In this document: piece by piece, positions 1 to 64,000 of the stretch
Position numbering within the stretch: the stretch's first letter is position 1
How the letters are laid out: every line of letters starts with the position of its first letter
Source of the DNA: Octopus sinensis
Lineage: Eukaryota
Length of the DNA stretch: 64,000 nt
Direction: 5' to 3'
Assembly: GCF_006345805.1 (NCBI RefSeq)
Contig: NC_042997.1
Span: 120,528,001-120,592,000, forward strand
The notes under the pieces: generated by a model
The model's database searches: none
The model's input: only the letters and a program-made list of their open reading frames with translations
Told to the model about the DNA's origin: nothing
Position numbers and translations under genes: made by a program

Positions 1-287
1 AATGGGTTTTTTATAATACCAAATGTAGTAGTTTGTGAACTTGAAAATATTTCTCAATCTACTATAATCGCTATGCTCGTTATGTGAACATCCTTTCTTT
101 CATCTGTTAAGATCTCGTGAAATTTAATGCGTTTTGCTACATTTTCACCGTAGACCTCCTCACGAAGATTGACTCATTTTACATTTCCTGGAGGTATTTT
201 CATTATTTGGTGTGTCATCATTCACACTTGATTTGGTTTTCTTTCTCACTCTCACAAATCCCTAAGTCATCTTGCTTCTCCATCTGA

Positions 288-445
288 AATCTTCATTGCC
301 AAAATGCAGCAATCTTCTCGGCAAAGAAATGACACAATGCGGTGATCTTCTCGCCAAAGGGTGCAGCAATCTTGACGCCATAGAGTGCGGCAATCTTCTC
401 ACCAAAGAAATGACACAATGCAGTGATGGCAAAATAAATTTGTAA
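288..445 (+). repeat. Imperfect minisatellite, 23/24/33-bp units (aatcttctcgccaaag...tgcagc)
   Basis: Five consecutive units start with (a/g)atctt; two carry the extra segment aaatgacacaa. Confidence 0.75.
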
Positions 446-1819
446 CGCATTGTAGTCGAATACATCGATTGCATATCGTGCATGTTACAATGAATACGGA
501 AAAATTAAATGTTGAAGACACCTACGTTTCATTACAGCACACTTCCTTTAGAACAGTAACAATGGCAAAAGCAGCAACAGAATATATGACAGTTGTGTCT
601 TCATGTTTTAGTAAAGAATTTAATAACCTGTAGCAAAGTTAATGTATTTAAATCAGCCGCCAGTTTAAAGTGTTCGTGTTAATAAAATATTGGTTGTGAT
701 AGATTTTCTTTTAAACAAAAGTTACCTTCATAAATCTAATTTATATAAATTTTTTTTCGAGACTTTCTCTACTATTCTATTTCCTATACAAAATTTTATA
801 GGTGTAAAGAGAAGTAATATTCATAGTTATAAATAATAATAATGCTATTGATTAAAATTTGTTAGTAATATTTACTCTCAAAAGGAAAAAATTAAATGTT
901 GTAACATATGATATATAACATCATAAATTTTTTTTATGCTGTACAGACAGACATTTAACAACAAAAGTAAATATATAAAATTAAGGTATACGCAGACGTG
1001 TTTATATATTTGTATACGCAGTATACAAACATACAAACACACACATAGCATATAAAGACAGAAACCACATACACATATACACACATATATATCAATATTT
1101 ATATGTATATATGTATGTGCAAAACCAGAAGCCGTGTGAGCATGTGTGTATAAATAAATAAATATATATGAATATATATGTTTTCTATTTTACCTCTTTT
1201 AGCTTCTTTTTTTGCATTGGGCAGCGGTCATACCGAGATAAACACGCTCGTTCACTTTTTCATTGATCGTTTTAGTTAAATACCAATTCCATCCTGGTTT
1301 TTATCTTTTCAGCCAATCTTTGTAGAATGTGTAAGCTCTGGAGGAAATATGAAGAATGCCAACTTCATGAGACGCAGTGCAAAGATTAGGTTTATATTGT
1401 TCCTTACGGGGTCAATCTTAAACCGAAATTTGCATCTGATTTACTTTTAGTACACAGAGGGTAAAATACCCACCCAAAAATTTAAGCCGAACAATGATAT
1501 TACCTAACTACATAAAACAAACCACGCACTCAGCATCAACAGCCTGCGCCCCACGGATCAACTTCTGAGCATTTAACTTGATTTAAATATCACAATCTGA
1601 ACACACTGTTTTCCCTATATTTTCTATAATGCTTTATTGTTTTGTATCCATGTGACTATATATCATTGTCTATGTCTATATCACTGAATATAAATATATC
1701 ATCATTGTTCGACCTTGGTCGAAACTTTAAAGTCTTTTCAAATGGCTAATAATGTGTGCGCGCGCCGCTACTACACACATTGGAAAGCATCGTACAAACA
1801 AACACTAAAGAAGATTTTT

Positions 1820-2070
1820 CTTCCTCCATGAAACAAAGCTGTTCCCGCTGGATATCAACCCAGTATTTCTAAGGTGCGGACCGAGTGATTTGTTGTAAGG
1901 TTATCTCCCTAGAGAGATTGCTTTCACTACGGCTAAGGAGCCCTTTCTACCCCACTGACACAGGTTGTACTGGTTTACAGTTTACCAGTAGCAGGATCCG
2001 ATGCTGCATACATCGGGCCTGACCTGTGCCTCTACGTATTATTTACGCCTGTGCATCCCCGATGAAAGGC
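1820..2070 (-). mobile_element. Non-coding repeat with an RTE-LINE 5'UTR-like motif
   Basis: Minus strand reads gggctccttagccgtagtgaaagcaatctctctagggagataacc, resembling the conserved RTE 5' region. A related motif lies at 27690-27745. Confidence 0.4.
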
Positions 2071-2158
2071 AGTATATTTGTTTGCGTAAACATGAATCTG
2101 TATATATATATACATACACTCACACACACACATATATATACATATGTACACACGCATG

Positions 2159-2198
<40 letters not shown>

Positions 2199-2534
2199 AG
2201 TGCGTGTGTGTGTGTGCATGCTTGTTTCTGTGTGTGTATGTGTCACTGAGTGCTTATGTGTATACATATATATACATACACATAACACATACATACGCAT
2301 ATATATTTTGAAGTCTACATTAAGAGCTGGAGAGAGACATATGTGCTTTTATGATTACATTATGTCGTTTCAAATGTGTCATTGGTTATTTTTATTCCAG
2401 AATTACCAAAGTTTTAATATTTATGTGTTTATGCAGCATTATATTTCCTATGTATTCAATAAAATTTTTTAGGTAGTTACATAATTTATACTCATATATT
2501 CACATTATATTTAAATTCATGTATTCACATAAAT

Positions 2535-2570
2535 CTAATATATATATATATATATATGTCTGTGTTTATG

Positions 2571-2603
<33 letters not shown>

Positions 2604-2606
2604 ATG

Positions 2607-2648
<42 letters not shown>

Positions 2649-2860
2649 TAATGTAGGCATTTTTTGGTATATATATGTGTATATATATATATCTTTGTGT
2701 ATGTAAATATATATGTATGCATATACATACATATATATATATATATATGTATGCATATACATACATATATATATATGCATATACATATATATATATATGT
2801 ATATGTATATATATATGTATGTATATGTATATATATATGTATGTATATGTATATATATAT

Positions 2861-2956
<96 letters not shown>

Positions 2957-2960
2957 TATA
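2535..2960. repeat. (TA)n/(TATG)n compound microsatellite
   Basis: Directly visible. Confidence 0.95.
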
Positions 2961-3329
2961 TACATGTCCATCTGCGTGTGTAATGTATACTTTCTTTCAA
3001 ATATTATCTTAAAACTTTCGTGCTCGCTGAAAACTTTTCAAAATAGCGCTTGTACATATGTAAATAAAACATACCACATTGCTCTTGCTCTTGCCTCACA
3101 AGCATGCTGTCATGCATTCTGTCTAATCGACTGCATACTTCCATACACACTCAGGCCTGACCCTATATTTCCACTTGCTAATGTCAATTTAAAACCACAC
3201 CAGCGACCCGCTACGAATATACAAACATGAATCTAACACACTCCGCAGTCTCTTTTCGTCCCTGACGTCTTATACAATTTCCTCGTACTATCCCTATTCA
3301 AAATATTTAGCAATATAAGCTTGTGTATA

Positions 3330-3620
3330 TCGAATCTTTGATACGTAAGAGAAATAGTTGACCAAATAGCACCGTTCAAAATGGAGTGTTAAATAGAAGT
3401 GCATTCAAAGAAAAACTACAAAACATTAATGAGGCACCACAAGAAACAATGAACAAAGGAAACAAATAAAATCGTGTTTCAACCATCCATGAAACAGTGT
3501 AGAAACAAGTGTAGCGAAAGCTTTGTCAGTATTTGTTAGCAAGTAATTCCTAACAAAACATAAATAACAAATTCTTAAAAAGGAACAACATAAACGTTAT
3601 CTATATGTGCAGAAAAGATG

Positions 3621-3662
<42 letters not shown>

Positions 3663-3870
3663 TAAAACCATTTATCAGTAACAATATGGAATGACGTGTA
3701 GACCCAGCTAGAAACATTTGCAAATTCCCCGGAACAAGTATAAAACCATTACAGAGAAAATATTTAACCAACAATTACATTATCTTAAGCAACACTGTCA
3801 CAGATAGTAGATACCAGAAGGCCTTCCATTGGCATCACAACTAGAATATTCAGAGCGCGGATAAACATTT
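3330..3870 (+). mobile_element. Highly decayed Penelope-like element fragment (RT thumb/linker to GIY-YIG)
   Basis: Remnants such as aaaatcgtgtttcaaccatcc (KI-WFNPP-like), aggaacaacataaacgttatctatatgtgc (RNNI-V-YMC) and attggcatcacaactagaatattcagagcgcgg (IGIT..FRAR) parallel the element at 17.2-17.6 kb. A (TA)n tract interrupts it. Confidence 0.55.
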
Positions 3871-4393
3871 CACAAATGTAATACATGGCAGTGTCACTGT
3901 CCGCATTAATTCTCATCTGGGATCCATTTGGCCCATGAAGATCCGTATCAGACTTTTGGTGGTCCGCGCAACAACATAATAATTGGCTATCCTCATTAAT
4001 ATTTTAAGAGCCCCTGAAAAATTTCACTTTAGATGTATTTATTGTTATAACATTTTTACACAGTACAACCTACACAAGTTAATGTGTGAATAACAAAATA
4101 GGAATGGTGAGAGAAGTATATATAAAACTAATTTCTGAACATGGCTAGGAGGGGTTCACCAGAACAAACAGTAACCAAAGGGAACCAGAAATAAAACGAA
4201 GGTTGAGAACCCCTGGTGCAAAGCATCTGAAGATAAATGAATATATATCAAATAGCAGGAAACGGAGAAAGTCTGCCTCTAAACATAATATGTGCGACAA
4301 TTGTTACTGCATTTGCCATGGATTGCGGTTATATCCCAGCTGCATCTAAGTATCCCGGTGTATTTTGTAACAGTTGTATATACATATATATAT

Positions 4394-4394
<1 letters not shown>

Positions 4395-4430
<36 letters not shown>

Positions 4431-4431
4431 C

Positions 4432-4523
<92 letters not shown>
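4395..4523. repeat. (GATA)n microsatellite
   Basis: Directly visible. Confidence 0.97.
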
Positions 4524-4524
<1 letters not shown>

Positions 4525-5796
4525 CAAGTACACACATTGCACGAGTAAGCACATAAATGCAAATCAATGTGGAACAAGTAGAACTCGAATACCGAAGGTA
4601 GAGTAATATACAGTTTTATTAAACCTGCAAAAAACATCACAAAAAAATACCCAGTGTTTGACGTTCCCGTTCGTCGGGCAACCCATGACAAACAGTTGTT
4701 TGAATCTTATTTCTAGAATTGCCGGTGTTGATTTGGACCTTTAGTCACTTTATTGACGTTTTTACTTACACACACACACACACACACACGCACAAGCACG
4801 CGCACATACACACATAGAAACACACACACACGCACATACACACACAGGAACATACACACACGCACACGAACAGACACACATATACACATGCACAATGTTG
4901 AAAAGGGGAGCTCGAATAGAAATATTTTTTTTATATATAAAAGTCGTATAAATAGATTTAGATATCTTCGTTTTTTCAAATATCACATACACGCTGTAAG
5001 TGGCTCAGTGTAACACTACGTGGAATGTTTCTCTATTAGAAATTGCTGACATTATCCAGCTGGCAGTACAAAGGAGCGGCAACTCTATAATTAATATGAG
5101 CAATGGTGAGCACTACTGATCGTAAATCACATTATAGCGCTATAGTGATAGTTTTACTCCATAAGCAGGTTGTAATTCATTTAATGAAAACTAATGCGTG
5201 TGTAGCAGAAGTGTGTAATACTTTTATATGTTTGTTTGTTTAAGCTTAAATAGCGCAGAGTGGGTTCACCAGAACTTTCCTTTCCATCGGGTCACATGAT
5301 CCTGTAGCTTGCCAAACTAGTTGTATGTATTGGTCGGTTACTAACTATCCAATCGCATGTTTGGAGCAGTTTGTTTTCAATTCAGGAAAAAGAAAACCTT
5401 TGTCTCTGGGGCCTGCCCAGTGTAAAAAAAAAAACTCTTGTAGTCCGCCTTGTTAGGTCTTTTGCCGCAGCCATTGACTACACACCACGTCTGTTTGTAC
5501 CAGCGATGATGAACAACAAATCCAGTCTCAGAGCTTTAAGTCAGCTTTCTCCGGTTTTCATAGTTTCCACAACAGACAGCAGACCACAGCCATATCAACA
5601 GACTCAGAAGAACTGAAGTCATTTAAATCTTTGCTCCAGAATGTAATATAATCATCATACTCTTTTGGCAATCTTATTTTTATAACGAGAGGAATAAACC
5701 ATCGCTTATTCAACCTTTCCCAATCTTAGTGTTTGCTACATCTTTTTCCGTTATACGTGTTTTATATACTATCGGAGCTCAATTACAGGCAATAAT

Positions 5797-7066
5797 AATC
5801 AGGTCATTCCATAAGTTCTCTCCGAATTTTGAATAAAGAAAACGAGTGATCAAATGTTATATCTAATTGAAATTTAATCATCAATGTATTTTCCCTGATT
5901 ATCAATGACTTCCTTCCCTCTACTTACAAGCTTTTTAATCCCATCAATATAAAACTCTTTTGATTTCAAAGCAAAGAACTCAATAATGTCAGTTTCGACC
6001 TTCTCCTGGCTTGCAAAAGTTATGTCCCCCAAATGATTCTGTAAACTACGAACCAAATGATAGTCTGAAGGAGCACGATCGAGGGAATAATGTGGATGAG
6101 GAATTTTTTCCAAAACAAGCTCTTCGATCTTCTGTGATGTGATATTTCAGTGTGAGATCACACATTGTCCTGATGAAACATCACTCCTTTTCGATTCACT
6201 AAAGCGGGTTTTTTTCTTCAAAGTTTGGTTGAAACGCTCTAATTGCTGACAGAAGACTTGAGCGCTGATTGTTGCATTAAGTGGTAACAATTCAAAGTGA
6301 ATTACTCCTTTGCCATCCCACCAGATAGAAAGAGGAATCTTTTTTCCCATGAAGTTCCGTTCTTGGTTGTGGTTGAGCTTTTTCCCTTTTACCAACCCAC
6401 CGTTTACGACGTTTAACATTTCGATAGATGATCCGTTTCTCGACAACTGTCACAACTCTATCCAAAAAGGGTGAGATGAGTTAACGAGAATGGAGAAAAG
6501 AGCAGATGTCAACTCTGGATTTGCGGTTGCTTTCGGACAATTTATGAAGCACACATTTTCCAAATTTAGGAATCGTTCCAAGTTGTTGAAGATGACGATG
6601 AACTGTTGTATGGTTTGAACTAAGCTTTATTGCCAATTCTTCAACTTATAATGTAGGAATTTCTTCATGTGATGCCTCAAGGAGCTTATCATCAAACTCA
6701 ACTGTACCTCATGCTCGATCTTCATCTTCACGGCTGAAATCTCTTCTGAATTTTGCAAACCATCTACTGCAGGTTCTTTCTTTCAAGCATTCTTTCCCAT
6801 AAACTGAGTATATGTTTCGAGTTGCTTCGGCTGCAGAGTTTCCTTTATGTGCCTTAAATGCTCTTTCGATACTTCCATGTTAGAAAGGGTTTTAAATGAA
6901 AGAAGTTTTAATTCTATTATTCTGTAAAATAATATTTAATTAGTTTAAATGTACACAAATGCATAAAAATATTTTATTAATTCTTTTAGACATTCTAAAA
7001 TACTATTAAATTTCATTCAATTTTAAAGAAGGTAAAATCGGACAGAACTTATGGGATGACTTGATA
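5797..7066 (-). mobile_element. Full-length decayed mariner (Tc1/mariner, DD34D type) transposon, ~1.27 kb
   Basis: TIRs are atcaggtcattccataagttctctccgaatttt (5798-5830) and aaaatcggacagaacttatgggatgacttgat (7034-7065). The size is typical of mariner. Confidence 0.93.
5874..6878 (-). pseudogene. Mariner transposase pseudogene (frameshifted)
   Basis: Begins MEVSKEHLRHI...KGNSAAEATRNIYSVYG...W. Later motifs are LSIWWDGKGVIHFELL, HQDN and PHPHYSLDRAPSDYHLVRSLQNHL (YSPDLAPSD), ending in GKYIDD. Confidence 0.93.
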
Positions 7067-8357
7067 TTTACTCTAACATCACCTGCTGCAAAGAATTATC
7101 TTAGTAATATTAAACGTTTTGATCTACGTTTGAGCTGTTGAAATTATCAAAATACTTTGTGTAAAAGGGGTTGACTCTCTCGATCTCTTAATGTTTGACT
7201 CCAGAAAGTTTCAATGCCCACATGTCTTTACTGTGAAACCGCGATGGCGTGAGGGAATGAAAACACTCTCAAATGCGGGCGAAATAGAGTGGATTCTACA
7301 AAAGGCAGTTAAGGATTAAGTCTACCGACCGGGATTAACTCTTCGGCAGTATTTGAAATCAGAATGCAAAGGGCCCAGAAAGATGCCATAAGACATCCAG
7401 ACCAATATGTTTACTGTTCTCAAGTCCCAAAGATCTGCATTAGCAATTCTTTTTTATCGAAGTCGAATGGATTAGAGGTTAAAATGAACGCAATTGCCGT
7501 TGACTTCTAAGAAAAGCGAGTCAGAGTTTGAACCCCTTCCTCGCTCTCGCATGTTACATCTTTATCGACGTGAAAATAATGAAAATCAAATTAATTTCGG
7601 TGGGATTCGAACTCATAAATACGCTGAATTTACTGCAGCCATATAGAATTGATACATCACTAATATTCTGTCGAGGATTCACACACTACAACCCCATAGC
7701 TAACTGGTGAAAGCACATTGCAGAGCAGGTTTTAATAGTTCGTGAATTGTGATGCTTTTTAGTTCACCGCATTGCAGGTATGCGTGCATCATTATTGTAT
7801 TGTTGTGGTGTCCAAATTTGTTCAAATATATGTATCCGACGGAGGTAGGATCTATTCTGAGGTGCATGTGTCTCGTCTATGCAGCTAGTACATAACGAAC
7901 AAAGCAAATTTAAGCTACTACATTTGAACACAATACAGGGAAACATAGAAGAGAGAATATTGTATGAACGCTGATATAACATTGCAACAAAATTGAATTC
8001 CATATAATGAAAGAGACGAATTATCAAATCAAATAATATACAATAAATAAATAAACGGAGATATTGCACTGGGCACGGCTACCGAATTTCAGAAATGAAA
8101 TGAACTGAGGTATCAGGATGTCGGTATGTAGCTGCGATTATCACCTTCACTCCATCGAGTTTACCTAACGACACCGAATTCAATTGTAACCAATGAAGCA
8201 TCTTCGAGAAAACAAAGTGAATACAATTTGTAGATACAAATTGTATACCAATGGCGAGTAAGAATCTTTTGTTGAAAGATCACAGCGCATATATACACAC
8301 ATATATGTACTACGTATGTAGGTGTGCATGAATGTATGTATATATGTGTGTGGATAT

Positions 8358-8397
<40 letters not shown>

Positions 8398-8457
8398 TCG
8401 TGTATGTATGTATACGCATAATATACAGAGGTGTGTATATATAAATAGCTGCATGAA

Positions 8458-8492
<35 letters not shown>

Positions 8493-8798
8493 CGTGTGTG
8501 TGTGTTTATGTGTGTGTATGTATGTATACATAAACCATACATATCGTGTGATATCACAGTAAGTTCCCCCCACCACCTGCAAGATAATTCCCGCATTGGT
8601 TAACAAAGGTCACCACAGTGGTACTATAAACTCTTTAGTGGAACATTCTTTAGAAATGCGCATATTCGCTGAATCTTTTATCGACACACCAACATGTACA
8701 TGCACACGCTTACACAGACACATACTCAGGTACGAACAATAGCATACTACTGAGATATGTGTAAACATGCGTATTTCAATTTATATATAAAATTAAAT

Positions 8799-8854
<56 letters not shown>

Positions 8855-9052
8855 TCCTCTGAATGTATGTATACACATATATATGCATATACACATACAT
8901 AAATGCATATACATATAATTTCATGTATATAAGGGTTCAAAATCAACGCTTGTTTAGATCTACGTGTGGGTATCCATTTGTGAGAAAATAGTCATGAATC
9001 TCCCGTATACGAATTATAGCGGCGTGATTGTGCTCGTGGGCGTATAGATATA

Positions 9053-9142
<90 letters not shown>

Positions 9143-9857
9143 CTTACCGTCCTTGACTTTTACTGTGATTATGTTATATACATTACGTGAGTTATTTGCA
9201 ACATACACACAATAAAAAAACTTACGCAAAAAATCTTCATATATATGTATATGAAACATTGATCTGAGGGCAGTAATTTTATTTACACCTTAAGTGTGGT
9301 GTTTTGAAGTTTTCCCATTCCAACTTGCGATTGGAACATCAATCTTACTCTCTTATGCAGACCGATTCAATTATAAGTGGAGAACATTGCATGAAGGTGA
9401 TATGATAATCTGTAGATTTATCATCGACGTAGAATATATTAAATTAACAGGGACAGGTTTATCTAAAGCTTGTTCGTAAATTACACTTAAAACGTTCCTT
9501 TATGAGTAGATAATACAATGCACTCTTAAAATTTATGTTCCTGGTTGTTTCGTTATATTCCTGGTTGGTTCCTTTATATATGATGTTGGACAATATTCTT
9601 AGGAAATATCATTCTTGAAATATTATTCAGTATATAATGCATCTGAGATTAATATTAACATATGTATTTCTATTACCGAACTTACGAAACTTGAAATTTT
9701 TTCCAGAGATTCTATCGTAATTACGGTTGATGTATTCATTGAAGTACCTGATTTAATTGTTTTTGTTCTGTTTGTCCCATAGCATTCCTATTCATATTTG
9801 CTTCACTGAGAATAATTGAAACCAGTTACATATTTTAATAATAGTTAGGAGCATTCA

Positions 9858-10065
9858 TGGTAGAATGTTTACTACGTCGGACACAATGCTTTGCGGTATT
9901 TCATCAGGACTTTAGTTCTGAGTTTAAATTCTGTCGGGGCCGAACTTGTCTTTCATTCTATCGGGTTCTATAAAATATGTACCAATTGATCACTTCGATG
10001 AAATCAGCTAATTCGCCCCTCAACATTTACGACTTGTACCCAACCCACTGTAGAGAGGATTATTC
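9858..10065 (+). mobile_element. Decayed tRNA-derived SINE (same family as 47252-47499)
   Basis: aatgctttgcggtatttc...ttctgagtttaaattctgtcggggccgaacttgtctttcat aligns with the 47.3-kb copy. Confidence 0.6.
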
Positions 10066-10088
10066 ATTTTACTAATATGTAAAGCAGT

Positions 10089-10392
10089 GGAGGCAGATGG
10101 CTTAGTGGTTAGAGTAGTGAACTCGCGCTCGAGGGATCGCAGGTTTGAATCTCAGACCGGGCGATGTGTGTGTTTATAAGCGAAATAGCTAATCTCCACG
10201 CGGCTCCAGCAGAAGGTAATGACGAACTTCATCTGACTCTTTCGCCACAACACTCTCTCACTCTTTCCTCCTGTATCTTGCAGCTCACCTGCGACGGACC
10301 GGCATCCCGTCCAGGTGGGGAAGCTATACGTCAAGGAAAAGAGGAAACAGGCGCTAATGAGCCAGGCATGGTTCGAGAAGGAACAAACAATA
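10089..10392 (+). mobile_element. tRNA-derived SINE with V/Meta-like central domain
   Basis: A box tggcttagtggtt, B-box-like ggtttgaatctc, and central cctgcgacggaccggcatcccgtccagg. Confidence 0.75.
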
Positions 10393-10871
10393 TGTAAAGC
10401 ATTTAAGAGAGGATCGTTTGTACGCTGCACAAAGTGCTTTGCGGCATTTCGATTGTCATAACGTTCTAAGTCCAAATTCCACAGAGATCGACTTTTTCTT
10501 GCATAATTTCGAATAAATATATTTGTATGTTTGTATCATTGGGGTTGTGGCTTTGTTTCTCTCTACTATTTCTTGACAACCGTTGTTGTCTTGTTTACGT
10601 TCCTGTAACTTAGGGGTTCATCAAATCTGATGATAGAGCAAGTACCAGAATTTACACAAATAAGTACAGGGATCGATGTGTTTGAATAAACCCTACAAGG
10701 TGGCGTACCAGCATGGCAGCAGTATAATGTCTGAAACAGGTAACAAATTTCGTTTCTCTAAATATTGTTTTCTGTAATTCGTTCTAAGTCAAAAGCATAA
10801 ATATCACTGAAGCATTAAAAATATATTTCCAAAGCATGTTTAGACTTAAATAGAGTGAGAATCTAGATTAG

Positions 10872-10872
<1 letters not shown>

Positions 10873-10927
<55 letters not shown>

Positions 10928-10962
10928 TAATAATAATGATAATAATAATATTATTATTATTA
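10873..10962. repeat. (AAT)n switching to (TTA)n
   Basis: Directly visible. Confidence 0.95.
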
Positions 10963-11067
10963 TGAGTAAATATACGTTGTATTAATTTACTCAAGCAGCA
11001 ACTATAATCTGTACAAGACAAAATGTATTTGTAATAATGTTGCTACTGCAACTGATGATGGTGGTGG

Positions 11068-11106
<39 letters not shown>

Positions 11107-11149
11107 CGACGACAATGAAGACGGCGACGACTACGACGATGATGACACT

Positions 11150-12445
11150 CCCGATGATTATATAGATGATATCAAGTTGTATGTCACAAGTGTTAAAAAT
11201 CAAAGTATGAGCATTACTAAAGAGAATACACGGATTTAACAAAGGAATGAACAAGAAATTCGGTTTAGAAAAATGCGCCCATTTAACATTAAAGATATGG
11301 AAGTTAATTAAGAACACTAATCGCGTATAAAGAAATTGAGATAAGAGAATGAAACCAAACAAAGATATAGAGATAATTAGAAATCAATGATCTAAGTATT
11401 TTATAAGACGCGAAAGAACGAAAAGATTAGACAGAAATATTATTGATGAATTAGAAGAGAGGGCTGCAAAATATAAAGTAATGGACATCAATATTGGAGC
11501 TCTCCCAGCAAGAATTTTAATATTTTGATATTAACTGGGTATCAACGGATATAGCAATGGGAGGCTGAAATTCCAGCAAATTAACTATGCGGTTAGAATA
11601 CATTAAAAGCTATCTGATATTGAAAGAGTATATCCCAGGTATGGAAGGTGGTAGGAATTTTGTATAACCTGAAAACTGTTCCTTTAATATCTAGAACAAA
11701 AGTGTGGAATATTAAACAAATAGCTTTGTAACTTGGATAAAAAAAAGTCTTCTAAACCAACGAATAGAAAACAAATGCTTCAAATACAGATAGGTATGAA
11801 GAAAAGTAGAAACGTTAGAAATAGGGAATTCGGTAAAATCTAAATGGAAAATAGAGACACAAACCATCATGATAAAACAATGGCATATAAAGACCTTCCA
11901 TGGACATGCCTGAGAGAAAAACAATGATAGGTGCATTTCTTAAAGAATAATTCCATTGATTGATGAGAAGCGCAAGTTTCAAAACAGAATCAGATCTTTT
12001 GATTGCGACACGGAACACATGATTCCTCACCAGAAATCACCGAGAGCATATAATGATGTATATTATACAAACTATAGAATATGTGAAAATGGTGATTATT
12101 TCCATTGCTTCTGACTGCCAATAAATCCTTTGTCACTAAATAACATAGACGGGCATAAGATTGTTACGAAATAAATTCACTGGACATTATGACAATATAT
12201 ATGATATACCAAAATAAATGCATGGTGTAATCATACACCGTTTCTGATAATCAGAAAGCAACCATATTTTGTGAATAAGCAGCGGGAACAAGAGCAATCG
12301 ACGAGATGTTGTTGTTAAAACCCACGAAGTAAAGAAATGTCAACTAATCGACATATCATTCCCAACAGATAATACTGCATTTCTCAAAAATAATGGAGAA
12401 ATTACCCATATATAAAGATCTCGATATTGAGAATTTGAGGCATGA
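11150..12445 (+). mobile_element. Heavily decayed R4/Dong-like RLE LINE (RT C-terminus to RLE endonuclease)
   Basis: aaattcggtttagaaaaatgcgcc encodes KFGLEKCA. Further remnants such as MIKQW..K..HG and EKLPIYKDLDIE are colinear with the 42.8-46.8 kb element. Confidence 0.75.
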
Positions 12446-13049
12446 AAACAACGGCCATTGTTTTCTCACTGCCTGCTCATGCCTAGGTTTCCTATCAGAG
12501 ACAGATAACGATGAGGTACTTCTTATAACCTCTCTGCTCGATTTTCTCACGAGAGGGAAAATTAGCGTCTTAAGATTCATACAGATACGCTATAGAAGAT
12601 TGTTGTATGATATCGTCTTGTAGAACTGGATGATTGTCTCCTGCTGTTCAGTCATCTTAGTCGACTGACTCTGTAGAGGTACACATTTAAAACTCTGTTG
12701 AGAACTATCAATGAATATCTACCATTCATTGGGTACATATTTTTATAAAGCAAATTATTCAGCAAAACTTAACATTGTTATAAAAAGAAACAAATTATAT
12801 TTCTCTATTGCAATAGGACCTAGTTTGGTACATACATTCTCTCACTAACAAGATGTGCTAAAAGCAAATGAAGGGCAAATACTAATTCACGTATATTAGT
12901 GGTTGTGTGCATGGTAGAAATATACGGATGCACAATCGCACAGAATGGAGGAAATGAAACAAATATGGACGACATGCTCCAAAACACCACCGAGTTCTGA
13001 AAACTGTTCTCAAAAATAATCGTCAATTGCCCCACCCCACCCCCAAATT

Positions 13050-14985
13050 CCTCTGCCATTAGAATCTACATAGTCCGATGTATATTTCTAGAGGATTTCA
13101 TTTAAAAATATCAATTGTCTTGAAAGTTAAGCGGAATTGTAATTTTCCGTCGAATTTTCCGAAATTCCCCAGCCCATCCTCTCCTAAAATACTCCCTCCC
13201 CCAGTTGTTTTATATGCGGAATATAGATGACATGACACATATTCGTAAAAAATGTTATTAAAAAATATCCATTTTCTTGAAAGTTATGATCATCCAAATT
13301 CGGGTTGGTGGAGAAATCTGTAGTTATCCCAAGTTGTCTACAATATCAAGTTCAGCCAAAACAATGTCTCTGTACAGGGAATGAGAGATAGCTACATAAA
13401 GGGAAGCATGCCAAGAAACAAACAGAATGTGTACTACAAAAGTTAGAGCATCTCACAGTGATGAAGAGAGGTACGCACGACTGACAAGGAATAGGATTAC
13501 CACTGCATAACGAAGATCAGCTGCAACAGCTCAGAGAAGCAACTTCTATGAAGCAGCTTTCAGTTATGATTCAGAAGGTCATTATACAGTTGCAATTATA
13601 GTTTCCTTTTGTAAAATGACAACTGAGTGCATACAATTTAAAGCAAAGAAGTAGTCTGGAGAGACACCTGCACTGTGCTACAGTGATGGAAAGGTTAAAC
13701 GTCCTGAAATCCCCAACCTCCAGAGCCATTGAAGAAACTAACCAACATTCCAAGCACTTCCAAAACAAAATTAGACAGTACAATGCTGTACTACAGATGA
13801 CATCATTTGGAGCCACAAGCGCTATAACTAAACCAGGATTCATGCAAACTTTCCAGATCCAAGGTCAGAGTTATATTCGGATTAGCTTTCTATTACCTCA
13901 GTCAAATGAATCAGCAAAATTCCTTCAAGTATATTTTATGGGTGATTATCAACAATAAGGTCAAGAAAGGTGCAAGAACATTTCCGGCATAAGAATGAAC
14001 ATTGTAGTTATTCTGCAAAAGATAATGCATAACGACAACATTCTGATCAGGAGCATCAAGACTGCATTTAAAACATTTCACGTGACTCTATGGATTACAA
14101 AGTAGTTATCAGATCAGACAAGAAACTATCTGGACAACATGGAGGCATGTTTAATGCGCCAACAGCAAGTGAAATAGTTGTGCTTCTGGTTGGGCAAGAA
14201 CATGAGAAGTGTGACATTGTCCTCCGGCTCAGATACAGCACACTGACAGATACAGTCCAACTACAAATGTATGTTCCGAAAAATACCACTCACAGCATTC
14301 TTCAAGTCCTGTCAAGATCATGAATTTGCTAGAAGACTGCTATACAAAGAAGTTCCACACTTTTATACCTGGTACCAAAACAAATGCAAAAGACTTGCAG
14401 TTGGAACACCTACACATCACCCGGGAATCAAGAAATCAGGCACACTTAGCAGAGTCTATGTTGCCCATCTCAACTACTCAGAGTGCTACTATGTAAGACT
14501 ATCATACCAAGGGACCCACATCATTTAAGGCCTTATTTTCGGTTGATAAAACAGTATGTAAAACATGTCGCGAAGCTTGCCATCTCAGAGGTCTTCTTGA
14601 AGATGATGCACATTGGGATGCTACTCTAACAGAGGCACAAATGTGCAAGTCTCCTATGCAGCTGAGAAACCTCTTCTCCTTCATGGAAACATGATGAGTG
14701 AGAATGTCTTCATTCCTAGGATACCTTTCATCTCAAATTATCTCCCCTTTCAGTTAAAAAGACTGCAGTTTCCTACTGAAAATGGCTTTGCAATGTTTAT
14801 CAACAAAGCACAAGGGCAATCTCTAAAGAAGGTCGGAATTAACATGATTCAGTCTTGATTCTCACATAGTGAGCTGTATGTTGGATGTTCTAGAGTTAGA
14901 AATTAAAAGAACCTCTAAATTCTCTGTGATAAACAGGGTAAGACAGAAAAAAACGGTATATTAAGAGGCACTTACATGAATAGTA
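13050..14985 (+). mobile_element. Internally deleted Helitron (RepHel remnants)
   Basis: Motifs include GETPALCYSDGK, FQNKIRQYNAVLQMTSFGA, FNAPTASEI, LLYKEVPHFYTW, CREACHLRGLLEDDAHW and the PIF1-like C-terminus IPRIP...LKRLQFP..FAMFINKAQGQSL...SHSELYVGCSRV. Confidence 0.88.
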
Positions 14986-15796
14986 GGTCCATGTCATATA
15001 TACACCTGTGTGTATAAAAGTGAAACAATAACGTGATATATTCGCTGTATGTGTGTGCGCGCGCGCGAGTGAGTATATATGTGTATCTGTGTGTGGGCGC
15101 GTGCAAGGGTGAGTGTGTGTGTGTGTGTGTTTATGTGTACTATATGCACGGCCTTTCATTGATTTTAATCTGTATCTGTTTTTTGGTTACGAAATGAGTT
15201 AGACAAACGTGTATTTACTTTATATACGTATACGAGTTGAAAGATTTCTGTTAACATTTCACTTAACGTCTATGTTCCATGTTGACATGAATTGCAGAGT
15301 TATGTCGAAATTTGGAATCTCAGCCACTGCATAAAGTCCATATCTAAAGTCTTACGGCCGTTTCCAAAATATATACGTTGCTATGTGCTAGATAATTCCA
15401 ACTCTTCATTCGGAATTCGCAAGTACATTTATGGACCTACATATTTTTATATATTTGTATTTATGAAGTTTTATGTGTTTATAATTTATCATGTTTTTTA
15501 ATTTTTATATATTTACGAATTTTCGTGTATATGAATGTATGTGTAAATTCTTAGAATTTTTTAAAATATATTATATAGATGAATTCATCTATGTATGTAC
15601 TCTGTGTACCATGGAGAATTTCGTCTAATATGGATTGACTGAATATATACATCGACCTTTGAATTTGTTTTCTATTCTCCTTAATTTTATATTCCTAAAG
15701 CTCTATCAGAACGCTAATCGGTTGAGCTATATAAAGTGGATATCTACATCACTTTTTTTTCATTGTTCTCTCTCTCCCTCTCTTTCTCTCTTTCTC

Positions 15797-15863
<67 letters not shown>

Positions 15864-15906
15864 ATTGTTATTATCATTATTATTATAATTATTATTATTA
15901 TTATTA

Positions 15907-15947
<41 letters not shown>

Positions 15948-16822
15948 TATTATTATTATATACATACATACACACGTGTATTATGAGTGTGTGTTTGTGT
16001 GTGTAACTTCGTATATACTCTGGACGACATGGTATAGGGTTTAATTGCAATAGGAACCTCGTAGGTATTGCCGAAACTCACCATACGTCTGTACATATGA
16101 ACAATATCATCGCGCAATTTACCATTTTACTGTCATGCAAATTTATAATTACTTTAGATTACGCCAATTTGGAGTATTGCTTCAAAATCACATTATAGAA
16201 GACGAACATTATATTTATTATTACATTATAACCCAGCTTCAATTAATTTAATCAAAGCTGATTCGGGTTTGTTATAATATGAATTAAAGCATCAAGATCT
16301 CCATTAAGTGTATTTCCCTCTGCGTCTACTGCTAACGAGTGTTTAACTATTATATTTACTATGCTTATTATAATATGAAAGCCCATATGAATAACATATG
16401 CCTGTTCAAACATACACCTATGAAACTCTGAGTTTCAGATGCCGAAGTGGAAATCCACAACACCATCTCTTCGGTTATCTGGCTATTTGAAAACGTTATG
16501 AAAAAATACCGTTAAAAATGAAGGGAAATTACTCTGTTATAACTCTGCTTTGCCTGCGTACTTATACATCGCTCGTATTTTTCGTCATAAAAATTATATA
16601 AAAATACATAAAAATATATAAAAATATATAAAATCTTCTTGGGACATAACACAGAAAGCATGTTCTATCCGTTTTCTTTAGGGGACCAAAAACGTAACAG
16701 AAATTTAGTCACATGTGGGCATGATCCGAAAAGCTCTGTCCTTGTATTTAGACATGTGGTAGGGTCTAAGCTGCTTTTCCAGATAAGCCATCTCTCCATG
16801 TCGCATAAACCGCACATTCCCT

Positions 16823-17931
16823 AACGTACATTTCGCCATCTACAAAGATGATGCCCTCACCTTAACAGCTAATACAAATGGACCAGCACAAGATCGTTTT
16901 AGGAAGGATATTATCCAGTTAATGAAACACTTCGGACTTAGTATAACTATAGACACTAACCTGACGGTTGTCAATTTCTTAGACGTTTCCTTAGATCTTA
17001 ATAATAATATTTATAAGCCTTATAGGAAGCCCAATGATAGACTAAGTTATATTAATGTAGGTTCATGCCATCCCCCTATAGTATTCAAAAATTTAGTTAA
17101 AAATATTAGTAAGAGGATTTCTAGTCTCTCATCTAATGAGGACATCTTCAATAGCGTTGCCCCAGTTTATAATAAAGCTTTAAAAGATAGTGGTTTTAGC
17201 GAAAAAATAAAATATACACCTATCACCAGCCAACAATAAGGAAAAGGAATAATAGAAATAGGAAGGTCATCTGGTTTACGCCCCCTTACTCACCCGAGGT
17301 GGCCTTCAATATAGGTAAATATTTCCTAGCACTGATAGATAGACATTTTCCAGTTAACCATGCTTATAGGAAACTCTTCAATAGACACAATTTAAAAATT
17401 AGTTTTAGTTCAACTACCAATTTTAAAAACATAATCAATCATAACATACAAAAAACACAAGAAGAAAACAGCTGTTCATGCAGGAATAAAGAATTGTGCC
17501 CGCTAAATGGAGCTTGCATGTCCAAGACCATCATATATGAAGCTACCGTAAACTCTATAACCACTAAAGACACCGTTTCGACGAAGAAATACGTGGGCCT
17601 GACAGAGGGTAATTTCAAGGCCAGGTTCAATAACCACACTTTGAGCTTTAGGCACTGGAACAAAAGAAAAGCGACACAATTATCCAATCATATTTGGTCT
17701 TTAAGAGATAAAGGTGTCGATTATAACATACAATGGAAGATTTTGGCCAGATGTAAGCCCTATACTAACGGCAGCGGAAGGTGCGGTTTATGCGACATGG
17801 AGAGATGGCTTATCTGGAAAAGCAGCTTAGACCCTACCACATGTCTAAATACAAGGACAGAGCTTTTCGGATCATGCCCACATGTGACTAAATTTCTGTT
17901 ACGTTTTTGGTCCCCTAAAGAAAACGGATAG
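16823..17931 (+). pseudogene. PLE RT (C-terminal half) plus C-terminal GIY-YIG endonuclease, with a frameshift at ~17235
   Basis: IYKDD at 16838 is in frame with VNFLDVSLDL..YKPYRKP. After the frameshift come KVIWFTPPYS, CSCRNKELCPLNGAC, IIYEA...YVGLT..FKARFNNH, CGLC and LNTRTELFGSCPH. It may belong to the Hydra clade (inference). Confidence 0.92.
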
Positions 17932-18115
17932 AACATGCTTTCTGTGTTATGTCCCAAGAAGATTTTATATATTTTTATATATTTTTATGTATTTTTATAT
18001 AATTTTTATGACGAAAAATGCGAGCGATGTATAAGTACGCAGGCAAAGCAGAGTTATAACAGAGTAATTTCCCTTCATTTTTAACGGTATTTTTTCATAA
18101 CGTTTTCAAATAGCC

Positions 18116-18178
18116 AGATAACCGAAGAGATGGTGTTGTGGATTTCCACTTCGGCATCTGAAACTCAGAGTTTTATCT
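18116..18178 (+). ncRNA. Type-I hammerhead ribozyme motif (CCGAAGA core variant) in the PLE 3' region
   Basis: Stem I agataa/ttatct, core CCGAAGA, stem II gatg/catc, (T)GAAA, stem III ACTC-a-GAGT. Predicted cleavage after GUU at 18172. Confidence 0.7.
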
Positions 18179-18276
18179 TGACTACCGAGTAATGTAACAT
18201 ATTGTATAGATAAATTTCCTCTATTTACATAATATTGAGGTCTCTTTCTTTCTTTTGTTATCTTACCGTTTTATCA

Positions 18277-18311
<35 letters not shown>

Positions 18312-18316
18312 TATAT

Positions 18317-18522
18317 ACTTATATTGTTTTACTCTTTTATTTGTTTCAGTCAATTGACAGCGGCCATGCTGGAACACGCCCTGCACTCAAACAAAGCGAC
18401 TCCACAAATTGTTCTTTGTAAGCCTAGTACTTATTCTATAGGGCTATTTTGCCGAACCGCTATGTTACGAGCACGTAAACACACATCGGTTGTCAAGTGA
18501 TAGCGAGCGGATAAGCATAGAA

Positions 18523-18553
<31 letters not shown>

Positions 18554-18554
18554 C

Positions 18555-18635
<81 letters not shown>

Positions 18636-18866
18636 AAACATATATATATATATATATACATATAGGTATATATGTATATATATATGTGTATATATATAAA
18701 TACGACGGGCTTTTTTCAGTTTCCGTTTACCAAATCCGCTCAAAAGTCTTTGGTCAGGCCGAGTATATAATAGAAGTCACTTGCTCAAGGTGCCAGGCAG
18801 TGGGACTGAACCCAGAACCATGTGATTGTTAGGCAACCTACTTATCACACAGCCACTCCTAGCTCC
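18317..18866 (-). mobile_element. tRNA/CORE-like SINE with internal microsatellite
   Basis: Reverse complement of the 56741-57150 family. Confidence 0.85.
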
Positions 18867-19193
18867 AGAATATATGTGTGAGTGTGTGACCATAACATAC
18901 ACGTACACACACACACATATATATAGCATCATCTCTCGATATAATATATATATTTGTATATATAAGATAAGATGCAAGTATTTGTGACTTTGGTCAAATT
19001 TTTCGACGAATCATACAAGTTGCACCATCATGGCTGCGGTCCAAATACTTTGTCTAACTTATTTCAAACACCCCCACCCAAAAAAACAGGTACAGTTTAT
19101 AACCAATGAAAGGCCGTGCGTACAATATACATACACGTGCGCGCACACGCACAGTGAATATATCAGGTTATCATTTCTCTTTTACACACACAT

Positions 19194-19367
19194 AGGTGCA
19201 GAAGAGGCTGTGTCGTAAATAGCTTGCTAACCAACCACATGGTTCTGGGTTCAGTCCCACTGCGTAGCATCTTGTGCAAGTGTCTTCTATTATAACCTCA
19301 GGCCACCAAAGGCTTGTGAGAGGATTTCGTAGACGGAAACTGAAAGAAGCCCGTCGCATATACGTAT

Positions 19368-19441
<74 letters not shown>

Positions 19442-19560
19442 TGTGTGTATGTGTGAGTGTGTTTGTGTCTGTTTGTGTGTCCCTCAACATCGCTTAACTA
19501 AAGGCGGTGCTCCAGCATGGACCAAGACAAAAGACTGAAAGAAGTAAATGAGTAAAAGAG
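19194..19560 (+). mobile_element. tRNA/CORE-like SINE with internal microsatellite (internally deleted)
   Basis: ggtgcagaagaggctgtg...gggttcagtcccactgcg...gcaagtgtcttct, ending in a gagtaaaagag tail. Confidence 0.85.
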
Positions 19561-20332
19561 TTAATGACAGACACACATTCACGCATGTCAGTCGGAAATT
19601 GAAAGTGTAATATTAAACTTTAACGCTAAATGGTTTACACTTCTATATATGACATGGACCGACAATTTATGTAAGTGCTTCTGTCTTGCCAAGTTAATCA
19701 CTGTGAATGTAGAGGTTCTTTTCATCTCTAAATCTAGAACATCCAACATACAGCTGACCATGTGAGGATGAAGGCAGAAGGATGTTAAATATCTCTATAT
19801 GTGGTGTGTTTGTGTGTATGCGAATGAACGGATGTATCTATTACATGCAGAACCCTCACACAATACGCACACACATACACACAAGCACACTCACACACAC
19901 ATATATATATATTAATTTTTACAGATGACTGCTAATCAAACGATCTTCTGAATCAGCTTATTACTATCCCTCCCCTCCCTCTGTCTATCTACATACATAC
20001 ACAAATATATGTACATAGACACAAACATATACACATGCATACAGAGAGAGAGAGAGAGTGTGGAGCGATTGGCAGTCAGATAAACATAAGACAAGCGAGC
20101 AGATAGATAGACCGATGGATAGATACTTAGATAGGTTAGAATAAAATGTAAATTGACTATGTGGGTGTGATACAGATTGCCATCAATAAGCTCTAGGAGA
20201 AATCCCAATTATATACTCCAAGTTCTTCATCAACATTACTTACTGAGGAAATAGTGTACCGGCTATAATAAAGATTGTCATCATTCTTATGGAAGCTTAA
20301 AAAAGAAAATACATTCAGGAGTAAGGAATAGG

Positions 20333-20368
<36 letters not shown>

Positions 20369-21608
20369 ATATATATATATGGAACTTTGCAAAAACAAAT
20401 TACATGATATAAAATCTTATCCTTATAGCTATTTAGAACACTAGTCGATGCCAGATGCATTTTATTCAATGAAGTGTGATAGTAAATTGCTATTGTCGTA
20501 CACATAAAAATCAAACGAAAAATATCAAAGGGCACAGATTTTGAATGTTATATGCAGCAAACACACGACATTTTAATGAGATGTATTCTTTAAATAGGTT
20601 GTAAAATTCTTACATAATAGAGTTCTCCTCCTCTGGTGTGACAACAAAAACATGACCAAGTGTTCCTTCTTTGAACACAATCAAAGGGCCTTCAACGTCT
20701 TTTTCTCGTTTTACTCTTTGCTATACGTTGTTCCTACTGATCCTTTTGAAACACATGGGTACTTCAGCATAAAGTTATATTTTTGCAATGTCATTATTGA
20801 TGCACAATGTTGTCAATGTTGTAGTGATATGTCGTACATGGACAGCCATGTATATCCTTATTTTTCTGAGCTATATTCTTTGTTCAGCTTGTAGATGAAC
20901 TTGCAATCTTATTAATTCAAGTGCTCGTCATGAATTGAAAATTCTTAAAGGATGCAACTGATTTGCATGCTCTAATATACTTACTCATTAAATATTGTCT
21001 AATTTCGTTATCATTGTTTATTTGAGCAGCAACTTGTCAGCGTGCAGTTGGTGATGTACATAGTTGACCTCACTGAGGCAACGATTTCAACGTTGCAGTG
21101 GCGTTTGAATGCTCATGGAAATGTTTCTTTATAAGGCACAACACATTTGTTAATGTTTGTTATCACAGTCAGCTCCTACCATTGCAACTGATTTTCGTCT
21201 ATAATTTTCGTCTAAGTAATTTTCCTCTTTCAAGAAAATCAGTACCTCTGATTTAAAAAAAATATCTCATAAGAAATATAGCTTTTGTATCTTTTAGTCC
21301 ACGGCACTCCAAAAGTTGTATAAATATTTAAGAAGTACGACAAAAGAACGGGACACAGTAGCTTTGACGATTCTTTGAAGTGTGGCCGATTTCATTTCTT
21401 TCTTCTTAAAGAGGGAGATGTCTAGTTTATTTATACACTGTTTCATCTTAATCAAAGAGCAAGAAAACAGACAGACAACTCTTGAATCTTTGTATAATAT
21501 ATATACGTGTGTATTTTTCTGTTTGTGTATGCGTGTGTACATATATATATTCAAACATGCAAACATACATATATAAATACACACATATATATTTATATAT
21601 ATATATAT

Positions 21609-21645
<37 letters not shown>

Positions 21646-22699
21646 TGGAAGGAAAGAAAGAGAAAACAGAGAGAAAGGACGAGACGGAGAAAGACAGAAT
21701 GAAAGAGACAGAATCCATGGTCTTCTAGAAAAAAGGATGATGATAAGAGAAAAAGTGGGCAGGTTCTAACTGTGTAACATGATGAATAATTTTGGGATAG
21801 AGAAAAACGCTTTGTAGTTCATATGATAGTATAGCTTACTTCTGTTCAGAACAAAGGCCCGAGGAGGATAGGTGGGTAGCGGTGTGTGAGTATGTCATGG
21901 TTAGTTATCAACTATCGTCCCAAGTTAGAAAGATTTTCTGCAAAATTAAGGGGAAGGAGGCTATTTTAAATTATTTTAACCGCATCAGTAGTAGGAATAT
22001 CGGCATATTCCAAGCATAAACACAATGCCTAGGGATCGAAAGCTGAATTACTGCGTACATATGTGAAATTTATTTTAAACTACAGACAGGTTCTTGTCAA
22101 GGACTCTCGACATTAGCAAACAAATAGCCATTCAAGTATCTTGTAGAATCATTAAAAATTTATCCTTATCGGCAGTTATATGACCGGCGCAATTCGACAG
22201 AACTAACAGATGTTTAACCCATTAGAATCCCAAGTGTTTTAAACATTTTTGGATGAACAAAAGATAGGAATGTCATTAATGATTTTTGTCTTTAGTAGAT
22301 TTTCTAATTCTTACCATGGTTGTGTATAAATAGTTTATCTGGTAACTAAATTATGGTTGCAAAATAGTCAAGATCAATATTTGAAGCAACCTACGCCACT
22401 CAACGATAACAAGCAACTCTCATTGCTGACACACATGTCCCAATAAATAATTCACTGTATGGCATCGCTTGCTACTTTAATCCTATTTTCGAAAGTCATA
22501 GAACATTTTTCTGCGCTTGTCCACCCACATCGCTCCACAACTTGTGTTCTTTTGTTTACGTCTCCATAACTTAGTGGATCCGCCAAATTTAGAAGCAAGC
22601 ATACTGCTGTAAATATAAGCACTGAAAAATGTCCATAGATAATTTCAAATGGCTTTACCGAGGAGGATTTATGGGTGCATTTCCTGCTATATATTCATG

Positions 22700-22912
22700 T
22701 CTTTGTTGCCCACACGGGGCTAAGTACAGAGGGGACACACAAGGAAAGACAAAGGGATTAAGTCGATTACATCGACCTCAGTGCGATACTGGTACTTATT
22801 TAACCGACCCCGAAAGGATGAAAGGCAAAGTCGATCTCGACGGCATTTGAACTCAGAACGTAGCGGCAGGCGAAATAGCGTTAAGCATTTCGCCCGGCGT
22901 GCTGACGTTTAT
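22700..22912 (-). mobile_element. tRNA-derived SINE (family of 47252-47499)
   Basis: Reverse complement match: accgaccccgaaaggatgaaaggcaaagtcga...aagcatttcgcccggcgtgct. Confidence 0.85.
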
Positions 22913-23246
22913 GCAAACCTGAAAGGTACATATTCAATATTATTATTGACATGATATGTAGAACTCATGTGTGTATGTGTGTGGTAGATGCATGCGTGTA
23001 AACATGGATATATACATACATACATCTGTATATAAGCCATTGTGCATATTCGTGTGCTCTGCGTTTAAGCGTATGCATGTTCCTGTGTACGTGATTTTGG
23101 TTTTCTCTTTTTCTCACACACATTTCACAAGTAGCTTAGCAATTCCCGCACAGATTGTGACACAATTATAATTCAGTAAGCATAAGTACTGGGGCCGATT
23201 TATTACACTAATTCTATCAAGATATTTTACCTCACAATATCTAGCC

Positions 23247-23512
23247 CAGTGGTTCTCAAACATTTTTGGGTTGCTGCCTAATTTGACCCAGGCCCCATTT
23301 CTGGCGCCCTCTAACCATCAAATGCATAAACCTCTTCCTGAAGCAAATTCAAAGTAACTGTATTTCACAAATAAAACTTAACTTAATAAACCCATTTTTT
23401 TCTTGTTTTTAAATGAATCGCTACTCCATTATCGCCCCACATTTCTTCAATGGTCCTTTGGAACATTCCACCGCCCCCAAGAGGGCAATACCGCCCAATT
23501 TGGGAACCAATG
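23247..23512. mobile_element. hAT/Charlie-type MITE
   Basis: TIRs cagtggttctcaaa / tttgggaaccaatg. The 8-bp flanks atctagcc and ctctagcg resemble the NTCTAGAN Charlie target site. Confidence 0.8.
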
Positions 23513-23781
23513 CTCTAGCGCAATGTCAGAAAACAGAAAATAATAGAAGTACTCAATCAAACACGCCCAATCACGTATATACATAAATAAATAATGCATA
23601 CAATTATATATATATACATATATATATATGAGAAATAATTGAATTTCAATTGAATTAGGTACTTAGGTTGAAGCACAAAGTCAGTCCAATATTATCCATA
23701 CAGCTCAAAGTAAGGTGAGTAAAATCAAAATAAGCAATAGCGACAACATGAATTTCGTCCATGGTCTTGCTCTAATAAATT

Positions 23782-24487
23782 ATTCAGCGGACACCAGAAC
23801 AATAGGCGGGCAAGACAGATGGAAATTATATAACTGGTGTCCGCAGAATGTTTCTCTAGAGAACATTCTTTCTTTGTAGTTTGATCGTAGGTGATCTATT
23901 TCTAGCATATGGCTGTCCACATAGTGGTTTTTATTACTTAAAATATACACATGCATTAGAATTTTCTCTGATTTTTCAGATTTTTGTATGCTAGGCTACT
24001 AGTTTTAAATTGATATTAATTAAATTAATATTCAATTTATCTCCCTCATTATTTAAATATTAAAATAAATATGTTCTCTAATAGGCAGCATTAACTGCAG
24101 TAAATTATTTGCTGCAGTTTTGGTTTCCGGAATTTAGCGCGCCAGATCTCAGACATTTGAAATTAACCCCAATGTAATCGTTGGAAATAAGCACGTGTCT
24201 GTTTTTATACGGAAAACTGATGGTTAGTTTTACGAATTATATTGCTTTTGGAACGATCGTACTGATGAGTCCTACGGAAGAAGGATTACGTAAGTGATTT
24301 ATTCGTTAATAGGCGAAACCGTTTTGCGATTAATTCTTGTTTTTTATATAATTTTCATCTGCCTTGCCCGCCTATTGTTCTGGTGTCCGCTGAATTTTCT
24401 CTAGAGGACATTCTTTCTTTGTAGTTTTATTGTAGGTAATCTATTTCTAGCATATGGCTGTCCACATAGTGGTTTTTAGCCCTTAAA

Positions 24488-24494
<7 letters not shown>
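23782..24494 (+). mobile_element. Non-coding PLE pseudo-LTR/retrozyme-like element
   Basis: ~115-bp direct repeats at 23834-23949 and 24380-24494. A 52-bp inverted segment at 23782-23833 is the reverse complement of 24344-24395. It has an internal HHR and ends in (TA)n. Confidence 0.75.
24255..24331 (+). ncRNA. Type-I hammerhead ribozyme motif
   Basis: Stem I gatcgta/tgcgatt, core CTGATGA, stem II g(t)ccta/taggc, GAAA, stem III ACCGTT (one change from the palindrome ACCGGT). Confidence 0.75.
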
Positions 24495-24531
<37 letters not shown>

Positions 24532-25398
24532 TATATATATGTATGTATGTGCATGTCTTTATGTGTGTATGTGTGTTCGTATGTGTGCAAGTGTCTGAGT
24601 GTGCGTGTAGTCATATATGAGTACAGATGTGCTTGGAATGTTAAGATCTGATGACATTCTCACAATTACTATTCGCATTGTACCATATTGTATAACAATA
24701 ACATCCGGAGATATTTGATACGGTAGACTACAGTAAAACCACCTGAAAATCGATTATATCCGTCCTGCTTTTCTATATTGAAAAACAGTATCTGTGAAAG
24801 TACTGAATCCGCTTAGTTGTAATGCATATATCTTATATATTGCATGAAATCATTTGAAATCGTATCTTAGAGATTTATCTCATAAAATTCTTCCTGCTTC
24901 TCATGTTCTGTTTGAATACAGATTGGTTCTGTTGGAATACATGAAAGCAGAACTTAAAATAAGACATGGTCCTCTAAAACATAATATTCGTAAGTTAATT
25001 ATATAAGTTAATTATGTGTAAATGCTAATTCTAAGTAGTGATATGGTTCATGGAGATAAATAACGAACCTAGAAAGTTTAAGTTTGTGAGAAGTATTGTC
25101 TGATGGTGACGTTAGCATGAATTGTACAGAAATGATTTTAGCTGCAACACTCAATCTTGTTACTGCCATGCCGCATGATTTTCAGCATTCTGTTATAATT
25201 GTTAAGTTACATTGTATTACAATGCTACCCTCGTAGAACAAATGAGAAGAGAAATTGTAACTAATTTGTACGTGTGGATTCTATTGCAATGAGTAATAAG
25301 AAACCACTGTGGTCAGGTAACTACACACGCACACACTCAAGCATTATGTACGCACACACATATACATGCATATTGAAATCGTATCCATAGTGTATGCT

Positions 25399-25457
<59 letters not shown>

Positions 25458-25459
25458 TT

Positions 25460-26140
25460 CGAATTTACAGAAACAAAGGACGAAGTGAGGCGATGAAACA
25501 ACAAGCAGGCGTATTAGTTTCACTCTTGGGAAGAACAGAAAAGACTTCGGCGTTTCGTTTAGGAAGTGTGTGTGGATGCGTACATAATGGTGTGGGTACT
25601 GTGAGGTGTATATGGACTGTGAAGGTGAATGTGGGTGTGTGGTTAATGGTGTGCGCTGTAAGTACTGAGTTGAACAGTGTTTATGGGTATTTGCATAGTG
25701 GTGTTTGGTGAGGATACTCAGTTAGATGGTGTATGGGTATGGGGTGGATGGTAGGAAGTTGGATTTAGATGAAGAGAGTTGGCGGTTTACGGCCATATGT
25801 AATAAAGGAAGGAAGGAAGAAGATCAATTGTTTTCACGACGGAGGCGCGATCCGAGTGAAAACTGTAGAAACAGTCGGAAGACAGACTCATGGTTCAGCG
25901 GTTGATCGGCGGAGCGGAAGTGCTGCGAGACCGGGATATTGCCGACTCTGATGTCTCGAAGGTGCTCAGTGAACCGGTCGGCCACGCGGCGTCTTGTTTG
26001 ATCAGTGTACAGAGAAGGACAGATAGTGCAGGATAGGCACTAGATAATATTGCTGGAGGCACAGGTAAACGAGCCGGCCAAGTGATAGGGAAGGTGGTGG
26101 CTGCCGGTGAGGATATTGGTTGTGGAGAGGTAGGGGCAGA
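25460..26140 (-). mobile_element. Penelope-like element 3' fragment (Cys-rich linker, GIY-YIG, 3' region), Neptune/Poseidon-like
   Basis: An unlisted minus-strand frame reads CSHSCYCICP...GSFTCASSNII*CLSCTICPSLYTDQTRRRVADRFTEHLRDIR. Confidence 0.82.
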
Positions 26141-26232
26141 TGCAATAGCATGAGTGAGAGCATAGAAAGGAGCCAGTTTGGGAGTCACATATATGTGTGT
26201 GTGTATGTGTATAGGCACATTGTAAATATATA

Positions 26233-26264
<32 letters not shown>

Positions 26265-26266
<2 letters not shown>

Positions 26267-26955
26267 TGAGTGTATTTTACCTTGTTAACAATTAACACGG
26301 ATAAATGAATGAATAGTTACCAGGGCAGCAAAATCTCACAAGTAAAGATGTTGTAACTCCTTGTTTATAAAGGTTGAAACTTCGTGTTTACGTTGAATAT
26401 TTGAATAATAGGAATAAAAAATGGAGTCAACGCAGGTTTAAACAAGTATTTTTTCTTTCTACATATGTTTCCAAAATTCCACTGATACTTATTCAAAAGA
26501 ATAAAAGGTATAAACAATGCAATCTTCTCTTCGGGAAAGTGAAAAAACGAAACTTGTCAATACAACATTTTAGCAAAAAATGATGGATTCGTATAGCGAT
26601 AGACAGAACGCTATTAATATTGTTTAAAAAAACGTTATATGATATAATGTCATAAGTAGCTAACAGAAAGAGTAGGGATATTAATAGTGAATGTTAAATA
26701 TAAAGGAAATTAAAGTCTAAACTATATATAATGATAGAGACTACTTATATGCACTAAAAGTATGCTTTTGCCAATGCTTACATCTGTATGCTCGTTCTAT
26801 AACCGTGTTTACTAGAGTATTTTTAGAAAAAATAATGAAAAATAGCTCAGAATTGCAGAGAAGACAGAATTTCTTGCCTTTGTCATATGGTATCGAAATT
26901 GAGAGGATCAACCATTCCAAATGAAATTGTTCATTGTGGTCTTTTAAATTCCAAA
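26265..26955 (-). mobile_element. PLE 3' fragment (GIY-YIG C-terminus plus 3' region), same broad type as the 16.4-18.3 kb element
   Basis: IWNLKD...LEWLILS..IPY...KFCLLCNSE...VN..IER..RCKH. Both ends lie at (TA)n. Confidence 0.8.
26455..26539 (-). ncRNA. Type-I hammerhead ribozyme motif (CCGAAGA core variant)
   Basis: Minus strand reads ctttc-CCGAAGA-gaagatt...aattttg-GAAA-CATATGTA-gaaag. Stem III is the palindrome ACATATGT and the cleavage triplet is GUA. Confidence 0.72.
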
Positions 26956-26969
26956 TATATATATATATA

Positions 26970-27544
26970 TAGACAACAAATTCGAATTTCAAAATAGAAA
27001 ATTACCCTTACACAAGTGATTTTACATGTTAGAAATAGCAGCCAACACGGCCAAAAACTACAATTTTTATAGCAAGTTTCGAAGTAAATGAAAAATAAAA
27101 ACCTTTACCTTGTTATATAACGGTTATACCATAGTTTCAGATTTCTTTAGCAAATAATATTGCTTGCCATCTTTTAATAGATTAATTAGCAAGACCATAT
27201 TATCTACCAGGCGAATCCTCGTCAGTAACCGGCCTAAACAACTAACTTATAATTCAGAGACAAGGTAACACGTGACCCATCATTATATGCTATAATTTTT
27301 CAAATATCGCGCGCAGGCGCATTCACATTCAGTAATGGATACAATGCCGAGCAGAAACTTCGAGAATGCTAAGAATATATTCATAAGGTACATATATATA
27401 GGGTGGCGAATACTCGTTATAAATATCACCACTAGTGACCTAGCATGTATAAAAAGTCAATAGACAACAAATTCGTATTTCAAAATAGAAAATTACCCTT
27501 AAACAGGTAATTTTACATGCTAGAAATAGTAGCCAACACGGCCA
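26970..27544 (-). mobile_element. Non-coding retrozyme-like/pseudo-LTR element with 84-bp terminal direct repeats
   Basis: 26970-27053 matches 27461-27544 (period 491). It has an internal HHR and TA-repeat flanks. Confidence 0.78.
27121..27231 (-). ncRNA. Type-I hammerhead ribozyme, near-canonical
   Basis: Minus strand reads cggtta-CTGACGA-ggatt...aatct-GAAA-CTATGGTA-taaccg, with a perfect 6-bp stem I and a GUA cleavage site. Confidence 0.85.
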
Positions 27545-27559
27545 TATATAAAGATTTTT

Positions 27560-27785
27560 TAAGCGAGGAAAGGCTGTGCACTGAGTCAATCCGATTCACT
27601 AAGCAACAGCAGCAATAATCCGAAAAGAAGAACAAGTCAACATCATCGTAACCGCTGATCCGCAGGTTTTAGTCGTAGTTATCCCAGTTACCTGAGTTAC
27701 CTTCTCCTAGAAGGATGCCCTAACAAAGGTTAGAAGTCCACTCCCAATGGTTTAACTACGCGATCGGGTATTCAGTCCGATTATT
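27560..27785 (-). mobile_element. Non-coding repeat with an RTE 5'UTR-like motif
   Basis: Minus strand ggacttctaacctttgttagggcatccttctaggagaaggtaactc. Confidence 0.45.
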
Positions 27786-27900
27786 TCTATGTCCCCGCGC
27801 ATTTATACATACATACACATATATTTATGTGTGAGTGTGCGTGTATGTGTGTGTGTTTGTGTCTGTGTGTTTGTGTCTGTGTACGTAAATATATGTATAT

Positions 27901-27977
<77 letters not shown>

Positions 27978-28078
27978 CCACAGCCTTAAGGCTGATACGT
28001 ATAATAGAGTAAAATAATGTGCGTATAATAGAGTAAAATAATGTGCGTTTTACGTATGAACGAACTAAATGACATATA

Positions 28079-28590
28079 TTCGCGCTTTCATATGAACCAT
28101 TAGGATATCGAAAAGTTCCCTTTGATTAATTTTTGTTTTTTTTCCGAATAGATCCTTTACTGAAGAACAATACCTTACATGCATGCATAATGAGACGAAT
28201 TTCTTGCCCATGTACGGTTATAAATAAATGTACAATCACTACTGCATTATGCAAGAGCGGTTCAGATATTCATTTGTGGAATTCCACAGCATCGAATGAT
28301 GTGAATTTCGCTTTCTTTTTATTGGAGACATATTTGAACCAAGATATCACCGAGAAGCTGTTACTCCGCATCAACAAATCTGACGATTCATGACTATGCA
28401 ATTAATCTTTCTTGAAATTTTATTTGTTTCTTGTCTTAGATTGGTTGCCATATAATTCATTGCTACCGTGCTATTCATAATGCACGCAGGTAAGGCATTG
28501 TTATTTAGTAACGGATTTGTTTGAACCCCCCCCCCCGATAACCAAAGTGAATTATTCGATTTCTTAATGGGTTCATATGATAGCACGTAT
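28079..28590. mobile_element. MITE with ~110-bp imperfect terminal inverted repeats (Tc1/mariner-like, TA flanks)
   Basis: cgcgctttcatatgaaccattagg...aacaataccttacatgcatgcataatga pairs with tcataatgcacgcaggtaaggcattgtt...taatgggttcatatgatagcacg. Confidence 0.75.
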
Positions 28591-28599
28591 ATATGACAT

Positions 28600-28900
28600 T
28601 TAGCATCGTCCCCCATAGGTCCGACACCGAGGTGTGGCGGGCCTATAGGGGAAGATGCTACTGTTGTGATAGTCACAGCCTAGCTGGTGATTGTCACACG
28701 CTGTTGACGGATTACTATCCAGAAACCTGGGTCCCTATGTATCCCGTAAGGTTAGAGATGGGAAGGCTAATCGGAAACAGACAGTGTATCGTTAACCAGC
28801 TGGAGGAGATATCTTCCTAGGGCTATAAACAAGAATAGCATCACCCTCTATGTGTCCGCCACATTCAGGTAGCAAATATACATCACAATTCCGTACTGTT
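28600..28900 (+). mobile_element. Diverged copy of the 332-nt HHR (retrozyme-like) family with a 5' fold-back
   Basis: CTGTTGA-cggat..atcca-GAAACCTGGGTC at 28701-28733. Downstream sequence aligns to 32886-33070, and there is a hairpin at 28600-28660. Confidence 0.65.
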
Positions 28901-28904
28901 ACAC

Positions 28905-29275
28905 GGGTGTAGATGTGGGTGGGGTGGGGGAACGGCTGTACATGTGGGTAGAGTGGGGCCACAGGTGTAGATGAGGGTGTGTGGAAGGAAGGTGGTAGAT
29001 TGTTATCCGTGAAGAGAGGAAGTATGAGTCAGATGACGAGAGAAAGTAAGTGTCAGATGCAGAGAGGAAGGGGTCAAATAAAGAGAGAATGTCCGAACAC
29101 AGGCAGATGTTCTAGTGAATGACCATAGAGCGAAAATGGTATGAGACGAGGTTTCATAGCCGAGTCTTATGTCACAGAGGTGCTCCGCAAACCGGTCATC
29201 CAAGCAGCATCCCGTTTGACCAATGCACAGAGAAAGACAAAAAGAGCAGTAGATACAGAAGATGACGTTACCGGA
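28905..29275 (-). mobile_element. PLE GIY-YIG fragment
   Basis: Minus frame GNVIFCIYCSFCLSLCIGQTGCCLDDRFAEHLCDIR. Confidence 0.75.
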
Positions 29276-29448
29276 TTGAGTCTGAGCCCTTGTTCAAAGA
29301 TTCGGAGATGATATCTAGCCTGCGGTCTCGGCCAAACTGCTTGTCATGTTCCTTCTTACTATCCACGACTTCACAAATTTAGCCCAAGCAACCTGCGTCG
29401 TTGGCAGACGAGAATCTTCTAATACAATTGTAAGAACGGTTAGAGTAT

Positions 29449-29480
29449 GAAATTTCGACGTACTACGTCTCTTCAGTGGC
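29449..29480 (-). ncRNA. Hammerhead core motif (stem I not evident)
   Basis: Minus strand CTGAAGA-gacgt-agt-acgtc-GAAATTTC. Confidence 0.5.
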
Positions 29481-29799
29481 AGCTGTCCACTCGCCACATA
29501 CACGCCATCTATGTTCGCTCTACGAACACCAAATGCATAATTTGATCAAAATAGATATGAACAGCAAGTCAGTCACGAGTAACATATATCAAGTAATCTT
29601 TTATACTTAATATTTTATTTGTGGTGAATAATGCATACGAAAGTTTAATTGAAACTGAAAAATATTTACTGTCATTCATGATTGCCAAACGAAAATCTTT
29701 TGAATATATATACATGTGTTTATATATGTACGCCTTTCTATCATTCGCTCTCCATCTCCCCCTCTCTCTCTCTCTGTACATATATGCATATACATGTGT

Positions 29800-29868
29800 G
29801 TGTACGTATGTATGTATATATATATATATGTATATATATGTATGTATATATATATGTATGTATATATA

Positions 29869-29949
<81 letters not shown>

Positions 29950-29954
29950 GTATA

Positions 29955-30004
<50 letters not shown>

Positions 30005-30014
30005 ATATATATAT
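29800..30014. repeat. (TA)n/(TATG)n microsatellite
   Basis: Directly visible. Confidence 0.95.
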
Positions 30015-30394
30015 CATGATATGAAAATTAGTTTATTGAAAACAGTAAAGATAATATAATTCACAACGTAAAGCAAAATGATTGGCATTAAAAATTTTTC
30101 AATTGCAATTCTGCAATTGATGACATTCTCTATAGATTTAGGTTAAGTAGTCAATAAATATGTATTCGTAACTTCATTCGTCATCAAGCAGGTATCAATA
30201 ATTTCATATGTCGCTAGCACGAATTATTAAGAAAACATGGGAAAACGTAGGAGGGCTTTTGATATATGTATTACGTATATACATATATAGGAAATTAATG
30301 AATTAAATACGCAATACATCAGAGTGTATGTGATTGTATACAGAAACACACATACACACACACACTCACCAATGCGTATTTATATATATATATT

Positions 30395-30580
30395 CGCTTA
30401 CTTGTTTCTGTCATTTGACTGCGGCCATGCTAGAGCGCCGCCTTTGTTCGAAATAGTAGAGTTATTTTCGTAAGCCCAGTACTTATTCTATCGGTCGCTT
30501 TTGCCGAACCGCGAAGTGACGGGGATGTAAATAGAACAACATCGGTTGTCAAGCTATAGTGAGAAGACAAAGACAGACAC
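30395..30580 (-). mobile_element. 3' half of a CORE-like SINE
   Basis: cttgtttctgtcatttgactgcggccatgctagagcgccgcc matches the reverse complement of the 57.1-kb SINE tail. Confidence 0.8.
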
Positions 30581-30624
30581 ACAAATACACACACACAAAC
30601 ACACACACATATATATTACAGTCC

Positions 30625-30800
30625 AAAAAGAAGAACAAACACAAAAACAACAACAACGCGAGGACGTTGTACATGTAGAATATTAGCAGACGCTCCGGGA
30701 AGGTAAGAAAGATGATTTAACGTTTCGAGCATCGTTCTTCTTCAGAAAGAGAGGAAAGTCCAATAGAAAGGAAGAGGGAGGACCAAACGCCAATGATTGA
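30625..30800 (-). mobile_element. PLE pseudo-LTR fragment containing a minimal HHR (30716-30749)
   Basis: Minus strand CTGAAGA-agaacgatgctc-GAAACGTT, with palindromic ACGT stem III. Related to the 25460-25560 PLE tail. Confidence 0.6.
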
Positions 30801-30866
30801 CATATGAATACATATATATATACCTATCCATCTATCAATCTATCTATATCTATATCTATCTATCTA

Positions 30867-30919
<53 letters not shown>

Positions 30920-30963
30920 GTATGTGTGTGTATGTGTATGTGTGCGTGCGTATATATATATAT

Positions 30964-30964
<1 letters not shown>

Positions 30965-31047
<83 letters not shown>
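30965..31047. repeat. (GATA)n microsatellite
   Basis: Directly visible. Confidence 0.97.
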
Positions 31048-31048
<1 letters not shown>

Positions 31049-31087
31049 CATAGATATATATAGAGATATATACATAGATATAGATAT

Positions 31088-31629
31088 AAGAAATAATTGA
31101 GATTCAGTTGAACTAGGTACTTAGGTTGAAGCACCAAGTCAGTCCGATATTATTCGCACAACTCGAAGGGAATATAATAAAAATAAGCAATAGAATATCA
31201 AGTCATGATGCACTACGACCGTTTCAAGCGGGTCCATTTAACTGAACAATGCAATCATTACATCAATTCAAATGCAGGGCTATCATCAGCTGCACAAATA
31301 AATATAGTTTTAATCAGTCGGACACATTAATATAATTTTACTGAAATGTTCTAAGAGAGCAAGTATGTGGAAGAAATCCTTGTTGTCGGTATAATAGCTA
31401 AGAATATACTACACTTCCAAGAAATGCATGATCATTTTGATCGTTGGGATCATAGCTTGTAAAAGATTATGATTCATTTGTAATTTATTAGTATTTTAGC
31501 AACTACTAAATCTGAAGGACAAGTGTGAGTTGACAGCGCATTGCTAGGTATGGTCATAAATATTGCCATTTCTTGATATCCTGTTACTTATAAATATTGT
31601 CATTTCTTGATATTCTGTTGCTTATTTTG

Positions 31630-31673
<44 letters not shown>

Positions 31674-31722
31674 TCAAAATAAGCAACAGAATATCAAGAA
31701 ATGACAATATTTATAAGTAACA
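31088..31722 (-). mobile_element. Non-coding pseudo-LTR-like element with an HHR and a terminal palindrome
   Basis: Its left end is homologous to 23628-23740. It carries an HHR at 31208-31295 and a perfect 53-bp inverted repeat (31582-31634 / 31670-31722) around (TA)n. Confidence 0.6.
31208..31295 (-). ncRNA. Type-I hammerhead ribozyme motif
   Basis: Minus strand gtgcag-CTGATGA-tagc...gctt-GAAA-CGGTCGTA-gtgcat. Confidence 0.62.
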
Positions 31723-31727
31723 TGATA

Positions 31728-31798
<71 letters not shown>

Positions 31799-32444
31799 TG
31801 TGTGTGTGTGTATGTGTGTGTTTGTGTGTGTGCATGTATATGTGTGTATAACTATAAGTTAGACATGTTTCTGCCAAAGATGAGCGTAAATAATATTTTA
31901 CATACGTACATACATGCAAACAGACAGACACAGTCGGACAGACAAACAGAGATACATATATACTGACATGGATGCATATAATGAATGACGATTCTTATGT
32001 TCAGATACACAATTATATTATCTATTTGGTTTTACTCTCAAAATAGCAATATAAAACGATACGAAATCACGTTTGGAGAAAGCAAAAAACCGCGCTATAT
32101 ATAAGTACGTGGTAGATTTGGTCGTCATTCTTGAGACACGTTCTGGAAAATTGAATGGGAAGATGGTTGAAATGGATTAATGGCCTGTTTGGTTCGTCAG
32201 TGCAGCCTGCGTAATATATATCCACATTATATATCCACATACTCAAATATAGCGCTATCTTGTGATTATTGCTATTAAACTTAGTGGAACCAGATAGTAA
32301 TGTTTATATGCCAACAGAATGTGGCAGTCCTATGAAGGGCGATGTTTCTGTTGTTTTAGCCCCAGGAAAACATCTTTCCCAGCTGCCTATCGACACACAA
32401 CTTGTCTTTGTATAACATGTGCATGGGAGGTGATTGCTCCCATA

Positions 32445-32488
32445 CTCACAGACCTAGGTTTCTGAATGTTATCCCTTATCACTGTGAG
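32445..32488 (-). ncRNA. HHR copy (core mutated to GTGATAA)
   Basis: Minus strand ctcaca-GTGATAA-gggataacattca-GAAACCTAGGTC-tgtgag. Confidence 0.7.
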
Positions 32489-32846
32489 ACAACCACCATC
32501 TATTAATGAAAGCTCTATTCACTGAATTGAGATGACATCCAGAGACCTAGGTCTGTGAGTATCACGGAAGGCTAGAGATGGGAGTGATGACCTCCACTGC
32601 AAATGCTATACAACTGGAAAAGATCGTTTCTTTGAACTAAAAAAAGAGTACCATCGTCATTTATAGGATTGTCACATTCTGTTAGCATATAAACATTACA
32701 ATTCGGTAATGTTACTGTATTTCTCTCGCTCAGAGATTTATAAAAATTTGTTTTTCTCGATACGAGATCAGCGACTGTGTGTGTCGCTTAAAAGAATATA
32801 TAGTATTTGCAAGTGGAGAAAGCTTTCGTTACTAGCTTGTGGTTGT

Positions 32847-32891
32847 CTCACACTGAGGACGGATAACAATATTGAAAACTAGGACTGTGAG
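32847..32891 (+). ncRNA. HHR copy (intact CTGAGGA core, stem III mutated)
   Basis: ctcaca-CTGAGGA-cggataacaatatt-GAAAACTAGGAC-tgtgag, with a perfect 6-bp stem I. Confidence 0.72.
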
Positions 32892-33319
32892 TATCACGTA
32901 AGGCTAGAAATGGGAGCGATGACTTCCCTTACAAATCCTATACGGACAAAAACTGTCTGTTGACAGCCAGCTGGTATAGATGCTTTTTTTTCTGGGGCTA
33001 AAACAACAGTAACATCGTCCGTTATAGGACTGCTACATTGTGTTGGCTATAAACATTACTATCCGGTACTTTTACTGTATTTCCCTCGCTCAGAGATTTT
33101 AAGCATGTTGTTTTTCTCTATTAGTGGAACCAGTTTAAGTTTAATTGAATCAAGCATTGCTTGTTGAAACCTTAGTTTCAGATATTGCTATAAACATATT
33201 TTAATGCTTTAAGCCAGTAATTGTTATTGAAATCGATTCATCCTAAAATTATCAGAGAAAGCTTTTTCTAACACACACACGCACACAGACGCGTGTACAG
33301 ACATACATAGATATATTTG

Positions 33320-33520
33320 AGAATGTGGGTAAAAGAAAATATGGGTTGGGAGTCAGTTAGTTATGATTTTATTAAAAACATTCCCCTCTCAGTTTAAAAC
33401 AACACTTGCAGTGGTCTGTCAGGTTTTTTACATCATGTAAATGAACTTGGAAGATCGAGCATCTCACCGGGACTTTCGTGATAGCCTTAAAGCCTGAACC
33501 CTTTTAGCACTTCCTCTGTA
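33320..33520. mobile_element. Mariner-derived non-autonomous fragment (one terminus)
   Basis: Ends gaacccttttagcacttcctctgta, resembling mariner TIRs of the tacgagggg..ctgaaaag type. Confidence 0.45.
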
Positions 33521-34139
33521 TATATTAGGTACAAACTTATCTATTATATCATTATTTAAAAGAGAATAGCTGAAAGCTACTTCGTAATTCTGTTGTATAG
33601 CAGAAGCAACCTGTTGAGACTCAGAGAAGTTTCCAGCACCAACTATAATTTATAGCCTATATGTGACATATTTGACATGTATTTCTTTAGAAAGCAGTGT
33701 TCCTGCATTTACATTTTTATGTACTCGTCAGTATACGCTGGGCATAATTTAGAAATAATCCATAATCTAACCTCGCAGCTTATTCCCAAGTGTGACTGTT
33801 AAATGAGAAAAAAATGTCATCTCCTTTTAATCTATCACGATGAACATCGGATTTCTTTTTTGCATTCAGATTTGTTTTTCTTATCCCATTACTACTCTGT
33901 TATTTGTAGATTTTTTTCTTAATGTAATCCCTTTTCCGCTCAGTCAACATATTCAGTGTATCAAAACAGATGCAACAAGATATATTTTATTACCACACCG
34001 AATTTTGCCTTTATATTCCTTCTTCTACAAGTAATTTTGAGATTAAAAAAATGGATCGCCAAATAGCATAATCTTTGAAACAACTGACAAACCATTTTTT
34101 ATAAAAATATCACCGTAATGAAAATATGTATTTCAAATT

Positions 34140-34285
34140 TTGGCAGAAGGCCTGCGGTTTCTGGAATAGGGTAGGTCGATTAGATCGACCCAAGTGTTCA
34201 TCTGTTAAGTATTTTATGCACCGCGAAAGGTTGAAGGGCAAACTCAATCACGGCGGAATTTGAACTCAAAATATGAAGACGGACT
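34140..34285 (-). mobile_element. Decayed SINE fragment (47.3-kb family)
   Basis: gtcgattagatcgaccc...gaagggcaaactc..ggcggaatttgaactca. Confidence 0.6.
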
Positions 34286-34525
34286 AACTGTGAGTTTATC
34301 CGTATTCAATACGGATAAACTCACACCCTCATTTTTATCTTCACTTTCTGGAAAACTACGATGTTTTCGAAAAACTTTTTAATAACCTGATATATGACTG
34401 TGTAATACGAATTGAACTCTCTGAAACCAATATGTTATCTAAATTCTCATTTTTATAGAATTTTCCATGATGTTTCACGAGTGTAACATTACCCCCTTTG
34501 ATGTTTGGGGATCTCGGATGTTTTT

Positions 34526-34610
34526 TCGGCTTATGAGTACGAGCCACCTATATTTACTGCAACTTTTGTAGCTTTATTAAAGATGTCCTCGTACGAAACA
34601 ATTGTACCGA
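34526..34610 (+). ncRNA. Type-I hammerhead ribozyme motif (one core mismatch, CTTATGA) in a pseudo-LTR-like segment (34291-34642)
   Basis: tcgg-CTTATGA-gtacgag...ctcgtac-GAAA-CAATTGTA-ccga, with a perfect 7-bp stem II and the palindrome ACAATTGT. Confidence 0.8.
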
Positions 34611-34639
34611 TATATTGATCCATTCTTGTTGCTTTTTTC

Positions 34640-35189
<550 letters not shown>

Positions 35190-37599
35190 ATATATATCTG
35201 TGTGTGTGTATATGAGTTTGTGTGTGTGTATATGTGAGTGCGTTTGTGTGTGTGTATACACGCACACATAAAAAGAGGGAGTGGGAGAGAGAGGGAGGGA
35301 GAGGGATAGAAATAAAAAAAATATATGTTGGTAGATAACTTAATAAATAAATAGATATAATAATGTTGCGTTTGTAGGTAGATCTTTACCTATATATGTA
35401 TATATATGTGTGTGTGTGTGCGTATGTATATGAATGTATAGATATATATATATATATTTGTATCTCTCTGTATGTCTATCTATATGTATAGGTATATATT
35501 CATATATACATATATATATATGCAAATATCCGTATGTGTCAGTGTGCATGTTTCTGCATACGTACGCATTTGTGCATACCTATGAGTGTGAATGCATATG
35601 TGTGTGGATATATGCATTCGTATAGAAAGAAGTCTGGGCATGTGTATTAGGAAACACTTTGCACATCATATAACTACAATGTGTATATCTTAGTTCAGAG
35701 ACATATTCATACTTCTGAAAAATTCTTTTCTTTCGTTATATATTACCAATTTGCATATATCCAATTTACATTCATTTAATCCAATGTAGTTATTAATACG
35801 AGCAGAAATAGAACATAAAATACATCTATGTACAACTTCTGTTTAATTTCAATGTTTTCAGTCATCTGATTAGTATAATTTGAATGCATTTCGAATATAT
35901 TATTAATATTTTGCATACACTAGATGTTTTTGGCATGTCATTGTTTATCGAATAACATACACAGTCTCAGATTAAAAAATTTAGAATGATATTTATTTTT
36001 TATTCTTTTCGTTAAAATAAATTATCTTTTTGACAAACAAAAATGTATTCTTTACTTTAACTTCAGAATCTTACTGAAAATATCAATGTTGTTAATGTTT
36101 ACTTGTATGTTTTCCTCTCCTTTGGAGAATACGTCTGTTAACATGGTTATTTCAGCTTATTGTACACATTTATATACACTGAGGCAGTATTTTTAATTCA
36201 TGATTTGTGTGAGTTGTGGCTTTTAACAAGTCGAGTGACAGCATACAGATTTGTACCTTTCTGAATAAGCAAGCTATTACAAACATTATAACATACTTTA
36301 TATGATAAGTGACAGACGTCGTTGTCAAAATAGAAGTTTTTTGCAGCTTTGTCTTTAAACATCAAACTAAGTCGACTTGAATCGATGAATCATATATATT
36401 TTCGCTTTGATAGTCTTTCATCTAATATGATTTACAAGCAATGAATTACTGATGATTGCTATTTTATAATATTTCATATTCAAGTGTTTTCTGCTAAAAG
36501 AAAAGTATTTCGTGATAAACGTCGCAATATATGATTAGCGGTTTTCCTATTCAGCTAAAATGGGAATCGTATGATGTATAGCCATGTACTGTTATGAAAG
36601 TTGTTTTGTCTCTTCTTGACTGAACATTTTGTTGCACCTTCCAGCAACTTGAGAAATCTGATCTTCCAAGACCTTGATGTGATCAAATTATGAGAACGAA
36701 GAATTAATTTAGTCGATGCAAACTGTGGAATCCCGCCAGTTGGAAAATTTCTACTCTCAGAATGCATAAATCATTGCCCTATTTAAAACCACCAGTTGAC
36801 CCTTGGAACGTCTTTGACGGAAACTACTCTGAGTAGTGCTCCTATCAGTGAGGTCTTGTGGATCCTTCTCTAAAACCTTAAAGCTCATTTACTTCTAACA
36901 AACTTTAAAACTGAAATTTATCTCTAGTAACGATGAAATGTTAGACTACTGTGTTACTGAATCCGGGTTCCAATAAATAAGAGGTAGAAAAGTTTCGTGT
37001 ATGTTTACAACAGTGTTAGTCGACGAATATGCAGCAATTAAAACAAATGATCAATCTACAATCTAATAAAGGGGATTCTACATTCTCGCTTTACATAGTG
37101 GATAAAAAAGGTAATCACAAAATCTTAGTTAAATTCTAATGTATAGTCTGGCAAAAAAGTTTAAACCCAATAGAGGGTATTGTAGATTTACTTCCCCAAA
37201 GAATGAGTGAGTATGGTTACGGGTTTATTTTATTGTTTTGTATTTGTTACAGTAGCTTCTGGATGACATATTGTCTGATAGACTGAAAGTATGTGAGGGT
37301 CTTTTGTGGATATAGCTTTTATCGTTTACCTATTTCAGTCATTATACTCTGACTATGATGGTGTACCGTATTGAAGAAGCTCTCTTTTGACGAACTGTTT
37401 TCCGGAATAAAAACACACCAACACCGCTTGCCAAGTTGTATGGGGAGGCAAACGCATATATAAGGCTGCACAAACACACACACAGACATATAGTTATATA
37501 TTGCATACATGGCACTGAAAGGAATACACAGATATACACGCAGAATAGTTGGTGGAGGTTCGTTCTTCATTAGTCTGCAACTGAGATTTTTGAGTTCGG

Positions 37600-38075
37600 C
37601 AAAAGAAAGACATGGTCTGTCACAGCATTCTTCCTTAAATCTCTCTTGAGTCTTGCATGCCTGATCCTGGCCTCTTCAAACCCTTTCACTCCACACTTTT
37701 GTTCGCCATCCAGCTCGATCCGAAGCAAGGGTTTCTATATCCTTTGGATCCATTCCAAGGGACCTCATATTAGTCTTTAAACCTCTTTTTAGGTTTGCAA
37801 CGCTAGCATTTCTCCTCTGCCGGCTCACCGTTAAACAGTTGATTGGGTTTGAAGTGCTGCCTGCGGACGGAAGGGTATCTATGTTTGGAGTAAAAGAACT
37901 CCATTTAACCTTTAAAATGCGATAAAGACATTTTTGATGGAATTGTATTAACAATTTGAAATCTTTTTTCATAACATGTCCCAGTTTCAGAAGAATGTAA
38001 CAGGGACGGTAACACAAATGATTTGTAAAGAAACTGCACACTGTTATGAAGTAAAGCATTGTGTTTATGCATAAT
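37600..38075 (-). mobile_element. RTE-clade LINE 3' fragment (decayed)
   Basis: YKSFVLPSLLHSSET, FHQKCLYRILKVKW and LKTNMRSLGMDPKDIETLASDRAGWR match the RTE C-terminal pattern. Confidence 0.82.
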
Positions 38076-38229
38076 ACCTAGATTGAACAGCATAATGGAT
38101 GTGCGATAACTGTAGTTGCAAAGAAGGTGAAATCAATAGCAAAGAAAAATGCGTTTCGAACAGTTGACTGATAGTTGCGAACTAAAACCTCTGCATGGCA
38201 AATACGTGGCCCGCAATAAACGAGCGGAT

Positions 38230-38860
38230 CAGAAGTGGCTACAGAGCACAGGCTAAAGAAAGATAGTAAGGGCTTCATCTTGACTGGTCAAGACCAGATT
38301 TTATTGACCCGGAACTACCAAGCCAAAGTGATGAAACGTAGTGTAGACCCAAAGTGCAACGCTGGGATTGAGGCAGTGGACCTCTTAATCCCTGGTTGTA
38401 AGGTTTTCAATATCTACATTGGGTAATGTGTCGGCATTATAGAATCAAAGAGGCTGGTAAATGGTACAAGCATACTCGTGGGCTGTAACTGAGGTAGGTA
38501 ACGTAACAATTCTTTGGGACTTTCCAATATGTACAGACGGGAACATCAAAGCAAATAAAGCAGATATTGTTGTGAAAGGCCAAAACAATAAAGTCTGTTT
38601 ATTGATTGACATGAACATACCCCGTTGCCATCCATGATATTTCAGTAAAGTAATTTGATAAGCTCAGAAAATATTAATATAAAAATTTAGTAAACGAAAT
38701 CGAAAAGATGTGGCATCTCAAAAGTTACAATACTAGTGACTCTAGGAGAGTTTGGAATGATCATAAACAGAACTGAAAATTATATAAGAATGATTCCTGG
38801 CATGCAGGAAGTACAAAAGATTATCGTCACTGGTATGTCGCATGTACTTTGAAGAGCATT
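38230..38860 (+). mobile_element. R4/Dong-like LINE 3' fragment (RLE domain)
   Basis: GFILTGQDQILLTRNYQAKVMK..DPKC and ILWDFPICTDGNIKANKADIVVK; homologous to 47.1-48.2 kb. Confidence 0.85.
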
Positions 38861-39259
38861 GTACTGCGAATTTTCTTACCCTTTTTCCAGTTTATTTTTA
38901 TTTGTTTCCTTTTTTTATTTTTATGTTTTTTTTTATTTTTCTATCTGTCTTCCACGTATTCTATATTACGTTCCTTAGTAAATGAACAGTCTGATGTGTT
39001 CATTTTAATGGCCTCTAAATGTATACAATATAATCACCAAGAGAAAGTGCTCTCTGTAATTACCTTGTTCCGACTCAGAGGTAGAGGTAACATCTATTCT
39101 TTCCATTAACGTATCTTTCACCCAGCTTTCAATAAACTCACTCTAGGATAACTCATCCCTAAGTTTCTTTTTCAAGTGAAACTTGAAAAAGTTGGGGTGG
39201 ATTCCACCAAAGAGGAATATATATATCCTCATGCATTTTAGTTTCGTCTAGCAGACAAC

Positions 39260-40420
39260 TTGTTTTCCACAGCCACCAGGCAAAGGAATATCGCCTTACC
39301 TGCCCGGTTAAAAGAAGGCCGCGGGACAATTATCACTATGGAGTCGACCAACAGACGGATTCGTCCCACACGAGACAGCAGATTTCATCGTAACTACCAA
39401 GTCAGCAATGCTCGGATACTGAACAAGGACGTACAGAGAGGTTTCGTCAATCTGCGCGCACCTCTAACAAGCGCCATTTAACAGTACATACATACCTTTA
39501 GTGTTTGTCTCCAGCCGGTAGCGCCTCTGTTAGCACTGCTAGTCCAAGGCGATCAGTAAATTATCCATGATAGCCCGGCGATTTGTTACCTATGCAATCG
39601 CTCATCGCCTCCCGAATTTCAGTAACATCTATTGGTTTTTCACGTAGCCTCATGCCCGCTGCTGCGAACCGCAGCAGGCCGTCCAAGCACTAACTAAAAT
39701 CCACTACCGTCGTCGACCCATCGCCCTGTCCAAACAGCGTCACAAATTGACCTGGGAAGTCGCATATGTCTGCTTGGAGCTGAGTAGCATACGCCTGTAC
39801 TTATCCGTGATTCTCATCATGATTCTGCTTCTATTTCATGTCTCCTCTGTTCGGACCCATCAGACAGCTTTCGTACCAATGTGTCTTTAGCTCTGACAAC
39901 ACAACCTTCGTGGTTCGCTTCAAAGATATGGTCAAGGGCCATTACCGTCGCTAGAACATTGGTCGTGATGCATTTACTAATCGCCTCTTGTATTTTGTTA
40001 ACCCCTCCCCACTAAACTGTTCTTTTTTATTGCTAGATTTTGCTAAAAAATATCGTTTCTACGCCAATCACCTCCTAGAGCGATCCACCACCGGTTGTTG
40101 ATTGCCCTTATCAACTGCCGCTTAACTAGTTCACTAATCTGGTCCCTATAGTCTTTACGTGTCGGAAGTAACGTGTTCAACAATCAATAACCCGATCCTT
40201 GTGTTCGGGTCCTATCAATCTCGATTGTGCAGATCACAAACTTGTGGTCTGTGTAATCGACCAATATTAATTGTGAACAAACTACGCTATTTGTATCAGC
40301 CAACTTAACAAATACTGTATCTAGATACAATCTGGATGACCCATTGTGGTTGCCCCACGTCCACATTATCACACCACGGAAATACAGTCAGGAACTAGCA
40401 GACAATTGGAAGTCTCTGAG
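39260..40420 (-). mobile_element. Internally deleted L1/Tx1-like LINE ORF2 remnant
   Basis: APE end WTW..SSRLYLD.VFV...YTDHK..GSGY, RT start EIREAM..C.GNKSPG.HG, and C-terminal RC...DET..(H)VLV..P remnant. Confidence 0.7.
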
Positions 40421-40733
40421 TAGGTTTACGAGGCATCTGCATCTCATTCTCCTCCTCCCCCTCACCCCATCACCCCTCCCCCACATCCCCTTCTCCTCCT
40501 TCTCCTTCTTCCTCTTCTCCTCCTCGTCGTCGTCGTCTCCTCCTCCTTCTTTTTCTTCTTCTCCCTCTTTTTTTCTTCTTTTTCTTCTCATACACCTCCT
40601 GATGATGATAATAATAATAATAATAATAATGAGAATAATGATAATAATAAAAACAATAAAAATAATAATGATGATAATGATGGTGATGATGATGATGATG
40701 ATGTTGATGATGATGATGATGATGATGATGATA

Positions 40734-40900
40734 ACTAGCTAGACCCGTGAAATATTCACGGATAACATTAAAAATGTAAGCAAGTATAAACAGTGTACTG
40801 GTGGCATGAGAATTGTTTGTATATTAGACCGTCTGTCTGCGTTCCGAGTTCAAAATATCTCAAGTTACGTAAACGTAAACGGAATTACTATTTAGCCTTC
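40734..40900 (-). mobile_element. Helitron/Helentron-type non-autonomous element terminus
   Basis: Minus strand hairpin CCGTGAA-tat-TTCACGG followed by gtCTAGCTAG and then T, the classic Helitron 3' end. Confidence 0.6.
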
Positions 40901-40974
40901 AAATACATCGTACACATTCAGAGAACGTTCTTGGTTTTCTGGTACGGAACTTTTTTATGGTATTCTTTTATTTT

Positions 40975-41160
40975 TTAACTTGTTTCAGTCATTTGACGGA
41001 GGCCATTCTACGGCACTACCATTTAGTCGAAGACATTGACCTCTGGATTTATTCCCTGTAAGTCTCGTGCTTATTCTATCAATCTCTTCTGCTGAACAGC
41101 TAATTTACAGAGACGCGAATGCAACATCTGTGTGAAACAATGATGGTGTCGGGACAAACA
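40975..41160 (-). mobile_element. 3' half of a CORE-like SINE followed by (TACA)n
   Basis: cttgtttcagtcatttgac...ttagtcga...cttattctatc. Confidence 0.75.
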
Positions 41161-41220
41161 TACATACACACATACATACAAACATACATACACAGATACA
41201 TACATACATACATACATACA

Positions 41221-41254
<34 letters not shown>

Positions 41255-42039
41255 CATACATACACACATACAATATATATATTTCTACAATTTATATATG
41301 ATAGGCTTGGAGGTAGTGGTGATGCTGGCTGGCGTGATCTTTTGGTTTGCGGGTATGCTGAGGGAAATCCAGCGAGTAATCATATGCATACAAAGATAAA
41401 CATACATGCACAAACATACACAAATGCATACTTAGAGAGACAGACAGTAAATGTCAGTCCACAACGAAGTTTTCACCTTCCTGTCTCTCTTCTTACCTGT
41501 TGCTCTGCCACTGGCGAGAATTGTTTTACTTGTCTTCAAAAGTGAAACTGACATCCAACATTTGCTCTGTGTCAATATCTACAGGTTTAAGTATCTACTG
41601 TCTCTCTCACCCTTTCTTTCATTTTCACTTTCTTTGTGTCCCTCTTCTCTCCCGCTTTCGATTTAACGATGTGAATATGTATCTTGGTATCTACTTCTCT
41701 TGCGATGAACGCCATCACCACTTTCTCTCTTTCACTCTCCCTCTCTCTCTTACTCCCTTTCCTCCTCCTCCCTGAAACATTTAATAACACCTAAACGAAC
41801 GCCATCACCACTCACTGCCTCTTTCATGGTCCCTCTTTCTCTCTTATTTCCTCTGTCCTCTTCTCTCTCGCTTTGCCACTTCTTTGAAGTGTGACACACA
41901 CCACAGGTACGTACAACGATATAAAGTTAGCGTATTAATATTATTGATAATAATGAGAGCAATACTACTACGACAACTACTACTACTACTACTGCTACTA
42001 CTACTACTACTACTACTACTACAACTACCACTACTCTTT

Positions 42040-42162
42040 TACTGTTTTACTTGTTTCAGTCACTTGACTACGGTCATGCTGGACCACCACCTTTATTCGA
42101 GGAAATCGACCCCAGGTCTTCTTATCTGTAAGCCTAGTTTTTACTCTATCGGTCTCTTTTGC
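42040..42162 (-). mobile_element. SINE 3' fragment
   Basis: ttttacttgtttcagtcacttgactacggtcatgctgg... Confidence 0.75.
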
Positions 42163-42169
42163 ATCCAAG

Positions 42170-42718
42170 ACAAAATAATTTACATGGTAACACTTCCAAT
42201 CAGTTAAGATCAGAAGCCATGAGAGACATTATCTGGTATGCATCAGGACATTTACTTGTCAGTTGTTTGACCTTAACCAGTTGACCATGTCTATTAGTGG
42301 CTCACGATATGTGCATCTCTGATCATGAGGAGAAGTAGCAGGGGAACATCATAGCCATGTAGTGAAAGGGATTCTTAGAGGTTTGGATTATTCACCTTTG
42401 GAAACATGGGTGTTTCGTTCGACATCCCTAAACAACCCTTATTCGGGGACCTTTTGAGCGAGATGAGTTACTCAACAAGAAGAAAATTCTAACTTGGCCC
42501 CACCTGCAAGTCCATACGCTGTTTATTTTGATATGAGCTCACCATGTCGCGCACATATGTTTGCGATGCATGTGCCTGGTGTACCCTTATCAGACGAGTA
42601 GTCATGATGGGTATACTGGGCTTCGTATATTTTACCCCGGTGTCACTTTGATGGCATGCACCACTCTCTCACCCAATAATAATAATAATAATAATGATAA
42701 TAATAATAATAATAATAA

Positions 42719-42719
<1 letters not shown>
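42170..42719 (+). mobile_element. Non-coding retroposon-like segment ending in an (AAT)n tail
   Basis: GC-richer non-coding sequence ends ctctctcacccaataataat... It may be a Dong-dependent non-autonomous element (inference). Confidence 0.45.
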
Positions 42720-42770
<51 letters not shown>

Positions 42771-42774
<4 letters not shown>

Positions 42775-45700
42775 TAGTATATTTTTTATATCGTGCTTTC
42801 ACTTCACTACCGAGCGCAGCTCTGTGTGCCTTGGGTATGTGCTGTGATTTGTTGTGATGCTCTGATGGTTATTGTATGGAAAGTGTTCTGCGTAGGATGT
42901 GTGCAGTGCCTAGTAGTGCAATTTTCTGTATGTTATATGTGTTTGTAAGTCCTGGTGTTTTTGTTATGTATTTGTCTGAATATTTTTTATCATGCCAAAT
43001 GCACCTATTATGAGAGGAATTGTTTCTGGTTTTAGATTCCACATTCTATTTACCTCTATTTCCAGGTCTTTTGTATTTTGAAAGTTTCTCCATTTCTTTT
43101 AGAGACACGTTGTCATCCGCTGGTATTGATACTTCAATTAGAAAACAGTTTTTTTCTTCATGATCTCTGACAACTATATGTGGTCTGTTGGCCTTAATTT
43201 CTCTATTTGTGTGTATTGGCATATCCCAGAGTATGGTTGCTTTCTCGTTTTCTGTGACCTTTTCTGGTGTGTGCCTATACCATCATTTTTCTGTTGTTAT
43301 TCCATAATGTTGGCATAGTTTCCAGTGTATATAGGTCCCAACTCGGTCGTGTCTGTGAATATATTCCTTCTTAGCCAGGACTGGGCAGCCAGAGATAATA
43401 TGATTTATTGTTTCTTGTCTATCTCCACATATTCTGCAGTTACTTGTTATATTTCTTTTCATTACATGTTTTTGGTAATTTCTGGTGGGGAGGCTTCGGT
43501 CTTGTGCTGCAATTAAAAATCCTTGTATCTCTGCTTTGAGTACTGAGCTTCTCAACCATTGTTGGGATTTTTCTTTGTCTATTTCTTTTGCATTTAGTTT
43601 AGTCCAGTATTTGCCAGGATGGGGCTTTTCTTGCCATCGTTTTATCATGGTTCGTTGCTGTTCTATTTTTAGTTTGGATTTCATTTGTTTTATAGCTTTT
43701 CTCGTTTCTTCATCTTCTTCTTCTTCATATTTGTTAGGTGGTATGATTTCTTGTTTGTATTTGTCAGCTTCCTTAAATACTGAGAACAGTTTTTTTGTTT
43801 TGCTCGTGTTTTGCCGCTATTTTTATCAGTTTTCCTTCCTTCTGAAATAGATATTTTTGCAGTCCTATGGTGGTCATTTTATAGTAGTTTTCCTGCTGTA
43901 TAAGGCCTCTACCACCTTCTATACGTTGTATATATAGCTTTTCTATGTCAGATTTTGGGTGATGCATCCTAGATCATGTCATTATTTTTCTTGTTTTCCT
44001 ATCTATTTTGATCAGTTCATTTAGTGTCCAGTTAAGGATATTGTAGCTGTAACTTATAACTGGGACGGCTAAAGTGTTGATACCTATTATCTTGTTTTTA
44101 GCATTGAGCTCTGTTTTCAGTATTGAACTAACTCGTCTATAATATTCTTTTTTTATTTTCTCTTTCGTTTGTGTGTGTTGTGTCTTATCTAGTTCATGAA
44201 TTCCTAAGTATTTGTAAGTTTGGCTTTGGTTTAATTCTTTTATTTAATTGGTTTTATCTAGTGTGATGTTGCTACTCTTAATTAGTTTTCCCCTTTTCAG
44301 GGTTACTTTGGCGCATTTCTCTAATCCAAATTTCATATCTATTTCTTTGGTAAATCCATGAACTGGCTTTAGTAGTGTTTCCAGCTGTTTGTCATTTGTT
44401 TTAGGTCATCCATATATAAAAGGTGGCTGATCTTTTTGCCGTAACATTTATATCCGCATCCAGTTCTGTTTAGCATATCCGATAGAGGTGACAGTGCCAA
44501 GCAGAAAAGGAGTGGAGAGAGTGTATCTCCCTGGAATATTCCTCTTCTAATGGGGATGTTTTTGGTTTTCACAAGTCCCTCTTTTGTTTGGAGCTGTAGC
44601 ACTGTTTGCCATTTATTCATAGAGTGTCCTATGTACTTTATAATTGTTGGTGCAACTTTGTTCATGGCTAGTGTTTCGAGAATCCATGTTTGGGGGATGC
44701 TATCAAACGCCTTTTTGTAGTCGATCCAGGCAATACTGAGGCCTATCTCCTTTCTGCGGCTGTCTTCAGTTATGGCTTTATTGATCTTTAGTTGATCTTT
44801 ACAGCCATATGAGCCTTTGCGGCATCCTTTGTGCTCTTCTGGAAACAGGTCGTTTTCGTCCAGGTGCTTGTTCAATCTTTGCGATATTACTGCAGTAAAT
44901 GCTTTGTAGATTGTAGGGAGACAGGTTATAGGTCTGTAGTTTTCTGGTTTTCCTGTCTCATTTGATTTGGGAATTAAGATGTTTTTCCCCTTCGTGAGCC
45001 ATTTAGGCATTGTCTCAGGCTCTTCCAGTATGTTGCTAAAATTTTCAGCCAGCTTTTTGTGCATTCCTGTTAGATATTTCAACTAGAAGTTGGGGATCTT
45101 GTCATGCCCAGGTGCCTTCAAGTTGCTTAGTCTTTGCAGTGCGTGGGTGACCTCTTCAGTTGTTATGGGGGTCCAAAGTTGCTCAGATGCTGAGTTTTTT
45201 TGTTTTAATACTCCTTTTTTTTTTTTGTTCGTTCGCCGACCATATTTCTCTCCAGAATTCTTCCACTTCTTCTGCCGTTGGTGCTGCAGTGATTTCTATT
45301 TTATTTTTGCCAAGTTCTTGGTAGAACTTTTTGGGGTTGGAGTTGAACTGTTTGTTTTGTTCAAAGAAACGTTGGCGTTTCTTGTACCGGCGGAACCTTT
45401 GTGCTTTGGTAAGGATATCTTTCTTCAGCTTTTCTTTTATCTTAGGTAAATCTTTGTGGTGTTGTATTTGCGGAGTATTTTTGTTTTCTTTTTGTTGCTC
45501 AGTAGCATTGATTGTCTACTGATTTCATTAAGAATCGACAGATCCTTTCTCATTTTTTGTATTTTGTTTTGGATGTTATTTATCCACAGGGTTTGTTCGG
45601 GTGGTGGTACTCCTGTTTGGATGGGTTTCAGTGAGTATCCAGCTTCTTTTGTGGCTGCAGTGACTGCTGCGTATACTAAGTCATTTAGCTCAGTGATATC

Positions 45701-46848
45701 GCGTTTTGTTTCAGTGGATATTAGTTCCGTGACGGCTAGGTTGATGTTATTTATAATTGACGTTGTTGTTTTGTCTATTTTGATTTTTGGGAGGTATGGT
45801 CGGTGGTCCATTTCGAGCACTGTGGTTTTCAGTTCTTTGATTATTCTACTTTTTATAGTTTCATAATCATTAGGCCCCCCTTCGTTGTTTCCAGGTTTTA
45901 GATTTGTGTCGCTTTCTATCTCATCCGTATGTTTGTTTGTCATGTTTTGGCTTGCTGTTTGTCGTGTATTATTATGTATCCTTACGGTCTGGGTTTGTTG
46001 TTTGTTTGCTTACATCGTTTTTGTTAGAAATGTTACGTTTGTCTTCGTGTTTTACTGTTTCAGTGTTTGTATTATTTGGCATTGTTGTGTGGCTTCTATC
46101 TACATTTTCCTGATGTGTTTTTTCTTTTAAATGTTCTATTTCTATTTCTGATATTTTTCTGCGTTGAGAATATATCTCCGTATATTTGCTAGTTTATTAG
46201 GTTTCATTGTTGTATCCAGGTCTTTATTTATGTTATTTTTCTTCCATATTTTGTATGTATGTGTTGTTGTATTTTCATTCTTTGGGTAGAGCACTGCTGT
46301 AAAGTAAGCGTGTAGGATAGAAATGTATTCCTCACGTGTCCATTTATTATGTCTTTTGGGTTTATTTGCGGGACGTGAGGAACAACGTCCGGCCCATTAT
46401 TTTGATGGTCGTCATCTTCGTAGGGTACCGGTCCGTTCATTTCTGTAGTCACATTGTTTTGCACGTGTAGTTTTTCGTACATTTTATGTTGTAAATTTAC
46501 AGTACGTACTTTCCGATTGTTATTCTTGGGTTGAATAATACCGGTATTATTTAATTTATTCGTATTTTTTTTTGTATATGGTGTTTGGGGCTGGAGATGA
46601 TCTGATGTTGATGGATCGTAATGTATCACGCATGTTTATATGTATTGTGTTAGAGGTGGGGATGATATCGAGTTAAAATACATCATTTCGTTTTGAAAAT
46701 AGTAATAAATTTCCATGAGTATTACTTACTCGGATATAGTCCAATCCTTTGTCAGTTATTTTTTAGCTCCATGCGATATCTTTGTTTCCGATGTTTGTGG
46801 ATAGATTTCGGAGCACTGTTTTATCTCTCCCACATGTTTAACGTCCCC
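42771..46848 (-). mobile_element. Near full-length R4/Dong-like non-LTR retrotransposon (RT + CCHC + RLE), frameshifted, embedded in (TAA)n
   Basis: RT motifs YRPITCLPT, WIDYKKAFDS, GIFQGDTLSPLLF, HLLYMDD and KFGLEKCA. CCHC motif CRICGDRQETINHIISGC, RHDRV, RLE ANRP(H)IV, ending LGTAHILRRTLSIQ* (stop 42869-42871). (TTA)n lies on both sides. Confidence 0.93.
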
Positions 46849-46865
46849 TTATTATTATTACTATA

Positions 46866-46913
<48 letters not shown>

Positions 46914-46914
46914 G

Positions 46915-48512
46915 TTTATGGGTTTTTTTTCTTCTTTCAAATTTGCTTCCATTTCTTGCCGAGTGTCTTCCCGACTCCTAGGGCAAAGAAACTCATAGCA
47001 TACATTGGTAGGCCATTAAACCAAACTCAGTAGTTCGTTCATTTTTTTTTTTTATTGAAATAAAGTTAAATTAAAATGCATGGGTAGTAATAGTTCTCAC
47101 ATCGACAATGCTCTTCTCAATACGTGTGATGTACAAGTTAAGACAATCTTTTGCACTTCTTGCAGGGATGGTAAGCCAGGGATCATTCTCATATAATTTT
47201 CGGTTCCCTTCTTGATCATTCCTAGTGCTCCTACGATCACTGGTATTATAAGCGCCTGGTATAATAAAGGCGGCGAGCTCACAGAAACGTTAGCGTGCCG
47301 GGCGAAATGCTTAGCGGTATTTCGGCTGGCGCAACGTTGTGAGTTCAAATTCCGCTGAGGTCGACTTTGCCTTTCATCCTTTCGGGGTCGATAAATTAAG
47401 TACCAGTTACGCACTGGGGTCGACGTAATCGACTTAATACCTATGTCTGTCCTTGTTTGTCCTCTCTGTGTTTAGCCCCTTGTGGGTAATAAAGAAATAG
47501 GTATTATAACCGCCTTGAGATGCCACATTTTCAATGAGCAAGTCTTTATATTTTCTGAGCTTGTCAAATTCTTTCGCTGAGATATTATGATCACAGGGGA
47601 TGCTCATGTCGATCAATAAGCAAACTTTATTGTTTTGGTCTTTCACAACAATATCCGGATTATTGGCTTTGATGGTTCGGTCTGTATGTACTGGAGAGTC
47701 CCACAGAATCGTTACATTTTCTCCTTCAGTTACAGCTTCAGGGTAGTGATTACACCACTTGTTGGCAGGTTTGATATTGTAATGGCAACTTATTAGCCAG
47801 TGTAGATATTGGCCAACTCTGTCATGTCTTAATTTATACTCCACTGGGGCTAAGACTTTACATCCAAAGATTAGATGGTCCACTGTTTCAAACATGTCGT
47901 TGCAGAATCGGCATTTTGGGTCAGCTCCATGTTTCATCACATTGGCCTGGTAGTTCCGGGTTAATAGGCTTTGATCTTGAGCAGCCAGGATGAAACCTTC
48001 GCTCTCTGCTTTTAGCCCTGAGCTCCGTAGCCACTGATAGGTTTGCTTCTGGTCAACATCAGCTTGTTTACTACGGGCCAAATATTTGCCGTGCAGAGGT
48101 TTCTCCTTCCACCTATCAGCTAATTGCTCGTGCGCTTTTTTCGTTGCCATTATTTTCACCTCCTTTGCAACAATAGTTGCCGTACTTCCCTCGGGTTGTT
48201 CAGTTTGGGTATCCTTCACGAGATCGATAGCAAATTATTTGCTTTCCTTTATGATAGAATGAAGCTTCTTTCGTCTCTCGTTATTTTCCACGAGATTTAG
48301 CATCCAGTCATTCGTTATTTCAAGATATTTAGCCAGTCCAAATGTGGTTGTTTTGTAAGCTAGTTCAAATTGGATCAGGCTCTGGGCTCTGAGGAGGTAA
48401 AGGCGATCTACGTCTGCCTTTGGGTGGTGCATCCTATTACAACTCAGCAGCTTGCGTATTTTCCTAACTATTTTCTTTTCTTCACTCATATTCCAGTTCA
48501 ACACATTGTAGC
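46915..48512 (-). mobile_element. Second, 5'-truncated R4/Dong-like subfamily copy
   Basis: MHHPKADVDRLY, WKEKPLHGKY, AAQDQSLLTRNY, CRFC...HLIFGC, ANNPDIVVKD and HVLRRALSM*; flanked by (TTA)n. Confidence 0.92.
47252..47499 (+). mobile_element. tRNA-derived SINE nested in the Dong-like copy, 10-bp TSD
   Basis: TSD ggtattataa at 47242-47251 and 47500-47509, B box gagttcaaattcc, and an aataaagaaa tail. Confidence 0.9.
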
Positions 48513-48569
<57 letters not shown>

Positions 48570-48789
48570 CATTGTTGTTATTATTATTTCTATTATTGTC
48601 ATTATTATTATAACAATATTATTAACGCCCGCTTGATTTCAGTAAATGAATAGTTATACAACAACAATAATAATGATGATTATGATAAATATTCCGGTCT
48701 ATTATATCTGAACAGAACGCGCGCCGAGAATCAAGCTCAATGCATATGAATGTGTACTGTATAATCCTAAACACTAAACAAAGCGCATT

Positions 48790-49205
48790 TACTGAAGATG
48801 ATTACAAGATATCACTGGATATTCTGAGAACTCATGAGTGTACTTCTGTTCAGCATCAGCTTGTTTGCTATGGACCACATATTTGTCATAGAGAAGTATG
48901 TTTTCCCATCTACTAAACAATGATTTACATTCTATCTTTTGGTATCAATTTTACTTTGCTCCCAACAATAGTTTAATCTGGGTATCTTTCATGAAAGCTA
49001 TAGGAAATATATTACTCTACTCCAAAACAGAATGAAATTTTCTACGCTTTTTGTGACTGACCAGTTTAGCGTACAGCCATTAGTTCTTTCAAGATATTTG
49101 GCAAGGTTCAATTGTAGTGGATTTTTAAGAAAATTCGAACTCTTTCAGACCTCCATCATCTTAGACCTTGGGAGGCTTAATGCAATCCACGCCTGCCATT
49201 GGTGG
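48790..49205 (-). mobile_element. Older decayed R4/Dong-like fragment
   Basis: catcagcttgtttgctatggaccacatatttg...ttcccatctactaaacaa aligns with 48050-48130. Confidence 0.6.
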
Positions 49206-49257
49206 TACATCTTACTATAAGTCAGCAGCTTACGAACTGGTTTATCAATATTTTTAT

Positions 49258-49530
49258 CTGTTGTGTCTGGGGAGAGTCATTTTTTTTGTGCTTTATAATA
49301 TAACACACTCACCGGTAAAATTTCCACTTATTTCTCATTTTTATTTTCCTAAAATTTTCGTTGCGTCTTGCAAACTTTTCATTAGTTTTGAATCTCAATA
49401 GTTTTGACTATTGAAAAAGTTGCAAGACGCAACGAAAATTTTAGGAAAATAAAGATAAAAAAGTGGAAATTTACCGGTGAGTGTGTTATGTTATAAGAAA
49501 AAAATAAATTGACTCTTCCCAGACACAACG
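49258..49530. repeat. ~125-bp inverted repeat (pseudo-LTR-like fold-back)
   Basis: 49258-49385 is approximately the reverse complement of 49408-49530. Confidence 0.85.
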
Positions 49531-49614
49531 GAATATGATTCAACACACGAACTCATATAAACAATCTCGCAAACCAAATCCAAAACCGAAATATTTTTAT
49601 CACTTAGTGATCAT

Positions 49615-49800
49615 TCAAATGCTTAGCAGTACTTCGCCCGCCTCTACATTCTGAGTTCAAATTCCACCGAGGTCGACGTTGCATTTAATCATTTCGGGGT
49701 CGATGAATTAAGTACCAGTGAATTACTGGGGTCGATGTACTCGACTAGTTTCCTCCCCTCAAATTTCAGGCCTTGTGCCTATAATACAAAGGATTATATT
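49615..49800 (+). mobile_element. tRNA-derived SINE, 5'-truncated
   Basis: aaatgcttagcagtacttcg...ctgagttcaaattccaccgaggtcgac. Confidence 0.8.
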
Positions 49801-49921
49801 TGCTCTTGTTCTTGCTGTTGATGCTGTTGTTAATATTATACACAAAACAATTTCAAAGCCGTACATACATAGTACATTGTGTGTAAACGCACAAATATAT
49901 ATATCGGTGTGTGAGTATATA

Positions 49922-50134
49922 TACTCTTTTACTCTTTTACTTATTTCAGTCATTTGACTGTGGCCATGCTGGAGCACTGCCATTAGTCGAGCAAATCAAC
50001 CCCAGAACTTATACTTTGTAAGCCTAGTACTTATTCTATCGGTATCTTTTGCCGGACCGCTAAGTTAGGGGGACGTAAACACAGACAAACTAACAAACAA
50101 GCACACACTCACACACACACACATACACACATAC

Positions 50135-50187
<53 letters not shown>

Positions 50188-50342
50188 TACGACGGGTTTC
50201 TTTCAGTTTCTGCCTACCAAATCCATTCACAAGGCTTTGGTCGGCCCGAGGCTATAGTAGAAGACACTTGCCAAGGTTCCACGCAGTGGGACTGAACCCG
50301 GAACCATGTGGCTGATAAGCAGACTACTTGCCACACAGCCAC
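49922..50342 (-). mobile_element. tRNA/CORE-like SINE with internal microsatellite
   Basis: Reverse complement of the 56741-57150 family. Confidence 0.88.
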
Positions 50343-51802
50343 ACATGATATATATATATATATGATGTCTATATGTATGTATTGTGTGCGTATTGATGTG
50401 TGTGACTTTAATTATAATGCAATTATATGTATTTATTCATAAATCTTTAACTTGGTATTTCATATTCTCTATCTTTACAATTTTACCAAATATGTAAATA
50501 AATATAGGAGTTGCACTGTTTATAAAGCGTAGGAAGAAGTTTTGGAAGAAGCACACACACCTACAGAAAATAATTGATTAATTGATTAGCCACAATTAAT
50601 TAAGTGTTTCTAGATTTATTTTATTGACACACAACTTTGAATTATCTAACTTTAAAGAGTTTATTAATGGGTAATCGTTAAAGAAGAAAATATTATCTTT
50701 AATATATAGTGTAACATTATGCAAACTCTCTGAATTATTGATCGTAACGCCTAAAGCCTTACCACAAAATATCTAACGTTGTAATTGGGAATTTTTCGTA
50801 TAAATTTCCTCAATGGTCTGCATACTCTTTGAAGAGGTTTTTCGTATTAAACATAAAATTATCTTTGATGTAAATTTCAAAATATATTGTTGATAGATTT
50901 TAGAGAATATAATTCATGAAATAGTATGAAATTAACTAAAGCTTAGTTGATTTTGATATTTTTAATTCATGTCTTCTGATTTACATTTCCCTGAATATCT
51001 TTGACACTCACAAAAAAAATCTATATTAATATGTTACTATTCTGAAGATATAGACGCAGTCAATAAATAGGCGTTGAAATATAATAATGATTTCAATTAA
51101 GGTCAGATAGAAGATAGACGAAGTTTATTATCATACATATTAATGTACATACATTATTTAATACAAAGTTACGTACAAACATATATGAATATAAAACCAG
51201 ACAAATATGCATATATAAATATACATACACACACATATTAGTATGCTTGTGTGTGAGTGTGTGTGGGGGGTATCAATAAAATTTGAATATCGACTTGATT
51301 TGAAACAAGTTCTTTGACTCTTATATCTTTTCTTTTCGTTTCTTTTTCGTTAATTAATTTTTACCTTTGTGTTACTTTTGGATTATTTAGATATTATTTC
51401 ACATAAAGGCGTTTTTGAATTCGCTAAAAATGTAATATTTTACAGCATCCACACTTCAACAGATGTTTTCATAAGATTCTGTTTTAATTCTCTGATATAT
51501 TATATCTAAAATAAATTCGTTCTCTAGATAACACAATTATATAGAACAAAATATTATTTGCGGGATTTATCCCCCACACGCACACACTCACTCACACACA
51601 CACACACTCACACACACACACACACACAGACACACGCACACACACACACACACACATACACACACACACACACACACACATATAACAGAATTATACGCAT
51701 TCACAGGGGGGTTTATATACCTTAATATTTCTATAGTCAATATACGTTCAAACCTTATAATTCTATATGCAAAAAAACATACCTACATATATGTCAAAAT
51801 TA

Positions 51803-51837
<35 letters not shown>

Positions 51838-53163
51838 ATATATATATGCGAACATATGTGTATGTGAGTATATATATGTGTGTGTATGCATTTTTAGATA
51901 TACACACATACACACATATTATTACGTGCGTCTATGTGTGTGTGAATATATTCTTAACATTATTGCAACGCACACATAGTGCTGTAAAATATTTCCTAGC
52001 ATTTCTACATTGATCCTCAGTTTGCTACATATCTACCTAACCCATATTTTGCTTACATAGTTTAAGCAAGTATATATAATTTTTGCAAGCAAAAAATTCC
52101 AAATTAGATGTGTTATACTTGGCTTTTCAGACTAGCAGGAGATGAACACAGCTTCCGTCTTGAAGCAAGCCAATGCTATTCTGGTGTCGTTGTGTCAGCT
52201 AGCATATAAACATCATCTGATCATCCCAGTCATTACAATCTAGTATTTTAATGTTATATACGGTCCCAGTAGACACAGGCGATATTTTCTATACATCATC
52301 CGCTATTCTTTCGTGGTTTTGATAATCATTTACTTCTTTTAAGTACGAGATGTTTCCGCCTACAACCGCTGATTTCTAGGTTTCAACGTTGTTTAGTTTC
52401 TTGACGACACGATGTTTTTTTTGGGTTTCTGTATGGGTCGCTTTCATAAATCATTCCCTTTGATAGTCTGAAATCTTAGAGGGATGGCTCAAACTATACA
52501 CACCACCACGTATATAGTAGAGGTTGCAGTAAGGTTCTTTACTGAGACAGCCAATATTTTCAATATTCCTATGAGATGAAAATCAAGCTTCTTATACACC
52601 ATTGTATATATATAAAAAAGGTGTTCCATTGATACGGACACGATGTCTAAAATAAGAATATAAGTGGTACGAAAATGGACAAACCAAATATGCATATGCT
52701 GGTGTACAAATTCAAATCCTGTATAGTTAGTCTCGTAGTTATTGTACCCTAAAATCCAATGAAACATTTTCCAAGCCCCAGTAGCTTTCGGTCTCTAGTT
52801 ACCCACTCCGGAGACAGATTTGCTAAGTTAAACACAGGATTTCATAACATTAGTGATAGTCACATGAATATCAGGAAAAGTTTGCTTCTTTTTATTCATA
52901 TTACAAATATATATTTTAAGTATATTTTTGAAGGTTACCACTGGCCCAAAAATTATTTAATTTAGCATATTTTCCAATCATTTATGCAAATTCACTATGT
53001 AATATGCGTTTCTCCATATGTCTAAGTATATAGTTGTACTGGACACAACTTAGAGAAATTTATGCTTTGATAAGGCCTGGTGGGAGGCAGAAATACGTAT
53101 CGACACCTCCCTAATTGTCTCCAAAATATCACATATATATATATATAATATATATATATTATA

Positions 53164-53241
<78 letters not shown>

Positions 53242-53245
53242 TACA

Positions 53246-53305
<60 letters not shown>

Positions 53306-53889
53306 TATATATATTATATATATACGCACATAAATATACGGATAATTTACCACACATATATAAACGCACAAACGCACTCACACATGCGTACACACAAACA
53401 CATACATGTGTACAGAAAGAGAGAGAGAGAGAGAGAGAGAGAAATAGAGGGCGTAAATATTTCAAAGCTGAGAGTCATCGCTAGCAACCTGTCAGATCAC
53501 ATAATATTCGCTTGTCTTGAGTGGCTCATTTTCCAATTTATTCTAACAACTGCATCTGTCCCTATGTTTCGCTTTATCCAACTCTCTTCCATCAATGACT
53601 TGCTTGCCACTGCATGTGACAACAAGCTAACACTAGCATTCTATTTAATTTAGCAACTTCTAAATATGCATCATTGATTTGCAGTACAAATATTACACGG
53701 CGAACCCATACGGGCATTATGAAAAGTCTACATAAACTTTATGAGCAAATCCTGCGAAATCATTTTCAATAAATATAACAATCTTTTTTCTTTCAAGAGT
53801 AAAAACCATAAAGCACAATATTTTTCCCATATCAAAAAAAAAACCATTGCGCAATACGCATCTGAGTAATGTCAGGCATTCTATAAATA

Positions 53890-54137
53890 AATAAATGTGC
53901 CCTTTTAAAGCCTAGCCAGGCTCATAGGCCCCGTTTTTCAGTTTCAATGGCGTATGTGTTCCCCAGATGGACGTGACGCCAGTCCATCGCAGCGTTACTC
54001 ATTTTTGCCAGTTGAGTGGACTGGATCAACGTGAAATGATGTGTTTTGCTCAAGAACACAACGTGTCGACCGGTCCAGGAATGGAAACCACAATCTTACA
54101 ATCATGGTGCTGACACCCTAACCACTAAACTACTCCA
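53890..54137 (-). mobile_element. tRNA-derived SINE with V/Meta-like domain
   Basis: Minus strand gtagtttagtggttagggtg...gtgttcttgagcaaaacac...ctgcgatggactggcgtcacgtcc. Confidence 0.75.
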
Positions 54138-56138
54138 CGAGAATTCCCCAAGTTGTGTGGTCTCGCTACAATGCTTGTTTTTTCTATACTTTGCATACAT
54201 AGGCTTACATTCTAGAGTTTCTAGTTCAAATTTCACTTCACCTCTCCCAAGAAATAATCGAACTCTGGAGAATTCATGTGGGATTCATAATGCTATATTG
54301 TACTCACATCTTTGGGTACGGCTTTTCCTGTACACATAGCAGACACCACAAATATGTACGATGTGTTTCATGTCACTGGCACCTTCCAGCTTCTACTTGA
54401 AAATCACTGTTTCGTCACCCTGTCTGTTCCACAAATACAATAATGACCTTTTCACCTGATAATTGTCCGGATTCGTACTGTCCCGCATGGCTTTCTTCCA
54501 CTCAGCTTTATATTTTGTCCAATGCATTTCGGCCTAACCTCAACGCTACATCCATATTTTATTTCTTTCCAGATCGTCCACGTACTGAAATTCATTCTTA
54601 GTTCCTGCTCTTATTTTCTAGCAAGTGTTACTTGCAAAATAAATAAGTAAATCATTGATATGAAATTCAGTCACGTTGAATGGCCGACAAATATCATGGA
54701 TATTGCTACCTCCTCCACATCTACGAAACTCGGACATATATCTTACGCATTCATGATTTTGCAAATGGAATTTTCCCTCAATAGCTATAGCATTTAAATG
54801 AACTTTACCGCAGAGGAGAAGAATCGCAAAGCAGTTGACCGAAATATATTGCATCATAATTTATCCCGTATGCAATATATTGTTGAACAATATTTTGATT
54901 CTATCTAAATCTCACCGATTGTCATGGATATATGTGAGGTATAATTTGAACTTTATATATGTTCCATACAATGGGATTCCATTTGTATATTTTTCGTTTA
55001 ATACGATGGTGTTCAAAATTAATTTCCACCTGCAATTCAGAATAATGCCATTTACACTATAGTCTATTTTGTGTTATTTCTTGTCGATGTTAACGTTAGC
55101 TGTATGATTTGTCAATTCGGAGAAGGAGCACTCAATCTAGAAAGAAGCACTCAGTCGAAAATAATTAACGCTGGTACAATCGTTCCCTTCTGATAATATT
55201 TCGTTTCTGCTATATTAGAGACTTGTACGCGATTATTAGAATACGAAGAGAAATGGAAGGTTTAAAATATTTTATGTAATCTTAACAATAAATATTAACA
55301 TATTCGGTGAATCCGGTTTCGCCACTGAGAATATCAATGTGTCACAAACTTATGTGGTTCTACATTAGATTAGTATTTACACACATAGTGTATGCACAAA
55401 ACAAAAATCTCTTACGAGATAAACACAACACAATAAATAGACTCCATATTTAAATAATAATTAGTCTTTTAGAACGGACACTTACGCTTTCTGACACAAG
55501 TTTTGGGTTGATTCAAGAAAATAGTAAAATGTTCCAATTCAGGAGAAAATGCTATTTGAGACGAATTTACACTTTCATGATTACATTGGGAATTACGTAC
55601 CTTGTTATTGAGACCCATAGCTTCCAATTAACAGAAAGTTATTAAGATTTGTATATGATAGAAAATTGAATTTACTTTTTGTAGCATATAAGAGAGAAAT
55701 GGCACATATATTTGTCTTTCTAGGAATTCTATCGGGTTTCTGCGCTAAGCGATAGTTTTCAATGCATTCCTTATGACTGAGGACAGTTTGGAACACCGAG
55801 ACTTTATCGAAGTAAACATTCGTTGAAAATGCCAAATGATATGTAATTTTGATCTTACATAATTATAAAGAAAATTATTCTTGGTTCGTAGTGAGATCGA
55901 ATGTTTCAAAAAGATTATATTCAGAAACATACAAATGTGCACATACATACATGCATACATGCATGCATTCATACATAGAAACAAAAACAGCCTGTTGTTG
56001 ATGTTGAAATTCCAATGAAGGAGATCATACAGATCTAAGTTGGAAAGTTTTTCTTCCTCTATTGGCAAGAAATCTTGAAACAAACTTGATAATGACACAC
56101 ACACATACTTATATATATATATATATATATATATATAG

Positions 56139-56235
<97 letters not shown>

Positions 56236-56500
56236 TAGAAATAGGAGTTAAAATTTCTTTTCTGCTCCTATAAGAATCTCCATGACGACAAGGTATATTT
56301 TTACGGAGGCAAAGAGAAAAACAATGACTCAACACGACCAGGATTAACTACATATGCGTTTGGAGATTAAAATGATTTACATTTTACTTACTTCTCTCTT
56401 CAGTATAGTATTTCCAATTATAAAATTTAAAAGTGCTAGGGACAAATATGCACATAATCGAGTGACATCATGTTACATAATTAGCTAAATCTAATTATAT

Positions 56501-56548
<48 letters not shown>

Positions 56549-56560
56549 ATATATATTATA

Positions 56561-56692
56561 TTAAATTAGAGATAAAACCACTATTAGGCAAATCAAAAGC
56601 CAATAGATAGAAATAAAATTAATTAATAAAATATATAAAATATAACATTCCAAATTAAAATATTTAAATTAATAATTTAAACTTATAAATTT

Positions 56693-56742
<50 letters not shown>

Positions 56743-57560
56743 CGCAGGAGTGGCTGTGTGGTAAGTAGCTTACTTACCAACCACATGGTTCCGGTTTCAG
56801 TCCCACTGCGTGACATCTTGGGCAAGTGTCTTCTGCTATAGCCTCGGGCCGACCAATGCCTTGTGAGTGGATTTGGTAGACGGGAACTGAAAGAAGCCTG
56901 TCGGATATATGTATATATATATATGTATATGTGTGTATATTTGTGTATCTGTGTTTGTCCCCCTAGCATTGCTTGACAACCGATGGTGGTGTGTTTATGT
57001 CCCCGTCACTTAGCGTTTCGGCAAAAGAGACCGATAGAATAAGTACTGGGCTTACAAAGAATAAGTCCCGGGGTCGATTTGCTCGACTAAAGGCGGTGCT
57101 CGAGCATGACCGCAGTCAAATGACTGAAACAAGTAAAAGAGTAAAAGAGTATATATATATATATTTTATTATTATTTTATTTATTTATTATTTTTTTAAA
57201 ATATAACTATCAAAAAGTATTAAAAGTTTAATATGAGATAAAGAGTACATTATCTTATATTACTTTATGTTACATTTTATCTTATATTAAACTTTTAATA
57301 CTTTTTGATAGTTATATTAAAAAATAAATAAATAAATAAATAAAATAATAATAAAATATAAATATATATATATTTAAAATTTATAAGTTTAAATTATTGA
57401 GTTAAATAATTTTTTATATCTTAACTTTAATTTAAATATCTTAATTTGGAATTTTATATTTTATATTTTTATATATTTTATTAATAAATTTTATTTCTAT
57501 GTATTGGCTTATGATTTTCACTGTTTGATTTGCCTAATAGTGGTTTTATCTGTAATTTAA
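56561..57560. repeat. Nested AT-rich inverted repeats (PLE pseudo-LTR-like)
   Basis: 56561-56700 is approximately the reverse complement of 57370-57560, and an inner palindrome spans ~57160-57360. Confidence 0.75.
56741..57150 (+). mobile_element. Full-length tRNA/CORE-like SINE inserted in (TA)n
   Basis: tRNA-like head ggcgcaggagtggctgtgtggtaag...ggtttcagtccc, CORE-like gtgacatcttgggcaagt, an internal microsatellite and a (gagtaaaa)n tail. Confidence 0.9.
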
Positions 57561-59164
57561 TATAATATATATATTTATACTATAAAATTAAATTTAGTCC
57601 TAAATCTAATTTTTCCTTGTAAGTTTGGATTTACTCCCTAATATTATTATTATATATATATATATATATATATGTATTTGTAAACGTATATACTTAAGCT
57701 GGCCTTCGGGTGGAATTCAGACTCGTCCTACGGAGCTACGGAGAAGACTTCGGCCCTATTACCTGGCGGCTTCACGGCCTTCCACCCATGTGTAATGTAC
57801 TGGACTCGGACACATTCATTGTATATATATCTCCTGGGACTAATTATCCGATACCCCATTCCAAACTCCCTATCCGACATATATCCACACACCCATACTC
57901 GACAAGGCAGGATTTTTAAACCTCATTATATAAAATATATGTGAGGGCATTTTGATCGATCATGGCTAACACTGATAACAACAGCAACAGAAGTGCCAAG
58001 TGTAAAGAATACCAAGAAATATGTTATCTCGCAACGAATATGTAGGCATAATGGTAATTTCACTAACATGAAAATGTATTCCTCCGTTAACCTACAATCA
58101 CGGACTAAAGGCATAACGGGGTATATTCCGTAACTGAACACAAAGATATCAACGAAATTGTTAAGCCTACAACATTTGTTTCTACTCTACAGGGAGCTCT
58201 CCATTGTTATACCTACATTTCTATTCGAAACAATAACACGACTTTGGGGAATTTTTGGTCTCATGTTTTATATAGAAATTGTTCGTACGGGACTACGTGA
58301 CTAGCATTTTATTAACCTTAGGAGGAAGTCTCCTCCAGCTGGTTAATGACACCATCCATGGCCGATATATTGCAAGTGAGGGAGCGAACAGCTACCATAT
58401 CGCGCTGACAAGACCAGTAGACCTGTCTGGTTTCAAGTCGCTTCTCTTCACCAGTCCTGGACTTCTGTTTGCTAGGCATGGCAGTCGTTCGTCCTAGCTC
58501 GTTATTGTTTACGTTCGTCCTTGCATTGTTATTACTTAGCATCACTTACAGAGACTCTGGGCTTGCTACTTTGCTGATATATATATATAACATAAAAAGC
58601 TAAGGAAAGGAAATCCTTGAAAGGGATGTATAAAACATTAAAATCACTTGTACGTCGTCAGTTGAATACACAGAATTATGAGTATAATGCACATTGCAAA
58701 CAAATTAAATGGAGAGATTCAATTGAGAATCCAATAATTTATTTATATTATAATATAACATAATATACAATGAATATAATATAAGATAAGATAACATTAA
58801 AATAATCATTAAAACACCAAAATAACCAACAATTTGTTGATACATATATACATTATTTGATTTATAAACAATACATATCCACTTATATTAGTCTCTTCAG
58901 AGACTTATACAAATGGATATGTATTGTTTATAAATCGAATAATGTATACAAATCGAATAATGTATATAAATCGAACCACATTTTGGGCTATTTTAGTTTT
59001 TTATGTTCATTGTATATTATGTTATAACATAAATAAATTATTGGATTGTCAATTGAATAGCTCTATTTAATTTATTGTTTATGTATATATGTTTATATAT
59101 ATGTGTGTGTGTGTGTATACATACATGTATATACACACATGCATATATACATACATGCATATAC

Positions 59165-59210
<46 letters not shown>

Positions 59211-59599
59211 CATGCAAACATACATATATGCCTACACCATCATCTCTATTCTCATTTCGTCCGACCTCACCTTGAATACTGTTGTCCACAGTGGTTTCCC
59301 CCATGCGAAGCAAATCATTATGAAAGTCGAAGCACTCCAGAAGTCAATAACAACAAAGATAGACGATATGAGGGGAATTGACTATTGGGGTTGACTAAAA
59401 AAAAAAACTAAATCTCTACTCTATCCAACGCCGTCGGTAACGCTACATCATTTGTGTGAAGTGCAAAATATTCCAACAATATTACACAAATGATGTTGGC
59501 ATCAATTTTAAAATCCCTCCAAATCTTGGTCACCGTGTTATTAGCCCACTATAAAAATCGATCGCCGTACACATAGCAACATTACGTCAAGGTTACTTT

Positions 59600-60810
59600 A
59601 ACTCAACCGGTCCAGCTCCCTTTAATACCAGAGCAAAATACATAAAATCGGGAACGGATCCCATAAAATTCAAATGTTAACTAGAAAAATTTCTTCAAAA
59701 AATCCCGGACCAACCTCCTACACCTGGATATTTATCCAACAATAATAACGCTTTGCTTGAGAGGGCCATAGTGACCCATATATGACTAAAAGACTTTACC
59801 AGGTGGTGCTATTAAATTAGACATGGCCTGGACCTATCCGGCCGAACCCTATCAAAATTATCAAAACTTCCTCTCATATACCGTAGATTAAGCCCAACCT
59901 GAAATTTTTCTATATGCACAAACGGTAGTCACCCCACCTCCATAATGCTTTAAAACATTATAGCCAACATTAGCAACATTATATATAATATCTCGTCTCC
60001 TAAAGAAATTTTAGATAAAGCATCTCTCCACAACAGCAATGCCCGTAATAACTGACTTTAAGTATAAACCCTTCTAGTAATAATACGAATAACAAAAATA
60101 GACCTGAAAGTAGATCTAGGGGAATAATTCGGTTTCTCTCTCCTTTTTTTCTAAAAGTTAAACCGGCGTAAGTAAAAGGTTTTTATCTCTCTTCTATTAA
60201 CACTTTTCTGGTAATCACAGGTACAGAAGAGTATTCTACAGATACCCAATTACATTATCTCCTATCTGCTGCCCCAGTATGAAGAACATCATTACACGCA
60301 AAAGCCACCAAAAGCCTACTCCCAGTCGTAACTCCTGTGGCCCAAGAATTTGTCCTTACACCAGGAAATGCGTGATTAAATCCGTTATATATGTGGCAGA
60401 AGATACAGCAAAGGTACATGAGTTACATCGTGTTATCTGAAGTCGTCTGCAATAAACAACTATGCTCACCACACATCTTCCTTCCGTCACGGACAAACAT
60501 AAAGCCACTAAGTGGGCTAGCCATTGATAACGCCACACCATATACACACGAGGAGAAAATAGTTAAAAAGTCCACAGCATACCACAACGTATCATAAAAT
60601 GTCGGCAATGCGTAGCTGAAAGACCACAAATCTTTTTAAGATCATGCCCCGTGTTAATGAACCGAAAAATGCAAGCTATGCATAGCTGACAGACTGCAAA
60701 TCATTTTTAAGAACCCCACTGTACTGTTAAATCCCAGGTCCGAAATTTTCAACGGATGTAAACAAATGGAAAGGTTCCAGTTGGCGAATTGGAATATTCT
60801 CATCGAATTG
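59600..60810 (+). mobile_element. Decayed Penelope-like element (RT-thumb to GIY-YIG)
   Basis: Remnants SHP, CP..RKCVIKSVIYVAE...YIVLSE and LLNPRSEIFNGCKQ..RFQLANW are colinear with the 17-kb element. Confidence 0.7.
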
Positions 60811-63800
60811 AGTGGGTGTAACGCAGACTCCAGACCCTTCCCCGTTCAGCCTGATCATGGCTTTATAATCAAAGGTGACTCTTATCCTATCGCTTGTATA
60901 TGCCACATTAGCACATCCTGAGATTGCATGAAAGCACCAGATATGTTATAAAATGCTGTCTGTTTCGTTTTCATTGCATGAAACTATTAGTAGTCCATAC
61001 AAAATACACATTGTGCTAAATGAACAGTATTTACCTTTCACTAGATGGAATACTTTTGTTGATCTTCCCTTCACGGAACAGTATACACACACACACACAC
61101 ACAAACATACAATCACTCACTCACACACACATACATATATGTTAATGTATGTATATGTATATACACATGTTTGTTTGTATGATTCCGCATGTTTGTATGT
61201 GTGTGTGTGTCTATTTCTGCAGATACTCTGAGATGTATTATCAGTGGCGATTCTAGTATCTTACCATTTTCAGGTTACGTGACACATACTCACTCTGACT
61301 GAGACAGGATAAATCAAGTCACGCAACGGATCACAGGATCGTCTGTACTTTGGCATTTCTATTTTAATCAAACTCATCTAGCTTCCTTCAATGGAGCTTC
61401 GTCAGGGGGACGTGTCACTCAATCATTGTTTCAAAGCCTATCCAGAGCATGCAAATTAAAGGCCCCACAAATAAGCGGTGGCCTGCATCAATGGGATCGC
61501 AAAATATCAGCAACCTTTGGTGGCTGTGCAGCTCTCCAAGCTCCTTGAATTTGCTGCGGTTTCTCTCAATAGATTCTTTTCCGTGTTCTTCTCATAATAC
61601 AGTCTGTCCATACATGAGTAGATGTTTGGTGGTACCTGAGAAAATAGCAATGTCTAGGTGTAATGTTATTGGTGTGTTGGATTTTGGGAACTTAGTGTTA
61701 GAGTTATGTTCGATTAAGAGATTACTGTTGCAAATATACTACACGCAAATATTCGTGCTTCCTTATCGCACCCGACTCTCCCCTACATTATTTTCTTTTT
61801 GTCCGGTTGTTGATAGTCCTAACCACAGTCACTATTTTGCATGTACTTTTTTTATGAAGTTCATGTCTTTACGCCCCTCCAACAGTTTTAAATGTTTGCT
61901 GGTATACTTTACGAAGATCAGAATAAATATTTTCCTTTAGTCAGTTGTCTTTAAATTTTTTGTTGGCTCACAGCTGCATTCTCTTCATTTTCCCACAATT
62001 TGCTTTATCGGTAAACATATATTGATGAAGTTATTTCCAACTCTACTTGATCTTATAATTTAATATCCCAATTTGCGGGAGGAAACTTAGTGAATAAAAC
62101 ATTGCACAATTCCCTATTTTACCTGTGTGAAACCCAGGCTTATGCGTACTCGCATACATGATGTTACCTTATTGCTAATATTCATAACATATCACAGTTT
62201 ACTACAATCAACAACGAATTCTTTACAAATATCAATTGATGATGTAGACAATGCACTCCGTATATTTACTAAATGCTAGGGAAATATGCTTAATATTAAA
62301 GCTATAAGCATAAAGTTAATTGTTCTATTCCTTTCTACAGAACTATGAGAGGCCAAATTAACATAATAAATTGAGGCTGCTGTAAACGAAACTAAATCCT
62401 GTAGGTATGTGAGATAACATTCAAGTAGTGGAGTATCATGAGATATCTTGGTTATCTCTGTATTATATATGGTGGCAGCGGTTGTTTCAGTAATTGTGTT
62501 GAATGGTAATTTCAAAGGATATGCATAAGGCCATTGAATATGCTATCACATGCAAAGAAAATGCTTTAGAAACCTTGTGAGTGTACGCATTTATCGTAAA
62601 ATGCATTTTTTCCCTCTACGTTTGTGTTTGCCCACATACGTTCGTTTAGCAAAAATGTAAGTTATTGTTATTAAAAGGTTCATAATGACCTTCTAAACTA
62701 CCATTACATTTGCAAGTGAAAACGCAACCACCTTCTCTCTTGTTCTGAATATAAAAGAACATTTTAACAGCTCTATGTCGCTGTATATAACTTCGAAAGA
62801 CACGAACTGTTAAGGGTTAGATACCGGGGTCAGCAAAATAAAGAAACAGAAATGTGACCAATCATTTCTTTCATCAGGATTTTGAGATCTAAACAGAAAT
62901 TATTAACATAAATTTTGCGAAATTATTTTCGACTGACATACAGCTGGGAATAGGTCAAATGCGCTGTTCCTACATAATAGACGAAGGTGCAAAAACAATT
63001 TTCCAAACGCAACTGATTTCTTTATTAGGCATAAAGCCCCAAAAACAGAGGGGACACTACAAAGAAAGACACAGCATCACAGTGGGGACATAAAAACATA
63101 TAACGAATGAGGATGAATGTTATATAAAAATGAAGAAATGAAATGGCTGCATGGGCCCCATTCTCATGCAGTACCATTTGAACGTTTATACACACTATTT
63201 ACAATCTTTCTATTTTTCTATTGTTTTTTCTTAATCAGCTTTTTCCCTCTTTTTTTCCATTGAAACACTTTTACTTTTTCCTTTTTTTTTCTTTTACTTT
63301 TAACAAAACAATTTTACTTATTTTCCATTTTAATACCTCATATAAAGCTCTATGTCGCTGAGTTCAACTACTGGTGGCAGTTCATCGAAATCCACCAAAA
63401 CTTCGGGCGGGTCAATCTTTTTTCCGCACGTGTCTACTAGTCTATTGTATTTGTCGACCACAATGGCCTTTATATTTTCTGAGTATAGATCCGTGGGTAA
63501 CTTCACTTATATGTTATGTTTAAATTTGTTTTTTGCATATGTTACGCAGTTCCATTTATGTTTTCCTCTTCTTGGTTTTCTCATTTCTACATCCATTTCT
63601 GGTGCTATTTTTCCTTTTCTGTCTCTATTCTGCACACTCTCTCTATTTCAAGCTCAAGTCATCTGCTGTTATTATGTTTTTGTTTTGTTGAACGCGGGTT
63701 ACAATTATCGGGGCATTGGTGATTACATATTATATAAATGTGCTGAAAGCAAAGTGTATTGTAATAAACTAAATTTATGGCGCCCAGATTTCTGTAGATG

Positions 63801-64000
63801 AATTTCACCTGAGTGCTTATTTTAAGAAGCAGCGTTTCGCATAATACGGTCTGTGCCGTGTGGGGACGTGCATGTTAAACAATCGAACCAACATTTCATC
63901 TGCGTATCGTAAAAGTCGACCGAAAGATATTGAGCTTAGATTGCACCCTCACCTCGTAAAGCCGTCTCTAGCGACGACTACCTAAACAGACGCATAGGCT

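Follow-up and report, generated by a model that had tools for sequence, protein, structure and literature searches.

The 64,000-nt stretch of Octopus sinensis DNA under study (hereafter the window) holds a dead, 5′-truncated, two-armed insertion of a Penelope-like element (PLE) whose inverted arm likely lost its normal end, and a few sister insertions in the genome were likely made from RNA cut by the ribozyme of this family. A probability of about 0.6 was assigned to this reading as a whole. Positions are given in window coordinates, or as +n and −n from the predicted cut of the hammerhead motif, where 0 is 18172 and +1 is 18173. The features are collected in Table 1.

Table 1. Features of the PLE copy in the window.
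Feature	Position	Strand	Remark
Inverted arm, 5′-truncated, copy of 17781–18173	16423..16815	−	Outer boundary ambiguous, 16423 to 16420
Sense arm, 5′-truncated inside RT	16814..18277	+	Ends at (TA)n
3′ part of ORF: YKDD catalytic motif, thumb, CxCX5C linker, GIY-YIG endonuclease with CxxC and CxH	16814..17931	+	
Candidate transcription start of pLTR RNA, 64 nt before the cut	18108..18108	+	Suggested by clustered arm 5′ ends across other copies
Type I hammerhead motif, core CCGAAGA (U4C variant), extra U before GAA, palindromic stem III	18112..18183	+	Predicted cut after 18172
Family "short" end zone, first fixed 3′ end, merging into TA	18203..18215	+	
Family "tail" (about 62–75 nt), second fixed 3′ end at 18277	18216..18277	+	
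(TA)n target tract at tail end	18276..18318	.	

The first-pass annotation had described a near-identical inverted copy of about 398 bp that ends within ~1 nt of the predicted cut, and a base-by-base comparison bore this out. An inverted-repeat search of the window returned arms at 16420–16820 and 17776–18176 (401 nt, 99%), within which 16423–16815 is the reverse complement of 17781–18173 except for a single mismatch (16576/18020). Outward, the match extends to 18173, the first base beyond the predicted cut, is broken at 18174, resumes at 18175–18176 and goes no further; the outer boundary of the inverted arm is located between 18173 and 18176, which is 1–4 nt past the cut (+1 to +4). This arm stands in the place of the family's short arm, without its last ~30–40 nt and without the usual (TA)n flank, and the adjoining flank is single-copy and contains no TA tract. 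The C at 16422 is common to one other aberrant end, and a fold-back origin for it would rest on one base. The two arms meet in a short imperfect microhomology at 16814–16820. The sense arm, which had been said to run about 100 bp further to (TA)n, does extend to 18277, and it shares 99.0% identity with the natural full-length copy L141, from which it differs by 4 substitutions, a 1-nt deletion and a 10-nt deletion in an AT repeat. Its ORF is frameshifted near 17237, so that the copy is dead. In partial tandems of the family, the tail continues into the 5′ UTR. As for the surroundings, 13570–14960 contains decayed ORF pieces that resemble a Helitron helicase remnant, and pieces of abundant interspersed repeats adjoin TA tracts at 18320–18530, 18700–18860 and 19200–19345, where 18761–18860 and 19200–19299 are inverted copies at 83%. 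RT ORFs also lie beside other family copies (L144:6003–7001, L149:1908–2900 and L148:1–1113), and two of them are presumably PLE-like and one LINE-like.

Full-length copies of the family consist of a 2,590-nt unit with one ORF encoding an RT with a GIY-YIG endonuclease at the C-terminal end, and contain the motifs RWK, DKT, YKDD, CxCX5C, YVGLT, CxxC and CxH. RWK and DKT lie N-terminal to the RT, and both are present in L141, while this region is truncated away in the window copy. CxCX5C, CxxC and CxH occur at residues 394, 497 and 528 of the L141 ORF piece and also in the window ORF. The Pfam GIY-YIG match was weak (E 0.009–0.013, below the cut-off). The CCHH zinc motif of other EN+ PLEs, whose absence marks the Hydra clade, is apparently replaced by these Hydra-type motifs. 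Since RWK, DKT, CxCX5C, CxxC and CxH are features named for the Hydra clade (PMC8557442), the motifs support the earlier guess of a Hydra-clade relationship, and the sequence supports a description of the window element as a young PLE with Hydra-clade motifs. Hydra-clade PLEs, including Hydra-1_Obim (Craig et al. 2021, PMC8557442), similarly possess a short unit, a single RT plus C-terminal GIY-YIG ORF with the same motifs, (TA)n targets, and a 3′ hammerhead with a U before GAA and a palindromic stem III; the palindrome of the present family is identical in sequence to one listed there for Penelope-3_HM. Unlike these elements, our family has a tail of about 62–75 nt where theirs measures 30–40 nt, and it is distinct from Hydra-1_Obim, with an RT identity of about 59% over ~230 residues by hand count. 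The family inserts into (TA)n, to which the inverted end in the window is an exception. Between 84 and 100% of the words sampled from 17776–18277 occur in sequencing runs under nine organism labels, none of the runs listed being RNA; for this spread, a very young family across species, a recent transfer, and mislabelled or mixed samples are the alternatives.

The hammerhead motif is composed of stem I (18116–18121 paired with 18173–18178), stem II closed by G18129–C18158, a short stem III and a GUU triplet at 18170–18172. Apart from U4, replaced by C in 264 of 273 aligned copies, all core positions agree with CUGANGA / GAA / UH. The layout matches the Hydra-clade hammerheads of File S2 of PMC8557442 except at this core position 4, where U is found in all of the Hydra hammerheads in that file. 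No hammerhead was detected by an Rfam scan of the window. The monomer fold was evaluated to be 3.3 kcal/mol above the MFE, and the self-duplex of the stem III palindrome at −7.4 to −13.6 kcal/mol, of which the extended intermolecular form (−13.6 kcal/mol) ends at +1/+2; the ribozyme is predicted to require a dimer. It resembles the minimal dimeric hammerheads of metazoan PLEs (Cervera and de la Peña 2014, PMC4209133) in its type I form, its G10.1–C11.1 pair, its short palindromic stem III and its predicted dimer action, and differs from those described there by the U4C core and the extra nucleotide before G12, its activity being a prediction here. The U4C change lowers hammerhead activity in vitro, yet supports viroid infectivity (PMC3088659). 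All ribozyme positions are about equally conserved across the 273 copies, and selection on the ribozyme is unreadable from this variation because the family is too young. In L288–L290, L296, L298 and L301, copies that are otherwise intact, G, C or A replaces the cleavage nucleotide U17; these copies were picked by the search pattern and give no rate.

The arms of other copies show how the family inserts. One short and one tail arm were found in 34 of 34 inverted pairs in a sample from contig C1, and in 75 of 75 tiny head-to-head insertions (74 classified by script and one by eye; one is a tandem duplicate). Among the 34 pairs, the tail arm was longer by more than 20 nt in 9 and the short arm in 8, so that either arm can be longer, an outcome that a single fold-back could not produce. 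The arms ended within 5 nt of each other in 12 pairs, as was obtained in none of 20,000 permutations. Two RT start sites were reported for another PLE, that of an anole, for which both target strands were extended in vitro (PMC11167929). Each nicked target strand may thus prime one cDNA, one at each RNA site, and the cDNAs would run toward the RNA 5′ end and be joined by microhomology. Inner arm ends would then often mark physical RNA 5′ ends, since the cDNAs would run up to them before joining.

An internal control for this use of inner ends is provided by the junction arms just upstream of stem I, of which 51 of 66 start at −64 to −58; the set comprises all loci collected, which is a non-random sample de-duplicated by sequence and not by insertion. 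The same 5′ end was re-used inside single insertions, in several of them after a jump to about +245. Seven of the 15 arms at −64, derived from three insertions, have G for the reference C. The pile-up of arm 5′ ends at 18108–18114 (L085/L219, L207, L231/L324 and L345) often includes an extra G that is re-copied within one insertion. We infer a start site near 18108, where transcription of the pLTR likely begins; the G may be cap-templated. A third 3′ end falls within the ORF's first codons, between about +232 and +250, where L330, L334 and L339 end in TA. L324, L338, L341, L342 and L345 read through a 5′ end and resume at this third site, which produces tandem units of ~310 nt, as if the RT had jumped from the RNA 5′ end to the 3′ end, or had copied a circle.

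A ribozyme-internal 25-mer matched 2,556 places in the genome. The outer ends were sampled from 80 loci that cover the first 100 of these places, in the first part of contig C1 and with the window excluded, one row being an internal tandem duplication. They comprised 94 distinct downstream sequences, of which 49 end at +105 (tail) and 45 are short (about +31 to +43), in TA tracts. The endpoint tabulation proposed by the first-pass annotation accordingly gives ends 31–43 and 105 nt past the cut, not a cluster at the GUU site. Nearly all ribozyme-bearing arms span the cut site intact. The C at +5 (18177) was absent from 110 of the 2,556 places, mostly owing to SNPs or indels among those read; 100 of the 110 were listed, of which 30 were read from the search loci and the ambiguous remainder fetched, except plain T-run indels. 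Only about 5 of the 2,556 arms end at 0/+1, namely those in the window, at C4:135686569, at C5:98859914, at C7 (by chance, in L165), and a C27 tandem junction that is present twice. Premature TA-adjacent ends made up 64 rows from 21 places, 4 of which are internal deletions. Of the other 17, two fall at 0/+1, where about 1.1 would be expected given 31 positions, which is no enrichment, and three of the 17 have one junction in common and are possible duplicates. Four further TA-adjacent ends lie within 30 nt upstream. Most copies derive from uncut RNA, because the arms end at two fixed sites and cut-site ends are no commoner than those at nearby positions. The C27 junction (L201/L202, at C27:10006632 and 10365275) is a 61-nt tandem duplication that links the predicted cut site to the ribozyme start and may have arisen by a jump to the 5′ fragment left by cleavage; both loci lie in shared flanks and hence represent one event.

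Only the sense copy was found when the missing arm end was sought elsewhere in the window, where its presence would mean a later insertion. The window arm end is a rare outlier among the 2,556 ribozyme-bearing arms, and the simplest reading is that its normal end was probably lost in the course of insertion or later, a loss inferred by elimination because no empty-site allele was seen. Contigs of four public sequencing runs, aligned to 15990–16560, left the unique flank uncovered, a gap that carries no weight either way. This locus alone is not evidence for cleavage.

Evidence that bears on cutting was obtained from the inner ends of tiny head-to-head insertions. Two genome-wide pattern searches gave 38 and 42 junctions; apart from three that matched by chance and two that were not retrieved, all were read (75). 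They were modelled by classes of exact overlap, overlap across one mismatch, length and asymmetry, into which 54 junctions could be fitted (eight assigned by hand), while 20 of 74, including L309, were dropped for indels. Ten arms among the 54 junctions start at +1 against 2.2 expected (RR 5.5, p = 6.6 × 10⁻⁵), and this position ranked top of 51. The p value was 2.7 × 10⁻⁴ without the palindrome class and the unplaced scaffold, and 4 × 10⁻⁵ to 1 × 10⁻⁴ with a symmetry term added; across nine model variants, the RR was about 5 (p = 4 × 10⁻⁵ to 3 × 10⁻⁴) and +1 was the best of 51 positions every time. A class joining +1 to +3 through 1 nt of exact overlap was observed in 5 cases against 0.14–0.47 expected, with unrelated flanks and both resolutions. 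It is spread over two subfamilies and lies either way round with respect to the tail (4 vs 2). Among ten other 3-nt registers of this kind, the stem III palindrome has 15, one has 1 and eight have 0. Outside this class, +1 was joined bluntly to +1 at one locus and a complex locus (L309) contains two +1 ends, and the flanks of these two and of the five +1/+3 loci all differ. About seven unrelated tiny insertions therefore fit both arms ending at the cut. As they begin there with both arms, the ribozyme likely cuts a small share of the element RNA in vivo. The 3′ product of a cut by the U4C hammerhead would start at U18173, where both cDNAs would end and then be joined either bluntly or via a 3-nt register with paired termini and a central mismatch, leading to hairpin insertions of ~145 bp.

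The excess was not seen in every set of ends. In an independent one-sided set, for which 35 arms were classified by hand (one search, first 100 of its 138 rows, plus a second search), 8 arms are at +1 against 3.7–12 expected depending on parameters (P 0.03–0.96), which is no excess because stem I supplies a 6-nt microhomology starting at +1. A raw one-sided enrichment by hand count (16 arms at +1 against a mean of 3.9 at +2 to +15) lost its significance when the overlap with the two-sided set was removed and the stem I microhomology was modelled. None of the arms that include the 5′ UTR (30 of the 47 in the genome) starts at +1, where run-off at the upstream ribozyme would place it, and one starts at +2; 19 of the 30 start at or before 0, and about half are not full-length. 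More junctions fall at the stem III palindrome than anywhere else (15 of 54), and this hot spot needs an uncut template. The first-pass annotation had expected genomic evidence for an active variant ribozyme; such evidence is moderately supported by the inner arm ends of other copies, comes not from the window arm, and was not replicated in the one-sided set.

The origin that the first-pass annotation gave to the inverted arm, reverse transcription from a self-cleaved RNA end, is not supported by these counts. Priming on the 3′ end of such an RNA, with 1 nt of microhomology to the target, would account for a match ending 1 nt past the predicted cut, and a dimeric ribozyme could yield one cut and one uncut RNA. 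Three other insertions also end at 0/+1, together with the tandem junction, present twice, from the cut to the ribozyme start. Against this, such ends are about 5 in 2,556 and are not enriched among the premature TA-adjacent ones, the boundary could equally be +4 with one substitution, and the partner arm is intact across the cut site. A hammerhead cut, moreover, leaves a 2′,3′-cyclic phosphate. We consider this origin improbable, and loss of the normal end remains our reading of the window arm.

The inner ends may also be explained without any cutting in vivo, if the RT pauses at the base of the palindrome duplex formed by stem III, or of the three-way junction, and junction preferences that were not modelled add to the count at +1. 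Pausing is confounded with cutting because the extended duplex ends at +1/+2; the one-sided set without excess, the weakening U4C change (PMC3088659) and the absence of RNA-seq ends at the cut in the anole PLE (PMC11167929) are all consistent with it. However, the stem II hairpin is stronger (−14.1 kcal/mol), yet no comparable peak is observed at its foot (−13/−12 not significant), and the perfect 2-nt registers that stops at +2 or +3 would offer were seen once and never, respectively, against 5 times for the weaker register with both ends at +1. We judge this reading somewhat unlikely. Another origin for inverted arms, self-priming fold-back of one cDNA or of an antisense template (PMC3846280), would make the junctions a reflection of hairpin geometry. 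Near-symmetric junctions are indeed common (12 of 34) and palindromes are junction hot spots, but 8 of 34 pairs have a short arm that far exceeds the tail arm in length, and +1/+3 junctions face either way relative to the tail, so we regard fold-back as very improbable. Rare cutting of the element RNA remains the preferred explanation for the paired +1 ends.

Inverted arms and tails of PLEs are already known, and the first-pass annotation had named the inverted pLTRs. The inverted pLTR plus tail layout of Arkhipova et al. (2013, PMC3846280) shares with ours a head-to-head inverted 5′ copy, a tail at one end and microhomology junctions. It differs in that the window inverted arm has no normal short end, and the data on our family speak for two primed cDNAs rather than self-priming. 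In Poseidon of Anolis carolinensis, PAc (Frangieh et al. 2024, PMC11167929), the tail is likewise bounded by two internal RT start sites located 3′ of the hammerhead, both target strands are extended, and the main template is uncut RNA. The PAc ribozyme overlaps the ORF start, whereas that of our family is located in the 3′ UTR/pLTR. Protein-assisted cleavage of PAc was reported in vitro, yet no RNA-seq ends were found at the site, where our family exhibits a small genomic excess of 5′ ends. The function of PLE hammerheads was called unclear by Craig et al. (PMC8557442). No report of PLE insertion ends at a ribozyme cut was found in the literature searched, which included PMC8557442, PMC4209133, PMC3846280 and bioRxiv 10.64898/2026.07.22.740005 and outside which lay most subscription journals and Fig. 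S2 of PMC11167929, which bears on the point.

Ordinary copying of this family does not need cleavage, which would be a rare side event rather than a required step of transposition. On the basis of about seven insertions out of well over a thousand, we hold with moderate confidence that cutting by the ribozyme occurs at times. The paired inner ends may act as a genomic 5′-RACE that records a capped start 64 nt before the cut and an uncapped end at the cut; the odds are roughly even that they thereby show the U4C variant hammerhead of an endonuclease-bearing PLE to be cutting in germline cells, with the 3′ cleavage product still undergoing retrotransposition. Such paired inner arm ends offer a cheap read-out of PLE ribozyme cutting that is applicable to any assembly.

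What the first reader, a model, noticed from the sequence alone, without database searches (positions are those of the whole stretch)
18116..34610. Dense cluster of diverse minimal hammerhead ribozymes (~12 motifs in ~17 kb)
HHR-like motifs lie at 18116(+), 24255(+), 26455(-), 27121(-), 28701(+), 29449(-), 30716(-), 31208(-), 32445(-), 32519(+), 32847(+) and 34526(+), belonging to roughly 8-9 unrelated sequence families. Weaker ones lie at ~53050 and ~58420. Minimal type-I HHRs in PLEs and metazoan non-LTR retrozymes are established. The inference is a rich, probably uncatalogued ecosystem of ribozyme-bearing autonomous and parasitic retroelements targeting TA microsatellites in this genome.
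Basis: partly seen in the sequence, partly recalled or inferred. Interest (0 to 1): 0.8.

Follow-up and report, generated by a model that had tools for sequence, protein, structure and literature searches.

The report
Hammerhead ribozymes of octopus Penelope retroelements
These are real hammerhead-ribozyme motifs, predicted to cut their own RNA, carried by nine families of Penelope-type jumping genes and their likely parasites; they are spread over this whole, likely octopus, genome (an estimated 100,000 copies) rather than forming a special cluster, and several recently spread families share a core change predicted to weaken cutting.

Summary
All 12 sites are type-I hammerhead (HHR) motifs or damaged copies of them, in nine repeat families. 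Three families (18116, 26455, 34526) are 3' ends of protein-coding Hydra-clade Penelope-like elements (PLEs); one has an intact 778-aa copy elsewhere. Three (24255, 27121, the 28701/32445-32847 group) are 350-550-bp non-coding tandem units of the non-LTR retrozyme kind; 31208, 30716 and 29449 are less resolved. Only two window copies (18116, 27121) keep every helix. The cluster is largely not special: 80 unselected 10-kb stretches gave 41 strict motifs (3.1 in shuffles), about 1.3e5 genome-wide; the window has 5 against 3.3 expected. HHRs in TA-targeting Hydra PLEs, including one octopus family, are published. Not found in print: the scale, and a U4C core (CCGANGA) in about a fifth of one motif class, fixed in subfamilies of several unrelated families including the two youngest PLEs here, while G5A and A9G show no excess. 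Cleavage is untested. New variant of a known kind.

The parts
16420..18276 (+). Family A: 5'-truncated Hydra-clade PLE with an inverted 401-nt copy of its 3' region at 16420-16820; RT-end and GIY-YIG reading frames at 16787-17931; ends at (TA)n
   Evidence: Inverted repeat, 99%; ORFs; CxCX5C, CxxC and CxH motifs; 40 best copies 99-100% identical, 1211 candidates; 876 exact 3'-end 22-mers
18116..18178 (+). HHR of family A: U4C core, all helices intact, palindromic stem III, predicted cut after 18172
   Evidence: same core in copies L233-L235
23607..23784 (-). 3' fragment of family H with a short inverted arm, no HHR
23782..24480 (+). Family B: non-coding unit of about 545 bp, about 1.2 units in tandem plus a short inverted piece, ends at (TA)n
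   Evidence: direct offsets of 532-547 bp in 8 of 20 loci; no shared ORF; 1859 candidates
24255..24331 (+). HHR of family B: canonical core, stem III palindrome damaged in this copy
   Evidence: 19 of 20 aligned copies with intact core
25480..26190 (-). Old PLE relic with a broken GIY-YIG-type frame (Neptune-like, recalled label)
   Evidence: translation and tblastx to L295
26265..26956 (-). Family C: 3' end of a young Hydra-clade PLE (last 71 codons plus pLTR), ends at (TA)n
   Evidence: 100% match to residues 708-778 of P0001; full copy L231 has a 778-aa ORF between two HHRs 2863 bp apart
26455..26539 (-). HHR of family C: U4C core, long stem II, palindromic stem III; first stem II pair mismatched in this copy
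   Evidence: 491 U4C and 153 canonical exact 20-mers genome-wide
26960..27561 (-). Family D: non-coding unit of about 460-490 bp in partial tandem, ends at (TA)n
27121..27231 (-). HHR of family D: canonical core, all helices formed, 78-nt stem II/loop II
   Evidence: best score in the window; compensatory A-U 14 / G-C 9 in stem II
28051..28377 (-). Broken RT fragment of another Hydra-like PLE
   Evidence: tblastn with P0001, E 9e-10
28680..28902 (+). Family E relative; HHR at about 28695-28740 with broken core and stem I
   Evidence: matched by 17 family-E loci
29440..29482 (-). HHR of family F: intact core and 5-bp stem II, stems I and III decayed; followed by a GIY-YIG-type remnant
   Evidence: 4 other matches, 2 with intact HHR
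30716..30748 (-). HHR of family G: true minimal type, stem I weakened
   Evidence: 15 of 20 loci; 2217 candidates
31208..31295 (-). HHR of family H (element about 31090-31570): canonical core, first stem I pair broken in this copy
   Evidence: 16 of 20 loci; 2969 candidates
32286..33122 (.). Family E composite (unit about 350 bp): inverted copy with HHR 32445-32490(-), then tandem copies with HHRs 32519-32562(+) and 32847-32890(+), all three damaged
34305..34642 (+). Family I: 3' end of a Hydra-clade PLE, ends at (TA)n
   Evidence: L237 has the ORF (one stop) between inverted HHR-bearing ends
34526..34610 (+). HHR of family I: helices perfect, G5U core change in this copy (family core canonical)
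53068..53106 (+). Degenerate HHR-like motif with palindromic stem III, 30 nt before (TA)n
   Evidence: read from sequence; no copy among loci held
58404..58459 (-). Degenerate HHR-like motif; its downstream flank resembles family E

Best explanation
The 12 sites are independent insertions, mostly beside TA microsatellites, of hammerhead-bearing ends of Hydra-clade Penelope-like retroelements and of short non-coding tandem units that are likely copied by the same Penelope enzymes, with the hammerheads predicted to cut the RNA as dimers. Shown: families A, C and I encode RT plus C-terminal GIY-YIG with the HHR in the pLTR; B, D and E are 350-550-bp HHR units in partial tandems; each family tested has one or two fixed 3' ends 40-220 nt past the predicted cut; the core is conserved and stem II covaries. 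Inferred mechanism: transcription through tandem pLTRs or units gives RNA with two or more HHRs. Two HHRs pair through the palindromic stem III and cleave after NUH, and the unit is re-ligated to a circle or stays an uncut multimer. The PLE endonuclease nicks (TA)n, and RT starts at a fixed internal site downstream of the HHR and copies back through it. This yields 5'-truncated, tandem and inverted copies that mostly decay afterwards. U4C is inferred to be a tolerated, slower core that successful lineages have adopted more than once.
For: Chance is excluded: 19,022 genome-wide matches to one narrow core pattern against 1,441 for the reversed control. Stem III is fully self-complementary in 30 of 41 sampled hits, against 44 of 245 shuffle hits. 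Intact 778-aa ORF between two HHR pLTRs; Hydra motifs; Atlas neighbours at 0.98 (no common Pfam family), further ones carrying GIY-YIG. (TA)4 or more follows the 3' end in A 24 of 25, C 17 of 20, I 16 of 25, D 13 of 25, H 13 of 20, G 11 of 20, against 5.8% background. Two sharp 3' ends per family, at +51 and about +210 (C), +42 and about +100 (A), +41 and about +115 (H), +172 and +219 (E), match the PLE tail signature in coding and non-coding families alike (PMC8557442, PMC11167929). Core departures from the commonest letter were 44 of 1538 (2.9%) against 1866 of 28954 (6.4%) in flanks, summed over six families; compensatory stem II pairs in D and E. The active dimer equals the two-strand minimum-energy fold for C and I and is within 1.4 kcal/mol for B and D. 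U4C 5,839 vs 1,542 control; G5A 2,113 vs 2,617; A9G 1,515 vs 1,413; A6G 2,277 vs 1,032.
Against: No cleavage or circle was observed. Single window copies fold no better than shuffles (z from -1.98 to +0.67 for 14 of 14). The active dimer is 4-15 kcal/mol above the best two-strand fold for A, E, G, H and the 546-bp unit. In family I the core is no more conserved than the flanks (0.033 vs 0.022). (TA)n follows only 6 of 20 B and 5 of 30 E copies (ends were approximate and some continue in tandem). No sequence link was found between B, D, E, H and the pLTRs of A, C or I, so the mobilising partner is not identified. 5' breakpoints show no pile-up at the cut site. Published PLE HHRs cleave weakly in vitro (PMC4209133), and 8 of 9 Xenopus retrozyme dimers did not cleave (10.64898/2026.07.22.740005).
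Confidence: 0.85

Rival explanations
1. The elements are PLE-related, but in U4C lineages (A, C, a subfamily of the 546-bp unit) the ribozyme is effectively dead and hitchhikes; cleavage is not needed for spread, as in HHR-less Naiads.
For: U4C considerably lowers activity in vitro (PMC3088659). Naiads lack HHRs and spread well (PMC8557442). T-to-C is a common mutation. The young C subfamily also changed G10.1-C11.1 to G-U.
Against: Other core transitions (G5A, A9G) show no excess over control, so decay is not general. The U4C 546-bp unit carries a compensatory U-A to C-G change in stem I. U4C still supports a viroid in vivo.
Confidence: 0.3
2. The non-coding units are not moved by PLE proteins: they are PLE-end relics amplified as minisatellites, or are copied by other LINE enzymes.
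For: Tandem arrays of 4-5 near-identical units exist (L252, L263, L348). No sequence match to an autonomous pLTR was found. Other RT remnants lie in the window.
Against: Copies are dispersed over many contigs, are 5'-truncated, carry inverted arms in 8-15 of 20-30 loci, and E and H have two fixed 3' ends like A and C.
Confidence: 0.12
3. The 17-kb stretch is a functional ribozyme cluster or a special insertion hotspot.
For: 4-5 strict hits against about 0.9 expected; the highest of 80 fixed 10-kb bins had 3.
Against: Unrelated families, both strands, ages from 72% to 100% identity, 10 of 12 copies damaged. The whole window is at background (P=0.23). TA arrays are twice as dense here and correlate weakly with hits (rho 0.23, P=0.04). 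Flank bins reach 9 and 6.
Confidence: 0.05
4. The motifs are chance matches in AT-rich repetitive DNA.
For: Six of the 12 window copies fail a strict descriptor; single-copy folding is unremarkable.
Against: 13-fold excess over reversed control genome-wide; 41 vs 3.1 in shuffles; paralogues restore the full motif.
Confidence: 0.01

Closest known systems
Hydra clade of EN+ Penelope-like elements, including Hydra-1_Obim (Craig et al. 2021, PMC8557442)
   Same: Single ORF with RT and C-terminal GIY-YIG; RWK-type, DKT, CxCX5C, CxxC and CxH motifs; about 3 kb; (TA)n insertion; type-I HHR near the 3' end with palindromic stem III. By eye, family A's RT-end stretch is close to Hydra-1_Obim (not aligned by a tool).
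   Different: All Hydra HHR rows in the paper's File S2 have a canonical CUGA core and short loop II. Families A and C have U4C; C and I have about 55-nt stem II/loop II regions. Family C lacks the CxCX5C linker, and C and I read RWL and RWR.
Metazoan non-LTR retrozymes (Cervera and de la Pena 2020, PMC7229834; Li et al. 2026 preprint 10.64898/2026.07.22.740005)
   Same: Non-coding 350-550-bp tandem units, low GC, one type-I HHR per unit, co-occurring with PLEs.
   Different: Dozens of unrelated families rather than a few; PLE-like inverted arms, fixed 3' ends and TA targets; no parent pLTR identified here; circular RNA not shown. No mollusc is named among the 35 genomes of the preprint; the mussel of the 2020 paper has about 5000 HHRs.
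Minimal HHRs of PLEs (Cervera and de la Pena 2014, PMC4209133)
   Same: Type-I topology, unpaired base after A9 in several families, palindromic stem III, many heterogeneous families per genome.
   Different: Estimated 1e5 here against about 9,000 (Xenopus) and 4,000 (coelacanth), by different descriptors. The core variant described there is U3-A8, not U4C.

Membership tests
Type-I hammerhead ribozyme | CUGANGA and GAAA boxes with NUH, in type-I order | tested here: met
   Canonical at family level in B, D, E, F, G, H, I; A and C differ at one position (U4C)
Type-I hammerhead ribozyme | Three helices supported by covariation | tested here: met
   Double changes in stem II of D (A-U 14 / G-C 9) and E (A-U 19 / G-C 7); stem I change between L263 and L348; little variation to test in A, C, I
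Type-I hammerhead ribozyme | Self-cleavage at NUH | not testable with these tools
   No assay; only contigs were available
Type-I hammerhead ribozyme | Match to Rfam hammerhead models | tested here: not met
   0 hits at gathering score on 5 loci with intact motifs; none around 31208 at E up to 10; none among the best 150 of 278 rows shown for the window
Hydra-clade PLE (families A, C, I) | Single ORF, RT then C-terminal GIY-YIG | tested here: met
   P0001, 778 aa; L237; weak Pfam GIY-YIG E 0.023 in A, none in C or I; Atlas
Hydra-clade PLE (families A, C, I) | N-terminal RWK motif and DKT in place of DKG | tested here: met
   A RWK and DKT; C RWL and DKT; I RWR and DKT
Hydra-clade PLE (families A, C, I) | CxCX5C linker; CxxC and CxH in the endonuclease | tested here: inconclusive
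   Linker present in A and I, absent in C; CxxC and CxH in all three
Hydra-clade PLE (families A, C, I) | pLTRs with HHR, tandem and inverted structure, (TA)n targets | tested here: met
Hydra-clade PLE (families A, C, I) | Placement inside the Hydra clade in an RT tree | not tested
   Reference proteins were only read in the supplement
Non-LTR retrozyme (families B, D, E) | Non-coding tandem unit with one type-I HHR | tested here: met
   Periods 532-547, 462-495 and 332-354 bp; no shared ORF. H shows no tandem copy in 20 loci; G shows one 631-bp duplication
Non-LTR retrozyme (families B, D, E) | Expressed as unit-length circular RNA | not testable with these tools
   No run on record as RNA; contigs only
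Non-LTR retrozyme (families B, D, E) | Derived from a PLE pLTR | tested here: inconclusive
   No match to A, C or I ends; other PLE families were not collected

The most novel reading that the evidence does not exclude
This octopod genome is among the most ribozyme-dense animal genomes known (about one hammerhead per 20 kb, likely more than 80 families), and its recently successful Penelope elements and retrozymes have repeatedly evolved the same weakened U4C core because slower self-cleavage favours transposition. Natural U4/U4C sister subfamilies and an intact young PLE would then allow a direct test of what hammerheads do for Penelope elements.
Probability: 0.3. Interest if true: 0.7.

Novelty: new variant of a known kind. 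Interest (0 to 1): 0.5.

Why it matters
The role of hammerheads in EN+ Penelope elements is described as unclear (PMC8557442). This genome offers an intact young element (L231), paired canonical and U4C subfamilies, and many non-coding units with the same insertion signature, so the question can be tested. It also means standard annotation misses most of these motifs: Rfam found none here, and the main text of a 2026 octopus repeat annotation does not contain 'ribozyme' or 'hammerhead'. Descriptors that demand CUGA would miss about a fifth of the motif class counted.

Tried and rejected
Rfam scans gave no hammerhead hit among rows seen; the window scan was swamped by microsatellite matches and 128 of 278 rows were not shown. 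The repeat finder was swamped by microsatellites apart from the family-A inverted repeat. A first strict scanner missed most sites through tight stem limits. Single-strand folding did not separate motifs from shuffles. A tie between U4C and A at position 7 was rejected: U4C occurs with U7, C7, A7 and G7. A pile-up of 5' truncations at the cut site was tested in eight families and not found (for family A only loci picked by best match were available). No link was found between non-coding units and A, C or I ends. Expression: no RNA holder listed. Contigs of 3 guessed-RNA runs and 1 unclassified run were laid on 26270-27560. In X1 the depth over the family-C HHR reached about 22,800 against about 30 beside it, with the canonical U4 letter; X6 showed about 520; family D's HHR was mostly uncovered. 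These are contigs, the RNA status is a guess and the organisms may differ, so this is not used as evidence. Earlier scan findings: none returned. Lunse et al. 2017 on small PLE hammerhead variants could not be read and may bear on the novelty of U4C.
Full report
Observation. The window lies in a 2.72-Gb animal genome, G000, rich in TA microsatellites. Each of the 12 claimed sites has a hammerhead-like stretch. A descriptor scan allowing one core mismatch scored six of them at 10 or more, and gave 5 hits at 12 or more against 0.23 in 60 shuffles. The other six are damaged copies. Searches of G000 returned 779-2,969 candidates for eight families (40 candidates scored, 20-30 loci fetched for each) and 5 for family F. 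In the paralogues the full type-I motif is present. The sites fall into nine families. By my reading of the sequences against their families, only 18116 and 27121 keep all helices and their family's core.

Is it a cluster? I took 80 stretches of 10 kb at round coordinates on the large contigs. They gave 41 strict hits in 799,900 bases against 3.1 in 20 shuffles, which extrapolates to about 1.3e5 motifs (Poisson range 88,000-170,000). The 41 hits form 29 sequence clusters, Chao1 about 84. A whole-genome count of one narrow pattern gave 19,022 against 1,441 for the reversed control. The window has 5 against 3.3 expected. The 200 kb beside the window hold 22 hits, including two arrays of a 546-bp HHR unit. 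The finding is a genome-wide property with a modest local pile-up.

What the elements are. Families A, C and I continue upstream into reading frames. L231 is a full family-C copy, a 778-aa ORF between two HHRs 2,863 bp apart; L237 is a family-I copy with one stop; L235 has three tandem 520-bp family-A ends before a frameshifted ORF. The proteins are about 30-47% identical to each other in the aligned stretches. They show the RW(K/L/R), DKT, CxxC and CxH motifs, and in A and I the CxCX5C linker. These define the Hydra clade of PLEs in PMC8557442 (seen: passages, section 11, supplement parts 1-2 and search hits). That paper lists an octopus member with an HHR and (TA)n preference. Family A resembles it by eye, which is my basis for calling the host an octopod. 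Families B, D and E have no shared ORF and occur as partial tandems of about 545, 460-490 and 350 bp, the anatomy of non-LTR retrozymes (PMC7229834, passages; preprint 10.64898/2026.07.22.740005, parts 1-3 of 5; its supplements are closed). H has no ORF or tandem copy in 20 loci. G is the classic minimal type. F has few relatives and adjoins a GIY-YIG-type remnant.

Signs of function and mechanism. Core positions vary less than flanks in five of six families (2.9% against 6.4% summed), and stem II covaries in D and E. Stem III is self-complementary in 30 of 41 sampled hits. The double-hammerhead fold is the best two-strand fold for C and I and close to it for B and D, but not for A, E, G, H or the 546-bp unit. 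Coding and non-coding families end at (TA)n more often than the 5.8% background, strongly in A, C, I, D, H, G and weakly in B and E. They carry inverted arms (none in G), and C, A, H and E have two sharp 3' ends downstream of the cut. This fits the PLE tail signature and internal RT initiation (PMC11167929, part 1 of 4). Copies read through the cut site with no breakpoint pile-up there, so the template is inferred to be a circle or an uncut multimer, as proposed in PMC4209133 (parts 1-2 of 4). Cleavage, circles and trans-mobilisation are inferred, not shown.

The U4C core. Families A and C, whose best-matching copies are 98-100% identical, read CCGAAGA. In C, 491 exact 20-mers have C and 153 have U. 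In a rough tree of 41 rows rooted at the midpoint (19 U4C and 20 U4 copies taken in genome order, 2 outgroups), 18 of 19 U4C rows form one group with a single U4 row, nested among U4 rows; 2 changes are needed against 13 in shuffles. More distant relatives of A have U4 (L068, L284). U4C also marks subfamilies of G and of the 546-bp unit, the latter with a compensatory stem I change. Genome-wide the U4C pattern gives 5,839 against 1,542 control, an excess of about 4,300 beside about 17,600 canonical. G5A (2,113 vs 2,617) and A9G (1,515 vs 1,413) show none; A6G shows a smaller excess (2,277 vs 1,032), partly from sequence upstream of family-E-like cores. The reversed control does not match dinucleotide content exactly. 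U4C is known to lower activity in vitro yet support a viroid (PMC3088659, passages). Searches for hammerhead with U4C returned only that paper. Lunse et al. 2017 was not available and is known to me only through a review (PMC6765202, passages).

Comparison and verdict. HHRs in PLE ends, TA-targeting Hydra elements and PLE-linked retrozymes are all published. Searches pairing octopus or cephalopod with hammerhead, Penelope or retrozyme found no survey of octopus hammerheads. The giant squid paper reports 235 Rfam hammerheads (PMC6962438, passages). A 2026 octopus repeat annotation lists recently active Penelope families but has no occurrence of ribozyme or hammerhead in its main text (PMC13282606, passages; supplements not read). 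The axolotl has up to 120,000 retrozyme copies in a genome about ten times larger (different methods). The scale, family diversity and recurrent U4C core are the new parts. Interest 0.5.

Noticed in passing
L252 and L263 (60-70 kb before and 40-50 kb after the window); L348: Young 546-bp HHR unit in head-to-tail arrays that switch strand (8 and 6 HHRs); a U4C sister array of 5 units, 95% identical. Best candidate for an active retrozyme.
   Followed up: partly
G000, rows: About 16 of the first 100 A6G-pattern rows look like one small-HHR family with a palindromic stem III and G at core position 6; possibly a second fixed core variant.
   Followed up: no
window 26300-26580: Contigs of guessed-RNA runs X1 and X6 are hundreds to thousands of times deeper over the family-C HHR than beside it, with the canonical U4 letter; could be an abundant small RNA of a sister family.
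   Followed up: partly
window 43286-46009 and 47437-48234 (-): Broken non-LTR retrotransposon frames, Pfam RVT_1 and zf-RVT, next to trinucleotide arrays.
   Followed up: no
window 6150-6449 (-): Mariner-type transposase fragment, Pfam Transposase_1.
   Followed up: no
window 13620-13958 (+): 112-aa frame that looks like a Helitron fragment (recalled resemblance; no Pfam hit).
   Followed up: no
window 18340-18860, 19190-19540, 22700-22910, 30390-30620, 34850-35190: Several short interspersed repeats flanked by microsatellites, with copies elsewhere in the window; they resemble octopus SINEs (recalled label).
   Followed up: no
window 16420: The inverted family-A arm stops 4 nt past the predicted cut, whereas other family-A arms stop at +42.
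   Followed up: partly
L237 ORF: Family I carries long asparagine-rich low-complexity insertions between RT and endonuclease.
   Followed up: no
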